Below are positions 1-64,000 of a stretch of DNA of 64,000 nucleotides, piece after piece; position 1 is the stretch's first letter; each line of letters opens with the position of its first letter. The DNA comes from Eubacteriales bacterium (GTDB taxonomy: Bacteria > Bacillota > Clostridia > Oscillospirales > CAG-272). The stretch is taken from NCBI GenBank assembly GCA_045638685.1, contig JAZUBT010000014.1, positions 2,147 through 66,146 on the forward strand. Reading direction: 5' to 3'. The notes below the pieces were generated by a model. That model searched no databases. It saw nothing but the letters and a program-made list of their open reading frames with translations, and was not told the origin of the DNA. A program made the position numbers and the translations under genes.

Positions 1-687
1 ATCTTTAAAAATGCCTTTGACTTTTCCGCTATTTTCGGCGGTTTTACAGGCTCCTGTCTTATGTACGGAATTAAGCGCGGACTTTACTCTAATGAGGCAG
101 GTATGGGCTCAGCCCCCAACGCTGCCGCTACCGCTGACGTAAGCCACCCCGCAAAGCAAGGGCTGGTTCAGATGCTTTCCGTATTTCTTGACACTCTGCT
201 TATCTGCACCTGCACGGCGTTTATGTGTCTTTCCTCCGGCATCGACTTCTCTCTTTATAGCGGAAAGGAAGCTTTATACGTTCAGGACGCCCTTTCAAGC
301 TCTCTTGGTGCCTTCGGTCCCATCTTTATTGCCGCCGCTCTTTCGCTTTTTGCCTTCACAACCCTTATCGGAAACTACGCTTACTGCGAGGGCTGTCTTA
401 AATTTATATTCAAACGCTCACTCGGTAAAAAGCCTATGCTTTTATTTGGACTCTCCGCTACCGCTCTCGTGTTTGTAGGAGCTATTGCGAGCGCCGGTAT
501 AGTCTGGGGCTTTGCAGAGCTTACGCAGGCTCTTATGGTACTTGTAAATATGCCCGTCGTAATATATCTTTCAAAATACTCCGTTAGCTGTCTTAACGAC
601 TACTGTAAGCAGCGCAAGGAAGGTAAAAATCCCGTATTTAAAGCAAGGGATATAGGAATTGACGAAAGCCTTGATTTTTGGCAATAA
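1..687 (+). CDS. Sodium:alanine (amino-acid) symporter, AGCS family; C-terminal part only, 5' end outside the window
   Basis: Frame 1 is open from nt 1 (IFKNAFDFSAIFGGFTGSCL precedes the listed Met at 61). SNEAGMGSAPNAAATADVSHPAKQG matches the AGCS-family signature. Several hydrophobic TM segments follow. Confidence 0.85.
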   Translation: MFKNAFDFSAIFGGFTGSCLMYGIKRGLYSNEAGMGSAPNAAATADVSHPAKQGLVQMLSVFLDTLLICTCTAFMCLSSGIDFSLYSGKEALYVQDALSSSLGAFGPIFIAAALSLFAFTTLIGNYAYCEGCLKFIFKRSLGKKPMLLFGLSATALVFVGAIASAGIVWGFAELTQALMVLVNMPVVIYLSKYSVSCLNDYCKQRKEGKNPVFKARDIGIDESLDFWQ

Positions 688-728
688 ATTTTAAAATTTA
701 ATTTTATAATTAAATTCTACAAATCAGA

Positions 729-757
729 TTGACATTTTACCGCTGTTATGGTATAAT
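729..757 (+). promoter_or_regulatory. Sigma-A-type promoter for the 776-1900 lipoprotein gene
   Basis: TTGACA (729-734), 17-nt spacer, TATAAT (752-757), preceded by TGg (extended -10-like). Confidence 0.7.
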
Positions 758-775
758 ATTTATATAATAATTCTA

Positions 776-1900
776 ATGAATAAGGAACTTCGGAATTTCA
801 CTATGAAAAAAACATTAAAATTCCTTTTACTTTTTTCAGTAATGCTTTGTCTGTCTGTACTGTTTCTTTCTTCATGCAAAAAAGACGAGCCGTTTAACGG
901 CATAAACGAAGAGCTCGGTCTTATACTTGAAGGTGGAGATTTTGACGGAAAATCTACGCTTGTTTGCTCAAAAATTACCGAAAGCTTAAACGTTAACGAG
1001 GTAAAAAATAAGCTTTCCGGTCAGGCATACAACGATACGGCAGATCTTTTTATCTATTACATAAAGGTTGTAAAAAATAATTTAACAGTTCAGCCGAAGG
1101 GCAAGGTTACAATAACTCTCCCCGAGCCGTCTGCGTCTTACAGTGATTACGTTGTATTCAACGTTACCGATACCGAAGTAGAAAAGCTGGATTTTACCTT
1201 ATCTAACGGGAAAATCACCTTTGAAGCAACCTCGCTTTCCTATTTTATAATTGCTGACTCACACGTTCATTCCTATACGGAATGGGCTGATGCCACCGAC
1301 GGTATTAATCACACCAGAAGCTGCCCTTGCGGATACGTTGCACTGGTGCCACACGATTATAACGAATGGGTCCCAACGACCAGCGGCAGAAAATATACCT
1401 GTGAAACATGCGGATACGTTCATAACCACGTTCACGAATATATAAGCTTTACCAATGCAAGTAACGGCCGCAGTCATACAAAAACGTGTTCCTGTGGGCA
1501 TACAGATTCCGAAGTTCACAAGTTCGATCAAGGCGTCCCTCATCAAAGCGGTACGCTATACACGTGTACGCTATGCGGTCATAAAAATATTTCACTTGAA
1601 CTTACCGTTAAAATTACAGTTCCTTCAAACAGCAGCGCTATATCCTCGCTTAAAATAAACGGAGCTTCATATACGGAACCGGTCAAGTTTAAATACGGCA
1701 CGGAGATTACCGTTGAAATTAAGCTTAAGTCGGGATATGAATTTATCGGGTGGGAATACGACGATGAAATATTAACAAAAAGCCGTACCTATAAATTTGT
1801 CATAGGCGAGAGCGAATTCACACGCGGCAAAGAGGAAATTGAAATTAAAGTTTGCATTTCAGATAACGATAACGTCATTGACGATCTACCCATTGTATAA
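776..1900 (+). CDS. Lipoprotein with four tandem His/Cys (H..C.CG[YH]) zinc-ribbon-like repeats; function unknown
   Basis: Signal peptide with lipobox (MKKTLKFLLLFSVMLCLSVLFLSSC). The classical signal peptide starts at the Met at 803, so the true start may be 803. Four H-x(15-20)-C-x-C-G repeats occupy aa 163-269. Confidence 0.7.
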   Translation: MNKELRNFTMKKTLKFLLLFSVMLCLSVLFLSSCKKDEPFNGINEELGLILEGGDFDGKSTLVCSKITESLNVNEVKNKLSGQAYNDTADLFIYYIKVVKNNLTVQPKGKVTITLPEPSASYSDYVVFNVTDTEVEKLDFTLSNGKITFEATSLSYFIIADSHVHSYTEWADATDGINHTRSCPCGYVALVPHDYNEWVPTTSGRKYTCETCGYVHNHVHEYISFTNASNGRSHTKTCSCGHTDSEVHKFDQGVPHQSGTLYTCTLCGHKNISLELTVKITVPSNSSAISSLKINGASYTEPVKFKYGTEITVEIKLKSGYEFIGWEYDDEILTKSRTYKFVIGESEFTRGKEEIEIKVCISDNDNVIDDLPIV

Positions 1901-1921
1901 CGTAATTTTATAAATAACCGT

Positions 1922-1966
1922 AAAAAAACCACGAATTTAGCATATACGCTTAATTCGTGGTTTTTA
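1922..1966. terminator. Bidirectional intrinsic terminator between the lipoprotein gene (+) and pflA (-)
   Basis: Stem CCACGAATT (1929-1937) pairs with AATTCGTGG (1952-1960). It is flanked by an A-run on the left and a T-run on the right. Confidence 0.8.
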
Positions 1967-2728
1967 TTATTTAAAGCACTTCTCTTTTAAGGAATTTTCC
2001 AGCGCTCTTACCTTGTCGCAGTCGGCTTCATTTACCTCCGAAAACGGAAATTTTTTTCCCATTTCATTATATTTTACCTGGCATATCTTTCTAAACGGCA
2101 GAAGCTCGAGGTCGTCAATACAGCTGCGTCCTTTTATTATTTCGCAAAGCGCGGAAAGGTTCTCCTCGCTATCGTTTATTTCCGGAATAATCACCTGTCT
2201 TACCGTAGTCGGAATACGCATTTTATCAAGCGTGTCAAGGAATGTAAGCGCTTCTTTAAGCGTCATTCCTACGTTTTCTTTATAAAGCTCATCGCTCGTA
2301 TATTTAATATCAAGAAGAACTCTGTCGGTGTAGGAAAGAAGCTTTATAACGGATTCGTTTAACACCGCGCCCGACGTATCAAGGCAGGTATTTATTCCAT
2401 TTTCCTTACACAGCCTGAAAATTTCCGCGCCGAACTCTGCCTGGCAAAGCGGCTCTCCACCCGAAAGGGTTATTCCTCCGTTTTCACCGAAATAAGCTCT
2501 ATACCGCTCTGCTTTCTTTACTATTTCCGTAGCGCTGTACTCACTACCGCTGCTAAAATCCCACGTATCGGGATTATGACAGCATTTGCACCTTAACGGA
2601 CAACCGCTGAAAAAGACGACGAAACGAACTCCGGGCCCGTCAACCGTTCCGAGCGACTGGAGTGAGTGAACCCGTCCTTTAATATCTTTTGGTTCTGATG
2701 CCGTGGCAAAATCAGTTGTTTTTTCCAT
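1967..2728 (-). CDS. pflA: Pyruvate formate-lyase activating enzyme (glycyl-radical activase, radical SAM)
   Basis: GCPLRCKCCHNPDTW contains the CxxxCxxC radical-SAM cluster motif. The 253-aa size fits, and the gene sits directly downstream of pflB. Confidence 0.93.
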   Translation of the reverse strand: MEKTTDFATASEPKDIKGRVHSLQSLGTVDGPGVRFVVFFSGCPLRCKCCHNPDTWDFSSGSEYSATEIVKKAERYRAYFGENGGITLSGGEPLCQAEFGAEIFRLCKENGINTCLDTSGAVLNESVIKLLSYTDRVLLDIKYTSDELYKENVGMTLKEALTFLDTLDKMRIPTTVRQVIIPEINDSEENLSALCEIIKGRSCIDDLELLPFRKICQVKYNEMGKKFPFSEVNEADCDKVRALENSLKEKCFK

Positions 2729-2879
2729 ATTTTAAATATCAAGAGACGTCCTCCGCTTATTTCGGCTCGGGCGGTATTTTCCGCATACCGTAAAATCCGC
2801 GGGGGACGTCTTTTCCTATCTGTAATTATTTGTTTTCCCGTCAACTCTCTTTAAAAGGCTTAGATAATTATCTCTACAA

Positions 2880-5111
2880 TTAAAGGGAAACGTGGAAGGT
2901 ACGGCTTATTACCTCTTTCTGCTGCTCACGTGAAAGCTTGTTAAAATGCACCGCATAGCCCGAAACACGAATAGTAAGGTTAGGATAGTCCTCGGGGTTC
3001 TCATAAGCCTTCATAAGCGTTTCTCGGTTCATTACGTTGACGTTAATATGGTGCGCGCCCTTTGAGAAATATCCGTCAAGAATAGATACGAGGTTACCTA
3101 TTCTTTCGTCCTCATCTCTACCAAGCGCCTCGGGGGTAATCGAGAAGGTGTTAGAGATACCGTCGCGGCAGTCATCATAGCTTATCTTCGCTACCGAGTT
3201 AAGAGACGCGAGCGCACCGTTTTCCTCTCTGTTGTGCATCGGGTTCGCTCCCGGCGCAAACGGAGCTCCGTTAGGCCTACCGTCAGGAGTTGCACCTGTA
3301 TTCTTTCCGTACATAACGTTTGACGTTATTGTAAGAACAGAGAGCGTATGCTCCGCTTTTCTGTACGTCGGAGTTTTACGAAGCTCGGTGATAACCTTAT
3401 GGGTAAGCTCCTTCGCTATAAGATCTACCCTATCGTCGTCGTTACCGAATTTCGGGAAATCGCCTTCTCTTTCGAAGTCAACTATGTAACCGTCCTCGTT
3501 TCTTATCGCCTTAACCCTTGCGTACTTAATCGCGCTGAGCGAGTCGGTAGTTACGGAAAGTCCAGCTATACCGAAAGCCATAAATCTATGTACCTCAGTA
3601 TCGTGCAATGCCATCTGGATTTTCTCGTAGGCATATTTATCGTGCGTATAGTGAATAACGTTCATTGTATTAACGTAAAGACGCGAAAGCCAGTCAATGT
3701 AAGTATTATATCTCTCCATTACTGTCTCGTAGTCTAAAACGTCATTTTCATAAACCGGCATCTGAGGGCCAATCTTCATAGCGCTCGACGTATCGTATCC
3801 GCCGTTAAGCGCTATAAGAAGGAGCTTCGGCAGGTTGCAACGCGCTCCGAAAAACTGCATTTCCTTACCTATTCTCATAGCGGATACGCAGCATGCAATA
3901 GCATAATCGTCGCCGTATATCGGTCTCATTCTGTCATCGCTCTCGTACTGAATGGAGTCAGTATCGGCGGAAACCTTTGCGCAAAAGCGCTTAAATCCGT
4001 CGGGAAGCGAGGTTGACCAAAGAACAGTTAAGTTCGGCTCGGGCGCAGAACCAAGAGTGTAGAGTGTATTAAGCATACGGAAGGTGCTTTTCGTAACAAG
4101 GCTTCTTCCGTCCTCACCCATACCGCCAAGCGCCTCGGTTATCCACATTGGGTCGCCACCGAAAAGCTCATTATATTCAGGTGTACGCAGGTGTCTTGCC
4201 ATACGGAGCTTCATAACGAAATCGTCCATAAGCTCCTGAGCCTCTACTTCTGTGAGAACGCCGTTTTTAATGTCTCTCTGTACGTATATATCAAAGAACG
4301 TACTTACTCTGCCGAGCGACATCGCCGCTCCGTTCTGCTCCTTGATTGCTCCAAGGTAAGCGAAATACGTCCACTGAATAGCCTCTCTCGCGTTTTTAGC
4401 GGGCTGACTTATATCAAAGCCGTACATTTCCGCCATAATCTTAAGATTACCGAGAAATTCTATCTGCTTGAAAAGCTCTTTTGCAGTACGTATTTGTTCT
4501 TCGTCAAAATTAGTTCCGTTTAACGCCTTTTTGTCCTTTTTCTTCTCCTCTATAAGCTTATCAACGCCATATAGAGCTACACGGCGGTAGTCTCCTATAA
4601 TTCTTCCTCTGCCGTAAGCATCGGGAAGTCCGGTTATAACGTGGCATTTTCTCGCTGCTCTCATTTCTTCCGTGTAAGCTCTGAAAACACCCTCGTTATG
4701 CGTCGTACGGTACAGAAACTCGTCCTCAACCTTCTGGCTGAGCTTATATCCGTACGCTTCACACGCGCTTTTTACCATTCTCTTACCGCCAAAGGGGTTA
4801 ACTCCTCTTTGAAGCGGTCTGCTTGTCTGAATTCCTACGATAATCTCATTTTCCTTATCAAGATATCCGGGCAGATAGCTGGTTAAAGATGATACCGTAT
4901 TTACGTCAATATCAAGAACTCCGCCAAACTGTCTTTCAATCTTAAAAAGAGACTGAAGCTTGTCCATAAGCGCCTTCGTGCGCTCAGTTGCTCCCACAAG
5001 AAAATCTGCTTCTCCTCTGTATTCCTCGTAGTTTTTCTGAATAAAGTCTCTTACGTTGATTTCGCTCTGCCAAGCTCCCGAGGCAAAGCCGTTCCAATTT
5101 TCATGCGTCAT
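2880..5111 (-). CDS. pflB: Pyruvate formate-lyase (formate C-acetyltransferase)
   Basis: C-terminal glycyl-radical motif RVSGYAVHF and active-site IACCVSAM are present. The ATG at 5111 (MTHENW) has a GGAG 7 nt upstream. The ORF-track start at 5123 is a TTG lying inside that RBS. Confidence 0.95.
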
Positions 5112-5204
5112 TTTATTCTCCAATCTACTGCCGAGAGGCAGTCATGCGATTTTTTGAATGAATTTTCAGCGCTATACACATTTACCACCAAAAATTCAGC
5201 TACT

Positions 5205-5259
5205 CTGCTAAAAAACAAAAAGGCAGATTAAGCTTTTAGCGTAAAAACTCAATTTGCCC
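5205..5259 (-). terminator. Intrinsic terminator forming the expression platform of the ZTP riboswitch
   Basis: On the minus strand, GGCAAATTGAGTTTTTA-CGC-TAAAAGCTTAATCTGCC is followed by TTTTTGTTTTTT. The 5' arm overlaps the aptamer's CUGGGCA, the arrangement of an ON-switch. Confidence 0.7.
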
Positions 5260-5326
5260 AGACGGTCGACAATATTCTTTTACATTTCACCGCAGTTTTC
5301 TGCGTTTTCCGTCAGTCATGTAAAAG
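5255..5326 (-). promoter_or_regulatory. ZTP (pfl-motif) riboswitch aptamer in the pflB leader
   Basis: The minus strand reads CUUUUACA-UGACUGACGG-AAAA-CGCAG-AAAA-CUGCG-GUGAAA-UGUAAAAG-linker-CGACCGUCUGGGCA. P1 is CUUUUACA/UGUAAAAG. GACGG/CCGUC replaces the consensus GGCGG/CCGCC pseudoknot with a compensatory A-U pair. The 3' CCGUCUGGGCA matches the conserved CCGCCUGGGCA element. Confidence 0.75.
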
Positions 5327-5335
5327 CTCATTTAT

Positions 5336-5364
5336 ATTATAGTTTATTCACTATTATTTGTCAA
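5336..5364 (-). promoter_or_regulatory. Sigma-A-type promoter for the ZTP riboswitch-pflB-pflA transcript
   Basis: On the minus strand, TTGACA (5359-5364), 17 nt, TATAAT (5336-5341). The predicted TSS lies just upstream of riboswitch P1. Confidence 0.75.
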
Positions 5365-5451
5365 TAGATTTACTAAAATATTAATCGAAAATTCACAGTA
5401 AAAAAACAACTCCAAAAAACCTTTCGGAATTTTGGAGTTATCGTTATACTT

Positions 5452-7113
5452 TTAAAAGAGTCCCGTTATTTTTCCGTCAGCGTCAACGTCTATTTTCTCC
5501 GCCGCGGGCACCTTAGGAAGTCCGGGCATTGTCATTATATCTCCGGTAAGAACTACCACAAAACCGGCACCGGCGCTTACTCTTACGTTTTTAACTGTAA
5601 TCTTAAATCCGTTCGGTGCGCAGAGCTTTGTCGGATCGTCGGAAAAGCTGTACTGCGTTTTAGCCATACATACCGGAAGTCTGTCAAACCCGAGCGCTTT
5701 AAGCTGATTTAACTGCTTTATCGCGGAAGGCTGGAAGATAACGCCTTCACCACCGTATATTTTCTTAACAACCGCCTCGATTTTTTCCTCAAGCGAAAGC
5801 TCGTCGGGATAGCAAAAATTAAAGCTGTTTTCGCACTCGCAAAGGCGAACAACCTCTTCCGCAAGCTCGATACCGCCGTCGCCACCCTTGCCCCATACCT
5901 CGGAAAGGCGTACGTTTACACCGAGTTCACGGCATTTTTCAATAATAAGGTTAATTTCCGCTTCGGTATCAGTCGGGAAACGGTTAATCGCAACGACGGA
6001 CGGGAGTCCGTAAACGTCTTTTATGTTCGAAACGTGGCGAAGAAGGTTCGGTATGCCCTTTTCAAGTGCGAGAAGGTTCTCGCTTCCAAGCTCGGTTTTT
6101 GCAAGACCGCCGTGCATTTTAAGAGCGCGTACAGTCGCGACTATTACACAAGCTGCAGGAGTAAGCCCTGCGTAGCGGCACTTTATATCAAGGAATTTTT
6201 CCGCGCCGAGATCTGCTCCGAAGCCAGCCTCAGTTATGGTATAATCGGAAAGCTTAAGCGCCGTTTTAGTCGCGATAACGGAGTTACAGCCATGCGCGAT
6301 GTTTGCAAAGGGACCGCCGTGTACCAACGCGGGAGTTCCCTCAAGCGTCTGGACAAGGTTCGGCTTAATCGCGTCTTTAAGGAGCGCCGTCATAGCTCCG
6401 TTTGCCTTAAGCTCTGCCGCGGTTACGGGCTTTTCATCATAGGTATAGCCTACTATAATTCTTCCGAGTCTTTCTTTAAGGTCTGTTATATCGTTTGCAA
6501 GACAAAGAACTGCCATTATTTCCGACGCAACGGTGATGTCGTAGCCGTCCTCTCTCGGAACTCCGTTTATACGTCCGCCGAGACCGTCGGTAACGAAGCG
6601 AAGCTGTCTGTCGTTCATATCAACGCAGCGCTTCCATGTGATTCTTCTGGGATCGATGTTAAGCGAGTTTCCCTGATAGATATGGTTATCGAGCATAGCC
6701 GCAAGCAGGTTATTTGCCGCGCCTATCGCGTGAAAATCTCCTGTGAAATGAAGATTTATATCCTCCATAGGAACAACCTGAGCGTATCCGCCTCCTGCCG
6801 CTCCGCCTTTAACTCCGAAAACCGGACCGAGAGAAGGCTCGCGGAGCGCAACCATAACGTTTTTGCCGATTTTCTTCATAGCATCGGCAAGACCTATCGT
6901 CGTGGTTGTTTTTCCTTCGCCTGCGGGCGTGGGAGTAATAGCGGTAACAAGGATAAGCTTTCCTTTTTTATCCTCTTTTATCTCGGAAATATTGATTTTC
7001 GCCTTATAATTTCCGTAAAGCTCGGTTGCCTCCTCGGGTATTCCCGCATTCGCGGCAATCTCGCTGATTTTTTTCATTTTTACAGACTGCGCAATTTCTA
7101 TATCGGTAAGCAT
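5452..7113 (-). CDS. fhs: Formate--tetrahydrofolate ligase
   Basis: P-loop [16 protein letters not shown], 553 aa, full-length FTHFS-like sequence. RBS GGAAAGGGAAAG lies upstream. Confidence 0.95.
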
Positions 7114-7149
7114 GTTCTTTCCCTTTCCTTATTGAAAATTATTTATTTT

Positions 7150-7178
7150 ATTATACAATAAACAGCCTTGTTTGTCAA
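7150..7178 (-). promoter_or_regulatory. Sigma-A-type promoter for fhs
   Basis: On the minus strand, TTGACA (7173-7178), 17 nt, TATAAT (7150-7155). Confidence 0.75.
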
Positions 7179-7192
7179 GTAATTTATCTGTT

Positions 7193-9001
7193 TTACTTTT
7201 TAAACCAGTAGTATAACGAATATCTTATCAAAAATTTTTGCGAGTTTTCGTAAGCGTTTCTAAGCGTCACGTCTATTCCCTTGGTTGCCGTAGGAATCGT
7301 CGAACAGTACCACTCCTCGCCGCTATTTATGTAAAGGTATTCAATCTTAAAGGCACTGTGAAATATACCTCGACCTATTTTATTAACGCCCGTGCCGAGC
7401 GCTACGGAAGTAAGCTCTGCGCATCCCGAAAACATATATGATAAAATCTCTGACACGCCGTCGCCGATAATAACGGTTTTCAGGTTATCACAGTTTAAAA
7501 ACACCTGTTCACCCATTCTTGTAACACTGTCCGGCACAGTTATCTCGGTTACCGCATCGCAGTCCCTGAACGCGCAGGTTCCGATATATTTTACGCCGTC
7601 CGGTATCGTTATGCCCGAAAGCTTCTCGCATCCCGAGAACGCAAAATCACCTATCGAAACGACGCTGCTCGGAAGCGTAACAGACGTAAGAGCCGAAAAG
7701 CCTTTAAAAACGTTGCCAGCAATACAAAGCGTTCCCTCTTTTACGGTATAAGCGCCCGAAACGTTGTTTAACGCTATTAAATGCTTTCCTACGTATAACG
7801 CGCCGTCCTTCCAATTTGCGGTATTACTGTAAACTCCGGTGTTCTTAAAGGCAGCTCTGCCAATAGCGGTTATGCTGTCGGGTATCGTTACCCAGGTAAG
7901 CGTATTACAGTCAAGGAAGGCAGATTCTGCTATTTCGGTAACGGGCACACCCATATATTTATCCGGTATAGTAACGTCCCCAGCGGCTCCCTTTCCCGAT
8001 TTAAGAATATAATAATCACCGCTGTCGCTTAACTGAAAAACAAAGGCCCTGCTGTATTTCCACGAAACGTATGCGCCGCTCTGAATACAGTCATCGCTCC
8101 AGCCGTTCGGCATTTCTGCTGCCTCGCAATAATAAGAAACGTCGGGACACCCGTCAAAGACTTCCTCGCCTATCTTGGTAACGCTTGACGGAATAATTAT
8201 TTTTTTTAGAGCCGTACAGTTTTTGAACGCTCCGTTCCCTATCTTTTCAATCCCTGCGGACAGCGTAACTTCCTTTAAATATGCAACGCCGTTAAAGACG
8301 TTCGGCGCTATCTCCTTTACGGGAAGGTTATTATACTCACCGGGCACATTGATAGTATCGCCCGTTTCCGCCCCGATACCGACTACGGTATAATATCTTC
8401 CGTCGGAGGAAAGCTGATATTCAAGGGTGCTTTCCTTTGCAAGACCGCCCCCCACCGTTATCGTGCCGCTTTTATTCAACATTCTTTTTAAAGAGGAGTT
8501 TGTAATAGTCGTCGTTCTGCTTTTCAGTTCAAAGCTAAAGAACATATCTACGTTTCCCGCGGTAGCCTTGGTAACCGAAACAATAAATCTATATTGCTTT
8601 TCTTTTCCGCTTCCGTCGCTAAACTTGAATTCAGAGATTACCGAACTATCCTCCTTTGAATAATCTCCTACCGGAAACTCCTCAACCTTATAGCTAAAGT
8701 CGTTTCCGCCCTCCGGAGTGAATTTTATAGTAACCGTTCCCTTTGCGTTTTCCGCAATGTTTTTCATTTCGGAAATCGTAAGGTCAAAAACGGCGTACCC
8801 TTTTTGGTTGGCGGAAACATCGAGGCTCTCCCTCAGTTTTCCGTCAATATCCTCGCTTAAATATTCCTCCTCCGTAAGATATGATACCTTCACCTCCGCC
8901 TTAAGCGTTTTTTTGTTTCCGCAGGAGGAAAAACAGAAAAAAGCGGTAAGTATTACCCCAAAAAGTAATACGTAAATGAGTTTCTTTTTAATAAAAGCCA
9001 T
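7193..9001 (-). CDS. BspA-type leucine-rich-repeat surface lipoprotein, paralog 1 of 5
   Basis: Lipobox FFCFSSCG. It shares an N-terminal module (VSYLTEEEYLSEDIDGKLRESL...YRFIVSV) with the four upstream paralogs. Many ~23-aa LRR_5-like units (V.IP.SVT.IG..AF..C..L) follow. The C-terminus is YYWFKK. Confidence 0.85.
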   Translation of the reverse strand: MAFIKKKLIYVLLFGVILTAFFCFSSCGNKKTLKAEVKVSYLTEEEYLSEDIDGKLRESLDVSANQKGYAVFDLTISEMKNIAENAKGTVTIKFTPEGGNDFSYKVEEFPVGDYSKEDSSVISEFKFSDGSGKEKQYRFIVSVTKATAGNVDMFFSFELKSRTTTITNSSLKRMLNKSGTITVGGGLAKESTLEYQLSSDGRYYTVVGIGAETGDTINVPGEYNNLPVKEIAPNVFNGVAYLKEVTLSAGIEKIGNGAFKNCTALKKIIIPSSVTKIGEEVFDGCPDVSYYCEAAEMPNGWSDDCIQSGAYVSWKYSRAFVFQLSDSGDYYILKSGKGAAGDVTIPDKYMGVPVTEIAESAFLDCNTLTWVTIPDSITAIGRAAFKNTGVYSNTANWKDGALYVGKHLIALNNVSGAYTVKEGTLCIAGNVFKGFSALTSVTLPSSVVSIGDFAFSGCEKLSGITIPDGVKYIGTCAFRDCDAVTEITVPDSVTRMGEQVFLNCDNLKTVIIGDGVSEILSYMFSGCAELTSVALGTGVNKIGRGIFHSAFKIEYLYINSGEEWYCSTIPTATKGIDVTLRNAYENSQKFLIRYSLYYWFKK

Positions 9002-9047
9002 AAGCTATTTTCCTTTCTGAATATTTATTTCTGAATATTTATTTAAG

Positions 9048-9242
9048 CTATTCGGTTACCTTAAACCAATGGAGATGCCTGTGCGTGCTACTTAGCGCGA
9101 CGGCGTTTAACGAGCTATCCGTTACCGTTATTTGAGTACTTCCATCATTCGGATCGGATTCAAGCGATTTTTCGCTTCCGCAGGAGGATAATATTATTAT
9201 AAAAAACAACAACCTGGCAAGCTTTCTTTTTTAAAAAAACAT
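9048..9242 (-). pseudogene. Possible small lipoprotein ORF with an in-frame TAA at codon 4
   Basis: ATG TTT TTT TAA is followed in the same frame by KRKLARLLFFIIILSSCGSEKSLESDPNDG...FKVTE*. That is a lipoprotein-like signal peptide with a lipobox. The RBS is weak (AGAGGA). It could instead start at an internal TTG. Confidence 0.3.
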
Positions 9243-9292
9243 ATTCGTTCCTCTTTTAAATGCTTATTTTAATTGCCGGGGTTATAACCGCA

Positions 9293-11152
9293 TTACTGCC
9301 CCGTGTAATTATACGTGTAGTTCATAAACTCTGCCTGATTATCACTTATCCAGTAACGCTCCTTGGAGATATCCCAAAATTCTGCGTTTGTTCCTCTGTA
9401 CTTTATCTCATAAATACCGGAGCAATAATAAAACGCATAAGAGCCTATGCCGGTTACCTTCTTTGGTATAACGATGCTTTTAAAGTTATTCCCATAAAAG
9501 GCGTAGGAGTAAATCGAATAGCTGCCGCCGTTAAAGCTGCTCGGTAAGATAAGCTCCTCCGTTTCCTCTCCCACGTAAGCCAGCAGATAAATTACTCCGT
9601 CTGAGCTGTAAAATATGAAGCCGTCTTTATTTTCTATCTTACTTACTTTTAAATATGCATCAAGAGAATACGCCGCTACTCCGCCGTGCTCCCAGCTTCC
9701 CTTTATTACTTGCAGTGAGGAATTATTTATTACCTCAACCAATTTTTTACAATCGGCAAAAGCCTCTGTGCCTATGCTTGACACGTTGCTCGGAAGTGTT
9801 ATGCTTAAAAGCGAGGTGCAGCCCCTGAACGCATACATACCGATAGACGTTAAGTCCTCGGGCATACCTACGCTTATAAGCGAAACGCAGCCGCTGAACG
9901 TATAGTCGCGTATCGAGGTTACCTTATCGGGGATATCAATGCTTTTAAGAGAAACGCAGCCGGAAAAGGCATGGCTTCCGATTGAATACAGTCTTTCCGG
10001 CATTTCTACGCTTACAAGCGAAGCGCAACCGAAAAAGGCATCGTCGCCTATGCTCGTTACGTTTTTTGGGAGCGTAACGCTTTTAAGCGACGTACAGCCT
10101 TTAAAAGCGTTATTAGCTATCGCCGTTATCGGAAGCTTTTTGTACGCGCTCGGAACGTGCAGGTCGCTGAAATTTACGCTTGAAAACGAGAAGGTATATG
10201 ATTTACCGTCTGCGTTAAGCGAAAAAAGCTCGTCCGCGTCGTAAATAACGTTTGCGTCCGTTAAGCTCGCCACGTCCGTCCACGAAATTGCGCCCTCCGA
10301 AGCCTCACAGTATATATTTATTCCCCCGCATTCCATAAAGGCGTTATTCTCAATAACCCGTACGCTTGAAGGAATTATAATGGATTTAAGCGACGTGCAG
10401 CCTTTAAAAGCCTCGCGTCCTATTTTTTCGGCGCCTTCTAAAAAATAAACCTCTTTAAGATACGACGTGCCGGAAAAGGCGTTTGGAGCTATCTCCTTTA
10501 CCGGAAGACCGTCATACGTTGTCGGTATCGTTACGACTTCTCCGCCGTCATCACCGAGCCCCTCGATTACGTAATACGTTCCGTCGTCGGAAAGGCGGTA
10601 TTCAAGCTTACTTTCCGTCAAAATATCCTGATTAATCTCTATTTTCCCTTTAAGCTCGCTATTGTCAAGGGTTACGAAATCAATTATGGAAAATCTTGCT
10701 GATACGGCGACGCTTCCCGCGCCCTCCGAGTTTAACGCTACTATAAATCTGTAAAGCCTTCCTTCTTCTCCGTTACCTTTAACCTTAAAGCTTGCAGTAA
10801 GGGTGTTATTCTTTTTTTCATAATCCGGTGTCGGAAGCTCCTCTACCCCCATTTCAAACAGGGCTCCGTCATTCGACGAGAGAGAAATTAACACCTGGGC
10901 CTTTTTATCGAGCTTCTTACTGCCGTACAAAGTATAATCAATGACGGCGTAGCATTTTTTTCCTACGGCTACCTCTATGCTGTCCTTCAGCTTGCCGTCT
11001 ATATCTCCGCTGAGATAATCCTCCTCGCTAATGTATTTTATTGACGAATTTAACTCCGCCTTATCGTTAGCACAGGAAGAAAAGGCAAGGATAGCCGTAA
11101 ATATCAATAAGACGGTTATAAATGCTGCGGGTATCTTTTTAAAGCAATTCAT
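9293..11152 (-). CDS. BspA-type leucine-rich-repeat surface lipoprotein, paralog 2 of 5
   Basis: Lipobox LAFSSCA. Conserved N-terminal module (IKYISEEDYLSGDIDGKLKDSIEVAVGKKCYAV...YRFIVAL) followed by LRR units. RBS GGGAGA. Only 16 nt separate it from the stop of the upstream paralog. Confidence 0.85.
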   Translation of the reverse strand: MNCFKKIPAAFITVLLIFTAILAFSSCANDKAELNSSIKYISEEDYLSGDIDGKLKDSIEVAVGKKCYAVIDYTLYGSKKLDKKAQVLISLSSNDGALFEMGVEELPTPDYEKKNNTLTASFKVKGNGEEGRLYRFIVALNSEGAGSVAVSARFSIIDFVTLDNSELKGKIEINQDILTESKLEYRLSDDGTYYVIEGLGDDGGEVVTIPTTYDGLPVKEIAPNAFSGTSYLKEVYFLEGAEKIGREAFKGCTSLKSIIIPSSVRVIENNAFMECGGINIYCEASEGAISWTDVASLTDANVIYDADELFSLNADGKSYTFSFSSVNFSDLHVPSAYKKLPITAIANNAFKGCTSLKSVTLPKNVTSIGDDAFFGCASLVSVEMPERLYSIGSHAFSGCVSLKSIDIPDKVTSIRDYTFSGCVSLISVGMPEDLTSIGMYAFRGCTSLLSITLPSNVSSIGTEAFADCKKLVEVINNSSLQVIKGSWEHGGVAAYSLDAYLKVSKIENKDGFIFYSSDGVIYLLAYVGEETEELILPSSFNGGSYSIYSYAFYGNNFKSIVIPKKVTGIGSYAFYYCSGIYEIKYRGTNAEFWDISKERYWISDNQAEFMNYTYNYTGQ

Positions 11153-11168
11153 ATCTTCTCCCTTGACT

Positions 11169-13274
11169 TTATTTTTTGTACCAATAATAGTTCACGTAGG
11201 TGCTTCTGAGAAACTCTGCGGTTCTTAATGAATCGTAAGTGTATTTTACCTCGTAGCCACCGTAATAACTCGATTTTTCCGTACGGTACCACGTTTTTCC
11301 AATAAGCGTTACGTGAGTTAATCCCATACAGCCACTAAAGGCTCTTGCCTCTATTTTGGTTACACCGCTGCCGAGCGAAACTCTGTTAAGATTTTCACAT
11401 TTAGAGAAAAGAGCATTAATAACGGTAACACCGTTACCTATAACTGCGCTTTTAAGCCCCGTACACCCTGCAAAAGCGCCGCTTTTAAGTTCGGTAACAC
11501 TGTCCGGAACGGTAATCTCGGTAATCGCCGTGCATTTCTCAAAAGCATTTTGTCCTATTGTTTTTATACCGTTTTTTAACGTTATACTTGTAGCTCCGGA
11601 GCAGGAAGCAAACGCTTTTTTATCAATAGAGGAAACCGTTCCCGGCACGGTTATGCTTGACAGCTTGGAGCAGCCTTCAAACGCAGATTCGCCTACCGCT
11701 GTTACACTGCTCGGTATATCTACCGAGGTGAGACTTTTACAACCGTAAAATACCGCCTTGTTTATCTTGGTTATACCTTCGGAAATCAGCACTGACGTAA
11801 GTCCCTCGCAGGCGTAAAAGGCGTAATCCTCTATTTCTTTCACACCTTTAGGTGTTTCAACCGCAGAAAGGCTTTGGCATCTGTAAAAGGCTCCCTCTCC
11901 GATTTTGGTTACTCCCTCGGGAATTGTAAGCTCCGTAAGCTCTCTACAATTTTCAAAGGTGTAAGGTTCAATAACGGTTACTTTATTCGATACGGTAACG
12001 CTTTTAAGAGCTGCGCATCCGGAAAGCGCCTTTTCGCCTATTACGGTAACGCTATCGGTCATGGTTATGCTTGTAAGAGATACACAGTTAAAAAAGGCGT
12101 TTTTTCCTATCTCGGTTATACCGTCGGATATCGCTATTCCGGTAAGAGCACTGCAGCTACTCAATGCTCCTATGCCGATTTTTGTAACCGGTAAGCCTTT
12201 ATACACGCCCGGAACAACGGTGTTTCCCGAAACTCCCGTTGCCGATTTTAAATAATACGACCTGCCGTCATCGTTTAGGTCAAATACAAAGCTTTTATTG
12301 CAGCTCCACGTAATAAGCAAAATATCCGAAATACTGCTTTCGCTCCAGCCGTCGGGCTTTTTCTCCGTTTCACAGCAAAGGTGCATATCGGGACAGCCCG
12401 CAAACGCCTCGTTTCCTATCACGGAGGTGCTTAAAGGAATTTTTATTTCTTCAAGGGACGCGCAGCCTTTAAAGGCCTCGCTTCCGATTTCAGTAACGCC
12501 TGACGGAATATTTATACCCGTAAGAGATACGCAGTTTTTAAAAGCGCTTGCGCCGATTTTTGTAAGTCCGGAGGGTAAGGTAACCTCTTTTAAATAACCG
12601 ACGTTACTGAAAACGTTGTCAGCTATTTCTTTTACCGTAATACCGTTATACAAGTTCGGAACCGTAATTTTATCGCCGTTTTCTTCACCGAGTCCGGTTA
12701 CTGTGTAATACGTGCCGTCTGCGGATAACGTAAAGTCAAGCTTACTTTGAATTTCCGTCTCCTCGGTTACCGTTACGTAACCGTATACGTAGTAACCGTT
12801 TCTTACAGCTATATTAGTGTCAGTCGATACATGAGCGTAAATATTATCTACGCCCTCTGTTTCTCTTGTAATAGAAAAAATAAATCTAAAATTATTTTCA
12901 GTTTTCTTTCCGTCGTGCAGCTTGAAGCTTGCTTTTATATCGTTTTCGAACAACAAATAATCCGTGGTTGGTAACTCCTCGATATTAAAGTCAAACGAAG
13001 AAAAATCTACGTACATTTCTCCCTTAACGCTTTCATCGACGTTTTTCAAATCGGAAAGCCTTACGTCTATAACAGCGTATGCCTTCTGCCCCACAGCCAG
13101 TTCGATGCTTTCCTTTAATTTTCCATCAATATCTCCGCTTAAATAGTCCTCTTCTGTCAGATATTTTATCGTAATCTCTCCCGTAATCCAGTTTTTACTG
13201 CAAGCGGAAAGCAGAAAAGCAGTGAGAAAAATCAGCAGAAAAAGAACGAATATCGCGGTTTTCCTTTTGCACAT
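11169..13274 (-). CDS. BspA-type leucine-rich-repeat surface lipoprotein, paralog 3 of 5
   Basis: Lipobox FLLSACS, same N-terminal module, about 15 LRR units, C-terminus YYWYKK. The ATG at 13274 has a GGAGA 6 nt upstream. The ORF-track start at 13292 has no RBS. Confidence 0.85.
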   Translation of the reverse strand: MCKRKTAIFVLFLLIFLTAFLLSACSKNWITGEITIKYLTEEDYLSGDIDGKLKESIELAVGQKAYAVIDVRLSDLKNVDESVKGEMYVDFSSFDFNIEELPTTDYLLFENDIKASFKLHDGKKTENNFRFIFSITRETEGVDNIYAHVSTDTNIAVRNGYYVYGYVTVTEETEIQSKLDFTLSADGTYYTVTGLGEENGDKITVPNLYNGITVKEIADNVFSNVGYLKEVTLPSGLTKIGASAFKNCVSLTGINIPSGVTEIGSEAFKGCASLEEIKIPLSTSVIGNEAFAGCPDMHLCCETEKKPDGWSESSISDILLITWSCNKSFVFDLNDDGRSYYLKSATGVSGNTVVPGVYKGLPVTKIGIGALSSCSALTGIAISDGITEIGKNAFFNCVSLTSITMTDSVTVIGEKALSGCAALKSVTVSNKVTVIEPYTFENCRELTELTIPEGVTKIGEGAFYRCQSLSAVETPKGVKEIEDYAFYACEGLTSVLISEGITKINKAVFYGCKSLTSVDIPSSVTAVGESAFEGCSKLSSITVPGTVSSIDKKAFASCSGATSITLKNGIKTIGQNAFEKCTAITEITVPDSVTELKSGAFAGCTGLKSAVIGNGVTVINALFSKCENLNRVSLGSGVTKIEARAFSGCMGLTHVTLIGKTWYRTEKSSYYGGYEVKYTYDSLRTAEFLRSTYVNYYWYKK

Positions 13275-13309
13275 ATAAACTCTCCGTTTCATAAACGTAT
13301 TAATCGGTA

Positions 13310-14785
13310 TTACTCACCCTCAAAATTATAGGATAACGTATAGTTTCCGGTACCGCTGTCCCAGCCGTCTTGCTTTACAATAGCATTCCACTGTTCTGAC
13401 GAACCCTTGAATTTAATACTTGTAAGGCTTTCGCAGTCCTTAAATACGTCGTACCCAACGGTAATTAAGACGGCGGGTATAATTATACTCGTAAGGCTGC
13501 CACAGCCCTCAAACGTGCTGTTCATAAGCGACTTAACACCGCTGCCGAGCGTTACGCTTATTAAGCTGTCGCAGCTTTCAAAAGCGTTATTTCCTATATA
13601 GTTCACGCTGTCCGGTATATTTATGCTTGCAAGCTTATTGCAGCCCGAAAATGCATAGGCTTCTATATATGTTACACCGTCGGGTATTTCTACGCCCGTA
13701 AGCTCGGTACAGCCCATAAAGGCGTTTCTTTCGATTACGGTAACGGGCAAACCCTTATAGGTGGCGGGAACAATAACGTTACCCTTTACACCGTTTGCCG
13801 AGCTTAATACAAAAGATTTTTCGTCTGAGCTTAATGCAAATACAAAATATTTGTTACAGTTAAACGTAATGCTTTTTACATTTGCGGTAACGCTTTCGCT
13901 CCAGCCGCTCGGCATTCCCCCCGCTTCGCAGCAAAGGTGTATATCGGGGCATCCCTCAAATGCTCCCTCTCCTATCTCGGAAACACCCGCAGGAATGTAT
14001 ATGCTTTCAAGCGCGGTGCAGTTTTTAAATGCGTACGCACCGATTTTCATAAGCTCGGACGGCAAGGTTATTTCTTTCAAATACGTAACATCGCTAAATA
14101 CTCTGTCGGCTATCTCCTTTACCGGAAGCCCGTTATAGGTGTCCGGAACTGTGATTTTATCGCCGGTTTCTTCACCAAGTCCTGCTACAACGAAATACGT
14201 TCCGTCCGAGGAAGGCTCATAGCTAAGCTTACTTTCACCGTTAAACTCCTCGCTTACGGTTATCTCTCCCCAAAAGGCAGTCTGTCCTTTAAGATCACTA
14301 CCCCCGTCGGGAATTGAAATAACTGCCTGTACGGAAACCTTAGCTGCGGTTTCTCTTGAAACGGACACGATAAACCTGAATCTTTTTTCATCTTTTTCGC
14401 TGTCGTAAATTTTAAAGCTCGCCGACACGGTGCCTCCCGACACTGAATAGTCCGGCGTCGGAATCTCCTCAACGCCTAAGTTATAGCTTCCGACTGAATT
14501 TGAACTAAACCGTATTTCAACTTTGGCAAGAGTGTCCTCGTTAATATTTTTTACTCCTGATAAGGTAAAATCTGCTACGACGTAGCCTTTTTCTCCAATA
14601 TTTATGTTTAGTCCACTGCTTAGTTTTCCGTCAACGTCGCTGCTTAAATAGTCCTCCTCCGTAAGATATTTTATACTACCCTCTGCGGTTATTCTGTCAT
14701 TACCGCACGAGGAAAAGGAAGAAAACGCTGCGGTAGCCAGCAGAAAAACTACAAGATATTTAAGTATGCCTTTTACAGAGCGCAT
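13310..14785 (-). CDS. BspA-type leucine-rich-repeat surface lipoprotein, paralog 4 of 5
   Basis: The true start is probably MRSVKGILKYL at 14785, with GGAGG 3-7 nt upstream. The ORF-track N-terminal extension to 14965 runs through the promoter and terminator. Lipobox FSSFSSCG, with the shared N-terminal module and LRRs. Confidence 0.85.
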   Translation of the reverse strand: MRSVKGILKYLVVFLLATAAFSSFSSCGNDRITAEGSIKYLTEEDYLSSDVDGKLSSGLNINIGEKGYVVADFTLSGVKNINEDTLAKVEIRFSSNSVGSYNLGVEEIPTPDYSVSGGTVSASFKIYDSEKDEKRFRFIVSVSRETAAKVSVQAVISIPDGGSDLKGQTAFWGEITVSEEFNGESKLSYEPSSDGTYFVVAGLGEETGDKITVPDTYNGLPVKEIADRVFSDVTYLKEITLPSELMKIGAYAFKNCTALESIYIPAGVSEIGEGAFEGCPDIHLCCEAGGMPSGWSESVTANVKSITFNCNKYFVFALSSDEKSFVLSSANGVKGNVIVPATYKGLPVTVIERNAFMGCTELTGVEIPDGVTYIEAYAFSGCNKLASINIPDSVNYIGNNAFESCDSLISVTLGSGVKSLMNSTFEGCGSLTSIIIPAVLITVGYDVFKDCESLTSIKFKGSSEQWNAIVKQDGWDSGTGNYTLSYNFEGE

Positions 14786-14849
14786 GGGAACCTCCAACTT
14801 AAAATATAGTATAACATTATTTATTTGTATAAGTATTAGTATCAAAAAC

Positions 14850-14878
14850 AGTATAGCACCTTTTCCTCTTTTTGTCAA
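14850..14878 (-). promoter_or_regulatory. Sigma-A-type promoter for the paralog 4-3-2-(1) LRR operon
   Basis: On the minus strand, CGCGCGTA-TTGACA (14873-14878), 17 nt, TGcTATACT (-10 at 14850-14855, extended -10). Confidence 0.75.
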
Positions 14879-14891
14879 TACGCGCGGAAAA

Positions 14892-14933
14892 TAAAAAAAG
14901 CTCTCTTGAACGCAGTATGTCAAAAGAGCTTTT
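14892..14933 (-). terminator. Intrinsic terminator after LRR paralog 5
   Basis: On the minus strand, AAAGCTCTTTTGA-catactgcgt-TCAAGAGAGCTTT followed by TTTTTTTATTTT. Confidence 0.8.
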
Positions 14934-14993
14934 ATCTGTTTTTTCAGGCTTCTAAACGGGCGCAACTACTTTTCGTATTCAAGAATTGTCCGT

Positions 14994-17069
14994 TTAATCA
15001 GCCGATTGGTTATACTTAATTTTGTATCTTTCTTGATTAAAGTTTTGCAGGTTGTACTGATAATCCCAACAGCTTTCTTTATAAATCATAATCCACTGCT
15101 GCTTACTGCCCGAGAACTTAATCGTTTTCAGACTGTCGCAGTCATATAAAGCATATTCTCCGATGCGTGAGACACTGCTTCCGATAAGAATATCGGTAAG
15201 AGCCTTACATTCGTAAAACGCGCTCTCTTTTATATCCGTTACGCCGTTTCCTATTTTAACGCTTTTAAGTCCGTCGCAATTAGAAAACGATGATCCTCCA
15301 AGCGACGTTACGCTGTCGGGTATAACCACGCTTGTAAGTCCGTCGCAGCCGAAAAACGCAGCGCCTCCTATATCCGTAAGGCTATTCGGAAAGATGATTT
15401 CTGTAAGCGCAGCGTTATTTTTAAAGGCATTGGAAGCTATAAAAGTCGTGCCATCCTTTACCGTATAGCTGCCGCTAACGGTTGCAGCGGCTTCCATAAG
15501 ATATTTTCCCATATACAGCACTCCGTTTTCCCAGTTAGCCGCGTTACCGTAATACTCCGTTCCGTAAAATGCCTCGGAGCCGATATATTCTATTCCTTCG
15601 CCCAGCGTAATGCTCGTAATACCTGCACAGTTCTTAAATGCACCGTCTTCAATGCTTTTCACTGTTCCCGGAATAGTTATGCCCGTAATACTGTCGCATG
15701 CCGTAAACGCGCGGGAGCCTATGGTGTTTACATTTTTGCCGAAGCTTACGCTTTTAATATTAGCGCGATAATCGTATGTAATTCCACCGCTCATAAATAT
15801 CATACTGAATATTGACGACGGAACAATCTTTACGCTGTCTCCAAAGGTTACGGATATTCCGTCTGCTGCCTTACCCGCGTTAGCGAATATTGCGTTAAAC
15901 GTAAGCGACGCACATTTTACGGCGTTGAAGTTTATCGAGATAAGCGCTGTACAGTTTGCAAACGCGTACTCCTCTATTTTAATAACTCCGCTCGGTACGG
16001 TTATTGACCTTACCACCGTATTGTCGGCATTTAAACCGTTACCTTTTATTTCGGTAACAGACGCTCCGAGATACGTTTCCGGAATATTTAGCGACTTAAC
16101 GTTTATTTTATCGTCAAGAAAAGTAAATGTACACGTTGCGCCGTTTTGCGTAAAGAACTGTCCGCAGCCAAGAATAACCTCGGCGGTCTCCGGCTTCCAC
16201 GTATCGTTCCAACCGCTCGGAACGGCTTCGCTGACGCACCATATAACCGCGTCTGGAGATATCGAAAAGGCGTCCTTGCCGATATACGTAACGGTTGACG
16301 GAATGACGATGCTGTCAAGCTTCGTGCAGCCTTTGAAGGCTGACTCGCCTATTTTTTCAATTCCGTTTGGAATAATAACGTCATTAATATAGCTGACGTC
16401 AAAAAAGGCGTTATTGGCTATTTCTTTTACAGGAACGTCTTTATAGGTAGCGGGAATCCTGATTTTGTCGCCGGTTTCTTTGCCGACACCTGTTACGGTG
16501 TAATAGCTTCCATCGGTCGAAAGCTGATATTCAAGCCTGCTTTCCGGCACAAGGCTTTCAAGCACGCTTACCCTTCCCTTTGTTTCGGAATATCCGTTCA
16601 TTCTTACGGCTATGTTAACGACGCCCTCTGTCTTTTTTGTAACCGAAACTATAAATCTGATGCGCTCTTCTTTCTTTTCAACGTCGTAAAGCCTTACCCT
16701 TGCGGTTATCTTATCTTTTATTACGGAATAATCTGACGTCGGAAAATCCTCCACGTTGAAGTCAAAATCATCTCCGTATTGAGAAGAAAAATCAATAGAT
16801 ACGGTTGCTATCGCGCCTTCGTTTGAGCTATCTATATTTGACAAAGCAAAATCAATAACCACGTAGCTTTTTTCGTCAATCGCTGTTTCTATTTTATCCT
16901 TTATTTTTCCGTCATGCTCTCCGCTAAAAAAATCAGCCTCGCTAAGATAACCGAATGAGGTTTTAACGTCCATATACTCATCCTTGCCACAGCCGGAAGC
17001 GGTAAAAACAGCCGCAACGGTTAGCAGAAAAAATATAAGATATTTCAGCGTACTTTTTACAGTTTCCAT
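14994..17069 (-). CDS. BspA-type leucine-rich-repeat surface lipoprotein, paralog 5 of 5
   Basis: The start METVKSTLKYL at 17069 has a GGAGG RBS. Lipobox VFTASGCG, shared N-terminal module (FGYLSEADFFSGEHDGKIKDKIE...IRFIVSV), LRR units throughout. Confidence 0.85.
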   Translation of the reverse strand: METVKSTLKYLIFFLLTVAAVFTASGCGKDEYMDVKTSFGYLSEADFFSGEHDGKIKDKIETAIDEKSYVVIDFALSNIDSSNEGAIATVSIDFSSQYGDDFDFNVEDFPTSDYSVIKDKITARVRLYDVEKKEERIRFIVSVTKKTEGVVNIAVRMNGYSETKGRVSVLESLVPESRLEYQLSTDGSYYTVTGVGKETGDKIRIPATYKDVPVKEIANNAFFDVSYINDVIIPNGIEKIGESAFKGCTKLDSIVIPSTVTYIGKDAFSISPDAVIWCVSEAVPSGWNDTWKPETAEVILGCGQFFTQNGATCTFTFLDDKINVKSLNIPETYLGASVTEIKGNGLNADNTVVRSITVPSGVIKIEEYAFANCTALISINFNAVKCASLTFNAIFANAGKAADGISVTFGDSVKIVPSSIFSMIFMSGGITYDYRANIKSVSFGKNVNTIGSRAFTACDSITGITIPGTVKSIEDGAFKNCAGITSITLGEGIEYIGSEAFYGTEYYGNAANWENGVLYMGKYLMEAAATVSGSYTVKDGTTFIASNAFKNNAALTEIIFPNSLTDIGGAAFFGCDGLTSVVIPDSVTSLGGSSFSNCDGLKSVKIGNGVTDIKESAFYECKALTDILIGSSVSRIGEYALYDCDSLKTIKFSGSKQQWIMIYKESCWDYQYNLQNFNQERYKIKYNQSAD

Positions 17070-17134
17070 AGGAGACCTCCACCCTAAAACATAACATAAG
17101 ATTGTATGTTCATACAAAATAAAACGTTAAAAAC

Positions 17135-17163
17135 AGTATAGCACCTTTTCCTTTTTTTGTCAA
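17135..17163 (-). promoter_or_regulatory. Sigma-A-type promoter for LRR paralog 5
   Basis: On the minus strand, CGCGCGTA-TTGACA (17158-17163), 17 nt, TGcTATACT (17135-17140). It is part of an 89-bp cassette nearly identical to 14844-14933. Confidence 0.75.
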
Positions 17164-17175
17164 TACGCGCGGAAA

Positions 17176-17217
17176 ATAAAAAAGCTCTCTTGAACGTAGT
17201 ATGTCAAAAGAGCTTTT
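17176..17217 (-). terminator. Intrinsic terminator after the aminopeptidase gene
   Basis: Same hairpin as 14892-14933 with one loop substitution, followed by a T-run on the minus strand. Confidence 0.8.
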
Positions 17218-17229
17218 TCTTTTTTTAAC

Positions 17230-18618
17230 TTACTTAATAAATGCCTTAAATGCCTCGTAGGTGGAATAAAGATCTGCCTTGGAAACAACCTCGTACGGCG
17301 CGTGCATTGATATTACCGGTACACCAAGGTCAACGGTATCAATGTTAAGGTTTGCTATATACATCGCGACCGTTCCGCCGCCGCCGATATCCACCTTACC
17401 AAGCTCAGACGTCTGCCACTGCACTCCGTTTTCCGCGAATATTTTTCTGACGTATCCAACGAACTCCGCTGAGGCGTCGCTTGTGCCCGACTTTCCTCTC
17501 GCCCCCGTATATTTGGACATCGTCGTACCGCAGGAAATCATAGCGCTGTTACGCTTTTCATATACGTCGGCAAAGTTGGGATCAAACGCCGCATTGACGT
17601 CTGCCGAGAGGCATTTCGATGCTGCTCTTACCGCTATGGGAGAGTAACCGAGGCTTACCGATATTTCGGTTATAAGGTCAAGCAGAAGCATAGACTGCAT
17701 ACCTGTATTTCCGTTGCTTCCCGTCTCCTCTTTATCGGCAAGAATACCAAAAACAGTGCTGTCGCTGTCGCATTCAATTACCGCGCGCAGAAGCGGGTAT
17801 GCGCAAACTCTGTCGTCGTGTCCGTAGGCGCCGATAAGCGCTCTGTCAAAGCCTATATCTCTCGCGTTAAACGCAGGGACGCAGGAAAGCTCCGCGCTTA
17901 TGAAATCCTCCTCGGTTATGCCGTATTTTTCGTTTAAGATATTTAAAACGTTCAGCTTTACCGAGCCGTCAGCGTCCCCGTCCTTAAGGGGCATTCCGCC
18001 AACGAGAATGTTGAGGCTTTCTCCCGCTATCGCCGTTCCGAGGGGCTTCTGGTTCTGCTCTGCCGCAAGGTGCGGAAGCAGGTCATTTATATAAAACACG
18101 GGATCGGACTGCTCGTCTCCTATTCTTATCTTAAGCTCACTTCCGTCCTTTTTAACTACAACTCCGTGAAGGGAAAGCGGCATCGCCATCCACTGATATT
18201 TTCTTATACCGCCGTAGTAATGTGTTTTAAAGAATGCCATTCCGCCGTCCTCATAAAGCGGAACCTGCTTTAAATCTATACGTGGAGAATCTATGTGCGC
18301 GGCGAGAATACGTATTCCGTCGGTATCAAGAGGACGAGAACCGATTTTAAAGACAAAAAGGCTCTTTCCCCTATTATTGTAATATTTTTTGTCTCCAACC
18401 TTAAGCTTCTCTCCGAGACGGTACTCTGTAAAGCCCTTTGCCTTGGCAAGCTCTATAGCAAAATCGGTGGCTTCTCTCTCGGTTTTCGCCTCGTCAAGGA
18501 ACGCCATATAGTCATCGGAAAAATCAAAAATGTTATTTATTTTTTCCGTATCGGCGTTTTCAAATATATTTTTCTTTTTCATTTGCAGTTTATCTGCAAG
18601 CTTAACTGCTTCACTCAT
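17230..18618 (-). CDS. M18-family aminopeptidase
   Basis: AAHIDSPRIDLKQ and GHDDRVCAY motifs, with a C-terminal SMHAPYE. The 462-aa length is typical of M18 (aspartyl/'aminopeptidase 1') enzymes. Confidence 0.85.
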   Translation of the reverse strand: MSEAVKLADKLQMKKKNIFENADTEKINNIFDFSDDYMAFLDEAKTEREATDFAIELAKAKGFTEYRLGEKLKVGDKKYYNNRGKSLFVFKIGSRPLDTDGIRILAAHIDSPRIDLKQVPLYEDGGMAFFKTHYYGGIRKYQWMAMPLSLHGVVVKKDGSELKIRIGDEQSDPVFYINDLLPHLAAEQNQKPLGTAIAGESLNILVGGMPLKDGDADGSVKLNVLNILNEKYGITEEDFISAELSCVPAFNARDIGFDRALIGAYGHDDRVCAYPLLRAVIECDSDSTVFGILADKEETGSNGNTGMQSMLLLDLITEISVSLGYSPIAVRAASKCLSADVNAAFDPNFADVYEKRNSAMISCGTTMSKYTGARGKSGTSDASAEFVGYVRKIFAENGVQWQTSELGKVDIGGGGTVAMYIANLNIDTVDLGVPVISMHAPYEVVSKADLYSTYEAFKAFIK

Positions 18619-18767
18619 AGATTATTCCTCTCATTTCTTTTATAAAATAAATATTTACCGGGAGCTCCAAATTATACTTGTCAAATAGGCAAAACGGCGG
18701 TTAAGAACCGTCATTTGCGGTTACCGTTCAATCGGCAGTTAACCGCTCTACGTATATTACATTAATT

Positions 18768-18796
18768 ATTATACAGTATCTCATACACTGTGTCAA
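18768..18796 (-). promoter_or_regulatory. Sigma-A-type promoter for the aminopeptidase gene, giving a leader of about 150 nt
   Basis: On the minus strand, TTGACA (18791-18796), 17 nt, TATAAT (18768-18773). Confidence 0.65.
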
Positions 18797-18845
18797 TAGA
18801 TTTCAGCTAATATTTACCGCTTTTTGCCGTTAAACACGAAAAAAC

Positions 18846-18874
18846 TTGACAACGGAGAAATTTAATTGTATAAT
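18846..18874 (+). promoter_or_regulatory. Sigma-A-type promoter for the M16 peptidase gene
   Basis: TTGACA (18846-18851), 17 nt, TATAAT (18869-18874). The leader contains the hairpin AAAACCGA...TCGGTTTT. Confidence 0.7.
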
Positions 18875-18953
18875 TAAGAAAACGCAGATTTTCATCATAA
18901 AACCGATTCTTTAAAAGCGGTCGGTTTTATAATTTATCCGAAAGGTCTTTTTA

Positions 18954-20219
18954 ATGGAAAAAACTTTTTACACCAAAAACGGCACCCCCGTTCACAGCTA
19001 CAAAAACACGAATATTTCGTCCTTTGCCATTTCGCTATTTTTACGCTGCGGCCCTGTGTACGAGAGTGAAAACGAAAGCGGATTTGCCCACTTTTTCGAG
19101 CACATCGTTTTTCGCAATATAAACGCTATAATGGACGGAAAGCTCTACGAAACACTTGACGCGAGCGGTCTTTACTTCAACGCCGCCACCTATGTTAACT
19201 ACGTCGAATTTTCTATAAGCGGCGCAAAGGAGCATTTTGAGGACGCCGCCAAAATAATCTCTCTCGTTCTCTCTCCGTTTGTTCTTTCGGCGGGGGAAAT
19301 AGCCACCGAGAAAAAGCGGATAAAAGCAGAAATACGCGAGGACAGCGAAAGCTCTCTTGACCGTTTTTCCGATAAAGCAGTATATGGCGGAACGCCTCTT
19401 GCAAGACCGATAACGGGAAAGTGCGGCGACGTCGAGCGTTTCGGACTTAAAATGCTCCGCATAAACAGAAAACGTTTTCTTACCAAGGAAAATATCTTCT
19501 TCTACGTTGGCGGAAGCTTTCAGGAAGCGAGCCTTGATTTTCTCACCTCGCTTATTGAAAAGCAGGAAATTTACTCCGGCCCCGCATTTACAAACATCGC
19601 ACCCGTACCCGCGAGTTTCGGTAAAAGAGGCTGCTCCGTGGCGGTTAAAAACGCAGCGTCCTGCTCGGTAAAGCTGTCGTTTGATATTAAAAACGGAGAT
19701 TACTCACTCCCCGAGCTTTTTTGTCTCTCCGACTGCCTTTTTGCTGGCGAAAGCTGTCCTATGTACCGAGAGCTATCCGAGAACACGGGACTGATTTACA
19801 GCTACGACGAGGCTCTACTCTGCTTTGAAAATATTTCGTTTTTAAGTGTCTCCTACGAGGTACGCGCAGACAAGCTTATGCGTAGCATTGAAACGGTAAT
19901 AAAGATGCTTAAAAAGGCGAAGGCTGACGCGGGCAGACGACTTAAGCTCATCACCCCCGCTTACACCGACAACGCCTATCTTATGCTTGACAGCGCCGAA
20001 ACCATTTCCTCCGATTTTGGGTATTTTAACCACATTTTAGGTTGCAAATACTACTCGGTGAGCGATCGATTTTCTGCCTTTTCCTCCCTTTCCGAGGAAA
20101 GAATAACCGCCCTTGCCGACGAGGTGTTTACGCCGGATAATCTTGTGATTTCAGTTAAGGGAAACAAAAAGAAAATTGACGTTACGGAGATAAAGAGGAT
20201 AGTGAAAGAAAATTTATAA
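18954..20219 (+). CDS. M16 (pitrilysin/insulinase) family zinc peptidase
   Basis: Inverted zinc motif HxxEH (FAHFFEHIVF) near the N-terminus. The 421-aa size fits a two-domain M16 protein. Confidence 0.8.
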   Translation: MEKTFYTKNGTPVHSYKNTNISSFAISLFLRCGPVYESENESGFAHFFEHIVFRNINAIMDGKLYETLDASGLYFNAATYVNYVEFSISGAKEHFEDAAKIISLVLSPFVLSAGEIATEKKRIKAEIREDSESSLDRFSDKAVYGGTPLARPITGKCGDVERFGLKMLRINRKRFLTKENIFFYVGGSFQEASLDFLTSLIEKQEIYSGPAFTNIAPVPASFGKRGCSVAVKNAASCSVKLSFDIKNGDYSLPELFCLSDCLFAGESCPMYRELSENTGLIYSYDEALLCFENISFLSVSYEVRADKLMRSIETVIKMLKKAKADAGRRLKLITPAYTDNAYLMLDSAETISSDFGYFNHILGCKYYSVSDRFSAFSSLSEERITALADEVFTPDNLVISVKGNKKKIDVTEIKRIVKENL

Positions 20220-20222
20220 GAG

Positions 20223-20255
20223 AAAAAAGCCTTCCCGATTTGGGAAGGCTTTTTA
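20223..20255. terminator. Bidirectional intrinsic terminator between the M16 peptidase gene (+) and manA (-)
   Basis: AAGCCTTCCC-gattt-GGGAAGGCTT, flanked by an A-run and a T-run. Confidence 0.85.
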
Positions 20256-20261
20256 AATTAA

Positions 20262-21206
20262 TTAAAGCGTTGATTTAACAACGTGCATATTGCCGCGGAA
20301 AGTGATTTCGCCCGCACCCGCAAAGGCGAAAACGGTGCTTCCCTTTGTAACGTTTATCTCCTCGTCGCTTGAAATTATCGCGCCTGCGCCCTCGGTAACG
20401 GTGAACGCCGCAAAGCTCTTTTCCGTAACGTCGGTTTTCTCCTCGCCGTGGACGTCGATAACAGAAACGTTAAAGAACGGGCAGGAAACCATCACCTTTT
20501 CGCTACCATTCTGCACACCCTTTTCGTAAAACTCGGTCTGTACGTTAAGGTTAGACGCTATAATTCCCTTTTCTATATGAAGTTCTCTTTCATTTCCGTT
20601 TGCATCCTTACGCTTGTAGTCATAAAGACGGTAAGTGGTGTCGGACGTCTGCTGAATCTCGCATATCGTAATACCGGCGCCTATTGCGTGAATGGTACCC
20701 GCTTTAATAAAGAAGGTGTCGCCCGTCTTAACGGGAACCTTGTTAAGGTAATCGGTTATGGTGCCGTCAAGAATTGCCTCGCGGAACCTCTCGCCGCTTA
20801 ATTTCTCCTTTACGCCATAGTAAAGATACGCGTCCTTTTCCGCCTCGCAGATTATCCACATTTCGGTTTTACCGCCGTCCGCATTAAGCTCTTTAGCGTT
20901 TTCGTCGCTCGGGTGGACCTGTATTGAAAGCGGCTGCGCGGCATCTATAAGCTTAATGAGTATAGGTAATTTATCATTCCCGTCTGCCGCTGTTCCGAGA
21001 ATCTCCTTTCCCTCGGCGGCAATAACCTCATTAATAGTTTTTCCGTCATATTTACCACCGTCAGCGCGACTCTCCTTGCCCTCGTATCCTGAAAGCTCCC
21101 ACGCCTCGGCAATATCCTTAAACGCGGTTTTTCCGTATTTATCGTAAAGATTTGTACCTCCCCATATCGCCTTATGGCAGTATGGCTTTAATTTTACAAG
21201 CTTCAT
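20262..21206 (-). CDS. manA: Mannose-6-phosphate isomerase, class I
   Basis: LSIQVHPSDE and GKTEMWII metal-binding motifs of type I PMI, with GTIHAIG. 314 aa. Confidence 0.85.
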   Translation of the reverse strand: MKLVKLKPYCHKAIWGGTNLYDKYGKTAFKDIAEAWELSGYEGKESRADGGKYDGKTINEVIAAEGKEILGTAADGNDKLPILIKLIDAAQPLSIQVHPSDENAKELNADGGKTEMWIICEAEKDAYLYYGVKEKLSGERFREAILDGTITDYLNKVPVKTGDTFFIKAGTIHAIGAGITICEIQQTSDTTYRLYDYKRKDANGNERELHIEKGIIASNLNVQTEFYEKGVQNGSEKVMVSCPFFNVSVIDVHGEEKTDVTEKSFAAFTVTEGAGAIISSDEEINVTKGSTVFAFAGAGEITFRGNMHVVKSTL

Positions 21207-21235
21207 CCTTGATTTTCTCCTTTGTATTTCTTAAG

Positions 21236-21802
21236 TTATGTTAATCCGTAGTAGTCAAGCAGTCCGTTATATATTCCCCTTGCGTAAAGCGCAGGATTAT
21301 CGTTCATAAACGCCGCCTCGCCGGGGTTAGTTATAAAACCGAGCTCAATAAGTACTGCGGGCATATTGGTTTTTCTTAAAACGTAAAGCGACGGTCTTAC
21401 AAAAACGCCTCTGTTAGGATACCCCGTAGCATCGGTGAGATTTTCAAGAATATCCTCCGCAAGCGCCTCTGCCGGACTGCTTCTGCTGAAAATGTAAGCC
21501 TCACTTCCCGTTGCCGACGTTATATCCGAGGCGTTTACGTGAATGGACAGAAACGCGTCCGCGCCATAGTTATTGGCGGCTGTCGTTCTGATATTAAGGC
21601 TCTCCGCATTTGACGTTCCGAGAACCTCCGACGGACTGCCGCGCGAAAGAAGGACGTCAAAATTTCCGTTTTGTCGGAGCAGATCGGCAAGAGCCACGCC
21701 GACCGCGTAAGTAATATCCTGCTCGCGAAGTCCGTTTCCCTCGGCGCCCGCATTAGGATTTCGTGGGTTATGTCCCTGATCAATAAAAATCTTGATAGCC
21801 AT
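21236..21802 (-). CDS. N-acetylmuramoyl-L-alanine amidase (Amidase_3 family)
   Basis: IFIDQGHN...GAEG...E (zinc ligands), DAFLSIHVNA, PAVLIELGFITN. No signal peptide is visible. Confidence 0.85.
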   Translation of the reverse strand: MAIKIFIDQGHNPRNPNAGAEGNGLREQDITYAVGVALADLLRQNGNFDVLLSRGSPSEVLGTSNAESLNIRTTAANNYGADAFLSIHVNASDITSATGSEAYIFSRSSPAEALAEDILENLTDATGYPNRGVFVRPSLYVLRKTNMPAVLIELGFITNPGEAAFMNDNPALYARGIYNGLLDYYGLT

Positions 21803-21935
21803 AGCTTTCTCCTCTAAGAAATGTTTTGCCGTTTTAACGGCGTTCGTTACATTATATTCTTAAAAAGGGAGTTATGCCACGGCTGTCTCGACATTTTTTA
21901 GTGTTTTTAGGTCTAAAACGGATTTTTAAACCGTC

Positions 21936-23234
21936 TTATTCCGGAGATTTTTCTCCGCATTCGGGGCAGAATTTAAACGAAGCTTTTGACTTATATCCGC
22001 ATTTACATATAAACTCATCTGCCGGCTTCTTGCTTCCGCACTCCGGACAGAATTTTCCGGTATTTACCGATCCACAGGCGCATTTCCACCCTCCTTCGGG
22101 CATCTGCACCGGCTTTTTAGCTCCGCACTGATAGCAGAACTTTCCTTTATTTCCCGCTCCGCATTCACATTCCCATACGGAATTGCTCTCTTCCGCCTTT
22201 TTAGCTGCTTCTCTTTCGGCATTTTCCTTTTCGTTAAGCGCCGCGGCGGTGTTAAGAAGTGCTCCCTGCGACTGGGCGTTATTTCCCATAGCGTTGCCCA
22301 TCATTCCGAGTCCCATAAATCCTGTCATAGCGCCCGCTGAGTTTTCCGCCGCCCTTTGCATCGCCTGCATCTGAGCGTAGGCAAGGCCTCCAGCCATCGC
22401 ATTAGGATTTGAATGCATAACGTTGGTATCAAACTCCTCTATACGCTTACGGCTCTTTTCGTCGGGCGTAACCTTGACTATTGCTACGGAAACGACGTCG
22501 AGACCGCGTTTTACGCCCCACTCCTCGTCGAGAGTTTCGGACATATATTTCGCTATTTCTCTCTGCTTCATCGGAATCTGACTAAACTTTATTCCTTCCG
22601 CGGAAAGCATACCGAGAGAGGTGTCAAGAGCGGTCATAAACTCGTCCTTGCACATATCCATAAGCGTATCCTTGGTATAGACGTCGGAAACCGCTCCCGC
22701 GACCGACGAGAAGAACACGATAGGATCCTTTATACGGAATGAAAACTGTCCGAAATATCTGATGTAAAGGGCGGTTCTGTAATAAGGATCGTCGTACACC
22801 ATAGGAGAGGTTGTACCGAACTTATTATCCATTATTTCCTTTACGTTGACGTAGTAAACTCTCTGAACCTTTGCCTTGTCTCCGCCAAAGGTAAAGCGTT
22901 CTCCAACCTTTTTAAAGGAATCAACGATACCGTTCCAAAGTCCGCCGCAGAAAATTGACGGCTCGCTCGAAGCGTCCCAGATAAATCTTCCCGGCTCCGC
23001 GCAAAACTCAACAATCTTTCCGTCCTCAACGATTATAGCTGCCTGACCTTCGGCAACCGCGATAGCCGAGCCGTTTGAAATAATATCCTCTTTTCCCTTA
23101 TTATTTCCCTTTGTCTGCTTTTTTCCTTTAACTATAAGCTGATCGCCTGTCATAGAATCAGCCCAGAAGTACTCCTTCCACTGGTCGGCAAGAACGCTTC
23201 CCGCCGCGCCAAGCGCTGCTCTGATAAGTCCCAT
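21936..23234 (-). CDS. SPFH/band-7-like protein with three C-terminal zinc-ribbon repeats (YdjI / COG4260-like)
   Basis: The N-terminus MGLIRAALGAAGSVLADQWKEYF is typical of the YdjI-like family as I remember it. The C-terminus carries WECECGAGNKGKFCYQCG, WKCACGSVNTGKFCPECG and FICKCGYKSKASFKFCPECG. Confidence 0.7.
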   Translation of the reverse strand: MGLIRAALGAAGSVLADQWKEYFWADSMTGDQLIVKGKKQTKGNNKGKEDIISNGSAIAVAEGQAAIIVEDGKIVEFCAEPGRFIWDASSEPSIFCGGLWNGIVDSFKKVGERFTFGGDKAKVQRVYYVNVKEIMDNKFGTTSPMVYDDPYYRTALYIRYFGQFSFRIKDPIVFFSSVAGAVSDVYTKDTLMDMCKDEFMTALDTSLGMLSAEGIKFSQIPMKQREIAKYMSETLDEEWGVKRGLDVVSVAIVKVTPDEKSRKRIEEFDTNVMHSNPNAMAGGLAYAQMQAMQRAAENSAGAMTGFMGLGMMGNAMGNNAQSQGALLNTAAALNEKENAEREAAKKAEESNSVWECECGAGNKGKFCYQCGAKKPVQMPEGGWKCACGSVNTGKFCPECGSKKPADEFICKCGYKSKASFKFCPECGEKSPE

Positions 23235-23295
23235 ATTTTAATTCCTTTCCGTACGTAAAAATGAATGTAATTAAAGAGTTTATTCTTATAATAAT

Positions 23296-23324
23296 ATTTT
23301 ACAGCATTAAAAACTCCGTGTCAA
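23296..23324 (-). promoter_or_regulatory. Sigma-A-type promoter for the SPFH/zinc-ribbon gene
   Basis: On the minus strand, TTGACA (23319-23324), 17 nt, TAAAAT (23296-23301). Confidence 0.6.
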
Positions 23325-23385
23325 GTAATGTTTCATTAATTTATGAAAAAAATTTCTTGCATTTTTGATATAATTTCACAAATTA

Positions 23386-23421
23386 AGAAAAATCCCCGCA
23401 GCTGAAAAACAGCGGCAGGGA
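23386..23421 (-). terminator. Intrinsic terminator after the WYL regulator gene
   Basis: On the minus strand, CCCTGCCGCTG-ttttt-CAGCTGCGGGG followed by ATTTTTC. Confidence 0.65.
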
Positions 23422-23467
23422 ATTTATTGTTTTTTACAAAGCAATAAAAGCGGCACTAAGTTAAAGC

Positions 23468-24463
23468 TTACTCTTTACTACTCTTTTCAAAGCCTTGCAT
23501 AGCTCTTAAAATCTGCTCTTTATATTCATTAACGACGCTTTCCGGAGAAAGAATTTGAAGCGCTCCGTCAAAGCCGAAAACCCAGGAGAAAAATCTTACG
23601 CTTATTTCTATTGGCGCATAAAACTCAAAGCAGTCTCCCTGCTCGGTAACGTTCAGAGACATACCGAAACGGTCAAACATTGCCCCCGCAAAACGGTTAT
23701 CGCAGCGAAAATGCACCATTTCCTCTCTACCCTTAAACATTTCAAAAACGTTTCCGTAGTATTTTGCGAGAGATATTTTTTCAAATTCCTCCCTTCCACG
23801 TCTTGCCTCTCCGGTAAGCTTAATTTTCTCCATTCTGTCAACGCGGTAATGTCTTATTCCGCGGAAATCGTGATCAAAGGCTATAAGATAGTAGTTATCC
23901 TCTCTCCACATAAGAGACCAAGGGCTTACACGGTAGCTTTCTCCGTTTCTTCTTTCCACCTTCTTTTTCGATGGAGTTAGCTCGGTATATTTAAAGGTAA
24001 TCGAGCTGTTTTCGGATATTCCTTTATGTATATCGTCTATCAGATACAGAACACCGCTCTGCTTTTCTTCTCTGTCGTAAACGTAAACGCTTCGCGAGAG
24101 CTCGCTTTCCTCATATCGGCTGGAAAGCTTTGACAGCTTTTTAATAAGAGACGTACACTGCTTTTTGGATATAAAACGGCAGGACTGAACGGCGTCAACA
24201 AGCATTTTCAGCTCCGCAAGCTCAAAGTCTCTGCTTAATGTACGAAAGCCGCCGCTTCTTCCCTCCACCTGCATAACGTCGATAAGCCCCGCGTCATCAA
24301 GCGCGTATATATCGCTGTAAACGCTTTTTCTTTCGGCTGAAATCCCATACTTTTCGAGGAGCTCTATTATTTTTTTAGTTGTAACCGAGTGATTTTCGTC
24401 CGTTTCTCTTAAAAGAATATCTCTGACGTAAAGCGCTTTAAGTCTTTGGTTTTCCTTTTTCAT
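23468..24463 (-). CDS. WYL-domain transcriptional regulator (N-terminal wHTH, central WYL, C-terminal extension)
   Basis: HTH region ITTKKIIELLEKYGISAERKSVYSDIYAL. WYL core YRVSPWSLMWREDNYYLIAFD. 331 aa. Confidence 0.8.
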   Translation of the reverse strand: MKKENQRLKALYVRDILLRETDENHSVTTKKIIELLEKYGISAERKSVYSDIYALDDAGLIDVMQVEGRSGGFRTLSRDFELAELKMLVDAVQSCRFISKKQCTSLIKKLSKLSSRYEESELSRSVYVYDREEKQSGVLYLIDDIHKGISENSSITFKYTELTPSKKKVERRNGESYRVSPWSLMWREDNYYLIAFDHDFRGIRHYRVDRMEKIKLTGEARRGREEFEKISLAKYYGNVFEMFKGREEMVHFRCDNRFAGAMFDRFGMSLNVTEQGDCFEFYAPIEISVRFFSWVFGFDGALQILSPESVVNEYKEQILRAMQGFEKSSKE

Positions 24464-24500
24464 AGCATTTTTCCTCTATTTTAATATCGTAAGTTACAAT

Positions 24501-25877
24501 TTATAACGAGTTTGCAATTTTCTTAAATAATCTTCCGCGCTGCTCAAAATTTTCAAAAGCATCAAAGCTTGCCGATGCCGGAGAAAGCAAAACCTTGCCT
24601 CCGTCCTTGGTTAGCTCCGCCGCTATACGCACCGCTTTTTCAAAGTCATTTTCATAGTAAACGTTACAGCTTTGTCCGTAGGCGCACTGTTTTTCTATCG
24701 CTTTTTTTATCACGTCGGCTGACGCGCCCGTTACCACTACGTTATCTGCACGTTTTAGCAGCTCATACGCAAACTCTCCGTAATCGAGATGCTTATCGTA
24801 TCCGCCGCAGATTACAGTCAGCGGCTTTTCAAAGCATTTAAGCGTTATAACAGACCTCGACGGAGTGGAATCAATGGAGCTGTTATAGAACGAGACTCCG
24901 CCTATATTTCGCACAAATTCCATTCTGTGCTCCGCTCCCGAAAAGGTTTCAAAAACGCTCTTTATATCGGAAAAGGCAGCGTCATTTTTGGTTATTCCGA
25001 TAGCCGTCATATAGTTTTGTATATTATGAAATCCGGGGATTTTTATTATATTTCCGTCAAGTATCCTTTTTCCGTAAAGGTAAATACCGCCGTCCTTAAA
25101 ATATATATCGGTATTATCTCCCGATGGAGAGATTTCGGTAATTTTACTCGGTAGCGAATGCTTCTCTACACTTAAATATTTATTTTTTAGCAGCGATAAC
25201 GTTTGGGTATCGGTTACAAGCTCACAGCAGCCCTTTCCCGAATAAATACGCCGTTTAGCACTTACGTATTCCGTCATATTTCTATGGTAATCAAGGTGAT
25301 TTTCGGTTATATTGGTTATCGCCGCGATATACGGAGAAGTGCACATAGTCATAAGCTGAAAGCTTGAAAGCTCGGCAACGGTAACGTCATTTTCCGTAAG
25401 AAGGTCAAGAAATGAGATAAGCGGAGTACCGATATTTCCCCCAACAAACACTCTTTTTTTACTGTTTTCAAAGGCTTTTTCAAGGATTTTTCCTGTAATG
25501 GTGGTTGTTGTTGTTTTTCCGTCGCTACCGGTTATTCCGTATATTTTCCCCCTTGCTCTTTCAAAAAACAGCTCCGTTTCGCTGCTTAAAATCGCTCCGC
25601 TATCTACCGCCTCGGTTACCTCTCTCCGAAAGGGGCTTATCCCCGGCGTTCTGAACACAAAGTCAAATTTATTTTTATTTGTACTGTTAAAAAGCTTTAT
25701 GCCTCCACATCCGTCTTTTTCCGTTTCCGAAATAATTACAGCTTCCGACTTCTTTTTATCTGCTACGGTAACGTTTGCTCCGTTTTTTATCAGCCATTTC
25801 GCAAGCGCTCGGTTTGATTTTCCAAATCCAAGCAGCAGACATTTACTTCCTGAAAAGCTTTTCGGAAGATTAATCAA
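24501..25877 (-). CDS. murD: UDP-N-acetylmuramoyl-L-alanine--D-glutamate ligase
   Basis: GFGKSNRALAKWL Rossmann N-terminus, the GITGSDGKTTTTT P-loop, and Mur ligase middle and C-terminal domains. I prefer the TTG start at 25877 (GAAAGGGG RBS 8 nt upstream). The alternative ATG at 25916 has no RBS. The ORF-track start at 26096 translates a DNA repeat array. Confidence 0.9.
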   Translation of the reverse strand: MINLPKSFSGSKCLLLGFGKSNRALAKWLIKNGANVTVADKKKSEAVIISETEKDGCGGIKLFNSTNKNKFDFVFRTPGISPFRREVTEAVDSGAILSSETELFFERARGKIYGITGSDGKTTTTTITGKILEKAFENSKKRVFVGGNIGTPLISFLDLLTENDVTVAELSSFQLMTMCTSPYIAAITNITENHLDYHRNMTEYVSAKRRIYSGKGCCELVTDTQTLSLLKNKYLSVEKHSLPSKITEISPSGDNTDIYFKDGGIYLYGKRILDGNIIKIPGFHNIQNYMTAIGITKNDAAFSDIKSVFETFSGAEHRMEFVRNIGGVSFYNSSIDSTPSRSVITLKCFEKPLTVICGGYDKHLDYGEFAYELLKRADNVVVTGASADVIKKAIEKQCAYGQSCNVYYENDFEKAVRIAAELTKDGGKVLLSPASASFDAFENFEQRGRLFKKIANSL

Positions 25878-25961
25878 AAAATAACCCCTTTCAGATAAAT
25901 AATTTCTTACAAGCATTTTTAAAGCCGAACGTATATGGACGAACCTAAAATATATACCGAA

Positions 25962-26129
25962 CGAAATCCGAATATCACAGCTGAAATTCGAATTTATAAC
26001 AGCAAAATTCAAAATTATTAAAGCAAAATCCGAGTTTATAACAGTGAAATTCAAAATTATTAAAGCAAAATCCGAGTTTATAACAACGAAATTCAAAATT
26101 ATTACAGCAAAATCCGAATTTATAATAGC
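25962..26129. repeat. Eight tandem 21-bp AT-rich units (alternating two variants, so a 42-bp super-period)
   Basis: The units are GAAATTCGAATTTATAACAGC / AAAATTCAAAATTATTAAAGC / AAAATCCGAGTTTATAACAGT and variants, in exact 21-bp register from 25962 to 26129. The array lies between the rnpB terminator and murD. Confidence 0.9.
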
Positions 26130-26176
26130 AAAAAGACCGTAGCAGATAAACTTTAACGTCTGTTAACGGTCTTTTT
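26128..26176 (-). terminator. Probable intrinsic terminator of rnpB
   Basis: On the minus strand, AAAGACCGT-(25-nt loop)-ACGGTCTTT followed by TTGC. The loop is long, so strength is uncertain. Confidence 0.5.
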
Positions 26177-26183
26177 TCTCTTT

Positions 26184-26556
26184 GGTGAGAGTGGACTTAT
26201 AAGCCGGGTTCTGTGCCGGTTAAAACCGACCGCAGTTATCTATCTTGGCTGCACGTCGCCGCGCAGCTCCTCGCCACCTGCGAAAAAACATCGGGCAAAT
26301 GCGGATTGCTCCTTTTCGCGTGCGGTGTTGCTTTGGATAGGGTTTACATTTGCGACTTTGTTACCAAAGTGCCGGTGAGCTCTTACCTCGCCTTTCCATC
26401 CTTACCTGCCGTGAAGACAGGCGGTTTATTTCTGTTGCACTTTCCCGGAGGTTACCCTCGGCTGACGTTATCAGTTATCCTGCCCTGTAAAGCCCGGACT
26501 TTCCTCATAATAATACCTTTCGGCGTGATATTACGCAACTGCGCCGTCTACTCCCA
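26184..26556 (-). ncRNA. rnpB: RNase P RNA (bacterial, probably type A)
   Basis: The minus strand contains the universal P4 strands GAGGAAAGUCCGGGC (+ strand 26492-26506) and ACAGAACCCGGCUUAUAAG near the 3' end. P1 pairs GGGAGUAGAC with GUCCACUCUC. Length is about 373 nt, with its own consensus promoter. Confidence 0.9.
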
Positions 26557-26561
26557 TAATC

Positions 26562-26590
26562 ATTATACACGGAAAGAATTTTTTTGTCAA
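26562..26590 (-). promoter_or_regulatory. Sigma-A consensus promoter for rnpB
   Basis: On the minus strand, TTGACA (26585-26590), 17 nt, TATAAT (26562-26567). The TSS is predicted at about 26555, the 5' end of P1. Confidence 0.8.
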
Positions 26591-26611
26591 GATTATTCGT
26601 TGAATTGACCT

Positions 26612-26721
26612 GAAATTTGTATTTAACAGCTTAATAATTTAATTCGGCATAAAATTTGCATTTAACAGTCAAATAATTTGATTTGGCCTCAAATTTACGT
26701 TTAACAGCTTAATTTTTAAGC
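26612..26721. repeat. Three tandem ~39-bp AT-rich units related to the 25962-26129 array
   Basis: GAAATTTGTATTTAACAGC+TTAATAATTTAATTCGGCAT / AAAATTTGCATTTAACAGT+CAAATAATTTGATTTGGCCTC / AAATTTACGTTTAACAGC+TTAATTTTTAAGC. The core AAATT.G.ATTTAACAG resembles the 21-bp unit on the other side of rnpB. Confidence 0.85.
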
Positions 26722-26748
26722 AGAAATAAGCTTTTTAGCTGTTTTAGT

Positions 26749-27393
26749 TCAGACGTTTCTCGGAAGCCCCGTTGCAAGCTCTCCCATATGCTCGCTATAC
26801 CCGTATTTTACTAACTTAAACTCTCCGTCCTCGACATCAATAACGGTAACCGATGCGTTAGGCGCCCAGATTACCTCCCTTGCAAGCTCTACGGGAATCC
26901 CTTTAGCCTTAACACACGCCATTCTTATAGGGGTTGCGTGAGTAGCAATACATACCGTCTCTCCCTCGTACATTCCCGCTATCCTTAAAAGCTCGGCAAT
27001 TATTCTGTCGGAAAGCTCTTTAACACTCTCGCCGCCCGTCGGTCTTGCATTACCGATATCCTCTCTCCAACACTTAAAATCCTCGGCAAATTCGGTTTCA
27101 AGATCGTTAAAAAGCCTGTTTTCCCACTCACCCGCGTAAATTTCGCGAAGCTCGGTATCAGCTATAATACTTAAATTCTTTTCGTCTGCGATATGCTCAG
27201 CAGTCTGCCACGCTCTTTTAAGATCGCTTGAATATATAACGTCTATTTTTTCGTTTTTAAGGTATTTTGCCGTACACTGCGCCTGCCTATGCCCAAGCTC
27301 GGTAAGGTCAAGGTCGGTATGTCCGAGAAAGGAACGAACGAGATTTCCTTCGCTCTGTCCGTGTCTGACAAGAATAAGTCTGCATTTACTCAT
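26749..27393 (-). CDS. Histidine phosphatase family protein (phosphoglycerate mutase / alpha-ribazole phosphatase-like)
   Basis: N-terminal LILVRHGQSEGN (RHG catalytic motif) and a second catalytic His in IATHATPIR. 214 aa. Confidence 0.85.
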   Translation of the reverse strand: MSKCRLILVRHGQSEGNLVRSFLGHTDLDLTELGHRQAQCTAKYLKNEKIDVIYSSDLKRAWQTAEHIADEKNLSIIADTELREIYAGEWENRLFNDLETEFAEDFKCWREDIGNARPTGGESVKELSDRIIAELLRIAGMYEGETVCIATHATPIRMACVKAKGIPVELAREVIWAPNASVTVIDVEDGEFKLVKYGYSEHMGELATGLPRNV

Positions 27394-27518
27394 AATATCT
27401 CTCTTTTCGTCATATTTTGCCGTAGTTAAAGCCGTAATCGTTATTTGTTTACGATTTACGGCTTAGCTTGTATTATATTTCTGCCGTCCGACATGTGTTT
27501 TTCGGTGGCGTTTTTTAG

Positions 27519-28733
27519 TTAGGTTCTGTAATCTCCGTTGATTTTTACGTACTCGTAGGTAAGATCGCAGCCGTACGCGGTAGCATCGGCTTCTCCGTCT
27601 CCGAGCTGAACCTTTATAATAATGTCGTCCTCAAGGAGAATTTCCTTAGCCTTCTCCTCGGAAAAATCAATTCCTGCTCCGTCTTTACATACCGGAATTT
27701 CACCCTTCGCGCTAACAAACGTTACGTCAACCTTGTTTATATCAACCTCGGCGCCGCTGTAACCGATAGCACAGAGCACGCGTCCCCAGTTAGCATCGGA
27801 TCCAAACATTGCCGCCTTTACGAGCGATGAGCAGATTACACTTTTTGCTATAATTCGGGCGTTTTCCTTATCCTTTGCTCCGGTAACTGCGCATTCAAGA
27901 AGCTTAGATGCTCCCTCACCGTCCTTGGCAATTGCCTTACAAAGCTTTGTTGTAACCGCGTTAAACGCAGCGGTAAAGCTGTAAAAATCGTCGTTTATCT
28001 CCGTTATTTCGGTATTTCCCGCCATTCCGTTCGCAATAACCGAAAGCATATCGTTCGTCGAGGTATCTCCGTCAACCGAAATCATATTAAAGGTATCTTT
28101 AACGTCGTTTTTAACTACTTTATTTAACATTTCCGAGGAAATAGCGCAGTCGGTTGTAACGAATACGAGCATAGTAGCCATATTCGGATGTATCATTCCC
28201 GAGCCCTTTGCGATACCTCCTATGCGGCAGGTCTTTCCCCCCGCAGTGAACTCAACGGCAACCTCCTTAAGCTTTGTGTCGGTCGTCATTATAGCGTTTG
28301 CCGCATCCTGACTGTTGTCATATCCGAGAGCCTCGGTAAGCTCCTTCATTCCGTTCTTTATCGGAGTAATATCAAGAGGCTGACCTATAACACCGGTTGA
28401 AGCGCAGATAACATCGCTTGACTTAATATCGGTGTACTCCTCTACAAGCTTACACATAGCCTCCGCAATTTCTATTCCGTTTGCGTTACAGGTGTTGGCG
28501 TTTCCGCTGTTACATATTATCGCCTGCGCGTAGCCGTCGGCAATATTTTTCCTTGTAACGGTTATAGGCGCACCCTTTACAAGGTTCTGAGTATAAACGC
28601 TCGCGGCGGTACATTTTTTATCGCTTATAATAAGAGCAAGGTCCTTTTTGCTCTTATTTTTACGTATTCCGCAGTGTATTCCCGCAGCCTTAAAGCCTAT
28701 GGCGGCGGTAACTCCACCGTTAATGTATTTCAT
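27519..28733 (-). CDS. argJ: Bifunctional glutamate N-acetyltransferase / amino-acid acetyltransferase
   Basis: MKYINGGVTAAIGFKAAG N-terminus, autoprocessing site region ATMLVFVTTD, C-terminal YVKINGDYRT. The ATG at 28733 has a GGAG 7 nt upstream. Confidence 0.92.
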   Translation of the reverse strand: MKYINGGVTAAIGFKAAGIHCGIRKNKSKKDLALIISDKKCTAASVYTQNLVKGAPITVTRKNIADGYAQAIICNSGNANTCNANGIEIAEAMCKLVEEYTDIKSSDVICASTGVIGQPLDITPIKNGMKELTEALGYDNSQDAANAIMTTDTKLKEVAVEFTAGGKTCRIGGIAKGSGMIHPNMATMLVFVTTDCAISSEMLNKVVKNDVKDTFNMISVDGDTSTNDMLSVIANGMAGNTEITEINDDFYSFTAAFNAVTTKLCKAIAKDGEGASKLLECAVTGAKDKENARIIAKSVICSSLVKAAMFGSDANWGRVLCAIGYSGAEVDINKVDVTFVSAKGEIPVCKDGAGIDFSEEKAKEILLEDDIIIKVQLGDGEADATAYGCDLTYEYVKINGDYRT

Positions 28734-28957
28734 ATTAAACTCCATTCCGCTGCCGTTAGCAGCCGTACAAAATTATAACCAAATTTCTGTGTTTTAAAAG
28801 GGTGTAAAACAAAATAAATCGTTTAGACCTTCAAGAAATTTCGGGCGTAAAATCCTTTTTATCTGCACAAGTTAAGCGTTACGCTAACCGTTTTCCTTCC
28901 GTTTTCACACAGACGGTGCAGGAAGCTAAACGTTCCCTGCACCATCATTACAGTAAA

Positions 28958-30190
28958 TCAGTCCTTCTTATTCTTTGCGTCAATCATCGCCTTGACCTTA
29001 ATAGGAAGTCCAAAGAGATTTATAAATCCTGCGGAATCCTTCTGGTCGTAAACGTGATCCTCGTCAAAGGTTGCAATCTCCTCGTCGTAGAGAGAGTACG
29101 GAGAGGTTACGCCTGCGTTAATCATATTTCCCTTATAGAGACAAAGCGTTACGTCGCCGGTTACGGTCTCCTGAGTCTTGTCAACGAATGCGGAGAGAGC
29201 CTCACGAAGAGGTGTGAACCACTGACCGAAATATACAAGCTCAGCAAAGCGTCCCGCTACAAGCTCCTTGTAGTGCTGCGTATCTCTGTCAAGCGTAAGG
29301 GTTTCAAGAACCTCATGCGCTCTGTAAAGAATGGTTCCGCCGGGAGTTTCGTAAACACCTCTCGATTTCATACCAACGAGACGGTTTTCAACGAGGTCGG
29401 CAAGACCAATTCCGTTTTCTCCGCCTATCTTATTGAGCTTTTCAATTATTTCAACCGCAGAAAGCTTCTCGCCGTCTATCGCGACCGGAATACCCTTTTC
29501 AAAGCTGATTTTTACGTAGGACGGCTTATCGGGAGCCTTAAAGGGCGAAATTCCGAGTTCAAGGAAGCCTTCCTTATCGTACATAGGCATATTTGCGGGA
29601 TTTTCAAGGTCGAGTCCCTCGTGGGAAAGGTGCCAGAGGTTCTTATCCTTTGAATAGTTGGTTTCACGGTTAATCTTAAGCGGAATGTTGTGCGCCTCCG
29701 CGTAGTCTATCTCCTCGTCTCTCGACTTGATGTTCCACTCACGCCAGGGAGCGATTATCTTCATTTCGGGAGCAAATGCTTTTATAGTAAGCTCGAAACG
29801 AACCTGGTCGTTTCCTTTTCCGGTACAGCCGTGGCAGATTGCGTCGGCTCCCTCAGCCTTTGCTATCTCAACAATTCTCTTTGCAATTACGGGACGTGCA
29901 AAAGAGGTTCCGAGGAGATAATCACCCTCGTATTTTGCACCCGCCTTAAGTGTCGGGAATATAAAGTCCTCGACAAATTCCTTTTTAAGGTCTTCGATGT
30001 AGAGCTTGGACGCGCCCGTCTTTATAGCCTTCTCTTCAAGTCCGTCAAGCTCGGTTCCCTGACCGACGTCTCCCGAAACAGCGATAACCTCACAGTTATC
30101 GTAATTTTCCTTTAACCACGGTATAATTATAGAGGTATCAAGACCTCCCGAATATGCTAAAACTACCTTTTTTATTTTCTTGTCCGACAT
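28958..30190 (-). CDS. argG: Argininosuccinate synthase
   Basis: [14 protein letters not shown]-loop and [13 protein letters not shown]. The start MSDKKIKK at 30190 has a GGAG RBS. The ORF-track start at 30241 lies inside the promoter. Confidence 0.93.
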
Positions 30191-30232
30191 TTTTTTGTCT
30201 CCTTTAAATATGTTTTGTAAGTTTATGCAACA

Positions 30233-30261
30233 ATTATACACTATTTATCTTGATTTGTCAA
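30233..30261 (-). promoter_or_regulatory. Sigma-A consensus promoter for argG
   Basis: On the minus strand, TTGACA (30256-30261), 17 nt, TGTATAAT (-10 at 30233-30238). Confidence 0.75.
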
Positions 30262-30501
30262 GTACTTTTTTGCAAAAAAACAAGATTTTTTCACTAAATA
30301 ATTATAATAAATCTCTACACGGCTGTTTTTTAAAGATTCCAAATCGTACCCCTGAAGTCCGGAGTGTATTTTTTGTGAATATTTATAATAATTATTCAGC
30401 GTTTATTCTTTTTGACAAAAACAGAAATTAAAATAAATAGCAAAAAAAGTCTTAAAAAAGCGATTTTTAGAAATTTTTTAATTTAAATTATGAAAACCCT
30501 C

Positions 30502-30530
30502 TTGCATTTGCACAAAAATTGTGCTATACT
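30502..30530 (+). promoter_or_regulatory. Sigma-A-type promoter for the AraC-family gene, with a perfect palindrome in the spacer
   Basis: TTGCAT (30502-30507), 17 nt, TATACT (30525-30530). The spacer contains GCACAA-AAA-TTGTGC (30510-30524). Confidence 0.65.
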
Positions 30531-30574
30531 AATATAAATGGTAAATTTGTATTACAGAAATGAGGTCCCGCATT

Positions 30575-31519
30575 ATGAATCCCTACTGCGAAAATCCTAC
30601 CGAGCCGCTTCGCATACAAAAGGTAGAAAATTTCCGTATAACTCCGCATCTTCACACCTCTGCGGAGCTTATCTACATTGAAAAAGGAGATGCCCTTCTC
30701 ACACTCGGCTCTCTTGAATTCAATTTATATTCCGGAGATTTCGCTTTGATTATGCCAAGCACACTCCACAGCGTAACGCCTGTTTCGGAGGAGCTGACGT
30801 TATACGTCATAAATGCAAAGTGCGATCTTATTCCGGATATTACAAAGCGTCTCAGCGGTCTGCGCCCCGCATCTCCCGTTTTAAGAAGGGTGGATGTTCC
30901 GCAGAACCTTCTTTACGCATTCTCCGCAGTCGCTGCCGAAAGAGACCGTTACATAGCGCACAGTTGGATACACCTTATGTTCACCATTGTTATATCCGGA
31001 CTGCGTTTTGCTGAGATACACGACGGAGTTACCTCTAATCTTTCAAACAGAGTTCTTTCCTATCTCGGAATGCATTACCGCGAGCAGATTTCGCTCGATC
31101 AGCTTGCTGAGGCAATGGGAGTTAGCCGTTTCCATCTCTCTCACCTTTTCTCAAACAAGCTTGGAATAGGCTTCAAGGAGTATCTTAACAATTTAAGAGT
31201 TGAATACGCCAAGGGGCTTCTTCGTACCACCGACACCCCTATCGCAAGCATTTACGAGATTTCGGGATTTGAAAATCAGCGTACCTTTAATCGCGTATTT
31301 AAGGAAAACACCGGCGCTTCTCCCCGCGACTACCGTCTCGGACGTGAAAGCTTCGGCGTTCCGGATCCTAAAAAGATTGACGTAACAATTCCTACCCTTG
31401 ATAAAACCGTTCCGACTCTTTCAAGGATAGATATTGCGGACGAGTATATTGACACACCTCTTGTAATTGAGGAAGCCGAGCCTGTAAAGACAAGGGCTTC
31501 ACGCCGTACAAAAAAATAG
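30575..31519 (+). CDS. AraC-family transcriptional regulator (N-terminal cupin, C-terminal double HTH)
   Basis: C-terminal LDQLAEAMGVSRFHLSHLFSNKLG...IYEISGFENQRTFNRVFKENTGASPRDYR is the AraC HTH signature. The ATG at 30575 has a GAGG upstream. Confidence 0.85.
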   Translation: MNPYCENPTEPLRIQKVENFRITPHLHTSAELIYIEKGDALLTLGSLEFNLYSGDFALIMPSTLHSVTPVSEELTLYVINAKCDLIPDITKRLSGLRPASPVLRRVDVPQNLLYAFSAVAAERDRYIAHSWIHLMFTIVISGLRFAEIHDGVTSNLSNRVLSYLGMHYREQISLDQLAEAMGVSRFHLSHLFSNKLGIGFKEYLNNLRVEYAKGLLRTTDTPIASIYEISGFENQRTFNRVFKENTGASPRDYRLGRESFGVPDPKKIDVTIPTLDKTVPTLSRIDIADEYIDTPLVIEEAEPVKTRASRRTKK

Positions 31520-31586
31520 TAAAACGGCAGAAACGCCTAAGGTAAAAAACAAGAACAACGCTTGGTTCTTTTGATTTTAAAACATT

Positions 31587-31618
31587 AAGCGATCAACGAT
31601 TCGTTGGTCGCTTTTTTA
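31587..31618 (+). terminator. Intrinsic terminator after the AraC-family gene
   Basis: AAGCGATCAACG-att-CGTTGGTCGCTT followed by TTTT. A weaker hairpin AAGAAC...GTTCTT sits just upstream. Confidence 0.75.
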
Positions 31619-31809
31619 TGTATCGCAAAACGTAAGTATTCCCTTTATTACGCGCATATTTTACATAAAAATATAAAAACATCTTGATTTTAGCGTAATG
31701 ATATGATAAAATAGTTTTATACAATCATTTGTTATTTTATAACAAAACCACCTAACATAATGTAATTTTAGATAAAGTTTTATGATTTTAATAATATAAG
31801 GAGCTGTCT

Positions 31810-33045
31810 ATGAAAAAAATATACGGTAAAAACGCTCTTGTCGGTCAGTCCGGCGGTCCCACCGCGGCTATTAACGCCTCTCTTTCCGGTGTTATCTCCG
31901 AGTGGCTTGAAAATCAGAGCGGTACTCTTTACGGAATGGCAAACGGAATAACAGGTATTCTCGACGAAAGGCTTTATAATCTCACAGAAATTTTCAGCGG
32001 AAAAACGAGCGACCTTGAACGTCTGAAGCTCACGCCCGCTGCGGCTCTCGGCTCTTGCAGAAAAAAGCTTCCAACCTATGAAAACGACGGGCAGTTTTAC
32101 GAAACGCTTTTCGGTCTTTTTGAAAAATATGAAATAGGTTATTTTTTCTACATAGGCGGCAACGATTCAATGGACACGGTGGCAAAGCTCTCAGCTTACG
32201 CCGAGGCGCGTGATATAGACGTTAAATTCGTCGGCATACCGAAAACGGTTGACAACGACCTTTGCGGAACCGACCACACTCCCGGCTTTGGCTCCGCTGC
32301 GAAGTTTGTTGCTTCGGTTTGTGCCGAAACCAAGCGCGATACCGCTGTTTACACACAAAAATCTGTTACTGTAATTGAGATTATGGGACGCGACGCGGGC
32401 TGGCTTACCGCCTCCGCAGCTCTTGCTAAAACAAAACACACGAGCGGTCCCGATCTTATATATCTTCCTGAGGTTCCTTTCTCCTTCCAGCAGTGCTTTA
32501 ACGATATTAAGCGTTGCTGGGAAACGAGTCCCGACGTTCTTATTGCCGTTTCAGAGGGCATAAGAGATAAGGACGGAAATTACATAAGCGCCGATTCCAC
32601 TAAAAAGGATACGTTTGGACACGCAATGCTCTGCGGAGCGGCGAATATGCTCAAAAACCGCGTCGAGGAGTATTTCGGGTGCAAGGTTCGTGCCATTGAG
32701 GTAAATACTCCGCAGCGTAGCGCAGGACACTGTCTCTCGCTTACCGACATTAATGAATCGTTTAACGTCGGCGCATTTGGTGTAAAGGAAGCGATAAGCG
32801 GAAAAAGCGGAATAATGGCGGCAACCGTAAGAATTTCGGACGCTCCGTACACCGTAAAAAACGAGTCGTTCCCCGTACGTGATATTGCAAACAAGGTAAA
32901 GAGTGTTCCGCGTGAATTTATTAACGCCGAGGGCAACTACGTTACCGAGGCGGCGCTTACATACCTTCGCCCGCTGATTTTAGGCGAGTGCAGTCTTTTA
33001 TACTCCGACGGAGTACCGATGCACTACGTTTTTCCGAAGATATGA
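31810..33045 (+). CDS. pfp: 6-phosphofructokinase of the pyrophosphate-dependent type (PPi--fructose-6-phosphate 1-phosphotransferase)
   Basis: PFK fold motifs GQSGGPTAAINAS, IGGNDSMDT, GIPKTVDNDL and MGRDAGWL. An Asp in GGNDS and a Lys in PKTVDND occupy the two positions (E. coli Gly104/Gly124) that distinguish PPi- from ATP-dependent enzymes. Confidence 0.8.
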   Translation: MKKIYGKNALVGQSGGPTAAINASLSGVISEWLENQSGTLYGMANGITGILDERLYNLTEIFSGKTSDLERLKLTPAAALGSCRKKLPTYENDGQFYETLFGLFEKYEIGYFFYIGGNDSMDTVAKLSAYAEARDIDVKFVGIPKTVDNDLCGTDHTPGFGSAAKFVASVCAETKRDTAVYTQKSVTVIEIMGRDAGWLTASAALAKTKHTSGPDLIYLPEVPFSFQQCFNDIKRCWETSPDVLIAVSEGIRDKDGNYISADSTKKDTFGHAMLCGAANMLKNRVEEYFGCKVRAIEVNTPQRSAGHCLSLTDINESFNVGAFGVKEAISGKSGIMAATVRISDAPYTVKNESFPVRDIANKVKSVPREFINAEGNYVTEAALTYLRPLILGECSLLYSDGVPMHYVFPKI

Positions 33046-33081
33046 TAAAAAGCCTTCTCCTGCAGGAGAAGGCTTTTTTGT
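33046..33081. terminator. Bidirectional intrinsic terminator between pfp (+) and the TIR gene (-)
   Basis: Perfect palindrome AAGCCTTCTCCTGCAGGAGAAGGCTT, flanked by an A-run and a T-run. Confidence 0.85.
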
Positions 33082-33085
33082 TTGT

Positions 33086-35590
33086 TTATTTGATTTCTAT
33101 CCACATTGCGGGACGAACTGCCGTACTGCTTACGTTTTTTGCGCTGCCGTGAACTCCGTTACCGCTTTCGCTGATATTACCGGTATCTCCGACGAAGGTT
33201 GCAGAATCCTGTCTGTGTCCCGGTGTACGCAGCCACCACATGCCATAACCTCCGTTGCTCTTAAAATAGCTTGCTCCTTGCGTTGCCGCAAACCACGTAG
33301 GCTTACATTTCCTTTCCTTTTCCGAGCTGAAATACGTGTTTGCCTCTGAAACGCTTAATAAAAATATGTAATCCTGCGTTGCGTTTCCGGGAGAGGTGTC
33401 GTAATCCGGGTTGCTGTCTGCCGGAACGTCAGAAAGTACAATCAGCTCCTTGTCCTCGGCGGAAAACGCCGCATTAAAGAAACCGTTATTAAGCCACCTG
33501 CGGAGAGAACACGTTTCCCACGTTACGTCAGTGTAGGTTTCGTTGTATTTTTTACAGTCAAGGCCGTATTTGCTGATAACGAGCGCTTTTCCGTCCTTTA
33601 CGTCAAGAACGAGCCACTCTATCGGCTCTTCGTCGTACGACCACTGATCGTACTTACCAAGCTTAATATAGCCTCCGACCTCGACAACTCCGAGTCTGTC
33701 GTAGGCCTCTTGTCCGTATTGCGCTATAAACAAATTTTTGCGCGCTAAAACGCTTTCCTCCATTTTCGCGACGCTGTCTTTATATTCACCCAGTTTCTCG
33801 AATTTCGCTATCGCCTCGGTGTATCTGAGTTCGCTCATGAGCGCTATCGCATCGTTATACATCACACTCGGAAGGATAACTGTATTAAGAACAATAACAA
33901 ACGCAATAACAAAGGCTACGGCTGACGTTGCGATAAAAGCAATTTTTATTTTGCGTTTCTTTCTTTTTTCATTTTCTATGCGTCGCTCTTCCGCCTGTCT
34001 TTCAAGCTTTATTTTCTCCGCTTTTTCTCTTTCCAGCTTCTCTTTAAGGCTCGCCGCCTCCTTGATACGCTCTGCCTCGCGCGCCGCCTCCGCTGCGCGT
34101 TCCCTTTCTATGCGTTCATCCTCCGCCTTTTTCTGAAGTCGCTGTATTTTTTCCTCGCAAGCGCGAGCGCGGTCCCTCGCATCTTTATAATCAGCAATAG
34201 AATTAAACACTTCTACGGCTTTTTTAAGCTTTGAAATATTATACGTCTTATAATCGTCCATCGCTTTAAGGTAAACTGACTCACGGTTTGCGGCTTCATT
34301 ACGCTCGTTTATCTCTTTAATGTAACCGTCAAGCTCGGCGTTAAGCGCCCCGTCGCCAAAACGGGCTAATTTTTTATAATTTCCGCTGCCATCAAACGGC
34401 TTTGCGCAGTGCTTTAAATCCTCTCGCTTTTTAACGTTAAGCTCCGCCATAAGCTTTCCGAGATACGCGCTCGGATTTTTGGGCTCCTGATTTAAAACCT
34501 GCTCACAAAACTCGTCTGCTTTTTCAAAATCTCCGTCCTCAAGGAACATAAATGCGCGTTCAATCAGCGCGGCGGTGTTAACGCCGCCCACAATCGGTGC
34601 GCCGCCCGGCTCTCTTATCACGGTGGTTTCCTTTATAACCGGCTCCTTGATTACGGTTTCCTTTATCTCCCTTACAACAGTTTCCTGCTTTGGCTTAAAG
34701 CTCTCCATAACCTTTTTGATTCCGCGAACAAGGTCGTTTGCAAAACCGATTTTTCCCATATCCTGCGCCTGAAGATGCGCAAATTCGTCGGGAAGATCGT
34801 ACGCGTCCATATCGCGATAGCAAGGAATAAGAAGCTTTTTTCTGTCCTTTTTGATAATTTTCAGGTATCTTGACCACTCGTTTTTAACCCAGATAGCGTT
34901 GAAGTATTCGGGCTTGGTTCCTACAACAAGCATAACCTTTGCGGAGTTAAGAGCGGCGAAAATTATTGGCTCGTAGTCGCGTCCGAGCTTGCCCTCAAGC
35001 GTTATAGCGGCATAAAAAACCTTAAACCCTGCGTCTGTCAGCTCGTAATAAATATCGTTAGCAATAACGCTGTCGCGGGTTTTACCTCCGGTTTCGTCCG
35101 TTTCCTTATAACAGATAAAAACGTCGTAGCTCTCCTCTTTTTGCGCGAGTGCTAAAATATCCTTCTGTATCCTGTCAATCTCCCTTGCCTGTTCTTCGTA
35201 AAGTGTGCGGCGCTCGTAGTCTGCGTGTTCGATAGCGGATTTAAAATCTCCGTCTGCTATTATTGAATCAAATGAAGCTCTATGGCAGGTGGGAACCATT
35301 TTACCGCTTGACTTATCGTCAACGTACTCTATACCGTATTTACACAGCACAAGTCCATAGTAAGCCTCCGATTCGTTTGGCGCGGTTTCCACTATCTTTT
35401 CATAAACAGCCTCCGCCTTGTCAAACTCACATCTGCGACGAAGAGCGTTTGCCCTGTTAAATAGGTTACGAAGGCTATCGTCCTCCGCCTTTGGAAGCGT
35501 CTGCTTCGTGCGACAGTATTTACACTCGGCAATCGCAGCTCCTTCAGTTATATCAAGATCGCCGCCGCAAAATTTACAGTTAAGTAGCAT
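33086..35590 (-). CDS. Single-pass membrane protein: N-terminal zinc ribbon, TIR domain, coiled coil, TM helix, C-terminal DUF6273-like domain
   Basis: CKFCGG...CKYC (aa 5-27). TIR signature YDVFICYKETD...GFKVFYAA...SAKVMLVVGT...WVKNEW (aa ~154-285). E/R/K-rich coiled coil (aa 470-545). KRKKRK followed by IKIAFIATSAVAFVIAFVIVLNTVILPSV (aa 548-575). EWLVLD...RRWLN...WWLRTPG...VRPAMWI (aa ~640-834). Confidence 0.8.
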   Translation of the reverse strand: MLLNCKFCGGDLDITEGAAIAECKYCRTKQTLPKAEDDSLRNLFNRANALRRRCEFDKAEAVYEKIVETAPNESEAYYGLVLCKYGIEYVDDKSSGKMVPTCHRASFDSIIADGDFKSAIEHADYERRTLYEEQAREIDRIQKDILALAQKEESYDVFICYKETDETGGKTRDSVIANDIYYELTDAGFKVFYAAITLEGKLGRDYEPIIFAALNSAKVMLVVGTKPEYFNAIWVKNEWSRYLKIIKKDRKKLLIPCYRDMDAYDLPDEFAHLQAQDMGKIGFANDLVRGIKKVMESFKPKQETVVREIKETVIKEPVIKETTVIREPGGAPIVGGVNTAALIERAFMFLEDGDFEKADEFCEQVLNQEPKNPSAYLGKLMAELNVKKREDLKHCAKPFDGSGNYKKLARFGDGALNAELDGYIKEINERNEAANRESVYLKAMDDYKTYNISKLKKAVEVFNSIADYKDARDRARACEEKIQRLQKKAEDERIERERAAEAAREAERIKEAASLKEKLEREKAEKIKLERQAEERRIENEKRKKRKIKIAFIATSAVAFVIAFVIVLNTVILPSVMYNDAIALMSELRYTEAIAKFEKLGEYKDSVAKMEESVLARKNLFIAQYGQEAYDRLGVVEVGGYIKLGKYDQWSYDEEPIEWLVLDVKDGKALVISKYGLDCKKYNETYTDVTWETCSLRRWLNNGFFNAAFSAEDKELIVLSDVPADSNPDYDTSPGNATQDYIFLLSVSEANTYFSSEKERKCKPTWFAATQGASYFKSNGGYGMWWLRTPGHRQDSATFVGDTGNISESGNGVHGSAKNVSSTAVRPAMWIEIK

Positions 35591-35642
35591 TTTTTATTCC
35601 TTCTTTTTTATTTTTGACAAAAATAAATTCTTTGTCAAATTT

Positions 35643-35671
35643 AGTATAACACTTTTTTCATATTTTGTCAA
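35643..35671 (-). promoter_or_regulatory. Sigma-A-type promoter for the TIR-domain gene
   Basis: On the minus strand, CGCGCGTA-TTGACA (35666-35671), 17 nt, TGtTATACT (35643-35648). The same CGCGCGTA upstream element occurs at the two LRR promoters. Confidence 0.7.
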
Positions 35672-35740
35672 TACGCGCGTAAATAAACAAGCATTCTGCT
35701 CTCACAAATATATGTTTTACAAGTTCTGCGCACGGTTTTA

Positions 35741-35786
35741 AAAACAAAAACGGGTACGCCTACAAGTAAGCGCACCCGCGTTTTTA
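35741..35786. terminator. Intrinsic terminator after the downstream Gfo/Idh/MocA gene
   Basis: CGGGTACGCC...GCGCACCCG hairpin, flanked by an A-run (35741-35750) and a T-run (35781-35785). Confidence 0.7.
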
Positions 35787-35803
35787 TTTAGCTTAACTTC
35801 CTA

Positions 35804-36979
35804 TTATACTTCGGGAATGTTAATTTCGATCTCCTTGCCAAGACGAGCGGAATCTGCGATTCCGGAAAGGATAGCCTGGTTGTAGATGATCTGGCTGGTG
35901 GGTACCGGTATAGGAGCGGTTCCCTTACATGCGTCGAGGAAGGAACGAATCTTCTTGTCGAAGAGCGATGCGGATTTATCCTCGGGGATAATCGGTATCT
36001 CGGTGCAAACCTGGCTGCCCGCAACCTCGTGATAAATCTTCATAGGACCGCCAACTGTTCCGTTCCAGCAGTCGGTGCTGGGGATTCTAAGTCCACCCTT
36101 AGTACCGAGAATGATGGTATCACCGGGGGTGTCGATGTTCATAGCCCATGCTATTCTGAAGTCGAGGATAATGTCGCCCTCAAGTCTTATGAACGCAGCT
36201 GCGAAGTCGTCAACTCCGAAGAGCTTTGCATATTCCTCTCTCTTATCGGCACGGTAGCCGCTGTAATTACTGGACTTACCGAAGAAATCGCTCTTATATC
36301 CGGAAACGGTGAGCGGCTTCGGATAACCGATTGCGTTAAGTACCATATCGAGGGAGTAGCATCCGATGTCGGCAAGAGCGCCAAGTCCTGCGGTTCTGTC
36401 CTCGATAAAGGTGGTTCCGAAGGGGGTAGGAATACCGCGACGGCGTCCGCCACCCGTCTGAATGTAGTAGATTTTTCCGAGCTCGCCGCTTTCAACGATC
36501 TCCTTAATCTTCTGCATATTTGCGTCAAGACGCGGCTGGAAGCCTATGGAAATAACCTTTCCGGATTCCTTTTCAGCCTTCATTATCGCGATAGCCTCGT
36601 CAACGGTTACGCACATCGGCTTCTCAAGAAGAACGTGAATACCCGCATTAAGGGTGTCGATAGCGCAGTTTGCGTGCTGACGGTTATATGTACAAATGGA
36701 TACAGCGTCAAGCTTTAAGTTGTCGTTGTCCTCAAGCATTTCCTTGTGGGAAGCGTAATCGGTTTTAACGCCCTCAACTCCGAATTTCTTGAAGAAAGCC
36801 TCTGCCTTTCCGGGAACAATATCAGCACCCGCAACGATTTCAACGTCGGGCATCTTCTTATACGAGATGATGTGCTGCTCTGCGATCCAGCCGGTACCAA
36901 TGATACCTACGCGAAGCTTTTTCGAGGTGTCAATAGCCTTTTTTTCCTGATTTGCTGCATTAGGATCTAAATATGCCAT
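35804..36979 (-). CDS. Gfo/Idh/MocA-family NAD(P)-dependent oxidoreductase (paralog A)
   Basis: N-terminal Rossmann LRVGIIGTGWIA, an EKP motif (VLLEKPM), 391 aa. It is about 80% identical in protein sequence to the gene at 37273-38448. Confidence 0.85.
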   Translation of the reverse strand: MAYLDPNAANQEKKAIDTSKKLRVGIIGTGWIAEQHIISYKKMPDVEIVAGADIVPGKAEAFFKKFGVEGVKTDYASHKEMLEDNDNLKLDAVSICTYNRQHANCAIDTLNAGIHVLLEKPMCVTVDEAIAIMKAEKESGKVISIGFQPRLDANMQKIKEIVESGELGKIYYIQTGGGRRRGIPTPFGTTFIEDRTAGLGALADIGCYSLDMVLNAIGYPKPLTVSGYKSDFFGKSSNYSGYRADKREEYAKLFGVDDFAAAFIRLEGDIILDFRIAWAMNIDTPGDTIILGTKGGLRIPSTDCWNGTVGGPMKIYHEVAGSQVCTEIPIIPEDKSASLFDKKIRSFLDACKGTAPIPVPTSQIIYNQAILSGIADSARLGKEIEINIPEV

Positions 36980-37034
36980 TTTATTTTCTCCTTTTAAAAG
37001 AATAAATTTACGTAAGTTTTCTTACTTAACTCAT

Positions 37035-37063
37035 AGTATATCATAATATTTATAAAATTTCAA
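37035..37063 (-). promoter_or_regulatory. Sigma-A-type promoter for Gfo/Idh/MocA paralog A
   Basis: On the minus strand, TTGAAA (37058-37063), 17 nt, TATACT (37035-37040). Confidence 0.65.
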
Positions 37064-37272
37064 GGGGTTTTTATTATTTTTATAGATATTTCACAATTAT
37101 TTTTCGACTTTTTTCCTCCCCCTATGTAATGGGAGATGCTGAACAAAGCAACGCGGAAGGGTTGTAAAAGAAAAGGTTTCATTAAAAGACTCCCACGCAC
37201 CTAACCCCGTTTGGAGCAGTTTGCGGCGCAAGCTTATCTCCTTACACAAGGTCGCCAAAATACATAATTTGT

Positions 37273-38448
37273 CTATTTTATCTCCGGCACCTCTATCTCA
37301 ATCTCTCTGCCGAGACGAGCGGATTTTGCTATTCCGTCGATAATCGCTTGGTTGTAAATTATCTCGGACGTCGGTACGGGGACCGGCGCTTCTCCCTTAC
37401 ACGCGTCAAGGAATGAACGTATCTTTTTATCGAACAGAGAGTAGTTTTTGTCGGCAGGGATAATCGGTATCTCGGTACAGACCTGACTGCCCGCTACCTC
37501 GTGATAAATCTTCATAGGACCGCCAACCGTTCCGTTCCAGCAGTCGGTACTGGGGATACGGAGTCCTCCCTTTGTACCGAGAATTATAGTGTCTCCGGGG
37601 GTATCAATGTTCATAGCCCATGAAATTCTGAAATCAACGATTATACCGCCTTCAAGACGGATAAACGCCGCAGCAAAGTCGTCAACGCCAAATTTTCCCG
37701 CGTATTCCTCGCCCTTGCCCTTCGGGTAACCCGAATATTTTGGGTTTTTACCGAAAAAGTCGCTCTTGTATCCTGTTACAGTGAGGGGCTTCGGGTAACC
37801 GATGGCTTTAAGAACCATATCAAGCGAGTAACAGCCGATGTCGGCAAGCGCTCCGAGACCCGCGGTTTCGTCCTCAATAAAGCTGGTTCCTCTTGAAGCG
37901 GGAATACCGCGCCGGCGGCCGCCGCCCGTCTGAATGTAATAGATTTTTCCAAGCTCACCGCTTTCGACGATTTCCTTAATTTTCTGCATATTGGCGTCAA
38001 GACGCGGTTGGAAGCCTACCGAAAGAACCTTTCCGGTTTTCTTCTCTACACGCATCATTTCGATAGCCTCCTCCGTCGTAACGCTCATAGGCTTTTCGAG
38101 AAGAACGTGAAGCCCTGCGTTAAGCGAGTCTATCGTACAGTCCTTGTGCTGACGGTTATAGCTACAAACCGAAACGGCGTCAAGCTGTAAGCTTTTGTCC
38201 TCGAGCATCTCCTTATGCGACGGGTAATCGGTTTTAACGCCCTCTACTCCGTTTTCTTTGAAAAACGCCTCCGCCCTTCCCGGAACGAGGTCGGCGCCCG
38301 CCACTATTTCAACATCGGGCATTTTTTTGTAGGAAATCACGTGCTTTTGTGCGATTCCGCCGGTTCCTATTATACCTATGCGGAGCTTTTTAGACGCATC
38401 AACCGTCTTTTTTTCCTGATTTGCGGCGTTAGGATCAAGATATGCCAT
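37273..38448 (-). CDS. Gfo/Idh/MocA-family NAD(P)-dependent oxidoreductase (paralog B)
   Basis: LRIGIIGTGGIA, VLLEKPM, 391 aa. It shares identical 55-aa blocks with paralog A, but the DNA shows many synonymous differences. Confidence 0.85.
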   Translation of the reverse strand: MAYLDPNAANQEKKTVDASKKLRIGIIGTGGIAQKHVISYKKMPDVEIVAGADLVPGRAEAFFKENGVEGVKTDYPSHKEMLEDKSLQLDAVSVCSYNRQHKDCTIDSLNAGLHVLLEKPMSVTTEEAIEMMRVEKKTGKVLSVGFQPRLDANMQKIKEIVESGELGKIYYIQTGGGRRRGIPASRGTSFIEDETAGLGALADIGCYSLDMVLKAIGYPKPLTVTGYKSDFFGKNPKYSGYPKGKGEEYAGKFGVDDFAAAFIRLEGGIIVDFRISWAMNIDTPGDTIILGTKGGLRIPSTDCWNGTVGGPMKIYHEVAGSQVCTEIPIIPADKNYSLFDKKIRSFLDACKGEAPVPVPTSEIIYNQAIIDGIAKSARLGREIEIEVPEIK

Positions 38449-38540
38449 TTTTTATTTCCTCCAAGCGTAATTTCTAACATATATTAAATTAATAAATTTA
38501 CTTAAAACACAGCGCTACCGACAGATAAGTTCAAGTCTCT

Positions 38541-38738
38541 TTAATTCTGACGTCTTACGCTTTTATATTCGTCGTAGTAGCGGTAATAAGCGCAGTCGTT
38601 ATTCTGTCCCGAAAGAAAATCCACGGCGTCGTCCTCGTCGAGACTGACTGTACAGACGTATCCGTCCATATCGTCATCGTAGTCGTAATAGACACAGCTT
38701 TCGCAGTTTTTTACCTTATTTTTTTCTTTTTTCTCCAT
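38541..38738 (-). CDS. Small acidic Cys-containing protein (65 aa), function unknown
   Basis: CESCVYYDYDDDMDGYVCTVSLDEDD...CAYYRYYDEY, with an AGGAAAG RBS 8 nt upstream. It lies 92 nt upstream of paralog B on the same strand. Confidence 0.55.
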   Translation of the reverse strand: MEKKEKNKVKNCESCVYYDYDDDMDGYVCTVSLDEDDAVDFLSGQNNDCAYYRYYDEYKSVRRQN

Positions 38739-38840
38739 AATAAAGCTTTCCTTTACCTACTTTAACAATTTAAAAAGTCTTTTTCAGCTTTGTTTTCCCG
38801 TAAAAAATGTGGTATAAGCATAAATTTTCATTAATTTCTA

Positions 38841-38869
38841 TTGACAAACGGTATCTTTCGTGCTATAAT
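38841..38869 (+). promoter_or_regulatory. Sigma-A consensus promoter for the TPP riboswitch-thiT transcript
   Basis: TTGACA (38841-38846), 17 nt, TGcTATAAT (38864-38869). Confidence 0.8.
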
Positions 38870-38896
38870 ACAGACACCTACACGAACAGAAAAATT

Positions 38897-38991
38897 TAAT
38901 CAGGGGTGCTGAAAAGCTATTCGGCTGAGACGCGGTTGATTACCGTAAACCCTTTAAACCTGATACGGGTAATTCCGGCGAAGGGAGATTA
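38897..38991 (+). promoter_or_regulatory. TPP (THI-box) riboswitch
   Basis: P1 is TAATC/GATTA. Conserved elements are GGGGUGC, GCUGAGA, AACCUGAUACGGGUAAUUCCGGCGAAGGGA. The downstream gene is a thiamine transporter. Confidence 0.9.
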
Positions 38992-39015
38992 TTTGTAAAA
39001 GATATTTTTCATTTA

Positions 39016-39052
39016 ATCCCGCACGGTTACCCCGCCGCGGGATTTTTGTTTT
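39016..39052 (+). terminator. Riboswitch-controlled intrinsic terminator
   Basis: ATCCCGC-acggttaccccgcc-GCGGGAT followed by TTTTGTTTT. Confidence 0.75.
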
Positions 39053-39186
39053 CCGTTTTTATCTGCGCGACGCGGTATGCTACGTTTAAATTTTTTCTCC
39101 CTTGAAAACCTTTTTGACGGCTTTTCTAAGTGGTGTGCAGGAATAAATTTTACGCAGCTGCCGATCGGCAGCGGAAAGAGGTTAAA

Positions 39187-39804
39187 ATGAACCGAAAAAA
39201 GGTTCTCGCGCTGTGCGAGTGCGCTATAATTATAGCGCTTGCGGTAATCCTTGATTACCTTTCAAAATTTATATCGTCCTTCTTCCCAAATCCGTGGGTA
39301 AACGGCGGGGGAATAACAATCGCTATGGTACCGCTTATCTTCATATCCTACCGACACGGATTTTTATGGGGAACTATTACCGCCTTTGCCTATTCGCTTC
39401 TTCAAATAGTTATGGGCTGGTATGCTCCTCCCGCGGCAACGCTTCTCTCCTTCGTGCTTTGCATTCTGCTTGACTACGTTTTGGCGTTCACCGTGCTCGG
39501 AACCGCTGTTTTCTTTGCCAAGCTATTTAAAAAACGGATTTTCGGCTACGCCTTCGGAGCCTTTACCGTCTGTATGCTGCGTTTCGTATGCAGCTTCCTC
39601 TCGGGCGCAATTCTCTGGGGAGAATACATAACGTGGGGCTTTGAAAACGTATGGGCATTTTCCTTTATCTACAACGTTTCCTATATGCTCCCGAATGCCG
39701 TTCTTTCCGCGGTAATAACCGCGTCTCTCTGCTCGGTATTCAATCCGCTGACTCTTAAACGCTATCAAAAGCAAAGGTCGGAAACGGAAAACGGTAACGT
39801 ATAA
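39187..39804 (+). CDS. thiT: Energy-coupling-factor S component for thiamine (ThiT-like)
   Basis: Six hydrophobic segments, NPWVNGGGITIAMVPLIF motif, and a TPP riboswitch upstream. The start MNRKKVLAL at 39187 has an AAAGAGG RBS. The ORF-track GTG at 39130 is unlikely. Confidence 0.75.
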   Translation: MNRKKVLALCECAIIIALAVILDYLSKFISSFFPNPWVNGGGITIAMVPLIFISYRHGFLWGTITAFAYSLLQIVMGWYAPPAATLLSFVLCILLDYVLAFTVLGTAVFFAKLFKKRIFGYAFGAFTVCMLRFVCSFLSGAILWGEYITWGFENVWAFSFIYNVSYMLPNAVLSAVITASLCSVFNPLTLKRYQKQRSETENGNV

Positions 39805-39930
39805 TCGATTTTCTGGTACTTTTACATTTAAAACGGATTTTAAAGGAATGAACGGGGTTATCCTCGTTCATTTTTTTATTTGGTTAACTGCTTTATCCCT
39901 TACCGGGCTTTTGTTTTTCGTAAAGAAAAC

Positions 39931-40647
39931 TCATTCAAGCTCACCAAGTGAGTGCATAATTATACCGCAAAGCGCTACCGCCGCGGTTTCTGCGCGAAGT
40001 ATTCTTTTTCCGAGATATACGGTTTTATAACCCTTCTCCCTTGCAAGCTCGCTTTCGGCAACACTAAAACCGCCCTCGCTGCCGACGACTATCGCCGTAT
40101 CTCCTTTTAATGAGCGGAAATCAGCCTCGTTTTCGGTAGCAAACTCGCAAGCAAAAAGCTTATTTTCCGCGGTTTCTCCGTGAAGGAGAGCTTTTTCAAA
40201 GCTGTCTGCGTAGCTGACAGGCGGAGCGATAGCGCGACCGCACTGCTTTGCGGCTTCAACGGAAACTCTGTTAAGTCTCGAAAGCTTGTTATCGTTTATA
40301 TATGCCGAGGAGAACTCGGAATCGAAAACCACGATATTTTTAACGCCAAGCTCTACCGCCTTCTGTACGACAAGCTCGGTTTTATCTCCTTTAAGGTATC
40401 CCGCGATAAGCGTTACGGAGCTACGAGTCTCGGTGTCCGACATTCTCTTTTCGGTTATGCTGACCGCCATATCCTTTTTGTTAATAGCGGTAACCGTTCC
40501 GATATACTCGTATCCACTGTTATCGCAGACTATAATCTGCTCGTTTTCCTTAATTCGGAGTACGCTTACCGCATGGCGGAACTCCTCTCCGCCAATTATA
40601 AGCCCGTCCGTTATTTCCGAAACAAAAAATCTTCTTAAATCACTCAT
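39931..40647 (-). CDS. rsmE: 16S rRNA (uracil1498-N3)-methyltransferase
   Basis: MSDLRRFFV N-terminus (the RFF start is typical of RsmE). C-terminal SPOUT knot GSEGGFS...LGKRILRAETA. The ATG at 40647 lies 1 nt after the stop of the upstream gene. Confidence 0.88.
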   Translation of the reverse strand: MSDLRRFFVSEITDGLIIGGEEFRHAVSVLRIKENEQIIVCDNSGYEYIGTVTAINKKDMAVSITEKRMSDTETRSSVTLIAGYLKGDKTELVVQKAVELGVKNIVVFDSEFSSAYINDNKLSRLNRVSVEAAKQCGRAIAPPVSYADSFEKALLHGETAENKLFACEFATENEADFRSLKGDTAIVVGSEGGFSVAESELAREKGYKTVYLGKRILRAETAAVALCGIIMHSLGELE

Positions 40648-40648
40648 T

Positions 40649-41620
40649 TTAAAATTCCCTAAATTTCTTTGTAAACCACACGTCCTCAATGGGAAGCGAG
40701 ACTACCTTTTCACGCAGGTACTCAAATTCACCCGCGTCTTCTTTAAATGCAAAACGGATATACCTTGAATAAAGTGCCTGATATTTATATCCGTCCTTTT
40801 TGTCATCTCGGTTTATTCCGTACTTGCCGTCTCCAAGCAGCGGATGTCCTATCGAAGCCATATGCGCTCTTATCTGATGCGTTCTGCCTGTTACAAGCTC
40901 GACGTCAAGAAGCGCGTCTCCGTCCTTTTCTCCAATAACGGTATATTTCGTTATTATCGTTTTAACGTCTCCCTTTGCAGGCTTGGTTTTATATACGGTA
41001 ACGGTGTTTTTTTCGCTATCCTTTATAAGGTATCCGTAAAGGGTATCCTTTTTCTTTTCCGGCATACCGTGAACTGCGCAGACATAGCGCTTTACTATCT
41101 CGTCGTTTTTTATTTTCTCGTTAATAAACCTGAGCGCCGCCGCCGTCTTTGCTGCTATGACAAGGCCTCCCGTGTTTCTGTCTATTCTGTTGCAGAGCGC
41201 GGGCTGAAAGGAATTTTCCTCGTCAGGGATATACTCCCCCTTTCGGTAAAGGTACGCTTTTATATGGTTTATAAGCGTATTTACGTCCTCACTGTCGTCC
41301 GAATGAACGATAAGCCCCGGCTTTTTGTTGCAGACTATTATGTTTTCGTCCTCGTAAACCGGAGTAACCGTCGGGATTATCGCTTTAAAGGAGCTTTCCG
41401 GTGTGTCCCCCGCAAAAAAATCGTCTTTTAGGTAAAGCTCTATTACGTCGCCCTCGCTTAGTCTTTGCGACGGTTCCGCGCGCTTTTTGTTCACCTTTAT
41501 TTTCTTTGTACGCAGCGCCTTGTACAGCATTGACTGCGGAAGCGCCTTTAAGGTCTTGGTTAAAAATTTATCAAGCCTTTGGTCGGCGTCGTTTTTGTTT
41601 ACAGTGTAGCTTTTATACAT
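40649..41620 (-). CDS. RluA-family 23S rRNA pseudouridine synthase with N-terminal S4 domain
   Basis: S4-like RLDKFLTK...KIKVN, catalytic NRIDRNTGGL, and HQIRAHMASIGHPLLGDGKYG. The ATG at 41620 (MYKSYTV) has a GGAG 7 nt upstream. Confidence 0.88.
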   Translation of the reverse strand: MYKSYTVNKNDADQRLDKFLTKTLKALPQSMLYKALRTKKIKVNKKRAEPSQRLSEGDVIELYLKDDFFAGDTPESSFKAIIPTVTPVYEDENIIVCNKKPGLIVHSDDSEDVNTLINHIKAYLYRKGEYIPDEENSFQPALCNRIDRNTGGLVIAAKTAAALRFINEKIKNDEIVKRYVCAVHGMPEKKKDTLYGYLIKDSEKNTVTVYKTKPAKGDVKTIITKYTVIGEKDGDALLDVELVTGRTHQIRAHMASIGHPLLGDGKYGINRDDKKDGYKYQALYSRYIRFAFKEDAGEFEYLREKVVSLPIEDVWFTKKFREF

Positions 41621-41668
41621 AAATTTCTCCAAGTTTTGCAAGGAACCGTAAATAGGTGTTTTTCATTC

Positions 41669-43003
41669 TTATTGCTTAACCGCTTCGATACGGCTGCCTG
41701 TATCCTCGGCACGGCTGTTTTCTACCGTTATCTCCCCGTCGCGAAGTCTCTCTGCGGCAACCGCAAGCATAAGCTTAATACGGTTTTCCTGATTTACGCG
41801 CGTAGCTCCGGGATCGTAGTCTATCGGAACGATATTCGCCTTCGGATAAAGGCTTCTGATTTTTCTTATCATTCCTTTTCCTACAATATGGTTGGGCAGG
41901 CAGCCAAAAGGCTGGGCGCAAACGATATTTTCGTATCCCGAATGAGCAAGCTCTATCATCTCTGCAGTAAGCAGCCAGCCTTCTCCCATTTTAGCACCGT
42001 AGCCTATAACGTCGCTTACCGTAGCCTTAAGCTCGTCGTAAGACAGAGGCTTATGGTACTGCGGGTATTCGCTAAGCACCTTATGCATTACGCCGTCTGT
42101 CTTTTTGAGTATATTAAGCAGCTTTTCGCAGATAAACCTTTTAATCCTGCTTCCGCCGTAAAGCTTAATGTCCTCTATTCTGTTATCAATCTTAAAGCTG
42201 ATAAAGCCCATTATGCCGGGAACGTTTACCTCGCAGTCCTGCGATTTTAAGAACTCCTCAAGATCGTTATTCGCAAGAGAGGAATATTTTACGTATATTT
42301 CGCCGACAACACCGACCTTCACCTTCGGCGTTATTTTTCTTTCGATAGCGGCAAAGTCAGCCGTTATGGCTCTCATATTCTTCTCAAGAGCGCCACTTGT
42401 CCAGCCCTTACCGTTTTTCAGCTGCTCCGAAAGAACATTTACCCATTTATCTACCGTTCTTTCAGACGCGCCCTTTTCCGTTTCGTAAGGCTCGGTCTGG
42501 TTTTTAAGCAGCATAAGAAGGTCTCCGTAGCAAAGGGAGATTATAAACTTAACAAGCATCGGCACAGAAAGCTTTAAGCTGCTCTCCTTTTCAAGACCGG
42601 AAATATTAAAGGATATTACCGGAATATGACCGTAACCCGCCTTGCGGAGCGCCTTTTTAAGAAGGTGTATGTAGTTTGACGCGCGGCAGCCGCCTCCCGT
42701 CTGGGTTATCAGCAGCGCGGTGCTGTCGAGGTCGTATTTACCCGAATTAAGCGCGTCTATCATCTGCCCTATTACGAGGAGCGCCGGATAGCAGGTATCG
42801 TTATGGACGTATTTCAGTCCCTCCTCCACCACAGACGGCCCTTTGTTTGACAGAATTTCAACGTTATATCCGTAGGATAAAAATATATTTTTCAGTATGC
42901 AAAAATGTATGTGTACCATATCGGGAGCAAGTATCGTATAGGTTTTTTTCATTTCGTTTTTAAACGGTACGCTCGACACAATATGAGATTTGATTTCTTT
43001 CAT
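41669..43003 (-). CDS. 2-hydroxyacyl-CoA dehydratase (HGD-D / BcrC-like) family protein, partner of the upstream activase; substrate unknown
   Basis: Conserved Cys contexts HNDTCYPALL, TGGGCRASNY and CAQPFGCLPNH. It lies 58 nt downstream of the activase gene on the same strand. Confidence 0.65.
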   Translation of the reverse strand: MKEIKSHIVSSVPFKNEMKKTYTILAPDMVHIHFCILKNIFLSYGYNVEILSNKGPSVVEEGLKYVHNDTCYPALLVIGQMIDALNSGKYDLDSTALLITQTGGGCRASNYIHLLKKALRKAGYGHIPVISFNISGLEKESSLKLSVPMLVKFIISLCYGDLLMLLKNQTEPYETEKGASERTVDKWVNVLSEQLKNGKGWTSGALEKNMRAITADFAAIERKITPKVKVGVVGEIYVKYSSLANNDLEEFLKSQDCEVNVPGIMGFISFKIDNRIEDIKLYGGSRIKRFICEKLLNILKKTDGVMHKVLSEYPQYHKPLSYDELKATVSDVIGYGAKMGEGWLLTAEMIELAHSGYENIVCAQPFGCLPNHIVGKGMIRKIRSLYPKANIVPIDYDPGATRVNQENRIKLMLAVAAERLRDGEITVENSRAEDTGSRIEAVKQ

Positions 43004-43061
43004 AAAGCTCCATTCCGCCGCCTTAAAAGCGGCTGCACATAATTAATTTTAAAAGTCGCTT

Positions 43062-46010
43062 TTATTTTGAGATTGCGGAGAAAAGACTGCGAAGTCTGAT
43101 TTTTACCGCTCCGAGATTGGTTATTTCATCAATCTTAATCTGCGTGTATATCTTTCCCTCGCTGTCAAGTATAGCTCTCGTTTCGTCGGTTGTAATAGCG
43201 TCAACTCCGCATCCGAAGGAGACAAGCTGAACGAGATCCATATCCGATTTGTTAGCTATGTATTTCGCCGCGGCGTAAAGTCTTGAATGGTAGGTCCACT
43301 GGTTAAGAACTCCAACCTTAAACCTCTCCATTTCACAGCTTACGCTGTCCTCGGTAATAACCGCCGCTCCGAGCGAGGTTATAAGCTTATTGATTCCGTG
43401 GTTAATTTCCGGATCAACGTGGTACGGCCTACCCGCGAGTATGATAATATGCCTACCCTCACGTCGAGCCGCCTCTACGTATTCCTTGCTCTTTAACCTA
43501 AGCGCGTTCATGTGCGCGAAGTATTCACCGTAAGCCTTTTCCGTCGCTTTTTTAACGTCGGAAAGCTTGAATACTCCGCCAAAGTGCCCGTTCATCTTTT
43601 CGGCAAATTTCTTATAAAATTCCTTCGGCTTATGTATTCCGAAATAGTCGTAGATAAATTTCGTGCCCGAAAGGCTTTTTACGTTCGCCTGAAGCACCTC
43701 CGGATAGTACGCAACAACGGGACAGTTATAGTGGTTGTCTCCAAGTCCCTCGTCAAGATTATACGTAAGACAGGGATAGAATATCGCGTCAACGCCTTCC
43801 TTTAAGAGCGCCTCGATATGTCCGTGTATAAGCTTTGCGGGGAAGCAGATGGTATCCGAGGGAATTGACTGCTGACCGTCAAGATAAAGCTTACGGTTTG
43901 AAAGCGGTGAAACCACAACCTCAAAGCCAAGCTCGGTAAGAAGCGTGTGCCAGAACGGAAGAAGCTCGTACATATTGAGACCGAGCGGTATGCCTATTCT
44001 GCCTTTATCTCCGGGAACGCCTTTATATTTAGATAAAAGCGTAAGCTTATATTCGTAAAGGTCAAGCCTGTTTTCTCCCTCTTTTTTACCGATAGGAGTA
44101 TCACAGCGGTTACCAGCTATAAATTTTCTCTTTTTTCCTCCCTCGGTCGCAAAGGTGTTAACGGTAAGCTTACAGTTGTTGGTACAGCCCTTGCAGGTCG
44201 TTGCCTTAACCTCGTGCTTAAAGCCTTCAAGCTCGGAAAGAGATAAAATACTACTCTTTTCTTCAGCTTTTTCTTGCGCGTACAGTGCGGCACCGTAAGC
44301 ACCCATAAGTCCCGCTATATCAGGTCTTACGACGTTCATTCCGATTTCCTTTTCAAAGGCGCGCAGAACAGCGTCGTTAAAGAACGTTCCTCCCTGAACG
44401 ACTATGTTTTTTCCAAGCGAAACGGACGCGTCCTTCGTCGTCGCTCTTATAACCTTATAAAGCGCGTTTTTAACAACCGACATAGAAAGACCTGCCGATA
44501 TGTTGTCAATGGTAGCTCCGTCCTTCTGTGCCTGCTTTACCGATGAATTCATAAACACGGTGCAGCGAGATCCAAGCTCAACCGGTGCCTTAGCGAAAAG
44601 CCCAAGCCTTGCAAAGTCTGCTATATCGTATTTAAGCGCTCCCGCGAAGGTCTGCAAAAATGAGCCACAGCCAGACGAGCAAGCCTCGTTAAGGAATATA
44701 TTATCTACTACACCGCTTGCAATTTTAAAGCATTTTATGTCCTGACCGCCGATATCAAGTATAAAATCAACGTCGGGCTTAAAATGTCTTGCTGCATAGA
44801 AATGCGCCACCGTTTCAACAAGACCGAAGTCAAGCGAAAAGGCGTTCTTTATTATCTCCTCACCGTAACCGGTAGCGGCAGCAGCGGCTATTTTCAGGTT
44901 TGGATATTCTCTGTAAAACTCCTTTAAAAAGTCAAGCACTATCGGAACGGGATTTCCGCTGTTGCTTCTGTAAACCGAATGAAGAAGTCTTCCCTTACCG
45001 TCGGTTACCGCGCATTTAAGCGTTGTTGAGCCTGCGTCTATTCCGAGATAAACGCTTCCCTCCGATGCACCGGGCTCCGCTCTTTCAACCTTATCAAGAG
45101 CGTGTCTTTCGTAAAACTCCTTATATTCCTCCTCGCTTTCAAAAAGCGGCTCGGTGGACTTATATTTGGCATCTGTTTTTCTTTCGGCGATAGCCTTTGA
45201 AATATCGCCTATTTTGTAGGTTTTCTCCTGCGGAGCCATAGCTGCACCCATCGCAACGAAGCTCAGCGAGTTTTCGGGGCAAAAGCCTTTAACCTTAAGA
45301 GTATGGTCAAACGCCTCGCGCAGCTGAGAATGGAAGGTAAGCGGTCCTCCAAGGTAAAGGACATTTCCTTTAATCTGCCTACCCTGAGCAAGTCCCGCTA
45401 CCGTTTGATTTACTACCGCGTAAAAAATTGACGCGGAGATATCTGGTATTCTCGCCCCCTGATTTAACAGCGGCTGTATATCGCTTTTTGCGAAAACTCC
45501 GCATCTTGAAGCGATAACGTATATTTTTTCATATTTTTTTGCTTCCTCATCCATTTCGTCGGGCGTTATTCCGAGCAGCGTTGCCATCTGGTCGATAAAC
45601 GCGCCCGTTCCGCCCGCGCAGGAGCCGTTCATTCTTACCTCAAGCTCCTTTTCGCCGCTTTCCTCCCCCGTTAAAAACAGTATTTTTGCATCCTCTCCGC
45701 CAAGCTCTATGACGGCGTCCGTTTCGGGAGCGTATTTCAGTACCGCGGTACGGGTAGCATAGACCTCCTGAACAAAAGGAAAGCCCGCGTCCTCCGCAAA
45801 GCCCATTCCGGCAGATCCGGATATACAAAGCTTAACCTCGTCGCTATCCGAAAGATTAAATTTATTTTTTATTTTTTCGATAAGCGCCGTTGCCTTCGGG
45901 GGAATCTCAGAAAAATGTCTTTCGTAGGAATCAAATATAAGCTCCCCGTCCTCGTTAATTACCGCGCTTTTTATAGTTGTTGAACCGATATCAAGTCCGA
46001 TATTCAGCAT
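43062..46010 (-). CDS. CoA-substrate-specific enzyme activase-like protein: two BcrAD/BadFG ATPase domains fused to a dehydratase-like C-terminal domain
   Basis: Two acetate/sugar-kinase-fold N-termini (LGLDIGSTTIKSAV at aa ~8, LGIDAGSTTLKCAV at aa ~325). The cluster-bridging Cys context is ACSSGCGSF. The start MLNIGLDIGS at 46010 has an AAAGGTGA RBS. Confidence 0.8.
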   Translation of the reverse strand: MLNIGLDIGSTTIKSAVINEDGELIFDSYERHFSEIPPKATALIEKIKNKFNLSDSDEVKLCISGSAGMGFAEDAGFPFVQEVYATRTAVLKYAPETDAVIELGGEDAKILFLTGEESGEKELEVRMNGSCAGGTGAFIDQMATLLGITPDEMDEEAKKYEKIYVIASRCGVFAKSDIQPLLNQGARIPDISASIFYAVVNQTVAGLAQGRQIKGNVLYLGGPLTFHSQLREAFDHTLKVKGFCPENSLSFVAMGAAMAPQEKTYKIGDISKAIAERKTDAKYKSTEPLFESEEEYKEFYERHALDKVERAEPGASEGSVYLGIDAGSTTLKCAVTDGKGRLLHSVYRSNSGNPVPIVLDFLKEFYREYPNLKIAAAAATGYGEEIIKNAFSLDFGLVETVAHFYAARHFKPDVDFILDIGGQDIKCFKIASGVVDNIFLNEACSSGCGSFLQTFAGALKYDIADFARLGLFAKAPVELGSRCTVFMNSSVKQAQKDGATIDNISAGLSMSVVKNALYKVIRATTKDASVSLGKNIVVQGGTFFNDAVLRAFEKEIGMNVVRPDIAGLMGAYGAALYAQEKAEEKSSILSLSELEGFKHEVKATTCKGCTNNCKLTVNTFATEGGKKRKFIAGNRCDTPIGKKEGENRLDLYEYKLTLLSKYKGVPGDKGRIGIPLGLNMYELLPFWHTLLTELGFEVVVSPLSNRKLYLDGQQSIPSDTICFPAKLIHGHIEALLKEGVDAIFYPCLTYNLDEGLGDNHYNCPVVAYYPEVLQANVKSLSGTKFIYDYFGIHKPKEFYKKFAEKMNGHFGGVFKLSDVKKATEKAYGEYFAHMNALRLKSKEYVEAARREGRHIIILAGRPYHVDPEINHGINKLITSLGAAVITEDSVSCEMERFKVGVLNQWTYHSRLYAAAKYIANKSDMDLVQLVSFGCGVDAITTDETRAILDSEGKIYTQIKIDEITNLGAVKIRLRSLFSAISK

Positions 46011-46511
46011 ATATATCACCTTTATTATTAAATTAAAATTTGAAAATAAGTATAAAAATTAACTTATTAGTTTAATTTTAACAGAGATTAATGTATATGT
46101 CGTGAATATATTTTTGTAATTTTATAAATAAACGCAAAAAAAGAACGCACCCCGAAACGCTCATTTTACAAATTTCGGGGGGCTTTTTTATTTTTATTGA
46201 CCTATGTTGAAACACTTTTTCATTAAAGCATTCATAGGGAAAGGCACAGCTTTAAGGGAATAAAAAGCGATAGCTTTTCTTTTTTTACTGCCGCTTTGAA
46301 GCGAGTGAGGATTATAAGTTAAAGGCGCATTTATAGACATTATTTGATTTTATTCGCTCATATTTAGCTTTTTATTAATATATAGCGCTTGTTAACCGCC
46401 GTTTACTTAAACGTATATAAAGAAAATAATCTTAAATCCAAAGCCTCACTAAAAACTTTTGTTATTATTAAACCATCAAAGCGTAAGAAGGTTTTTTGTC
46501 TGCCCTAAATG

Positions 46512-46597
46512 GTAAAACAAAAGAGTTGGGAACGCAGAAGTGAACTCTCTTGTTGCAAAGACAATAAGAGGCTCGTCGCAGAATCCCAACTCAAATG
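46512..46597 (-). ncRNA. Candidate small RNA or leader: orphan promoter driving a 70-nt hairpin plus U-tract
   Basis: On the minus strand, GAGTTGGGA (46584-46592) pairs with TCCCAACTC (46523-46531). These enclose an inner CTCTTATTG/CAACAAGAG helix and are followed by TTTTGTTTT. No ORF of 60 aa or more occurs within 680 bp. Family unknown. Confidence 0.35.
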
Positions 46598-46599
46598 GT

Positions 46600-46629
46600 A
46601 GTATAACAAAAAAAACTGCCAACTGTCAA
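46600..46629 (-). promoter_or_regulatory. Sigma-A-type promoter with no protein gene immediately downstream
   Basis: On the minus strand, TTGACA (46624-46629), 18 nt, TGtTATACT (46600-46605). Confidence 0.6.
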
Positions 46630-46656
46630 GGGTAGGATTTTAAATTAATATTCCAC

Positions 46657-46694
46657 TAAAAAACTGAGCGTCCCGTTTTAAGGGGACGCTCAGC
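46657..46694 (-). terminator. Intrinsic terminator of the hydCBA operon
   Basis: On the minus strand, CTGAGCGTCCC-cttaaaac-GGGACGCTCAG followed by TTTTTT. Confidence 0.9.
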
Positions 46695-46715
46695 CGTTAT
46701 AATTTTATATTAAAC

Positions 46716-48467
46716 TTATATAAAATACCTTTCCTTTGCGGAATAAGTGGTGTGAAGAAGCTCGTGCGCCTTGTGTCCGCCGGGCTCACCGAGGAACTCC
46801 TCGTAGATAGCCTTGATTTCGGGGTTCTCATGAGATTTACGTACAGACTTGCTTGCGTCCTCGTCGTAGAGAGCCTTAGCGCGGAGCGCCTTAACGTCAA
46901 TGTACTGAAGATCTTTTGAAGAAACAATAGGCTGTCCGCCTCCCGTTACGCATCCGCCGGGACAACACATAACCTCGATAAAGTGATAGTTCTTCTCGCC
47001 GCTCTTTACAGCCTCAAGAACCTTCTTCGCGTTCGCGGTGCCGTGAGCTACCGCAACGTTTATCTGCTTACCGTTAAGGTCTATCGTTGCTTCCTTAACG
47101 CCGGTTGTTCCTCTGACCGCCTCGAAGTTTACGTTTTCAAGAGTTTTACCGGTTACTATCTCATAAACGGTACGGAGAGCTGCCTCCATAACTCCTCCGG
47201 TTGCTCCAAAGATATCAGCGGCTCCCGCAGAAGCTCCCATTACAGAATCAAACTGCTCGTCGGGAAGTCTTGCGAAATCTATACCTGCCTGCTTAATCAT
47301 TCTTGCAAGCTCACGAACGGTTATTACGTGGTCAACGTCCTTCATGCCATTGTTTCCAAGCTCGGGGCGGTTTGCCTCGTACTTTTTAGCGGTACAGGGC
47401 ATTACCGAAACAACTACTATCGACTTAGGATCAATTCCCATCTTCTCTGCGTAATAGGTCTTAGCCATTGCGCCCGTCATCTCGTGAGGAGACTTGCAGG
47501 AGGAGAGGTTGGGGATAAATTCGGGGTAGAACTTCTCACAGTAGGAAACCCATCCGGGAGAACAGGAGGTTATCATAGGAAGAACTGCGTTCTTGTCGCC
47601 AAGGCGATGGATAAGCTCGGTTCCCTCCTCCATTATGGTAAGGTCTGCGCCGAAGTTGGTATCAAATACCTTGTCAAATCCGAGACGGCGGAGAGCCGCT
47701 ACGAGCTTACCGGTCTGAGCAACGCCCATAGGAAGTCCGAATTCCTCTCCGATGGATGCCCTTACTGCCGGAGCGGGCTGTACGACTACGTGCTTATTGG
47801 GATCGCTGATTGCTGCCCATACGTCGTCGATGCTCTCTTTTTCATGGAGAGCTCCAACAGGACAAGCAACTATACACTGTCCGCAGTTTACACAGGAGGT
47901 AGCCATAAGGGGACGTCCGAATATCGGGCCTATCTGAGTCTTAAAGCCTCTCTTAGATACGCCGATAGCTCCGATTTCCTGAACGTTGGTACAAGCAGCT
48001 ACGCAGCGGCGGCAGTTTATACACTTGGAGTTGTCTCTTACGATAGAGGGAGAAAGGTCGTCAACGCTTGTTTCCTTGTTTGCTCCGTCGTAAGGATACT
48101 CCTTAACGCCGTATTCACGGCAGAGAGCCTGAAGCTCACAGTTTTCGGAGCGTACACAAGAGGTACACTCTCTGTTATGAGAAGCGAGAAGCAGCTCGAG
48201 ATTTACCTTGCGCTGCTTACGAAGCTGCTCGGTGTTGGTACGCACTACCATTCCCTCTGCTGCGGGCATTACGCACGCTGCGGCAAGTCCTCTTGCCTTC
48301 TCTATTTCAACGAGACATATACGGCAAGCGCCTATCTGCTGTACGTCTTTAAGATAACAGAGTGTGGGAACGTTTATATTCGCGGCTCTTGCCGCCTCAA
48401 GAACGGTGGAGCCTTCGGGAACCGTAACGCTTACGCCGTCTATTGTTAAAGTAATCATATTTTCCAT
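46716..48467 (-). CDS. hydA: [FeFe] hydrogenase catalytic subunit (HydA/HndD type, with N-terminal 2Fe-2S and 4Fe-4S domains)
   Basis: H-cluster motifs L1 TSCSPGW, L2 MPCTAKKYE and L3 EVMCCPGGCVTGGGQP, plus an N-terminal plant-type ferredoxin and 2x[4Fe-4S] motifs. The start MENMITL at 48467 follows GGAGGAG. The alternative ATG at 48485 overlaps the hydB stop (TAATG). Confidence 0.92.
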   Translation of the reverse strand: MENMITLTIDGVSVTVPEGSTVLEAARAANINVPTLCYLKDVQQIGACRICLVEIEKARGLAAACVMPAAEGMVVRTNTEQLRKQRKVNLELLLASHNRECTSCVRSENCELQALCREYGVKEYPYDGANKETSVDDLSPSIVRDNSKCINCRRCVAACTNVQEIGAIGVSKRGFKTQIGPIFGRPLMATSCVNCGQCIVACPVGALHEKESIDDVWAAISDPNKHVVVQPAPAVRASIGEEFGLPMGVAQTGKLVAALRRLGFDKVFDTNFGADLTIMEEGTELIHRLGDKNAVLPMITSCSPGWVSYCEKFYPEFIPNLSSCKSPHEMTGAMAKTYYAEKMGIDPKSIVVVSVMPCTAKKYEANRPELGNNGMKDVDHVITVRELARMIKQAGIDFARLPDEQFDSVMGASAGAADIFGATGGVMEAALRTVYEIVTGKTLENVNFEAVRGTTGVKEATIDLNGKQINVAVAHGTANAKKVLEAVKSGEKNYHFIEVMCCPGGCVTGGGQPIVSSKDLQYIDVKALRAKALYDEDASKSVRKSHENPEIKAIYEEFLGEPGGHKAHELLHTTYSAKERYFI

Positions 48468-48484
48468 TTCTTTAGCTCCTCCCA

Positions 48485-50362
48485 TTATTTCTTGCTTATT
48501 GCGCCGAACTTACAGCTATCGATACATACGCCGCACTTTACGCACTTAGTCTGGTCGATAACAAACGGCTTCTTAATTTCTCCGCTGATTGCGCCGACAG
48601 GACACTTCTTGGCACAGAGCGAGCAGCCCTTACACTTACCGGGATCAATTACAATCTTAGCGAGCTTCGAGCAGCAGCCTGCGGGACAACGCTTCTCGTA
48701 AACGTGCGCCTCATACTCCTCGCGGAAATAACGAAGGGTTGAGAGAACAGGGTTAGGAGCAGTCTGTCCGAGTCCGCAAAGCGAGGACGTCTTAATAGCA
48801 TTGGCAAGCTCTTCAAGCTTTTCAATATCGCCATCCTCACCCTTACCGTCTGTGATTTTATTGAGAAGTTCAAGCATTCTCTTGGTTCCTTCACGGCAAG
48901 GAGTACACTTACCGCAGGATTCATCAACGGTAAACTCAAGGAAGAATTTAGCAATGTCAACCATACAGTTATCTTCGTCCATAACTATAAGTCCGCCTGA
49001 ACCCATCATGGAGCCGATAGCCATAAGAGAGTCATAGTCAACGGGAGTATCAAGAAGGGACGGAGGAATACATCCGCCGGAAGGACCTCCGGTCTGTGCC
49101 GCCTTGAACTTCTTGCCGTTCGGGATACCGCCTCCGATGTCGAAGATGATTTCTCTTACGGTGGTTCCCATCGGAACCTCAACAAGTCCTGTGTTAACTA
49201 TCTTTCCACCGAGAGCGAATACCTTAGTACCCTTAGACTTTTCGGTACCCATGGACTTAAACCACTCTGCACCGTTAAGTATAATCTGAGGAATATTAGC
49301 GTAGGTTTCAACGTTGTTAAGTACGGTAGGCTTTCCGAAAACACCCTTTACTGCGGGGAACGGAGGACGCGGACGCGGCTCTCCTCTCTTACCCTCAATA
49401 GATGTCATAAGAGCGGTTTCCTCTCCGCAAACAAATGCTCCCGCACCGAGTCTGATTTCAAGGTCGAAGCAGAAATCCGTTCCGAAAATATTTTTTCCGA
49501 GAAGTCCCTTTTCTCTTGCCTGATTGATAGCAAGTGCAAGACGCTTAACAGCAATCGGATACTCTGCGCGGACGTAGATATATCCCTGGTCTGCGCCTAT
49601 AACGTAACCGGCAATAGCCATAGCCTCTATAAGCGAGTGGGGATCTCCTTCAAGAACGGAGCGGTCCATAAATGCTCCCGGGTCGCCCTCGTCTCCGTTA
49701 CAGCAAACGTACTTTTTAACATTTCCTCTGTTACCCGATGCGAATTTCCATTTAAGACCGGTCGGGAAGCCTGCGCCTCCTCTTCCTCTGAGTCCGGAAT
49801 CGAGCATAATGTTAATTATGTCCTCGGGGCTGTACTCAAAGAGACATTTTGCGAGCGCCTGATAACCGTCGAACGCTATGTAATCCTCGATAACCTCGGG
49901 ATCAACAACTCCACAGTTTCTGAGCGCGACACGCTGCTGCTTCTTATAGAAATGCATATCGAAGAGCTTTTCCTTAACCTCTCCGGTGGTCTTCTCGTGA
50001 TAAACGAGGTCGTCTATGATTTTTCCGCCGACTATGTGCTCGTCAACTATTCTCGCTACGTTTTCAATCTGGCACTGAGCGTAGAATACGCCTTCCGGAT
50101 AAACGATAACGATAGGTCCGAGCTCACAAAGTCCGAAGCAACCGGTACGGACTATCTGAACGGAATCGGTAAGGCCTCTTTCGGCGAGCTGAGCAGTAAA
50201 CTCATCAATAAGCTTATTGGAGCCGGAGGAAGTACATCCGGTTCCGCCGCAAACGAGAACCTGTCTCTTATATTTAATGTTTTCTGTTGCCTTATGTGTA
50301 TGGCGCATGCTAATCTGAGGAAGAGCTTCCGCCTGTATTTTCTTAAGTTCTTCTAACGTCAT
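48485..50362 (-). CDS. hydB: NuoF-like flavoprotein subunit of the trimeric (electron-bifurcating-type) hydrogenase
   Basis: GRGGAGFPTGLKW (FMN/NADH site), ESCGKCTPCREG (N3-type 4Fe-4S), and C-terminal 2x CxxCxxCxxxCP ferredoxin motifs. 625 aa. Confidence 0.92.
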   Translation of the reverse strand: MTLEELKKIQAEALPQISMRHTHKATENIKYKRQVLVCGGTGCTSSGSNKLIDEFTAQLAERGLTDSVQIVRTGCFGLCELGPIVIVYPEGVFYAQCQIENVARIVDEHIVGGKIIDDLVYHEKTTGEVKEKLFDMHFYKKQQRVALRNCGVVDPEVIEDYIAFDGYQALAKCLFEYSPEDIINIMLDSGLRGRGGAGFPTGLKWKFASGNRGNVKKYVCCNGDEGDPGAFMDRSVLEGDPHSLIEAMAIAGYVIGADQGYIYVRAEYPIAVKRLALAINQAREKGLLGKNIFGTDFCFDLEIRLGAGAFVCGEETALMTSIEGKRGEPRPRPPFPAVKGVFGKPTVLNNVETYANIPQIILNGAEWFKSMGTEKSKGTKVFALGGKIVNTGLVEVPMGTTVREIIFDIGGGIPNGKKFKAAQTGGPSGGCIPPSLLDTPVDYDSLMAIGSMMGSGGLIVMDEDNCMVDIAKFFLEFTVDESCGKCTPCREGTKRMLELLNKITDGKGEDGDIEKLEELANAIKTSSLCGLGQTAPNPVLSTLRYFREEYEAHVYEKRCPAGCCSKLAKIVIDPGKCKGCSLCAKKCPVGAISGEIKKPFVIDQTKCVKCGVCIDSCKFGAISKK

Positions 50363-50379
50363 TTCTATCCCCTCCTAAA

Positions 50380-50856
50380 TCAATATTTTGCAAGGATATC
50401 TTTTATCATATCAGGAGTAAGCTTACCGTAAACGTCTTCGTTTATGGTCATAACCGGAGCAAGTCCGCAGCATCCGAGACAACGGGTATCCTGAATGGTG
50501 AATTTTCCGTCTTCTGTTGTTTCATTAGAGGTAATACCGAGTTCCTTTTCTACCTCAGCGAGAACCGCCGCGCTGCCTTTAACGTAGCAAGCGGTACCCT
50601 GACAAACGCTTATGATATTGTCGCCCTTGGGCTGAAGCGAGAACTGAGCGTAGAAGGTAGCGACGCCGTAAACCTCCGTAACCGGGATTCCGAGCGAGTC
50701 CGCTATGAGTAACTGGGTTTCGAGTGAGAGATAACCAAAAGATTCCTGAGCGTACTGCATGACGGGCATGAGCGGTCCGGGCATACTCTTATGCTCTTCG
50801 ATAAACGCTTTAAGCTCTTCGGTCTTTTTCGCTATCTGTTCGGGTGTAAGTGCCAT
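50380..50856 (-). CDS. hydC: NuoE-like [2Fe-2S] subunit of the hydrogenase
   Basis: CQGTACYVKG...CLGCCGLAP thioredoxin-like 2Fe-2S motif. The start MALTPEQ at 50856 has a GGAGGA RBS. The ORF-track start at 50943 lies upstream of the promoter. Confidence 0.9.
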   Translation of the reverse strand: MALTPEQIAKKTEELKAFIEEHKSMPGPLMPVMQYAQESFGYLSLETQLLIADSLGIPVTEVYGVATFYAQFSLQPKGDNIISVCQGTACYVKGSAAVLAEVEKELGITSNETTEDGKFTIQDTRCLGCCGLAPVMTINEDVYGKLTPDMIKDILAKY

Positions 50857-50901
50857 AACATATCCTCCTAAATAAAAGTTAATATTTTTTATATCGTGAA
50901 T

Positions 50902-50930
50902 ATTATACCATAGTTGCTTTCTTTTTTCAA
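50902..50930 (-). promoter_or_regulatory. Sigma-A-type promoter for hydCBA
   Basis: On the minus strand, TTGAAA (50925-50930), 17 nt, TGgTATAAT (50902-50907). Confidence 0.75.
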
Positions 50931-51096
50931 TCCCTAAACGCAAAAATTAATAATTTAGTTACTTATCAAATTTTTACAAATCGCGTGATTATTCTTTGAT
51001 TTTCGACTTTGCTTTTTCTCTCGTAAACCTCGGATGCCTTCAGATACAATTCTACGTGAATTTTATTCAGATTCGTAATCAAGTCCATCCTGCTGC

Positions 51097-51137
51097 TAAA
51101 AAACAAAAACCGCAGAATTTCTCTGCGGTTTTGTTTT
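51097..51137. terminator. Intrinsic terminator after the YdbC-like gene (bidirectional shape)
   Basis: AAACCGCAGA-atttc-TCTGCGGTTT, flanked by A- and T-runs. Confidence 0.85.
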
Positions 51138-51172
51138 ATAAAAGTGTCGCGCTAAACTATGCGGTTTCTTGA

Positions 51173-51397
51173 TTAGTCAAGGTCAATAGAAGCAAGAACG
51201 TTCTTAAGCTCTTTTATCTCAGCAGCCGTAAGAGTTATTCCTTTACCCATTCTCTCCATGTCGTCAGACCACGTACGAATATCGTAAACAGGCTCTCTTT
51301 CGTTCCAGCTTATAAGATTTAAAGCCTTCTTCCAGCCGTTTCCGGTTTCGGAAAGGACTCCAACCTCTTTTACTACCTCGTATTTAATCTCTGCCAT
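51173..51397 (-). CDS. YdbC / PC4-like single-stranded-DNA-binding protein
   Basis: The 74-aa sequence EVVKEVGVLSE..NGWKKALNLISWNEREPVYDIRTWS...MGKGITLT resembles Lactococcus YdbC (PC4 fold) as I recall it. Confidence 0.7.
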   Translation of the reverse strand: MAEIKYEVVKEVGVLSETGNGWKKALNLISWNEREPVYDIRTWSDDMERMGKGITLTAAEIKELKNVLASIDLD

Positions 51398-51451
51398 TTC
51401 CGCGTCCCCTTTCTTTAAATAAAATAATTTATTTTTTACGTATATGTTTAG

Positions 51452-51480
51452 AGTATATCATATTATTTTATTATTGTCAA
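51452..51480 (-). promoter_or_regulatory. Sigma-A-type promoter for the YdbC-like gene
   Basis: On the minus strand, TTGACA (51475-51480), 17 nt, TATACT (51452-51457). Confidence 0.7.
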
Positions 51481-51823
51481 GGGGTTTTTTGTTTATTTTT
51501 ACATAAAATGCAAATAAATTGTAAAAAAAAGCTAAATTTTAGAGTTTAAAATTCACAAATTCTTTTCGATTTAGTCTAAGTCGTTCTTTTTTAAAACAAT
51601 TATCAAACGTTTTACTATGTGTTTTAGGTAATTTTAACCAAGCGCATTTTACATTCATTTTGCATTCAAAAGCTATAATTAATAATAATGTATAATTAAT
51701 ATAATAAGGTAAGATTAATTACGTCTCAACACTTAAAAACCCAAGATAAAACTGCACTTTTCGACTATTAATATGTTATTTCAAGCATTTTTACGTTATA
51801 TAGATACGCAATAAGACGTTTTA

Positions 51824-53857
51824 CTACCTTTTCTTCTTCGGCTTTGCCCAGCCCTTTTTTCTTTCAAACGGCTTCTTGGCTTCACTTACCTTAGGGCGAC
51901 TGCTTCGTCCGTGTGTAAGAGCCTTCCTTTTCGTCTGCGCCTTTTCGCCCTCTGCTCTTTTTTCTTTAAATACGGCCGTTTTCTTTCCTGCGGCAGATTT
52001 TTTCATTTCTCCGCCGGCTCTTTTAGGCTGCCTTCCACGGTAACCGCTTTCAGCCTCCTTCGGTTTTACAAGGCTCTCGCCTCCGTATCCTATAAGGTCG
52101 GGGCGTCCGCATTTTTCAAGCGCCTCGCGTACGAGGTCGGCGTTCTTTGGATTCCCTGACTGCAGTAGCGCTCTTTGGAGCTGTTTTTCGCGATAATCTG
52201 TCGCTACGTAAACTCTTTTTCCGCTCAGCGGATTTATTCCAGTATAGTACATAACGGTTGAAGCGGTGCCGGGTGTCGGATAAAAATCCTGAACCTGCTC
52301 CGGCGTATAACCCCATTTTTTAAGATAAAGAGCAAGCTCTACCGCTTCGTTCAAAGTGCTTCCGGGATGGCTGGACATAAGATACGGGACGATATACTGC
52401 TCCTTTCCCGCTTCCTTAGTAATCTTAAAGAATTTATCTTTAAATCTGTCATATACGTTTATCGCCGGCTTTCCCATCTCTGTAAGAACACCGTCGCAGC
52501 AGTGCTCCGGAGCTACCTTAAGCTGACCACTTACGTTGTCCCTTACAAGCTTACGGAAAAAAGAATCGTCCTTATCGTATATAAGATAATCATATCTTAT
52601 TCCGGAACGGATAAATACTTTTTTAACCTTCGGGAGCGCTTCAACGCTCTCTATAATTCTCTTAAATTCACTATGGTCGCAGATAAGATTTTTACACGGT
52701 GAGGGAGTAAGACACTTTCTGCCCGCGCAAACTCCGTCCTTTAGCTGTTTTTCACAAGCAGGGCCTCTGAAATTTGCCGTCGGGCCTCCTATATCGTGTA
52801 TATATCCCTTAAAGTCCTGCATTTCGGTTATAATTTTTGCCTCTCTTAAAACCGATTCCTCACTTCTCGCTCTTACAGAGCGCCCCTGATGGAATGCAAG
52901 AGCGCAGAAGTTACAAGCGCCAAAGCACCCTCTGTTATGGGTTACAGAGAACTTAACCTCCTCTACCCCCGGCACTCCCCCGTCCTTATCGTACATTGGG
53001 TGGGGGCGTCTGGAATACGGAAGCGCATATACGTAGTCAAGCTCGTTCTGCTCAAGCGGAGGCATAGGCGGATTCTGAACAAGCATTTTGCCGTCGTAGT
53101 ATTCGATAACCGCTCTGCCTCTTACCGCGTCTGTTTCGTTATACTGAACCCTAAACGCATCTGAATAGAGCTTTTTGTCGGTTTTAAGGTCGTTAAAGTC
53201 GTATCCGCCGACGGTATCAAAAAACACCTTGTCCTCTTTGTTGGCAAGATAGACCGTGCCTCGCACGTCTCTTATTTTTCTTATCGGCACACCTTTATCA
53301 AGAAGCGCGGCAACCTTACGCAGGATATTTTCGCCCATTCCGTATGTAAGCATATCCGCCTTTGAGTCAACGAGTATGCTTCTGCGCACCTTATCATCCC
53401 AATAGTCGTAATGCGCAAAACGGCGAAGAGACGCTTCAAGTCCGCCGAGAATTACCGGAACGTCTCCGTAGGCCTCTCTTATTCTGTTTGTATAAACGAT
53501 ACATGCCCTATCAGGACGAAGTCCCGTTTTGCCTCCCGGAGAGTAGTAATCGTAGTTTCTTCTTCGTTTCGCGGCGGTATAATGCGCAACCATTGAGTCG
53601 ATATTTCCCGCCGTTACAAGAAAGGCAAGGCGCGGTCTTCCAAACTCCTTAAAGCTTTCCGCGGTTTTATAATCGGGCTGGGAAAGTATCGCTACCCTGT
53701 ACCCTGCCGCCTCAAGCACTCTTGAAATTATGGACACGCCAAAGCTCGGATGGTCAACGTAAGCGTCTCCCGTTACGTAAACGAAATCCGCTTGCGCCCA
53801 TCCTCTTTCCTGCATTTCCTTTTTACTTGTAGGAAGAAAATCGGTGTTCATATTCAT
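51824..53857 (-). CDS. ygiQ: YgiQ-family radical SAM protein (UPF0313) with a Lys/Arg-rich C-terminal tail
   Basis: N-terminal FLPTSKKEMQERGW...DFVYVTGDAYVDHPSFG is typical of YgiQ. The radical-SAM cluster motif is CFGACNFC. 677 aa. Confidence 0.85.
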   Translation of the reverse strand: MNMNTDFLPTSKKEMQERGWAQADFVYVTGDAYVDHPSFGVSIISRVLEAAGYRVAILSQPDYKTAESFKEFGRPRLAFLVTAGNIDSMVAHYTAAKRRRNYDYYSPGGKTGLRPDRACIVYTNRIREAYGDVPVILGGLEASLRRFAHYDYWDDKVRRSILVDSKADMLTYGMGENILRKVAALLDKGVPIRKIRDVRGTVYLANKEDKVFFDTVGGYDFNDLKTDKKLYSDAFRVQYNETDAVRGRAVIEYYDGKMLVQNPPMPPLEQNELDYVYALPYSRRPHPMYDKDGGVPGVEEVKFSVTHNRGCFGACNFCALAFHQGRSVRARSEESVLREAKIITEMQDFKGYIHDIGGPTANFRGPACEKQLKDGVCAGRKCLTPSPCKNLICDHSEFKRIIESVEALPKVKKVFIRSGIRYDYLIYDKDDSFFRKLVRDNVSGQLKVAPEHCCDGVLTEMGKPAINVYDRFKDKFFKITKEAGKEQYIVPYLMSSHPGSTLNEAVELALYLKKWGYTPEQVQDFYPTPGTASTVMYYTGINPLSGKRVYVATDYREKQLQRALLQSGNPKNADLVREALEKCGRPDLIGYGGESLVKPKEAESGYRGRQPKRAGGEMKKSAAGKKTAVFKEKRAEGEKAQTKRKALTHGRSSRPKVSEAKKPFERKKGWAKPKKKR

Positions 53858-54009
53858 TACCTTTTCTTTTTTAGTTAAATGTACTCGGCGCTATTTAAAA
53901 AAGCTTAAGCTAAAGCGCCGCAGAATTCCCCTTTGTTTTAAATTAAAACGTATAACTAACAAAGAAGGTGTCAGCCCTTTATCGGGACAACACCTTTTTC
54001 GTTTAAAAA

Positions 54010-56655
54010 TTAGCGTTCAACCTCAACCATTTCAAAGAATTCGAGTATATCGCCTTCTCTTATATCGTTGAAGCGTTCTATTCCAACTCCGCACTCATAA
54101 CCCTCGTTAACCTCTTTAACGTCGTCCTTGAAGCGGCGGAGAGACGCAAGCTTATCCTCACAAAGAACAACGGAGTCGCGAAGAATTCTCATCTGGCAGT
54201 TTCTCGTAACCTTTCCGTCGGTTATATAGCATCCGGCTATAATTCCAACGCTCGGAACTCTTATCGCCTGTCTTACCTCTGCATGGCCGAGCAGACTTTC
54301 CTTGAAGGTAGGTGCAAGCATACCCTTCATTGCAGCGGTAATCTCCTCTATGCAGTCGTATATAATTCTGTAAGTTCTTATGTCAACCTTTTGCTTTTCT
54401 GCGGATTCAAGCGCCGTCTTATCGGGGCGAACGTTAAATCCTACTATTATCGCGTTAGACGCGGATGCGAGCATTACGTCGCTTTCTACTATTCCACCCG
54501 CGGCAGAGTGTATAACGTTTACCTTTACCTCTTCGTTGGAGAGCTTAAGGAGAGACTGCTTTACGGCTTCCGCAGAGCCTATAACGTCTGCTTTAACAAT
54601 GACGTTAAGATCCTTTACGCTGCCGTCCATATTATCGAACAGCGCCTCAAGGTTAACCTTGGCGTTAGCCTTAAACTGCTCGTCGCGTATCTTTTCCTTA
54701 CGCTGCTCGGCAAGTTCCCTTGCCATACGCTCGTTCTCAACGGCATTAAACTCGTCTCCTGCCGACGGAACCTCGCTGAGACCGTCTATCTCAACGGGAA
54801 CGGACGGACCTGCGCTCTTTATGTGCTTCCCGTTGTCGTCCTTCATAGCCTTTACTCTACCGACTGCGGTTCCGGCTATAATCGTATCTCCAACCTTAAG
54901 AGTTCCGTTCTGAACAAGAACCGTCGCAACGGGGCCTCTGCCCTTATCAAGCTTAGCTTCAATAACGACACCCTTTGCTCTGCGGTTCGGATTTGCCTTC
55001 AAATCCTTAAATTCCGCTATGAACAGTACGTTTTCAAGAAGCTCGCTGATACCTTTTCCGGTAAGCGCGGAAACCGGTGCGCATATAACGTCGCCTCCCC
55101 ATTCCTCGGGAACGAGCTCGTACTGAGTAAGGGCCTGCTTTACCGCGTCAGGGTTTGCCGCCGGCTTATCCATTTTATTTATTGCAACTATAATGTCAAC
55201 GCCTGCCGCCTTAGCGTGGTTAATAGCCTCAACCGTCTGCGGCATTATTCCGTCGTCCGCAGCTACAACGAGTATCGCTATATCCGTTGACTTAGCACCT
55301 CTGGCTCTCATAGAGGTAAACGCCTCGTGTCCGGGAGTGTCAAGGAAGGTAATATCCTTGCCGTCAACGCTTACTCTGTAAGCTCCGATATGCTGGGTAA
55401 TTCCTCCTGCCTCGCCCTGCGTTACCTTGGTATGACGAATCGCGTCAAGAAGCGAGGTTTTACCGTGGTCAACGTGTCCCATTACGCAGACTACGGGCGC
55501 ACGGGTGATGAGGGATTCCTCGGAATCCTCCTCCTCGTCAAACAGCTTTTCTTCTATCGTAACGACAACCTCTTTGGTTACCTTTGCTCCCATTTCGTCG
55601 GCTATAAGGTAAGCGGTATCGAAATCGATAGTCTGGTTAACGTTTGCCATAACTCCGAGCATAAAGAGCTTCTTAATAAGGTCGGATGCGCTTATCTTAA
55701 GTCTTACCGCAAGCTCTCCGACTGTAATTTCATCGGGAATGGATACGGAAACGGGAAGGCGTCTCGCCTTTTCCATCTGCTGCTTACGGAGCTTCTCAAG
55801 CTCAAGTCTTTCCTTATCCTTTTCCTTGTCGAACTTTCCGCCCTTCTTACGTCCGTCAACAACTCTTCCGCCTCTGGTATCGCCGTAATCCTTGCCCGCC
55901 TTACTTGCAAGGCTTTCAAGTCTTTCATCGTATTTGGAAAGATCAACCGAGCCTCCTCTGGTATCGAAAACTCTTGCCTTCTGCTTACCGTTAAATCCGC
56001 TACCGGCAGAAGTGCCGATTTCAACTCCACCCTGAAGCTTCGGACGCTGTCCCTGCTGAGCGTTTTGCTGGGGCTTTTGCGGTTTTTGCTGCTGAGGCTT
56101 CTGATTATTTTTAGCAACCTGCGTCGGGGGAGTAAATACCCTCTCCTTCTGCTGAGGCTTTTTATTCTGTCCATTATCCGCAGAGGGCTTTGCGGTCTCC
56201 TGCTTCTTCTCCGCTACTGCGGGAGCCTTTTCCGGAGCCTTTGTCTCCTGCTTTTTCTCCGCTGCTGCGGGAGCTTTTTCCGGAGTCTTTGTCTCCTGCT
56301 TTTTCTCCGCTGCTACGGGAGCTTTTTCCGGAGCCTTTGTCTCCTGCTTCTTCTCCGCTGCTGCGGGAGCCTTTTCCGGAGTCTTTTCCTCTGCGGCAGC
56401 CTCCACTTTGACCTTAAACTCCTCTATTACAGACTCGCCTTTAAGGTAACTGTCAATGCTGATACCTGCAGTATAACGCTCTTTGATGCTTTCGAAAAGC
56501 TTATTGAACGCCTCGGCATTATCCACGGTTATGCTCGAAGTCGTTTTGAAATCGGCGTAGCCGAGCTCTGTAAACTTTTCTATAAGCTCCTTTGAGCTTT
56601 TCATTTTGAGTTCCTTGGCAAGACTGCTTAATTTTATGCTTTGTTTTTCTGCCAT
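54010..56655 (-). CDS. infB: Translation initiation factor IF-2
   Basis: G-domain [22 protein letters not shown] and NKMD. The ATG at 56655 (MAEKQS) has a GGAGG 8 nt upstream. The gene is last in the rimP-nusA-ylxR-ylxQ-infB operon. Confidence 0.95.
56195..56390. repeat. Four in-frame 48-bp tandem repeats inside infB (N-terminal low-complexity region)
   Basis: They encode [16 protein letters not shown] four times, with single substitutions. The DNA units are near-identical. Confidence 0.9.
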
Positions 56656-56699
56656 TACTTGCACCTCCTGCGAACGCCTCGCGCTCGCCTTCTCGTTAG

Positions 56700-57035
56700 T
56701 TACTTTGTGTCCTCTGATAATCTGTCCGTCATCGCCTTACAAAATCCCGCGTCGGTTATTCCTATAACCGAAACAAGGCTGTCGCTTCCGATAATTCTCG
56801 CAAGCTCATTTTTATCAACCCAAAGCTTGTAAACCGGAATTCTGTAAAATGACGAGGTATTGCCTATCCTCTTAATGGTGTTTTGCGAGGCGTCTGCGCT
56901 GCAAAGCAGAAGCTTTACGCCGTTTTTTTCTTTTTTACGTATGCTATCAACCACACGCTCGGTTCCGCTGAGAACCTTGCCGGCCTTTTTCGCTATACCT
57001 ATAAGGGATATTACTTTAGTTTCGTTTTCCGTCAT
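56700..57035 (-). CDS. ylxQ: L7Ae/L30e-family RNA-binding protein YlxQ
   Basis: It occupies the conserved position between ylxR and inf[13 protein letters not shown]...[12 protein letters not shown] is L7Ae-like. There is a 4-nt ATGA overlap with ylxR. Confidence 0.8.
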
Positions 57036-57310
57036 ATCTTTTCTTCGGAAAGCTCTTTTTCAAGTCTTTCGTATATTTCCTCCGGAATCTGTACGTTAAG
57101 ACCTCCCTCAAGACGCTTACTCTTTCTTGCCTTTTTAAAGCAGGAAAGACTGTGGCAGATATATGCTCCTCTGCCAGACTTCTTTCCGGTAACGTCAAGC
57201 ATAACGTCGCCCTCGGGAGTTCTTACTACTCTTATCAGCTGCTTTTTTTCCTTGGCTTCACCGCACCCGACACAGTGTCTTTCCGGTATTTTTCTCTTTT
57301 TTGCTTCCAC
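57032..57310 (-). CDS. rnpM: YlxR/RnpM (DUF448) RNA-binding protein
   Basis: ERHCVGCGEAKEKKQLIRVV and GRGAYIC motifs, in the conserved position downstream of nusA. Confidence 0.85.
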   Translation of the reverse strand: MEAKKRKIPERHCVGCGEAKEKKQLIRVVRTPEGDVMLDVTGKKSGRGAYICHSLSCFKKARKSKRLEGGLNVQIPEEIYERLEKELSEEKI

Positions 57311-57320
57311 TTTTTTAACC

Positions 57321-58349
57321 TCAGTCAGCGGTCTTTATATCAATTTTCATTCCGGTAAGTCTTGCCGCAAGACGCGCGTTCTGTCCTTCCTTACCTATCG
57401 CAAGCGAAAGCTGGTCGGCAGCAACGTACGCTCTGCAGGAATGCTCGCCGTCAACAACCACGCTATCTACCGTCGCGGGAGAAAGCGCCGCCTTTACGTA
57501 TTCCTCCATATCGTCGCTGTAACGGATTATATCAATCTTTTCTCCGCTGAGCTCGTCGGTTATCGCCTGCTTACGCTGGTTCTGCTGACCGACACAGGTT
57601 CCTATCGGATCTACGTCTCCGTCGCGGCTCATTACCGATATCTTCGTTCTGGATCCTGCTTCTCTTGCTATGTTCTTAATTATTACCGTTCCGTCGGCTA
57701 TTTCAGGAATGTTAAGCTCGAAAAGTCTCTTTACAAGTCCCGCATGGGTTCTTGAAAGCGTTACGAAGGGGCCGCGGCTTTCCTTTTTGACCTCTATAAC
57801 ATATACCTTTACGTGGTCTCCGGGCTCAAAGGTTTCTCCGGGGATCTGCTCGGACTGTAAAAGGGTTGCGTATCCGTTACCCATATTAAGTCTTACGCTT
57901 CCCGTTTCGGGATCTACCTTATCAACTACTGCGGTTACTATTTCTTCCTTCTTTTCCTCGTATTCCTTGATCATCATTCCGCGCTCAGCTTCTCTTATAG
58001 CCTGAACTATAACCTGCTTTCCGGTTATCGCGCTGAGTCTTCTGAACTCGTCGGGCTTAAGCTCTATCTCAACGACACCGCCGAGAACGTTTCTTCTCGA
58101 TCTGCTTTTAGCGTCAACAAGCGAAATCTGAGTATCGGGATCGGTAACCTCCTCGACTACGTCAAGTCTCTTGAATACCTTAAAATCGTATTTATCCTCG
58201 TTTATGTGTACTCTTACGTTGGTGTTTCCGCCCATCTCACGGCGATACGCGCTTACAAGCGCCGCCTCGAGCTTTTCGAACATATAAGCCTTCGGGATTC
58301 CCTTTTCGCTCTCAAGCATATCGAGAGCCTGAAACAATGCCTTATTCAT
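57321..58349 (-). CDS. nusA: Transcription termination/antitermination factor NusA
   Basis: N-terminal LEKEKGI-like LESEKGIPK, an S1 domain, two KH domains (GxxG: IGKEGQNARLAARL). 342 aa. Confidence 0.93.
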   Translation of the reverse strand: MNKALFQALDMLESEKGIPKAYMFEKLEAALVSAYRREMGGNTNVRVHINEDKYDFKVFKRLDVVEEVTDPDTQISLVDAKSRSRRNVLGGVVEIELKPDEFRRLSAITGKQVIVQAIREAERGMMIKEYEEKKEEIVTAVVDKVDPETGSVRLNMGNGYATLLQSEQIPGETFEPGDHVKVYVIEVKKESRGPFVTLSRTHAGLVKRLFELNIPEIADGTVIIKNIAREAGSRTKISVMSRDGDVDPIGTCVGQQNQRKQAITDELSGEKIDIIRYSDDMEEYVKAALSPATVDSVVVDGEHSCRAYVAADQLSLAIGKEGQNARLAARLTGMKIDIKTAD

Positions 58350-58380
58350 TTCTTTTTCTTTTATCCTCCAAGTTTATTAT

Positions 58381-58854
58381 TTACATTTCAAAGTGTACGT
58401 TTGCTTTCGCTATCTGCTTTCTGCTGACCGAAAGCTTTTCGCCGTTTTTCTCGGTAACCGTTACCGTATCGGTTTCGGCGTCGTAACCGTCAAGCGTTCC
58501 GATAACGCTCTTTTTTCCGTTAACCGCCGCAAAAAACTTCGCCTCTATAACCTCGCCCTTGCATTTTTCGAAATGCGCCGCCGTTCTTATCGCTCTTTCA
58601 AGTCCCGGCGAGGAGACGTCAAGATAATAAAAGCTGTCTATCGGATCGGCCTCGTCGATTATAGGCTCTATCGCTCTGTGAACCTTCTCGCAGTCGTCGA
58701 TATTTATACCGCTATCGCTGTCAATGGTAATTTCAAGATGCAGCTCGGTTCCTACCTTGGAATACTCAACGTCGTATATCTCGTACCCAAGCTCTTTTAC
58801 CGTAGGCTCTATAAGCTCCCACACGGTTTCGGCTGTGTTTTTCTTCTGCGCCAT
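58381..58854 (-). CDS. rimP: Ribosome maturation factor RimP
   Basis: LGYEIYDVEY...LEVSSPGLER-like motif (YLDVSSPGLERAIR), upstream of nusA. The start MAQKKN is at 58854. Confidence 0.88.
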   Translation of the reverse strand: MAQKKNTAETVWELIEPTVKELGYEIYDVEYSKVGTELHLEITIDSDSGINIDDCEKVHRAIEPIIDEADPIDSFYYLDVSSPGLERAIRTAAHFEKCKGEVIEAKFFAAVNGKKSVIGTLDGYDAETDTVTVTEKNGEKLSVSRKQIAKANVHFEM

Positions 58855-58952
58855 ATTTGTAACGTTCCTTTCGATTTTTTCTTTAGCTGACAAATAGAAA
58901 AGAGCAGGTTTTATCTTATCCTACTCTTTCTATACTATTTGATTGTACTTAT

Positions 58953-58981
58953 ATTATATCATATAAATTTATAAAATGCAA
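58953..58981 (-). promoter_or_regulatory. Sigma-A-type promoter for the rimP-nusA-infB operon
   Basis: On the minus strand, TTGCAT (58976-58981), 17 nt, TATAAT (58953-58958). Confidence 0.7.
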
Positions 58982-59166
58982 TAGTGTTTTAAAAATCCGT
59001 TCATTTTCTGTAAAATGCACAATAATAAAACATTATTAGATTTATATTTAGATATTATTAACAACCCTCCAACAGGCGATACCGGCCTTAGCGACGCTTG
59101 GTGTGTAAGCTCTTACGTCCCGTCGCCACCGGGTGCTATCCTGCCGTCGCCGGTTGCACGCAGGTG

Positions 59167-59628
59167 CTACCTACCCTCTATCTCGCGAAGCTCGTCAAGC
59201 TCGTCGTCGGAAATATCCGAGTCGTATTCGGTATAATCAGCGCTTATATCGGTTGCTCTTCCGCAGAAGGGGCAGAACGCGACCTTATCGGAGATAAACT
59301 TACCGCATTTCGGACAGATAACCTTTCCGCTTACAACTCTGTGCTGCCTTTCAAGATCGCTTAAAATCTCCTCTTTAGCATTTATTCTTGCAGAAATTCT
59401 CGCTATCTCGTCCTCTGACAGCCTACCGCTCTCCTTACCGGTAAGCTCAGCCTGTACGTTTCTGCCGAGCGATGCGTAAAGCGCGTTAAGCTCATTTCTC
59501 TGAGCGGTTATACGGTAATGAAGCTTGGTCGCGTCCATCGCCGTTACAACGGTTTCCTTTATATTTTCCGCGGTATCCTCACAAAAATCCTTGCCGTAAA
59601 GAAGCGCCTGCTTTATCTTATCTATCAT
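59167..59628 (-). CDS. Zinc-ribbon protein with a coiled-coil N-terminal region and an acidic tail; function unknown
   Basis: CPKCGKFISDKVAFCPFCG zinc ribbon. 153 aa. The gap to the upstream lipoprotein gene is 22 nt. Confidence 0.65.
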   Translation of the reverse strand: MIDKIKQALLYGKDFCEDTAENIKETVVTAMDATKLHYRITAQRNELNALYASLGRNVQAELTGKESGRLSEDEIARISARINAKEEILSDLERQHRVVSGKVICPKCGKFISDKVAFCPFCGRATDISADYTEYDSDISDDELDELREIEGR

Positions 59629-59650
59629 TTTACGTTTCTCCCTCCGCTTT

Positions 59651-60760
59651 TTAAATGTTGGTGTTAGATAATTTAATAAACGTTTTTATATCAAATCTGC
59701 TAAGAACGTCCTCGTTTGTTTTAACCTCGATAGCGGCGTAGTAGCTATTCATTTTTCCGGTTACTACGTAGCCCTCAAAGCCTTTCATAAGGTTAAACTC
59801 CTGCTCCGTCAGCTTCGAGTAGTCCTTAAGCTCGTAGCGCTTAATTATAAAAAGCACGCCCTCCTCGGTAAACTCGGTGGTGCTTCCAATCTCGGTTTCT
59901 GAAATTTTCTTAATAAATCCGGTACCGTAGTTTTTATAATCGTTTGCCGAAAGAAATACTCCGTCGGGGTAGTTTTCGTATTTTGCCAGAACCTCCTCGG
60001 AATATTCCTGCCTGAGCGCTCTGAAATCAACCGTCGAAAGCTTACCTTTAAGCTCCGCAATCTTCGCGTCCTTAGCTACCTTTTCCGCTTCGGTAAGCGG
60101 CTCGGTTATATAATTACCGTTTGTATCTGTGTAGTACGTATCGTTCTCGTCCTTTTTCAGCTTAACGTCGGTATAAATATATATCCACTCCGCGCAGTAA
60201 TAGTTTTCGGTGTAGTACTTTTCTCTGTCCTCGTCGTTTACCGCGAAAACTCCGCCCGCTTCAAAAAGCGCAGCCTTTACCTTGTCCACCTTCATCTCGG
60301 CGAAATATATGGTTTCAAGCGTTTTTGCGTTAAGTCCGTAATCCGAAAGATAGGTGTTAAGCTCCGATTTTGAGCCGTATGCCGTATTAAGACCTTTAAT
60401 ATACTCTCTTATTGCCTTTTTGTCGTCTGCGGTAAAGGAAAGACCGTAGTCGTCAAACAGCTTCATCGAAATAAGCACTTCTCTAGCATAGCGATTAATA
60501 TAATCGGTTATATACTTTTCATAGGTAATTCCGTCAGCCGTCTTGCTTTTCCAGAACTGCTCGGTATCCTTTGAATTATTGAATTCGCTTAAAAAGACGG
60601 TTTTATACCTCGCCATCCAGTAGGAATACATCGCCTCGGTTATTTTATAACCGTCAAGCTGCATTACGGTATCCCCTTTTATCACTCCGCATCCGCTAAG
60701 CACCGATAACACCGATATAAGCGCAAGTATAAGACACAGAAGCCTTGTTTTTAACTTCAT
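59651..60760 (-). CDS. Lipoprotein, SurA-N-terminal-domain-like (putative extracytoplasmic chaperone/foldase without an obvious PPIase motif)
   Basis: Signal peptide with lipobox LSVLSGCG. The gene follows mfd, as foldase lipoprotein genes do in many Firmicutes. The family assignment is by general resemblance only. Confidence 0.5.
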   Translation of the reverse strand: MKLKTRLLCLILALISVLSVLSGCGVIKGDTVMQLDGYKITEAMYSYWMARYKTVFLSEFNNSKDTEQFWKSKTADGITYEKYITDYINRYAREVLISMKLFDDYGLSFTADDKKAIREYIKGLNTAYGSKSELNTYLSDYGLNAKTLETIYFAEMKVDKVKAALFEAGGVFAVNDEDREKYYTENYYCAEWIYIYTDVKLKKDENDTYYTDTNGNYITEPLTEAEKVAKDAKIAELKGKLSTVDFRALRQEYSEEVLAKYENYPDGVFLSANDYKNYGTGFIKKISETEIGSTTEFTEEGVLFIIKRYELKDYSKLTEQEFNLMKGFEGYVVTGKMNSYYAAIEVKTNEDVLSRFDIKTFIKLSNTNI

Positions 60761-60831
60761 TTAACTTAAAATCCTTTCATTTAAGGTAACGTAAGCCTTT
60801 TTCTTATTATATCAATTATTTTTCCGCTTGT

Positions 60832-63800
60832 CTATACGTTTTCTTCTTTTAATTGTATATATTTTTTTAAAATTTCCAGCATTTCCTCGGTTTTATCGCC
60901 GCCCTTTGTTATTTTAAGGGTTATATACGGCGTGTTTCCCGCCGAGAAAAATATTCTGCCTTTATAGTCCCGTAAAAGCCCCTGCCACGCATTCATATCA
61001 ACGCTCGGAGTAAAAAACAGCGCCGAGCCGTTTCTGTATTCCGCCTTGCTAAAGCCCGCGCGGCTTCCGAGCGCTCTTATCAGCGCTATTTTAAGAAGAA
61101 CCTCTGCCTGTGGCGGTAACGTTCCGTAGCGGTCGATAAGCTCGTCGTAAACGTCAAGCATATCCGCATCGCTTTCAACAGACGCAATCTTTTTATACGC
61201 CTCAATCCGCTGCGCTGTGCTCCTTATATATTTTTCGGGAATATAAGCATCTGTATTAAGCGTTACAGTACACTCAGGCTTTTTCTCTATCTTCTCACCC
61301 TTCTCCTCAAGCACCGCTTCGTTAAGAAGCTTCATGTAAAGGTCGTATCCAACGCTCTCTATCTGTCCGTGCTGCTGAGTACCGAGCAGGTTTCCCGCGC
61401 CGCGTATCTCCATATCACGCATAGCAACTCGGAAGCCGGATCCGAACTCCGTAAAGTCTCTTATCGCGGAAAGTCGCTTTTCCGCTACTTCTTTAAGCAC
61501 CATTCCCTTTTTATAGGTAAGATAGGCGTATGCGCGACGTCCCGATCTACCTACTCGTCCACGTATTTGGTGGAGCTGAGCAAGTCCGTATCTCTCCGCA
61601 TCGTCAATTATAAGCGTGTTGGCGTTTGGAACGTCAATTCCCGATTCGATAATCGTGGTACAAACGAGGACGTCAACCGTTCCAAGAAGCATCGCGCGCC
61701 AGATGTCGGAAAGCTCCTCCTTATCCATCTGACCGTGGGCAACCGCAACCGTTGCCTCAGGTATTTCCTCGGAAATCCTCGCGGCTATTTCATTAAGCGT
61801 CTCGACTCTGTTATGCAGATAAAAGACCTGACCGCCGCGTCGAAGCTCCTTTTTTATCGCTTCGAATACAATTACCTCGTCGTATTCAAGAACATAGGTC
61901 TGGACCGGTATTCTGTCGGTCGGAGGTTCCTCAAGCACCGACATATCCCGTATTCCGCTCATAGCCATATTAAGAGTACGCGGTATTGGGGTGGCGGTGA
62001 GAGTAAGAACGTCAACGTCTCTTGAAAGCTGCTTTAGCTTTTCCTTTTGCGAAACACCGAAGCGCTGCTCCTCGTCTATTATAACAAGACCTAGCTTTTT
62101 AAACTCAATATCCTTTGAAAGAAGCCTATGGGTACCGATAACTATATCAGTCTCACCCCTGTTTATCCTTTTTACCGTATCCTTGATTTCCCTTGGCTTA
62201 CGGAAGCGTGAAATCATATCCACTGTTATCGGAAAGCCTCTCATTCTTGAGACAACCGTCTGATAATGCTGAAGAGCAAGTATGGTGGTGGGAACCAAGA
62301 CCGCTACCTGATACCCACTTTTTATCGCTTTGAACGCCGCACGCAGGGCGACCTCGGTCTTACCGTAGCCGACGTCTCCGCAGAGCAGTCTTTCCATAGG
62401 CACGGGGCGTTCCATATCGTCCTTTATCTCTCTTGCCGCCGAAAGCTGTCCCTCGGTTTCCTCGTATTCGAACATTCCTTCAAATTCCTGCTGAAACGCG
62501 TCGTCCTCGTCAAAGGCTATACCCTTTTTTCTCATTCTTTCGGCGTAAAGCTCGATAAGCTCCTTTGCCATCTCCTTTGCCGCCGCCTTAGCCTTGCTTT
62601 TAGCCTTAATCCAGTCGGCTCCGCCAAGCCTTGAAAGCTTAACCGTGCCCTCCTCGGAGCCTGCTCCGAGGTATTTTGAAAGCATATCAAGCTGTGTGCA
62701 GGGCAGATAAAGGCTTCCGTCTCCTGCGTACTCGATTTTAACGTAATCTCCGGTAACGCCCCCCATAGTCATAGTAGTAAGACCGCAGTAGCGTCCGATA
62801 CCGTGATTTTCGTGAACGACGTAGTCTCCAACGGTAAGCTCCGCGTATGAGGACACCGTTTCTCTTGCGCTTTTTTTAACCTTACTGCGCTTTTTTCTTG
62901 CGCTTATAAGACGTCCTGCGGAAAAAACCGAGGCGTACATCGAAAGGCATACGTACCCCGACGCAGGTAGCTCAAAGCCCCCAAGATTAATTCCGCTTAT
63001 AAAATTCGGAATACCCTTTTTCGGCTCGTCATTTATAGTCGAAGCTATATTATGCTCAAGCAGCAGCTCGCAAAGCTTTTTTGAAATACTGTCGTTTTCC
63101 GTTAAAATATTTATTTTGTACCCAAGCGATATAAAGTGCTCAAGATCCTCAAGCAGCAGCGCAACGTTTTCTTTGTAAGATACGTTCTGCTTACTCCTTA
63201 TGTTATACATTCCGGCAAGCCTACTGAAGGCGCCGGCAAAGGTGTTGCAGTAAACGGTAGCGGCAGATGTGAAAAAAGCCTCCAAATCCTCGCGACCGCC
63301 GCCCCAGCTGGCGTACTTTCCCATAACAGCTCCGCTTTCAACAAGCGTCTCTGCCGTTTCCTTGCAGGTAAACTCATAGCTTTTTAGTCTTTCGTAAACC
63401 GCGCTCAGCTCCTGAACTATTACAAGCGTATCACTGTCAAAATAATCGGTAAAGGCTTCGCACTCCCCGTAAATTACCGAGATATATTTATCAATAAAGG
63501 AAAGGTCTGTCCCCTCCTTTACCGCTTCGTATTCCTCCGAAAGCTCCTTTTTAGCGCTTTCGCTTTTTGTTTTCTTTATCTGCGCTTCAATAGCGGCAAG
63601 CACCGCGTCCCTTTCACTCTCACCGAGCACGATTTCCCTACTTGGGGTAAGATAAACGCTTTCGGGATTATCTACCGTTCTCTGCGAAAATATATCAAAG
63701 GTAGCAAGTCTGTCTATTTCGTCTCCGAAAAACTCGGCACGCACGGGGTTTTCGTATTTCGGCGGAAAAATGTCGCATATTCCTCCGCGAATGGCATACT

Positions 63801-64000
63801 GTCCCTCCGCCTCAACCATATCTACTCTTACGTATCCGAGAAGCGTGAGCTTTCTCGACAGCTCCTCGGGCGAAATTGTAGTATCCGGCTTTAAAAGAAC
63901 ACTTAAATCGGTAAGTCTTTTTCTCGGAGTGGTATATTGAAGCGCCGCATCGGGGGTGGTTATAAATATATCCGCACCACCGAAAAGCGCCTTATCAAGC
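60832..64000 (-). CDS. mfd: Transcription-repair coupling factor Mfd; N-terminus lies beyond the window end
   Basis: Superfamily-2 helicase motifs LLCGDVGYGKTEV, DEEQRFG and RGRVGRS, plus a TRG motif region. The reading frame stays open upstream of the listed Met at 63819 (…LLGYVRVDMVEAEGQYAIRGGICDIFP) to nt 64000. Confidence 0.95.
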   Translation of the reverse strand, partial: LDKALFGGADIFITTPDAALQYTTPRKRLTDLSVLLKPDTTISPEELSRKLTLLGYVRVDMVEAEGQYAIRGGICDIFPPKYENPVRAEFFGDEIDRLATFDIFSQRTVDNPESVYLTPSREIVLGESERDAVLAAIEAQIKKTKSESAKKELSEEYEAVKEGTDLSFIDKYISVIYGECEAFTDYFDSDTLVIVQELSAVYERLKSYEFTCKETAETLVESGAVMGKYASWGGGREDLEAFFTSAATVYCNTFAGAFSRLAGMYNIRSKQNVSYKENVALLLEDLEHFISLGYKINILTENDSISKKLCELLLEHNIASTINDEPKKGIPNFISGINLGGFELPASGYVCLSMYASVFSAGRLISARKKRSKVKKSARETVSSYAELTVGDYVVHENHGIGRYCGLTTMTMGGVTGDYVKIEYAGDGSLYLPCTQLDMLSKYLGAGSEEGTVKLSRLGGADWIKAKSKAKAAAKEMAKELIELYAERMRKKGIAFDEDDAFQQEFEGMFEYEETEGQLSAAREIKDDMERPVPMERLLCGDVGYGKTEVALRAAFKAIKSGYQVAVLVPTTILALQHYQTVVSRMRGFPITVDMISRFRKPREIKDTVKRINRGETDIVIGTHRLLSKDIEFKKLGLVIIDEEQRFGVSQKEKLKQLSRDVDVLTLTATPIPRTLNMAMSGIRDMSVLEEPPTDRIPVQTYVLEYDEVIVFEAIKKELRRGGQVFYLHNRVETLNEIAARISEEIPEATVAVAHGQMDKEELSDIWRAMLLGTVDVLVCTTIIESGIDVPNANTLIIDDAERYGLAQLHQIRGRVGRSGRRAYAYLTYKKGMVLKEVAEKRLSAIRDFTEFGSGFRVAMRDMEIRGAGNLLGTQQHGQIESVGYDLYMKLLNEAVLEEKGEKIEKKPECTVTLNTDAYIPEKYIRSTAQRIEAYKKIASVESDADMLDVYDELIDRYGTLPPQAEVLLKIALIRALGSRAGFSKAEYRNGSALFFTPSVDMNAWQGLLRDYKGRIFFSAGNTPYITLKITKGGDKTEEMLEILKKYIQLKEENV

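Follow-up and report, generated by a model that had tools for sequence, protein, structure and literature searches.

A membrane-anchored TIR protein with a DUF6273 ectodomain, member of a large family from gut and rumen Clostridia

The locus and its expression signals

The window, by which we mean the whole 64-kb stretch of DNA analysed, carries on its minus strand an 834 AA ORF at 33086-35590, which was re-found with all of the motifs named in an earlier note on this DNA located in its translation. The encoded protein is a member of a family that combines a zinc ribbon-TPR-TIR head, a transmembrane (TM) helix, and a variable ectodomain, and its domains run in the order CxxC zinc ribbon, TPR, TIR_2, E/R/K-rich helix, TM helix, and DUF6273. 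The five-region architecture drawn in that note was correct: the Pfam profile search that it had proposed gave significant matches to both TIR_2 and DUF6273, and the motifs and the TM helix could be placed. The features are as follows, with the basis of each in brackets.

33047..33078, no strand: hairpin with a 14-bp stem and A/T-run flanks, between the convergent PFK and TIR genes (sequence)
33086..35590, minus strand: whole ORF, 834 AA plus stop codon, predicted type II single-pass membrane protein
33089..33670, minus strand: DUF6273 domain, AA 641-834, predicted extracellular (Pfam, model, Foldseek)
33101..33238, minus strand: equivalent of the variable region of diversity-generating retroelements, WWLRTPG...VRPAMW, AA 785-830, hypervariable family-wide (entropy)
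33671..33865, minus strand: juxtamembrane helices, AA 576-640, predicted extracellular (model of AA 590-834)
33866..33949, minus strand: single TM helix, AA 548-575 (Kyte-Doolittle, charge bias)
33950..34153, minus strand: E/R/K-rich helix ending in KRKKRK, AA 480-547 (composition)
34154..34702, minus strand: low-confidence linker, then a helical, TPR-like region, AA 297-479 (sub-threshold TPR, model)
34703..35128, minus strand: TIR domain, AA 155-296 (Pfam TIR_2, Foldseek)
34877..34879, minus strand: Glu238 codon in WVKNEW (alignment to the catalytic-position Glu of NADase TIR domains)
35141..35338, minus strand: conserved β-hairpin (YGIEYVDD...PTCHR) and long helix, AA 85-150 (conservation, model)
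35339..35479, minus strand: TPR-type helical hairpins, AA 38-84 (Pfam TPR_1, model helices)
35513..35578, minus strand: CxxC...CxxC zinc ribbon, AA 5-26 (motifs, homolog alignment, model strands)
35598..35603, minus strand: ribosome binding site GAAGGA, 7 nt upstream of the ATG (sequence)
35643..35671, minus strand: sigma-70-type promoter, TTGACA-17-TGtTATACT (sequence, conserved in locus L001)

The gene is flanked by the PFK and Gfo/Idh/MocA genes, and the annotated neighbours in the window are all housekeeping genes (ArgJ, ArgG, AraC, PFK, Gfo/Idh/MocA, a thiamine transporter, RsmE, and RluA), with the AraC gene lying 1.5 kb away. The claim that the gene has its own promoter at 35643-35671 held up, with both hexamers kept at L001, the syntenic ortholog locus of a related species that is about 20% divergent at the DNA level. 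The terminator previously placed at 33046-33081 was recovered as the hairpin at 33047-33078 between the convergent stop codons and is likely bidirectional. The upstream gene has a terminator of its own (35779-35750).

The cytoplasmic head and the TIR domain

The zinc ribbon was found as first described, with CxxC pairs at residues 5-8 and 23-26; among 58 homologs C8, C23, and C26 are invariant and C5 nearly so, and the predicted model places strands at residues 11-13, 20-23, and 29-31. The TPR assignment needed revision. A TPR_1 match above the Pfam threshold (residues 43-72, E 1.7e-8), accompanied by model helices at residues 38-52, 56-69, and 74-84, had gone unlisted, whereas the TPR-like stretch originally reported further along, at about residues 341-378, gave only sub-threshold matches. 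It lies downstream of a segment, residues 305-330, for which the model has a pLDDT below 50. Residues 85-150, to which no Pfam family was matched, belong to the constant head; they are modelled with a pLDDT above 85 and include the invariant residues G86, I87, E88, Y89, V90, D92, P100, T101, and R104.

The TIR identity of the core was borne out by a TIR_2 (PF13676) match over residues 157-279 (E 4.3e-10, 40.6 bits against a gathering cut-off of 28) and by Foldseek, for which the top PDB matches of a confident model of the TIR-bearing part (pLDDT 86.9) were all TIR proteins, namely L7, RUN1, SPARTA, MyD88, TIR-STING, and AbTir, the last with a TM-score of 0.76 normalised to AbTir. The predicted structure is thus that of a TIR fold (flavodoxin-like α/β), with the motifs YDVFICYKETD at residues 155-165, GFKVFYAA at 188-195, SAKVMLVVGT at 216-225, and WVKNEW at 234-239. 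The earlier note had put the catalytic-position residue at Glu237, but residue 237 is Asn and the Glu of WVKNEW is E238. With the number corrected, its proposal of a Glu at the catalytic position of a W-x-x-x-E helix stands: E238 pairs in alignment with the Glu of WPARE in Brucella TcpB/BtpA (E 0.016) and with the Glu of WCQYE in the TLR15/TLR2 TIR (the WCxYE of TLR TIRs), which is also the best PDB sequence match of the TIR-region profile (E 2e-4), a placement drawn solely from sequence alignments. Glu238 is invariant across the 58 homologs, and 112 of 113 family members carry WV[KRQ]NEW[SA]R. The NADase activity of TIR domains requires such a Glu, although the residue by itself is insufficient, and we infer that this TIR may be catalytic, as an NADase acting via Glu238.

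Membrane topology and the ectodomain

The sole hydrophobic segment of the protein (Kyte-Doolittle >1.6) is formed by residues 548-575. It is preceded by a helix, residues 480-547, that is 63% E, R, and K, ends in KRKKRK at residues 542-547, is the part of the protein least conserved relative to the ortholog (about 0.5 identity), and is probably a cytoplasmic stalk. There are nine K/R residues in the 19 positions before the TM helix and one in the 19 positions after it, and across 58 single-TM family members the net charge drops from +2.8 ahead of the helix to -0.9 behind it, so the N-in/C-out topology proposed from the single sequence fits the positive-inside rule family-wide. An external position for DUF6273 is further favoured because this domain is found elsewhere in secreted or phage surface proteins. 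Since the TIR domain is N-terminal, the protein would be type II, its order inverted relative to that of Toll-like receptors. By a crude scale, about one third of the family representatives have no clear hydrophobic segment.

The earlier assignment of the C-terminal domain to the DUF6273 type was confirmed by Pfam (PF19789, residues 666-832, E 3.5e-28, profile positions 1-171 of 172), with EWLVLD at residues 658-663, RRWLN at 697-701, WWLRTPG at 785-791, and VRPAMWI at 825-831. Residues 590-834 were modelled with a pLDDT of 92.9, positions 2-11, 17-36, and 38-44 of that model being the juxtamembrane helices. The only significant PDB match of the DUF6273 model was 9qa6, the Thomasclavelia ramosa IgA peptidase (Foldseek E 2.9e-7), whose N-terminal domain is a DUF6273, and 14 phage DUF6273 or receptor-binding proteins were matched in BFVD (Foldseek, E<=1e-3). 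DUF6273 has been described in the literature as C-type-lectin-like.

Comparison of homologs revealed that the two ends of the protein differ in constancy, with identities of 58-91% over residues 1-330 versus 37-78% over residues 590-834. The head (zinc ribbon-TPR-hairpin-TIR) is nearly constant, and the part after the TM helix is exchanged among DUF6273, RCC1 propellers, BspA-type LRRs, and RHS repeats. The 102 C-terminal regions of the family included 30 with DUF6273, 22 with RCC1, and 11 with LRR_5 or LRR_8, while RHS or WG repeats were each found in single members; Pfam matches to CIDE-N inside RCC1 regions are probably spurious and were disregarded. In the paralogs the LRR (BspA-type in L006, L013, and L003), RCC1, and RHS domains are all located C-terminal of the TM helix, and tandem paralogs within one genome bear different ectodomains.

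Family distribution and selection

A search of 50%-identity clusters with the module of residues 1-150 found 5,285 representatives when E<=1e-3 was required and 2,277 when the limit was E<=1e-30; the module is always N-terminal among the 5,285, and TIR motifs were present in 145 of the best 150 representatives. This is a very large, unnamed, and unstudied family of gut and rumen Clostridia, and our literature search on the architecture found no paper describing it. By tblastn the module had no match in 50,697 phage records or 72,556 plasmid records, and it was found at only two loci in IMG/VR.

Relative to the ortholog, dN/dS was 0.12 for the whole gene, 0.037 for the TIR domain, and 0.063 for the zinc ribbon-TPR head, and the head is therefore under strong purifying selection. 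Within the DUF6273 domain, dN/dS was 0.43 for the variable stretch (residues 785-830) versus 0.14 for the remainder. Defence effectors tend to evolve fast, and it would be unusual for one to be as highly conserved across orders as this head, which could have a housekeeping partner instead.

Diversity-generating retroelements

At least two homologs of the same architecture, in loci L086 and L041, are targets of diversity-generating retroelements (DGRs). The gene order in L086 is TIR gene, Avd, bAvd, template repeat (TR), and reverse transcriptase (RT), and the variable region (VR) at 10445-10571 matches the TR at 11511-11637 over 127 nt, with 16 of the 17 mismatches falling on adenines of the TR. 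L041 has a TR of this type together with bAvd and RT, and L084 and L085 contain a decayed DGR copy. Across 58 homologs, the window protein being one of them, entropy was 3.07 bits at template-A codon positions versus 0.54 bits elsewhere (p=2e-8); the hypermutation in L086 and L041 hits the same surface positions that vary family-wide. In DUF6273 phage proteins that are DGR targets, the variable region is likewise at the C-terminal end of the domain (PMC10743442, PMC11792537), and lectin-fold antigen sensors that are diversified by DGRs and joined to TIR and other effectors provide a precedent (PMC10907252).

A DGR acting on the window gene at this locus was rejected. There was no RT or Avd match in the 64-kb window, no repeat of the whole TIR gene, and, for the last 315 nt of the gene, only chance matches of 11-23 nt. 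The AAY-type positions of the gene end in C or T in 10 of 13 cases, with AGA, GGA, and AAA codons also present, a footprint therefore too weak to claim past mutagenesis. The gene might still be served in trans by a DGR outside the 64 kb.

Gene neighbourhood and defence context

For the neighbourhood analysis we labelled the TIR family gene T, the Band_7_1 SPFH gene B, and the small membrane-protein gene C. T adjoins B in 56 and C in 47 of 81 related loci (52 and 45 in a count over 79 loci), usually in a same-strand cluster. The B proteins match Band_7_1 with E values of about 1e-38 to 1e-41 and carry zinc ribbons or SHOCT, and the C proteins have 2-4 hydrophobic segments. A SIR2_2 gene lies between T and B in two related loci only (L082/L083 and L064); some cassettes are accompanied by DUF2971, integrases, a Tn7-like element, or conjugation genes, and some relatives are carried by mobile elements next to SIR2_2 or a DGR. 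In 15 loci the T arrays have a gene for a 61-AA RHH regulator in front of them. Some related loci also contain glycoside hydrolases, dockerin or CBM proteins, and AraC regulators as neighbours, and stand-alone T copies recur in other genomes, such as L088 in a housekeeping context. Neither a PspA-like gene nor a dedicated sigma factor, response regulator, or nucleotide-binding receptor recurred beside T in these loci. The earlier statement that no partner lies nearby is true of the window, in which we found no T paralog, RT, Avd, template repeat, C homolog, or B-C pair, and one divergent Band_7_1 ORF 10 kb from the TIR gene (21936-23234); it does not extend to the relatives, which adjoin B, C, and in two loci also SIR2_2.

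Known defence systems were also considered. No ThsA-type effector (SIR2 or Macro with SLOG, or TM) was present among the neighbours annotated between 27 and 41 kb in the window, and the PADLOC ThsB model did not match the window protein at E<=1, so Thoeris was rejected. With PADLOC-DB v2 the best match of T was a weak and partial one to PDC-S66 (E 8.6e-5), B and C gave nothing meaningful (one C protein had a chance-level match to a Type I specificity subunit, E 1.7e-4), and NCBIfam gave nothing meaningful; no assignment to a known defence system was made. The survey of homologs for defence islands that the earlier note had called for was carried out and showed no clear enrichment: immediate flanks, which are heterogeneous across 79 related loci, had PADLOC matches in about 15 of 120 cases (an estimate from per-family counts), close to the rate of about 9-10 of 89 for control genes at least 6 kb away, and the context in the window is a housekeeping one.

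Interpretation and comparison with known systems

Based on these data, our tentative reading, to which we assign a probability of roughly 0.45, is that the ORF encodes a type II transmembrane sensor with a catalytic TIR output. The idea of a sensor is strengthened by the family itself, because the ectodomain is swappable and in some homologs DGR-hypermutated. The ectodomain would bind an extracellular or cell-surface ligand, the most likely candidates being phage particles, receptor-binding proteins, and other foreign surface structures; binding would cluster the receptors and allow the cytoplasmic TIR domains to assemble; and the assembled domains would cleave NAD+ via Glu238, leading either to depletion or to an ADP-ribose-derived signal. 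In relatives that belong to a cassette, the B and C proteins might serve as a membrane scaffold or effector and SIR2_2 as an occasional additional NAD-directed effector, and the window copy, with no B or C neighbour, would work on its own or rely on partners from other parts of the genome. The family couples a conserved TIR in the cytoplasm to binding domains outside the cell that can be exchanged, some of them DGR-hypermutated and others LRRs. If the TIR is catalytic and triggered from outside, this would amount to transmembrane sensing of an innate-immune type in bacteria and would give a concrete cellular role to the abundant chromosomal DGRs and the DUF6273 domains of gut Firmicutes. It lends itself to direct testing, since no more than one gene, or a three-gene cassette, is involved.

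A broader version, which we regard as rather doubtful, is that the family is a functional prokaryotic counterpart of the Toll-like receptors, a repertoire of TM receptors, in some lineages somatically hypermutated by a DGR, that sense phage or other foreign surfaces outside the cell before DNA entry. Lectin-fold, LRR, or propeller domains would recognise, catalytic TIR assembly would signal inward, the SPFH scaffold would organise, and the stand-alone window copy would be a germline-fixed receptor of the repertoire. The bacterial TIR proteins investigated to date exert their effect intracellularly, usually once infection has begun. The Toll-like-receptor topology suggested in the earlier note applies in part: metazoan Toll-like receptors and the window protein each combine a binding ectodomain with a single TM helix and a TIR on the cytoplasmic side, but those receptors are type I with a C-terminal TIR and LRRs, whereas the window protein is predicted to be type II with an N-terminal TIR and a DUF6273 in place of LRRs, and the LRRs of family paralogs are of the bacterial, BspA type. 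The likeness is one of analogy, apparently of design, with no sign of common descent for the whole architecture. A survey of TIR systems in E. coli found that TLR-type transmembrane and LRR features are seemingly absent from bacterial TIR systems (PMC11350192).

An alternative that we consider unlikely is a module for membrane organisation or envelope stress rather than immunity, in which the TIR would be a homotypic assembly domain or the source of a local NAD-derived signal and wall polymers of the cell itself would be the ligand of the ectodomain. The T, B, and C genes would parallel YdjG, YdjI, and YdjH of the pspA-ydjGHI operon: in the PspA-YdjG-YdjH-YdjI module of Bacillus subtilis, as by analogy in the related loci, a zinc-ribbon membrane protein (YdjG) accompanies a Band 7 SPFH protein and a further membrane protein, YdjI being the Band 7 adaptor that recruits PspA to the membrane (bioRxiv 10.1101/2021.02.15.431232). 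The frequency of Band_7_1 beside T, the hydrophobic segments of C, the housekeeping contexts of the window copy and L088, the strong conservation of the head, and the near absence of the module from phage, plasmid, and IMG/VR sequences all fit this reading. However, the related loci differ from the B. subtilis module in having no recurrent PspA and in a T protein that carries a TIR and a large ectodomain; DGR hypermutation and ectodomain swapping are ill-suited to binding an invariant self polymer; and the SIR2_2, DUF2971, integrases, Tn7-like element, and conjugation genes near some cassettes also speak against it.

The paralogs could instead be non-immune environmental receptors, a proposal we likewise find improbable, whose ectodomains each sense a different extracellular cue (for instance a glycan from the diet or the host, mucus, immunoglobulin, or a second bacterium) and whose TIR makes a second messenger or recruits a regulator, altering gene expression. 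The multi-paralog RsgI anti-sigma receptors of cellulolytic clostridia offer an analogy. Tandem arrays of paralogs with different binding domains in the genomes of fibre-degrading Ruminococcus and Oscillospirales, the DUF6273 at the N-terminus of a gut-bacterial IgA protease, the glycoside hydrolase, dockerin/CBM, and AraC neighbours (with AraC also close to the window gene), and the RHH regulator ahead of the T arrays are consistent with such a role, but no dedicated sigma factor, response regulator, or nucleotide-binding receptor recurs beside T, we know of no TIR-based transcriptional signalling in bacteria, and the links to DGRs, SIR2_2, and mobile elements fit conflict systems better. Very unlikely, in our view, is that the window copy is an orphan detached from the B-C cassette and the DGR, a passive adhesin or decoy whose TIR head no longer signals: the window does lack a B-C pair, RT, Avd, template repeat, and T paralog and its AAY footprint is weak, but the ORF is intact and retains a conserved promoter, a ribosome binding site, and a terminator of its own, synteny is kept across about 20% DNA divergence, the dN/dS values of the TIR and head are low, and stand-alone copies occur in other genomes.

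The sensor reading can be compared with three further groups of proteins. The conflict systems of multicellular bacteria in which C-type-lectin antigen sensors are diversified by DGRs (Dore et al., PNAS 2024, PMC10907252; Kaur et al., eLife 2020, PMC7159879; Vallota-Eastman et al., 2020, PMC7517822) are alike in having a lectin-fold sensor, a C-terminal VR, and effectors that can include TIR, and L086 and L041 have the same VR layout. Those described are mostly cytoplasmic STAND-NTPase or MoxR/vWA ternary systems from Proteobacteria and cyanobacteria, whereas the TIR family has a single polypeptide with no NTPase, one membrane span, a zinc ribbon-TPR-TIR head, SPFH and membrane-protein partners, and a distribution in gut Clostridia; the window copy differs additionally in having no DGR. 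With the NADase TIR proteins (Thoeris ThsB, AbTir, Brucella BtpA/TcpB, TIR-STING, and the SPARTA TIR-APAZ) the window protein shares the predicted TIR fold and the W-x-x-x-E Glu, but it has no ThsA, STING, SAVED, SLOG, or Argonaute partner and is membrane-anchored with a domain predicted to be extracellular. Finally, the DUF6273 proteins of phages ('tentaclins', Faecalibacterium prophages) and the T. ramosa IgA peptidase have the same Pfam domain and fold, but they are virion or secreted proteins with no TIR, whereas the DUF6273 of the window protein forms the outer part of a bacterial membrane protein whose TIR is cytoplasmic.

The TIR gene and its product

The ORF at 33086-35590 (-) is real, and every motif quoted in the earlier note was found in its 834-residue product; the whole description was borne out except for one residue number, the catalytic-position Glu having been numbered 237; that residue is Asn, and WVKNEW has its Glu at position 238. 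The DUF6273 assignment of the C-terminal domain was matched by Pfam at aa 666-832 (E 3.5e-28), and the TIR-like core by TIR_2 at aa 157-279 (E 4.3e-10, exceeding the curated cut-off). Pfam also placed a TPR_1 repeat, absent from that description, above threshold at aa 43-72. An E/R/K-rich region had been described together with a TPR-like stretch; the former was confirmed (63% E/R/K over aa 480-547), but for the latter there were only sub-threshold Pfam matches at approximately aa 341-378. The proposed single transmembrane (TM) helix, aa 548-575, is the sole hydrophobic segment of the protein, with nine K/R just N-terminal to it and one just C-terminal. The gene had also been credited with its own promoter and terminator, and the promoter, ribosome-binding site (RBS) and hairpin were all located:

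35671-35643 (-): promoter TTGACA-17-TGtTATACT, kept in a related species
7 nt 5' of the TIR-gene ATG (-): RBS GAAGGA
33086-35590 (-): TIR-gene ORF, 834 aa
33047-33078: hairpin between convergent stop codons

These signals, the conservation of the promoter and the separate terminator of the gene upstream make it very probable that the TIR gene forms a transcription unit by itself. The stretch from the -10 box to the RBS contains, at 35613-35639 (-), a perfect 9-bp inverted repeat, TTTGACAAA ... TTTGTCAAA. This repeat resembles an operator and, unlike the promoter hexamers, is not kept at the syntenic ortholog locus, L001.

Predicted structure

For aa 1-330, the AlphaFold2 model, for which 57 homologs were used, was confident (pLDDT 86.9, pTM 0.80) and showed a single unit: after the zinc ribbon come three helices of the TPR type, then a beta-hairpin, a long helix and finally the TIR domain. 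Its significant PDB matches were exclusively TIR domains, including those of the plant proteins L7 and RUN1, SPARTA TIR-APAZ, MyD88, TIR-STING and AbTir, which upholds the proposed fold. WVKNE was aligned to WPARE of Brucella TcpB/BtpA by sequence comparison and to WCQYE of the TLR15/TLR2 TIR by a TIR-region profile (E 2e-4); the helix carrying these motifs is the one that bears the catalytic Glu in NADase TIRs, and Glu238 is by alignment the candidate catalytic position.

The model of aa 590-834 was likewise confident (pLDDT 92.9), and its sole significant PDB match was the IgA peptidase of Thomasclavelia ramosa, the N-terminal domain of which is DUF6273. In BFVD it further matched 14 proteins of phages, most of which carry a DUF6273 annotation; one is annotated as a receptor-binding protein. 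DUF6273 has been described as C-type-lectin-like and as a frequent target of diversity-generating retroelements (DGRs) among phages that infect gut Firmicutes, the variable region lying at its C-terminal end (PMC10743442, PMC11792537).

A constant head and exchangeable ectodomains

More than 120 proteins share the full architecture at E<1e-250. With aa 1-150 as the query, we recovered 5,285 representatives of 50%-identity clusters (2,277 at E<=1e-30); the module was N-terminal in every match, and TIR motifs were present in 145 of the 150 top representatives. The family occupies at least 583 stretches of species-representative genomes, with the hosts being mainly Oscillospirales (Acutalibacteraceae, Ruminococcus, Faecousia) and Lachnospiraceae. 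NCBI labels family members 'TIR domain-containing protein' and nothing more, and our literature search found no paper on this zinc ribbon-TPR-TIR membrane family.

Homologs were 58-91% identical in the zinc ribbon-TPR-TIR head versus 37-78% in the rest of the protein, and the motif WV[KRQ]NEW[SA]R was present in 112 of 113 family genes from related loci. The region C-terminal to the TIR domain differs between members; the 102 such regions compared contained DUF6273 (30), RCC1-type propellers (22) and BspA or LRR_8 leucine-rich repeats (11), with RHS, WG repeats and lipocalin-like domains among the remainder, and tandem paralogs of one genome carry different ectodomains. The LRR, RCC1 and RHS domains all lie C-terminal to the TM helix, and the net charge of 58 single-TM members changes from +2.8 ahead of the helix to -0.9 behind it, so the predicted N-in/C-out topology is a family trait. 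This charge bias agrees with the positive-inside argument that had placed the TIR domain inside the cell and the C-terminal domain outside.

Diversification of the putative binding domain

One homolog with the architecture of the window protein (P0093 of locus L086, 48% identical) has, downstream of it, Avd-like and bAvd genes, a template repeat (TR) and an RVT_1 reverse transcriptase (RT). The variable repeat (VR) at 10445-10571 and the TR at 11511-11637 form a 127-nt match in which 16 of the 17 mismatches fall at TR adenines, and in the protein the VR covers exactly WWLRSPG...VRPAL. In Clostridiales bacterium UBA1740 (L041), the bAvd gene, the RT and a TR of the same type are all intact, and the VR of the DGR-targeted TIR-family gene (~5649-5746) appears only as Ns in the deposited sequence, which could reflect masking or a failure of assembly across a hypervariable region. 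In two other loci, L084 and L085, a decayed VR/TR pair persists and no RT accompanies it.

With the L086 template codons as reference, column entropy across 58 homologs, the window protein included, was 3.07 bits where the template has A at codon position 1 or 2 versus 0.54 bits at the interleaved columns (p=2e-8), the remaining DUF6273 columns averaging 0.98 bits. For the window TIR gene, the 64 kb contained neither a TR nor an RT or Avd. The window copy is apparently non-diversified, and its putative binding face still lies at the hypervariable positions of the family. A past DGR footprint in the window codons was considered and set aside, the AAY signal being only weak.

Recurrent neighbors in other genomes

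The 132 family genes (T) in 79 related loci are often tandem, and two same-strand neighbors recur beside them. The first (B), present in 52 of 79 loci when proteins were clustered and in 56 of 81 when tblastn was used, encodes an SPFH protein of the Band_7_1 family that also has zinc ribbons or SHOCT. The second (C), for which the counts are 45 of 79 and 47 of 81, respectively, encodes a protein of ~232 aa with two to four hydrophobic segments and without a Pfam family. The earlier statement that the gene has no partner thus holds for the window but not for the family. A SIR2_2 gene lies between T and B in L082/L083, adjoining a Tn7-like element, and is also found in L064; other cassettes are accompanied by DUF2971, integrase, relaxase or ParB genes.

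In L082/L083 the T-T-SIR2_2-B-C cassette lies between a Peptidase_M78/DUF4411 gene pair and a Tn7-like TnsA/TnsB/TniB/TniQ module (flanking features at 5921-7632 and 16420-22457), and may be transposon cargo. A 61-aa ribbon-helix-helix gene located 5' of the TIR-family arrays in 15 of 81 loci (e.g., L082 7803-7988; L037 5897-6076) may encode a dedicated regulator.

A possible role in defense

We class the family with the known TIR-coupled sensors that carry variable or hypermutable binding domains, here in the form of a putative single-pass membrane receptor in gut Clostridia. The sensor part of the earlier proposal, an envelope sensor coupled to TIR, was strengthened by the family data; the likeness to Toll-like receptors stood in design only, as the orientation is inverted.

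Whether the family is a defense system drew mixed evidence. DGR targeting of homologs, the swapping of ectodomains between members, SIR2_2 in two loci and the mobile-element settings of some cassettes argue for it, as does the published precedent of lectin-fold sensors that are diversified by DGRs and linked to TIR effectors (PMC10907252). Against this or neutral, PADLOC gave no meaningful match, and its hit rate differed little between the immediate flanks and control genes >=6 kb away; the flanks of the 79 loci were heterogeneous (150 Pfam families, the commonest being Phage_integrase at 5 of 120); and the module was not found in phage and plasmid collections and was nearly absent from IMG/VR. 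The layout of SPFH protein, membrane protein and zinc ribbon in B, C and T also recalls, by analogy, YdjI/YdjH/YdjG of the Psp network of B. subtilis.

Genomic setting of the window copy

The TIR gene lies among housekeeping genes (ArgJ, ArgG, AraC, PFK, two Gfo/Idh/MocA, a thiamine transporter, RsmE and RluA), and the family gene of L088 is also stand-alone in such surroundings. The 64-kb window contained no T paralog and no C homolog. L001, the locus of the closest relative, is syntenic with the window at ~80% DNA identity, and relative to its ortholog dN/dS was 0.037 for the TIR domain, 0.063 for the zinc ribbon-TPR, 0.14 for DUF6273 and 0.12 for the whole gene; these low ratios indicate that the stand-alone copy is maintained by selection.

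The only B-like ORF of the window, 21936-23234 (-), lies ~10 kb from the TIR gene and encodes a divergent 432-aa Band_7_1 SPFH protein, the C-terminal third of which is ~40% identical to B proteins beside TIR-family genes elsewhere; it has no C partner and is adjoined by a WYL-domain protein and an amidase (neighboring ORFs at 23468-24463 and 21236-21802, both on the minus strand). Upstream of the TIR gene are the tandem Gfo/Idh/MocA paralogs, 35804-36979 and 37273-38448 (-), between which L001 has an additional 720-aa gene (6292-8454) with an N-terminal hydrophobic segment and without TIR that clusters with the family, presumably via its C-terminal part. A 65-aa Cys/Tyr/Asp-rich ORF at 38541-38738 (-) is the most conserved stretch between the window and L001 (89-90% DNA identity). 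Five big tandem ORFs of 602, 619, 707, 551 and 707 aa at 7193-17117 (-) may form a paralogous surface-protein array; three of them (7193-9001, 9293-11152 and 11169-13292) gave weak tblastn matches (E ~1e-4) to the N-terminal ~125-315 residues of C-like proteins (438-450 aa) from two related loci, L049 and L058.
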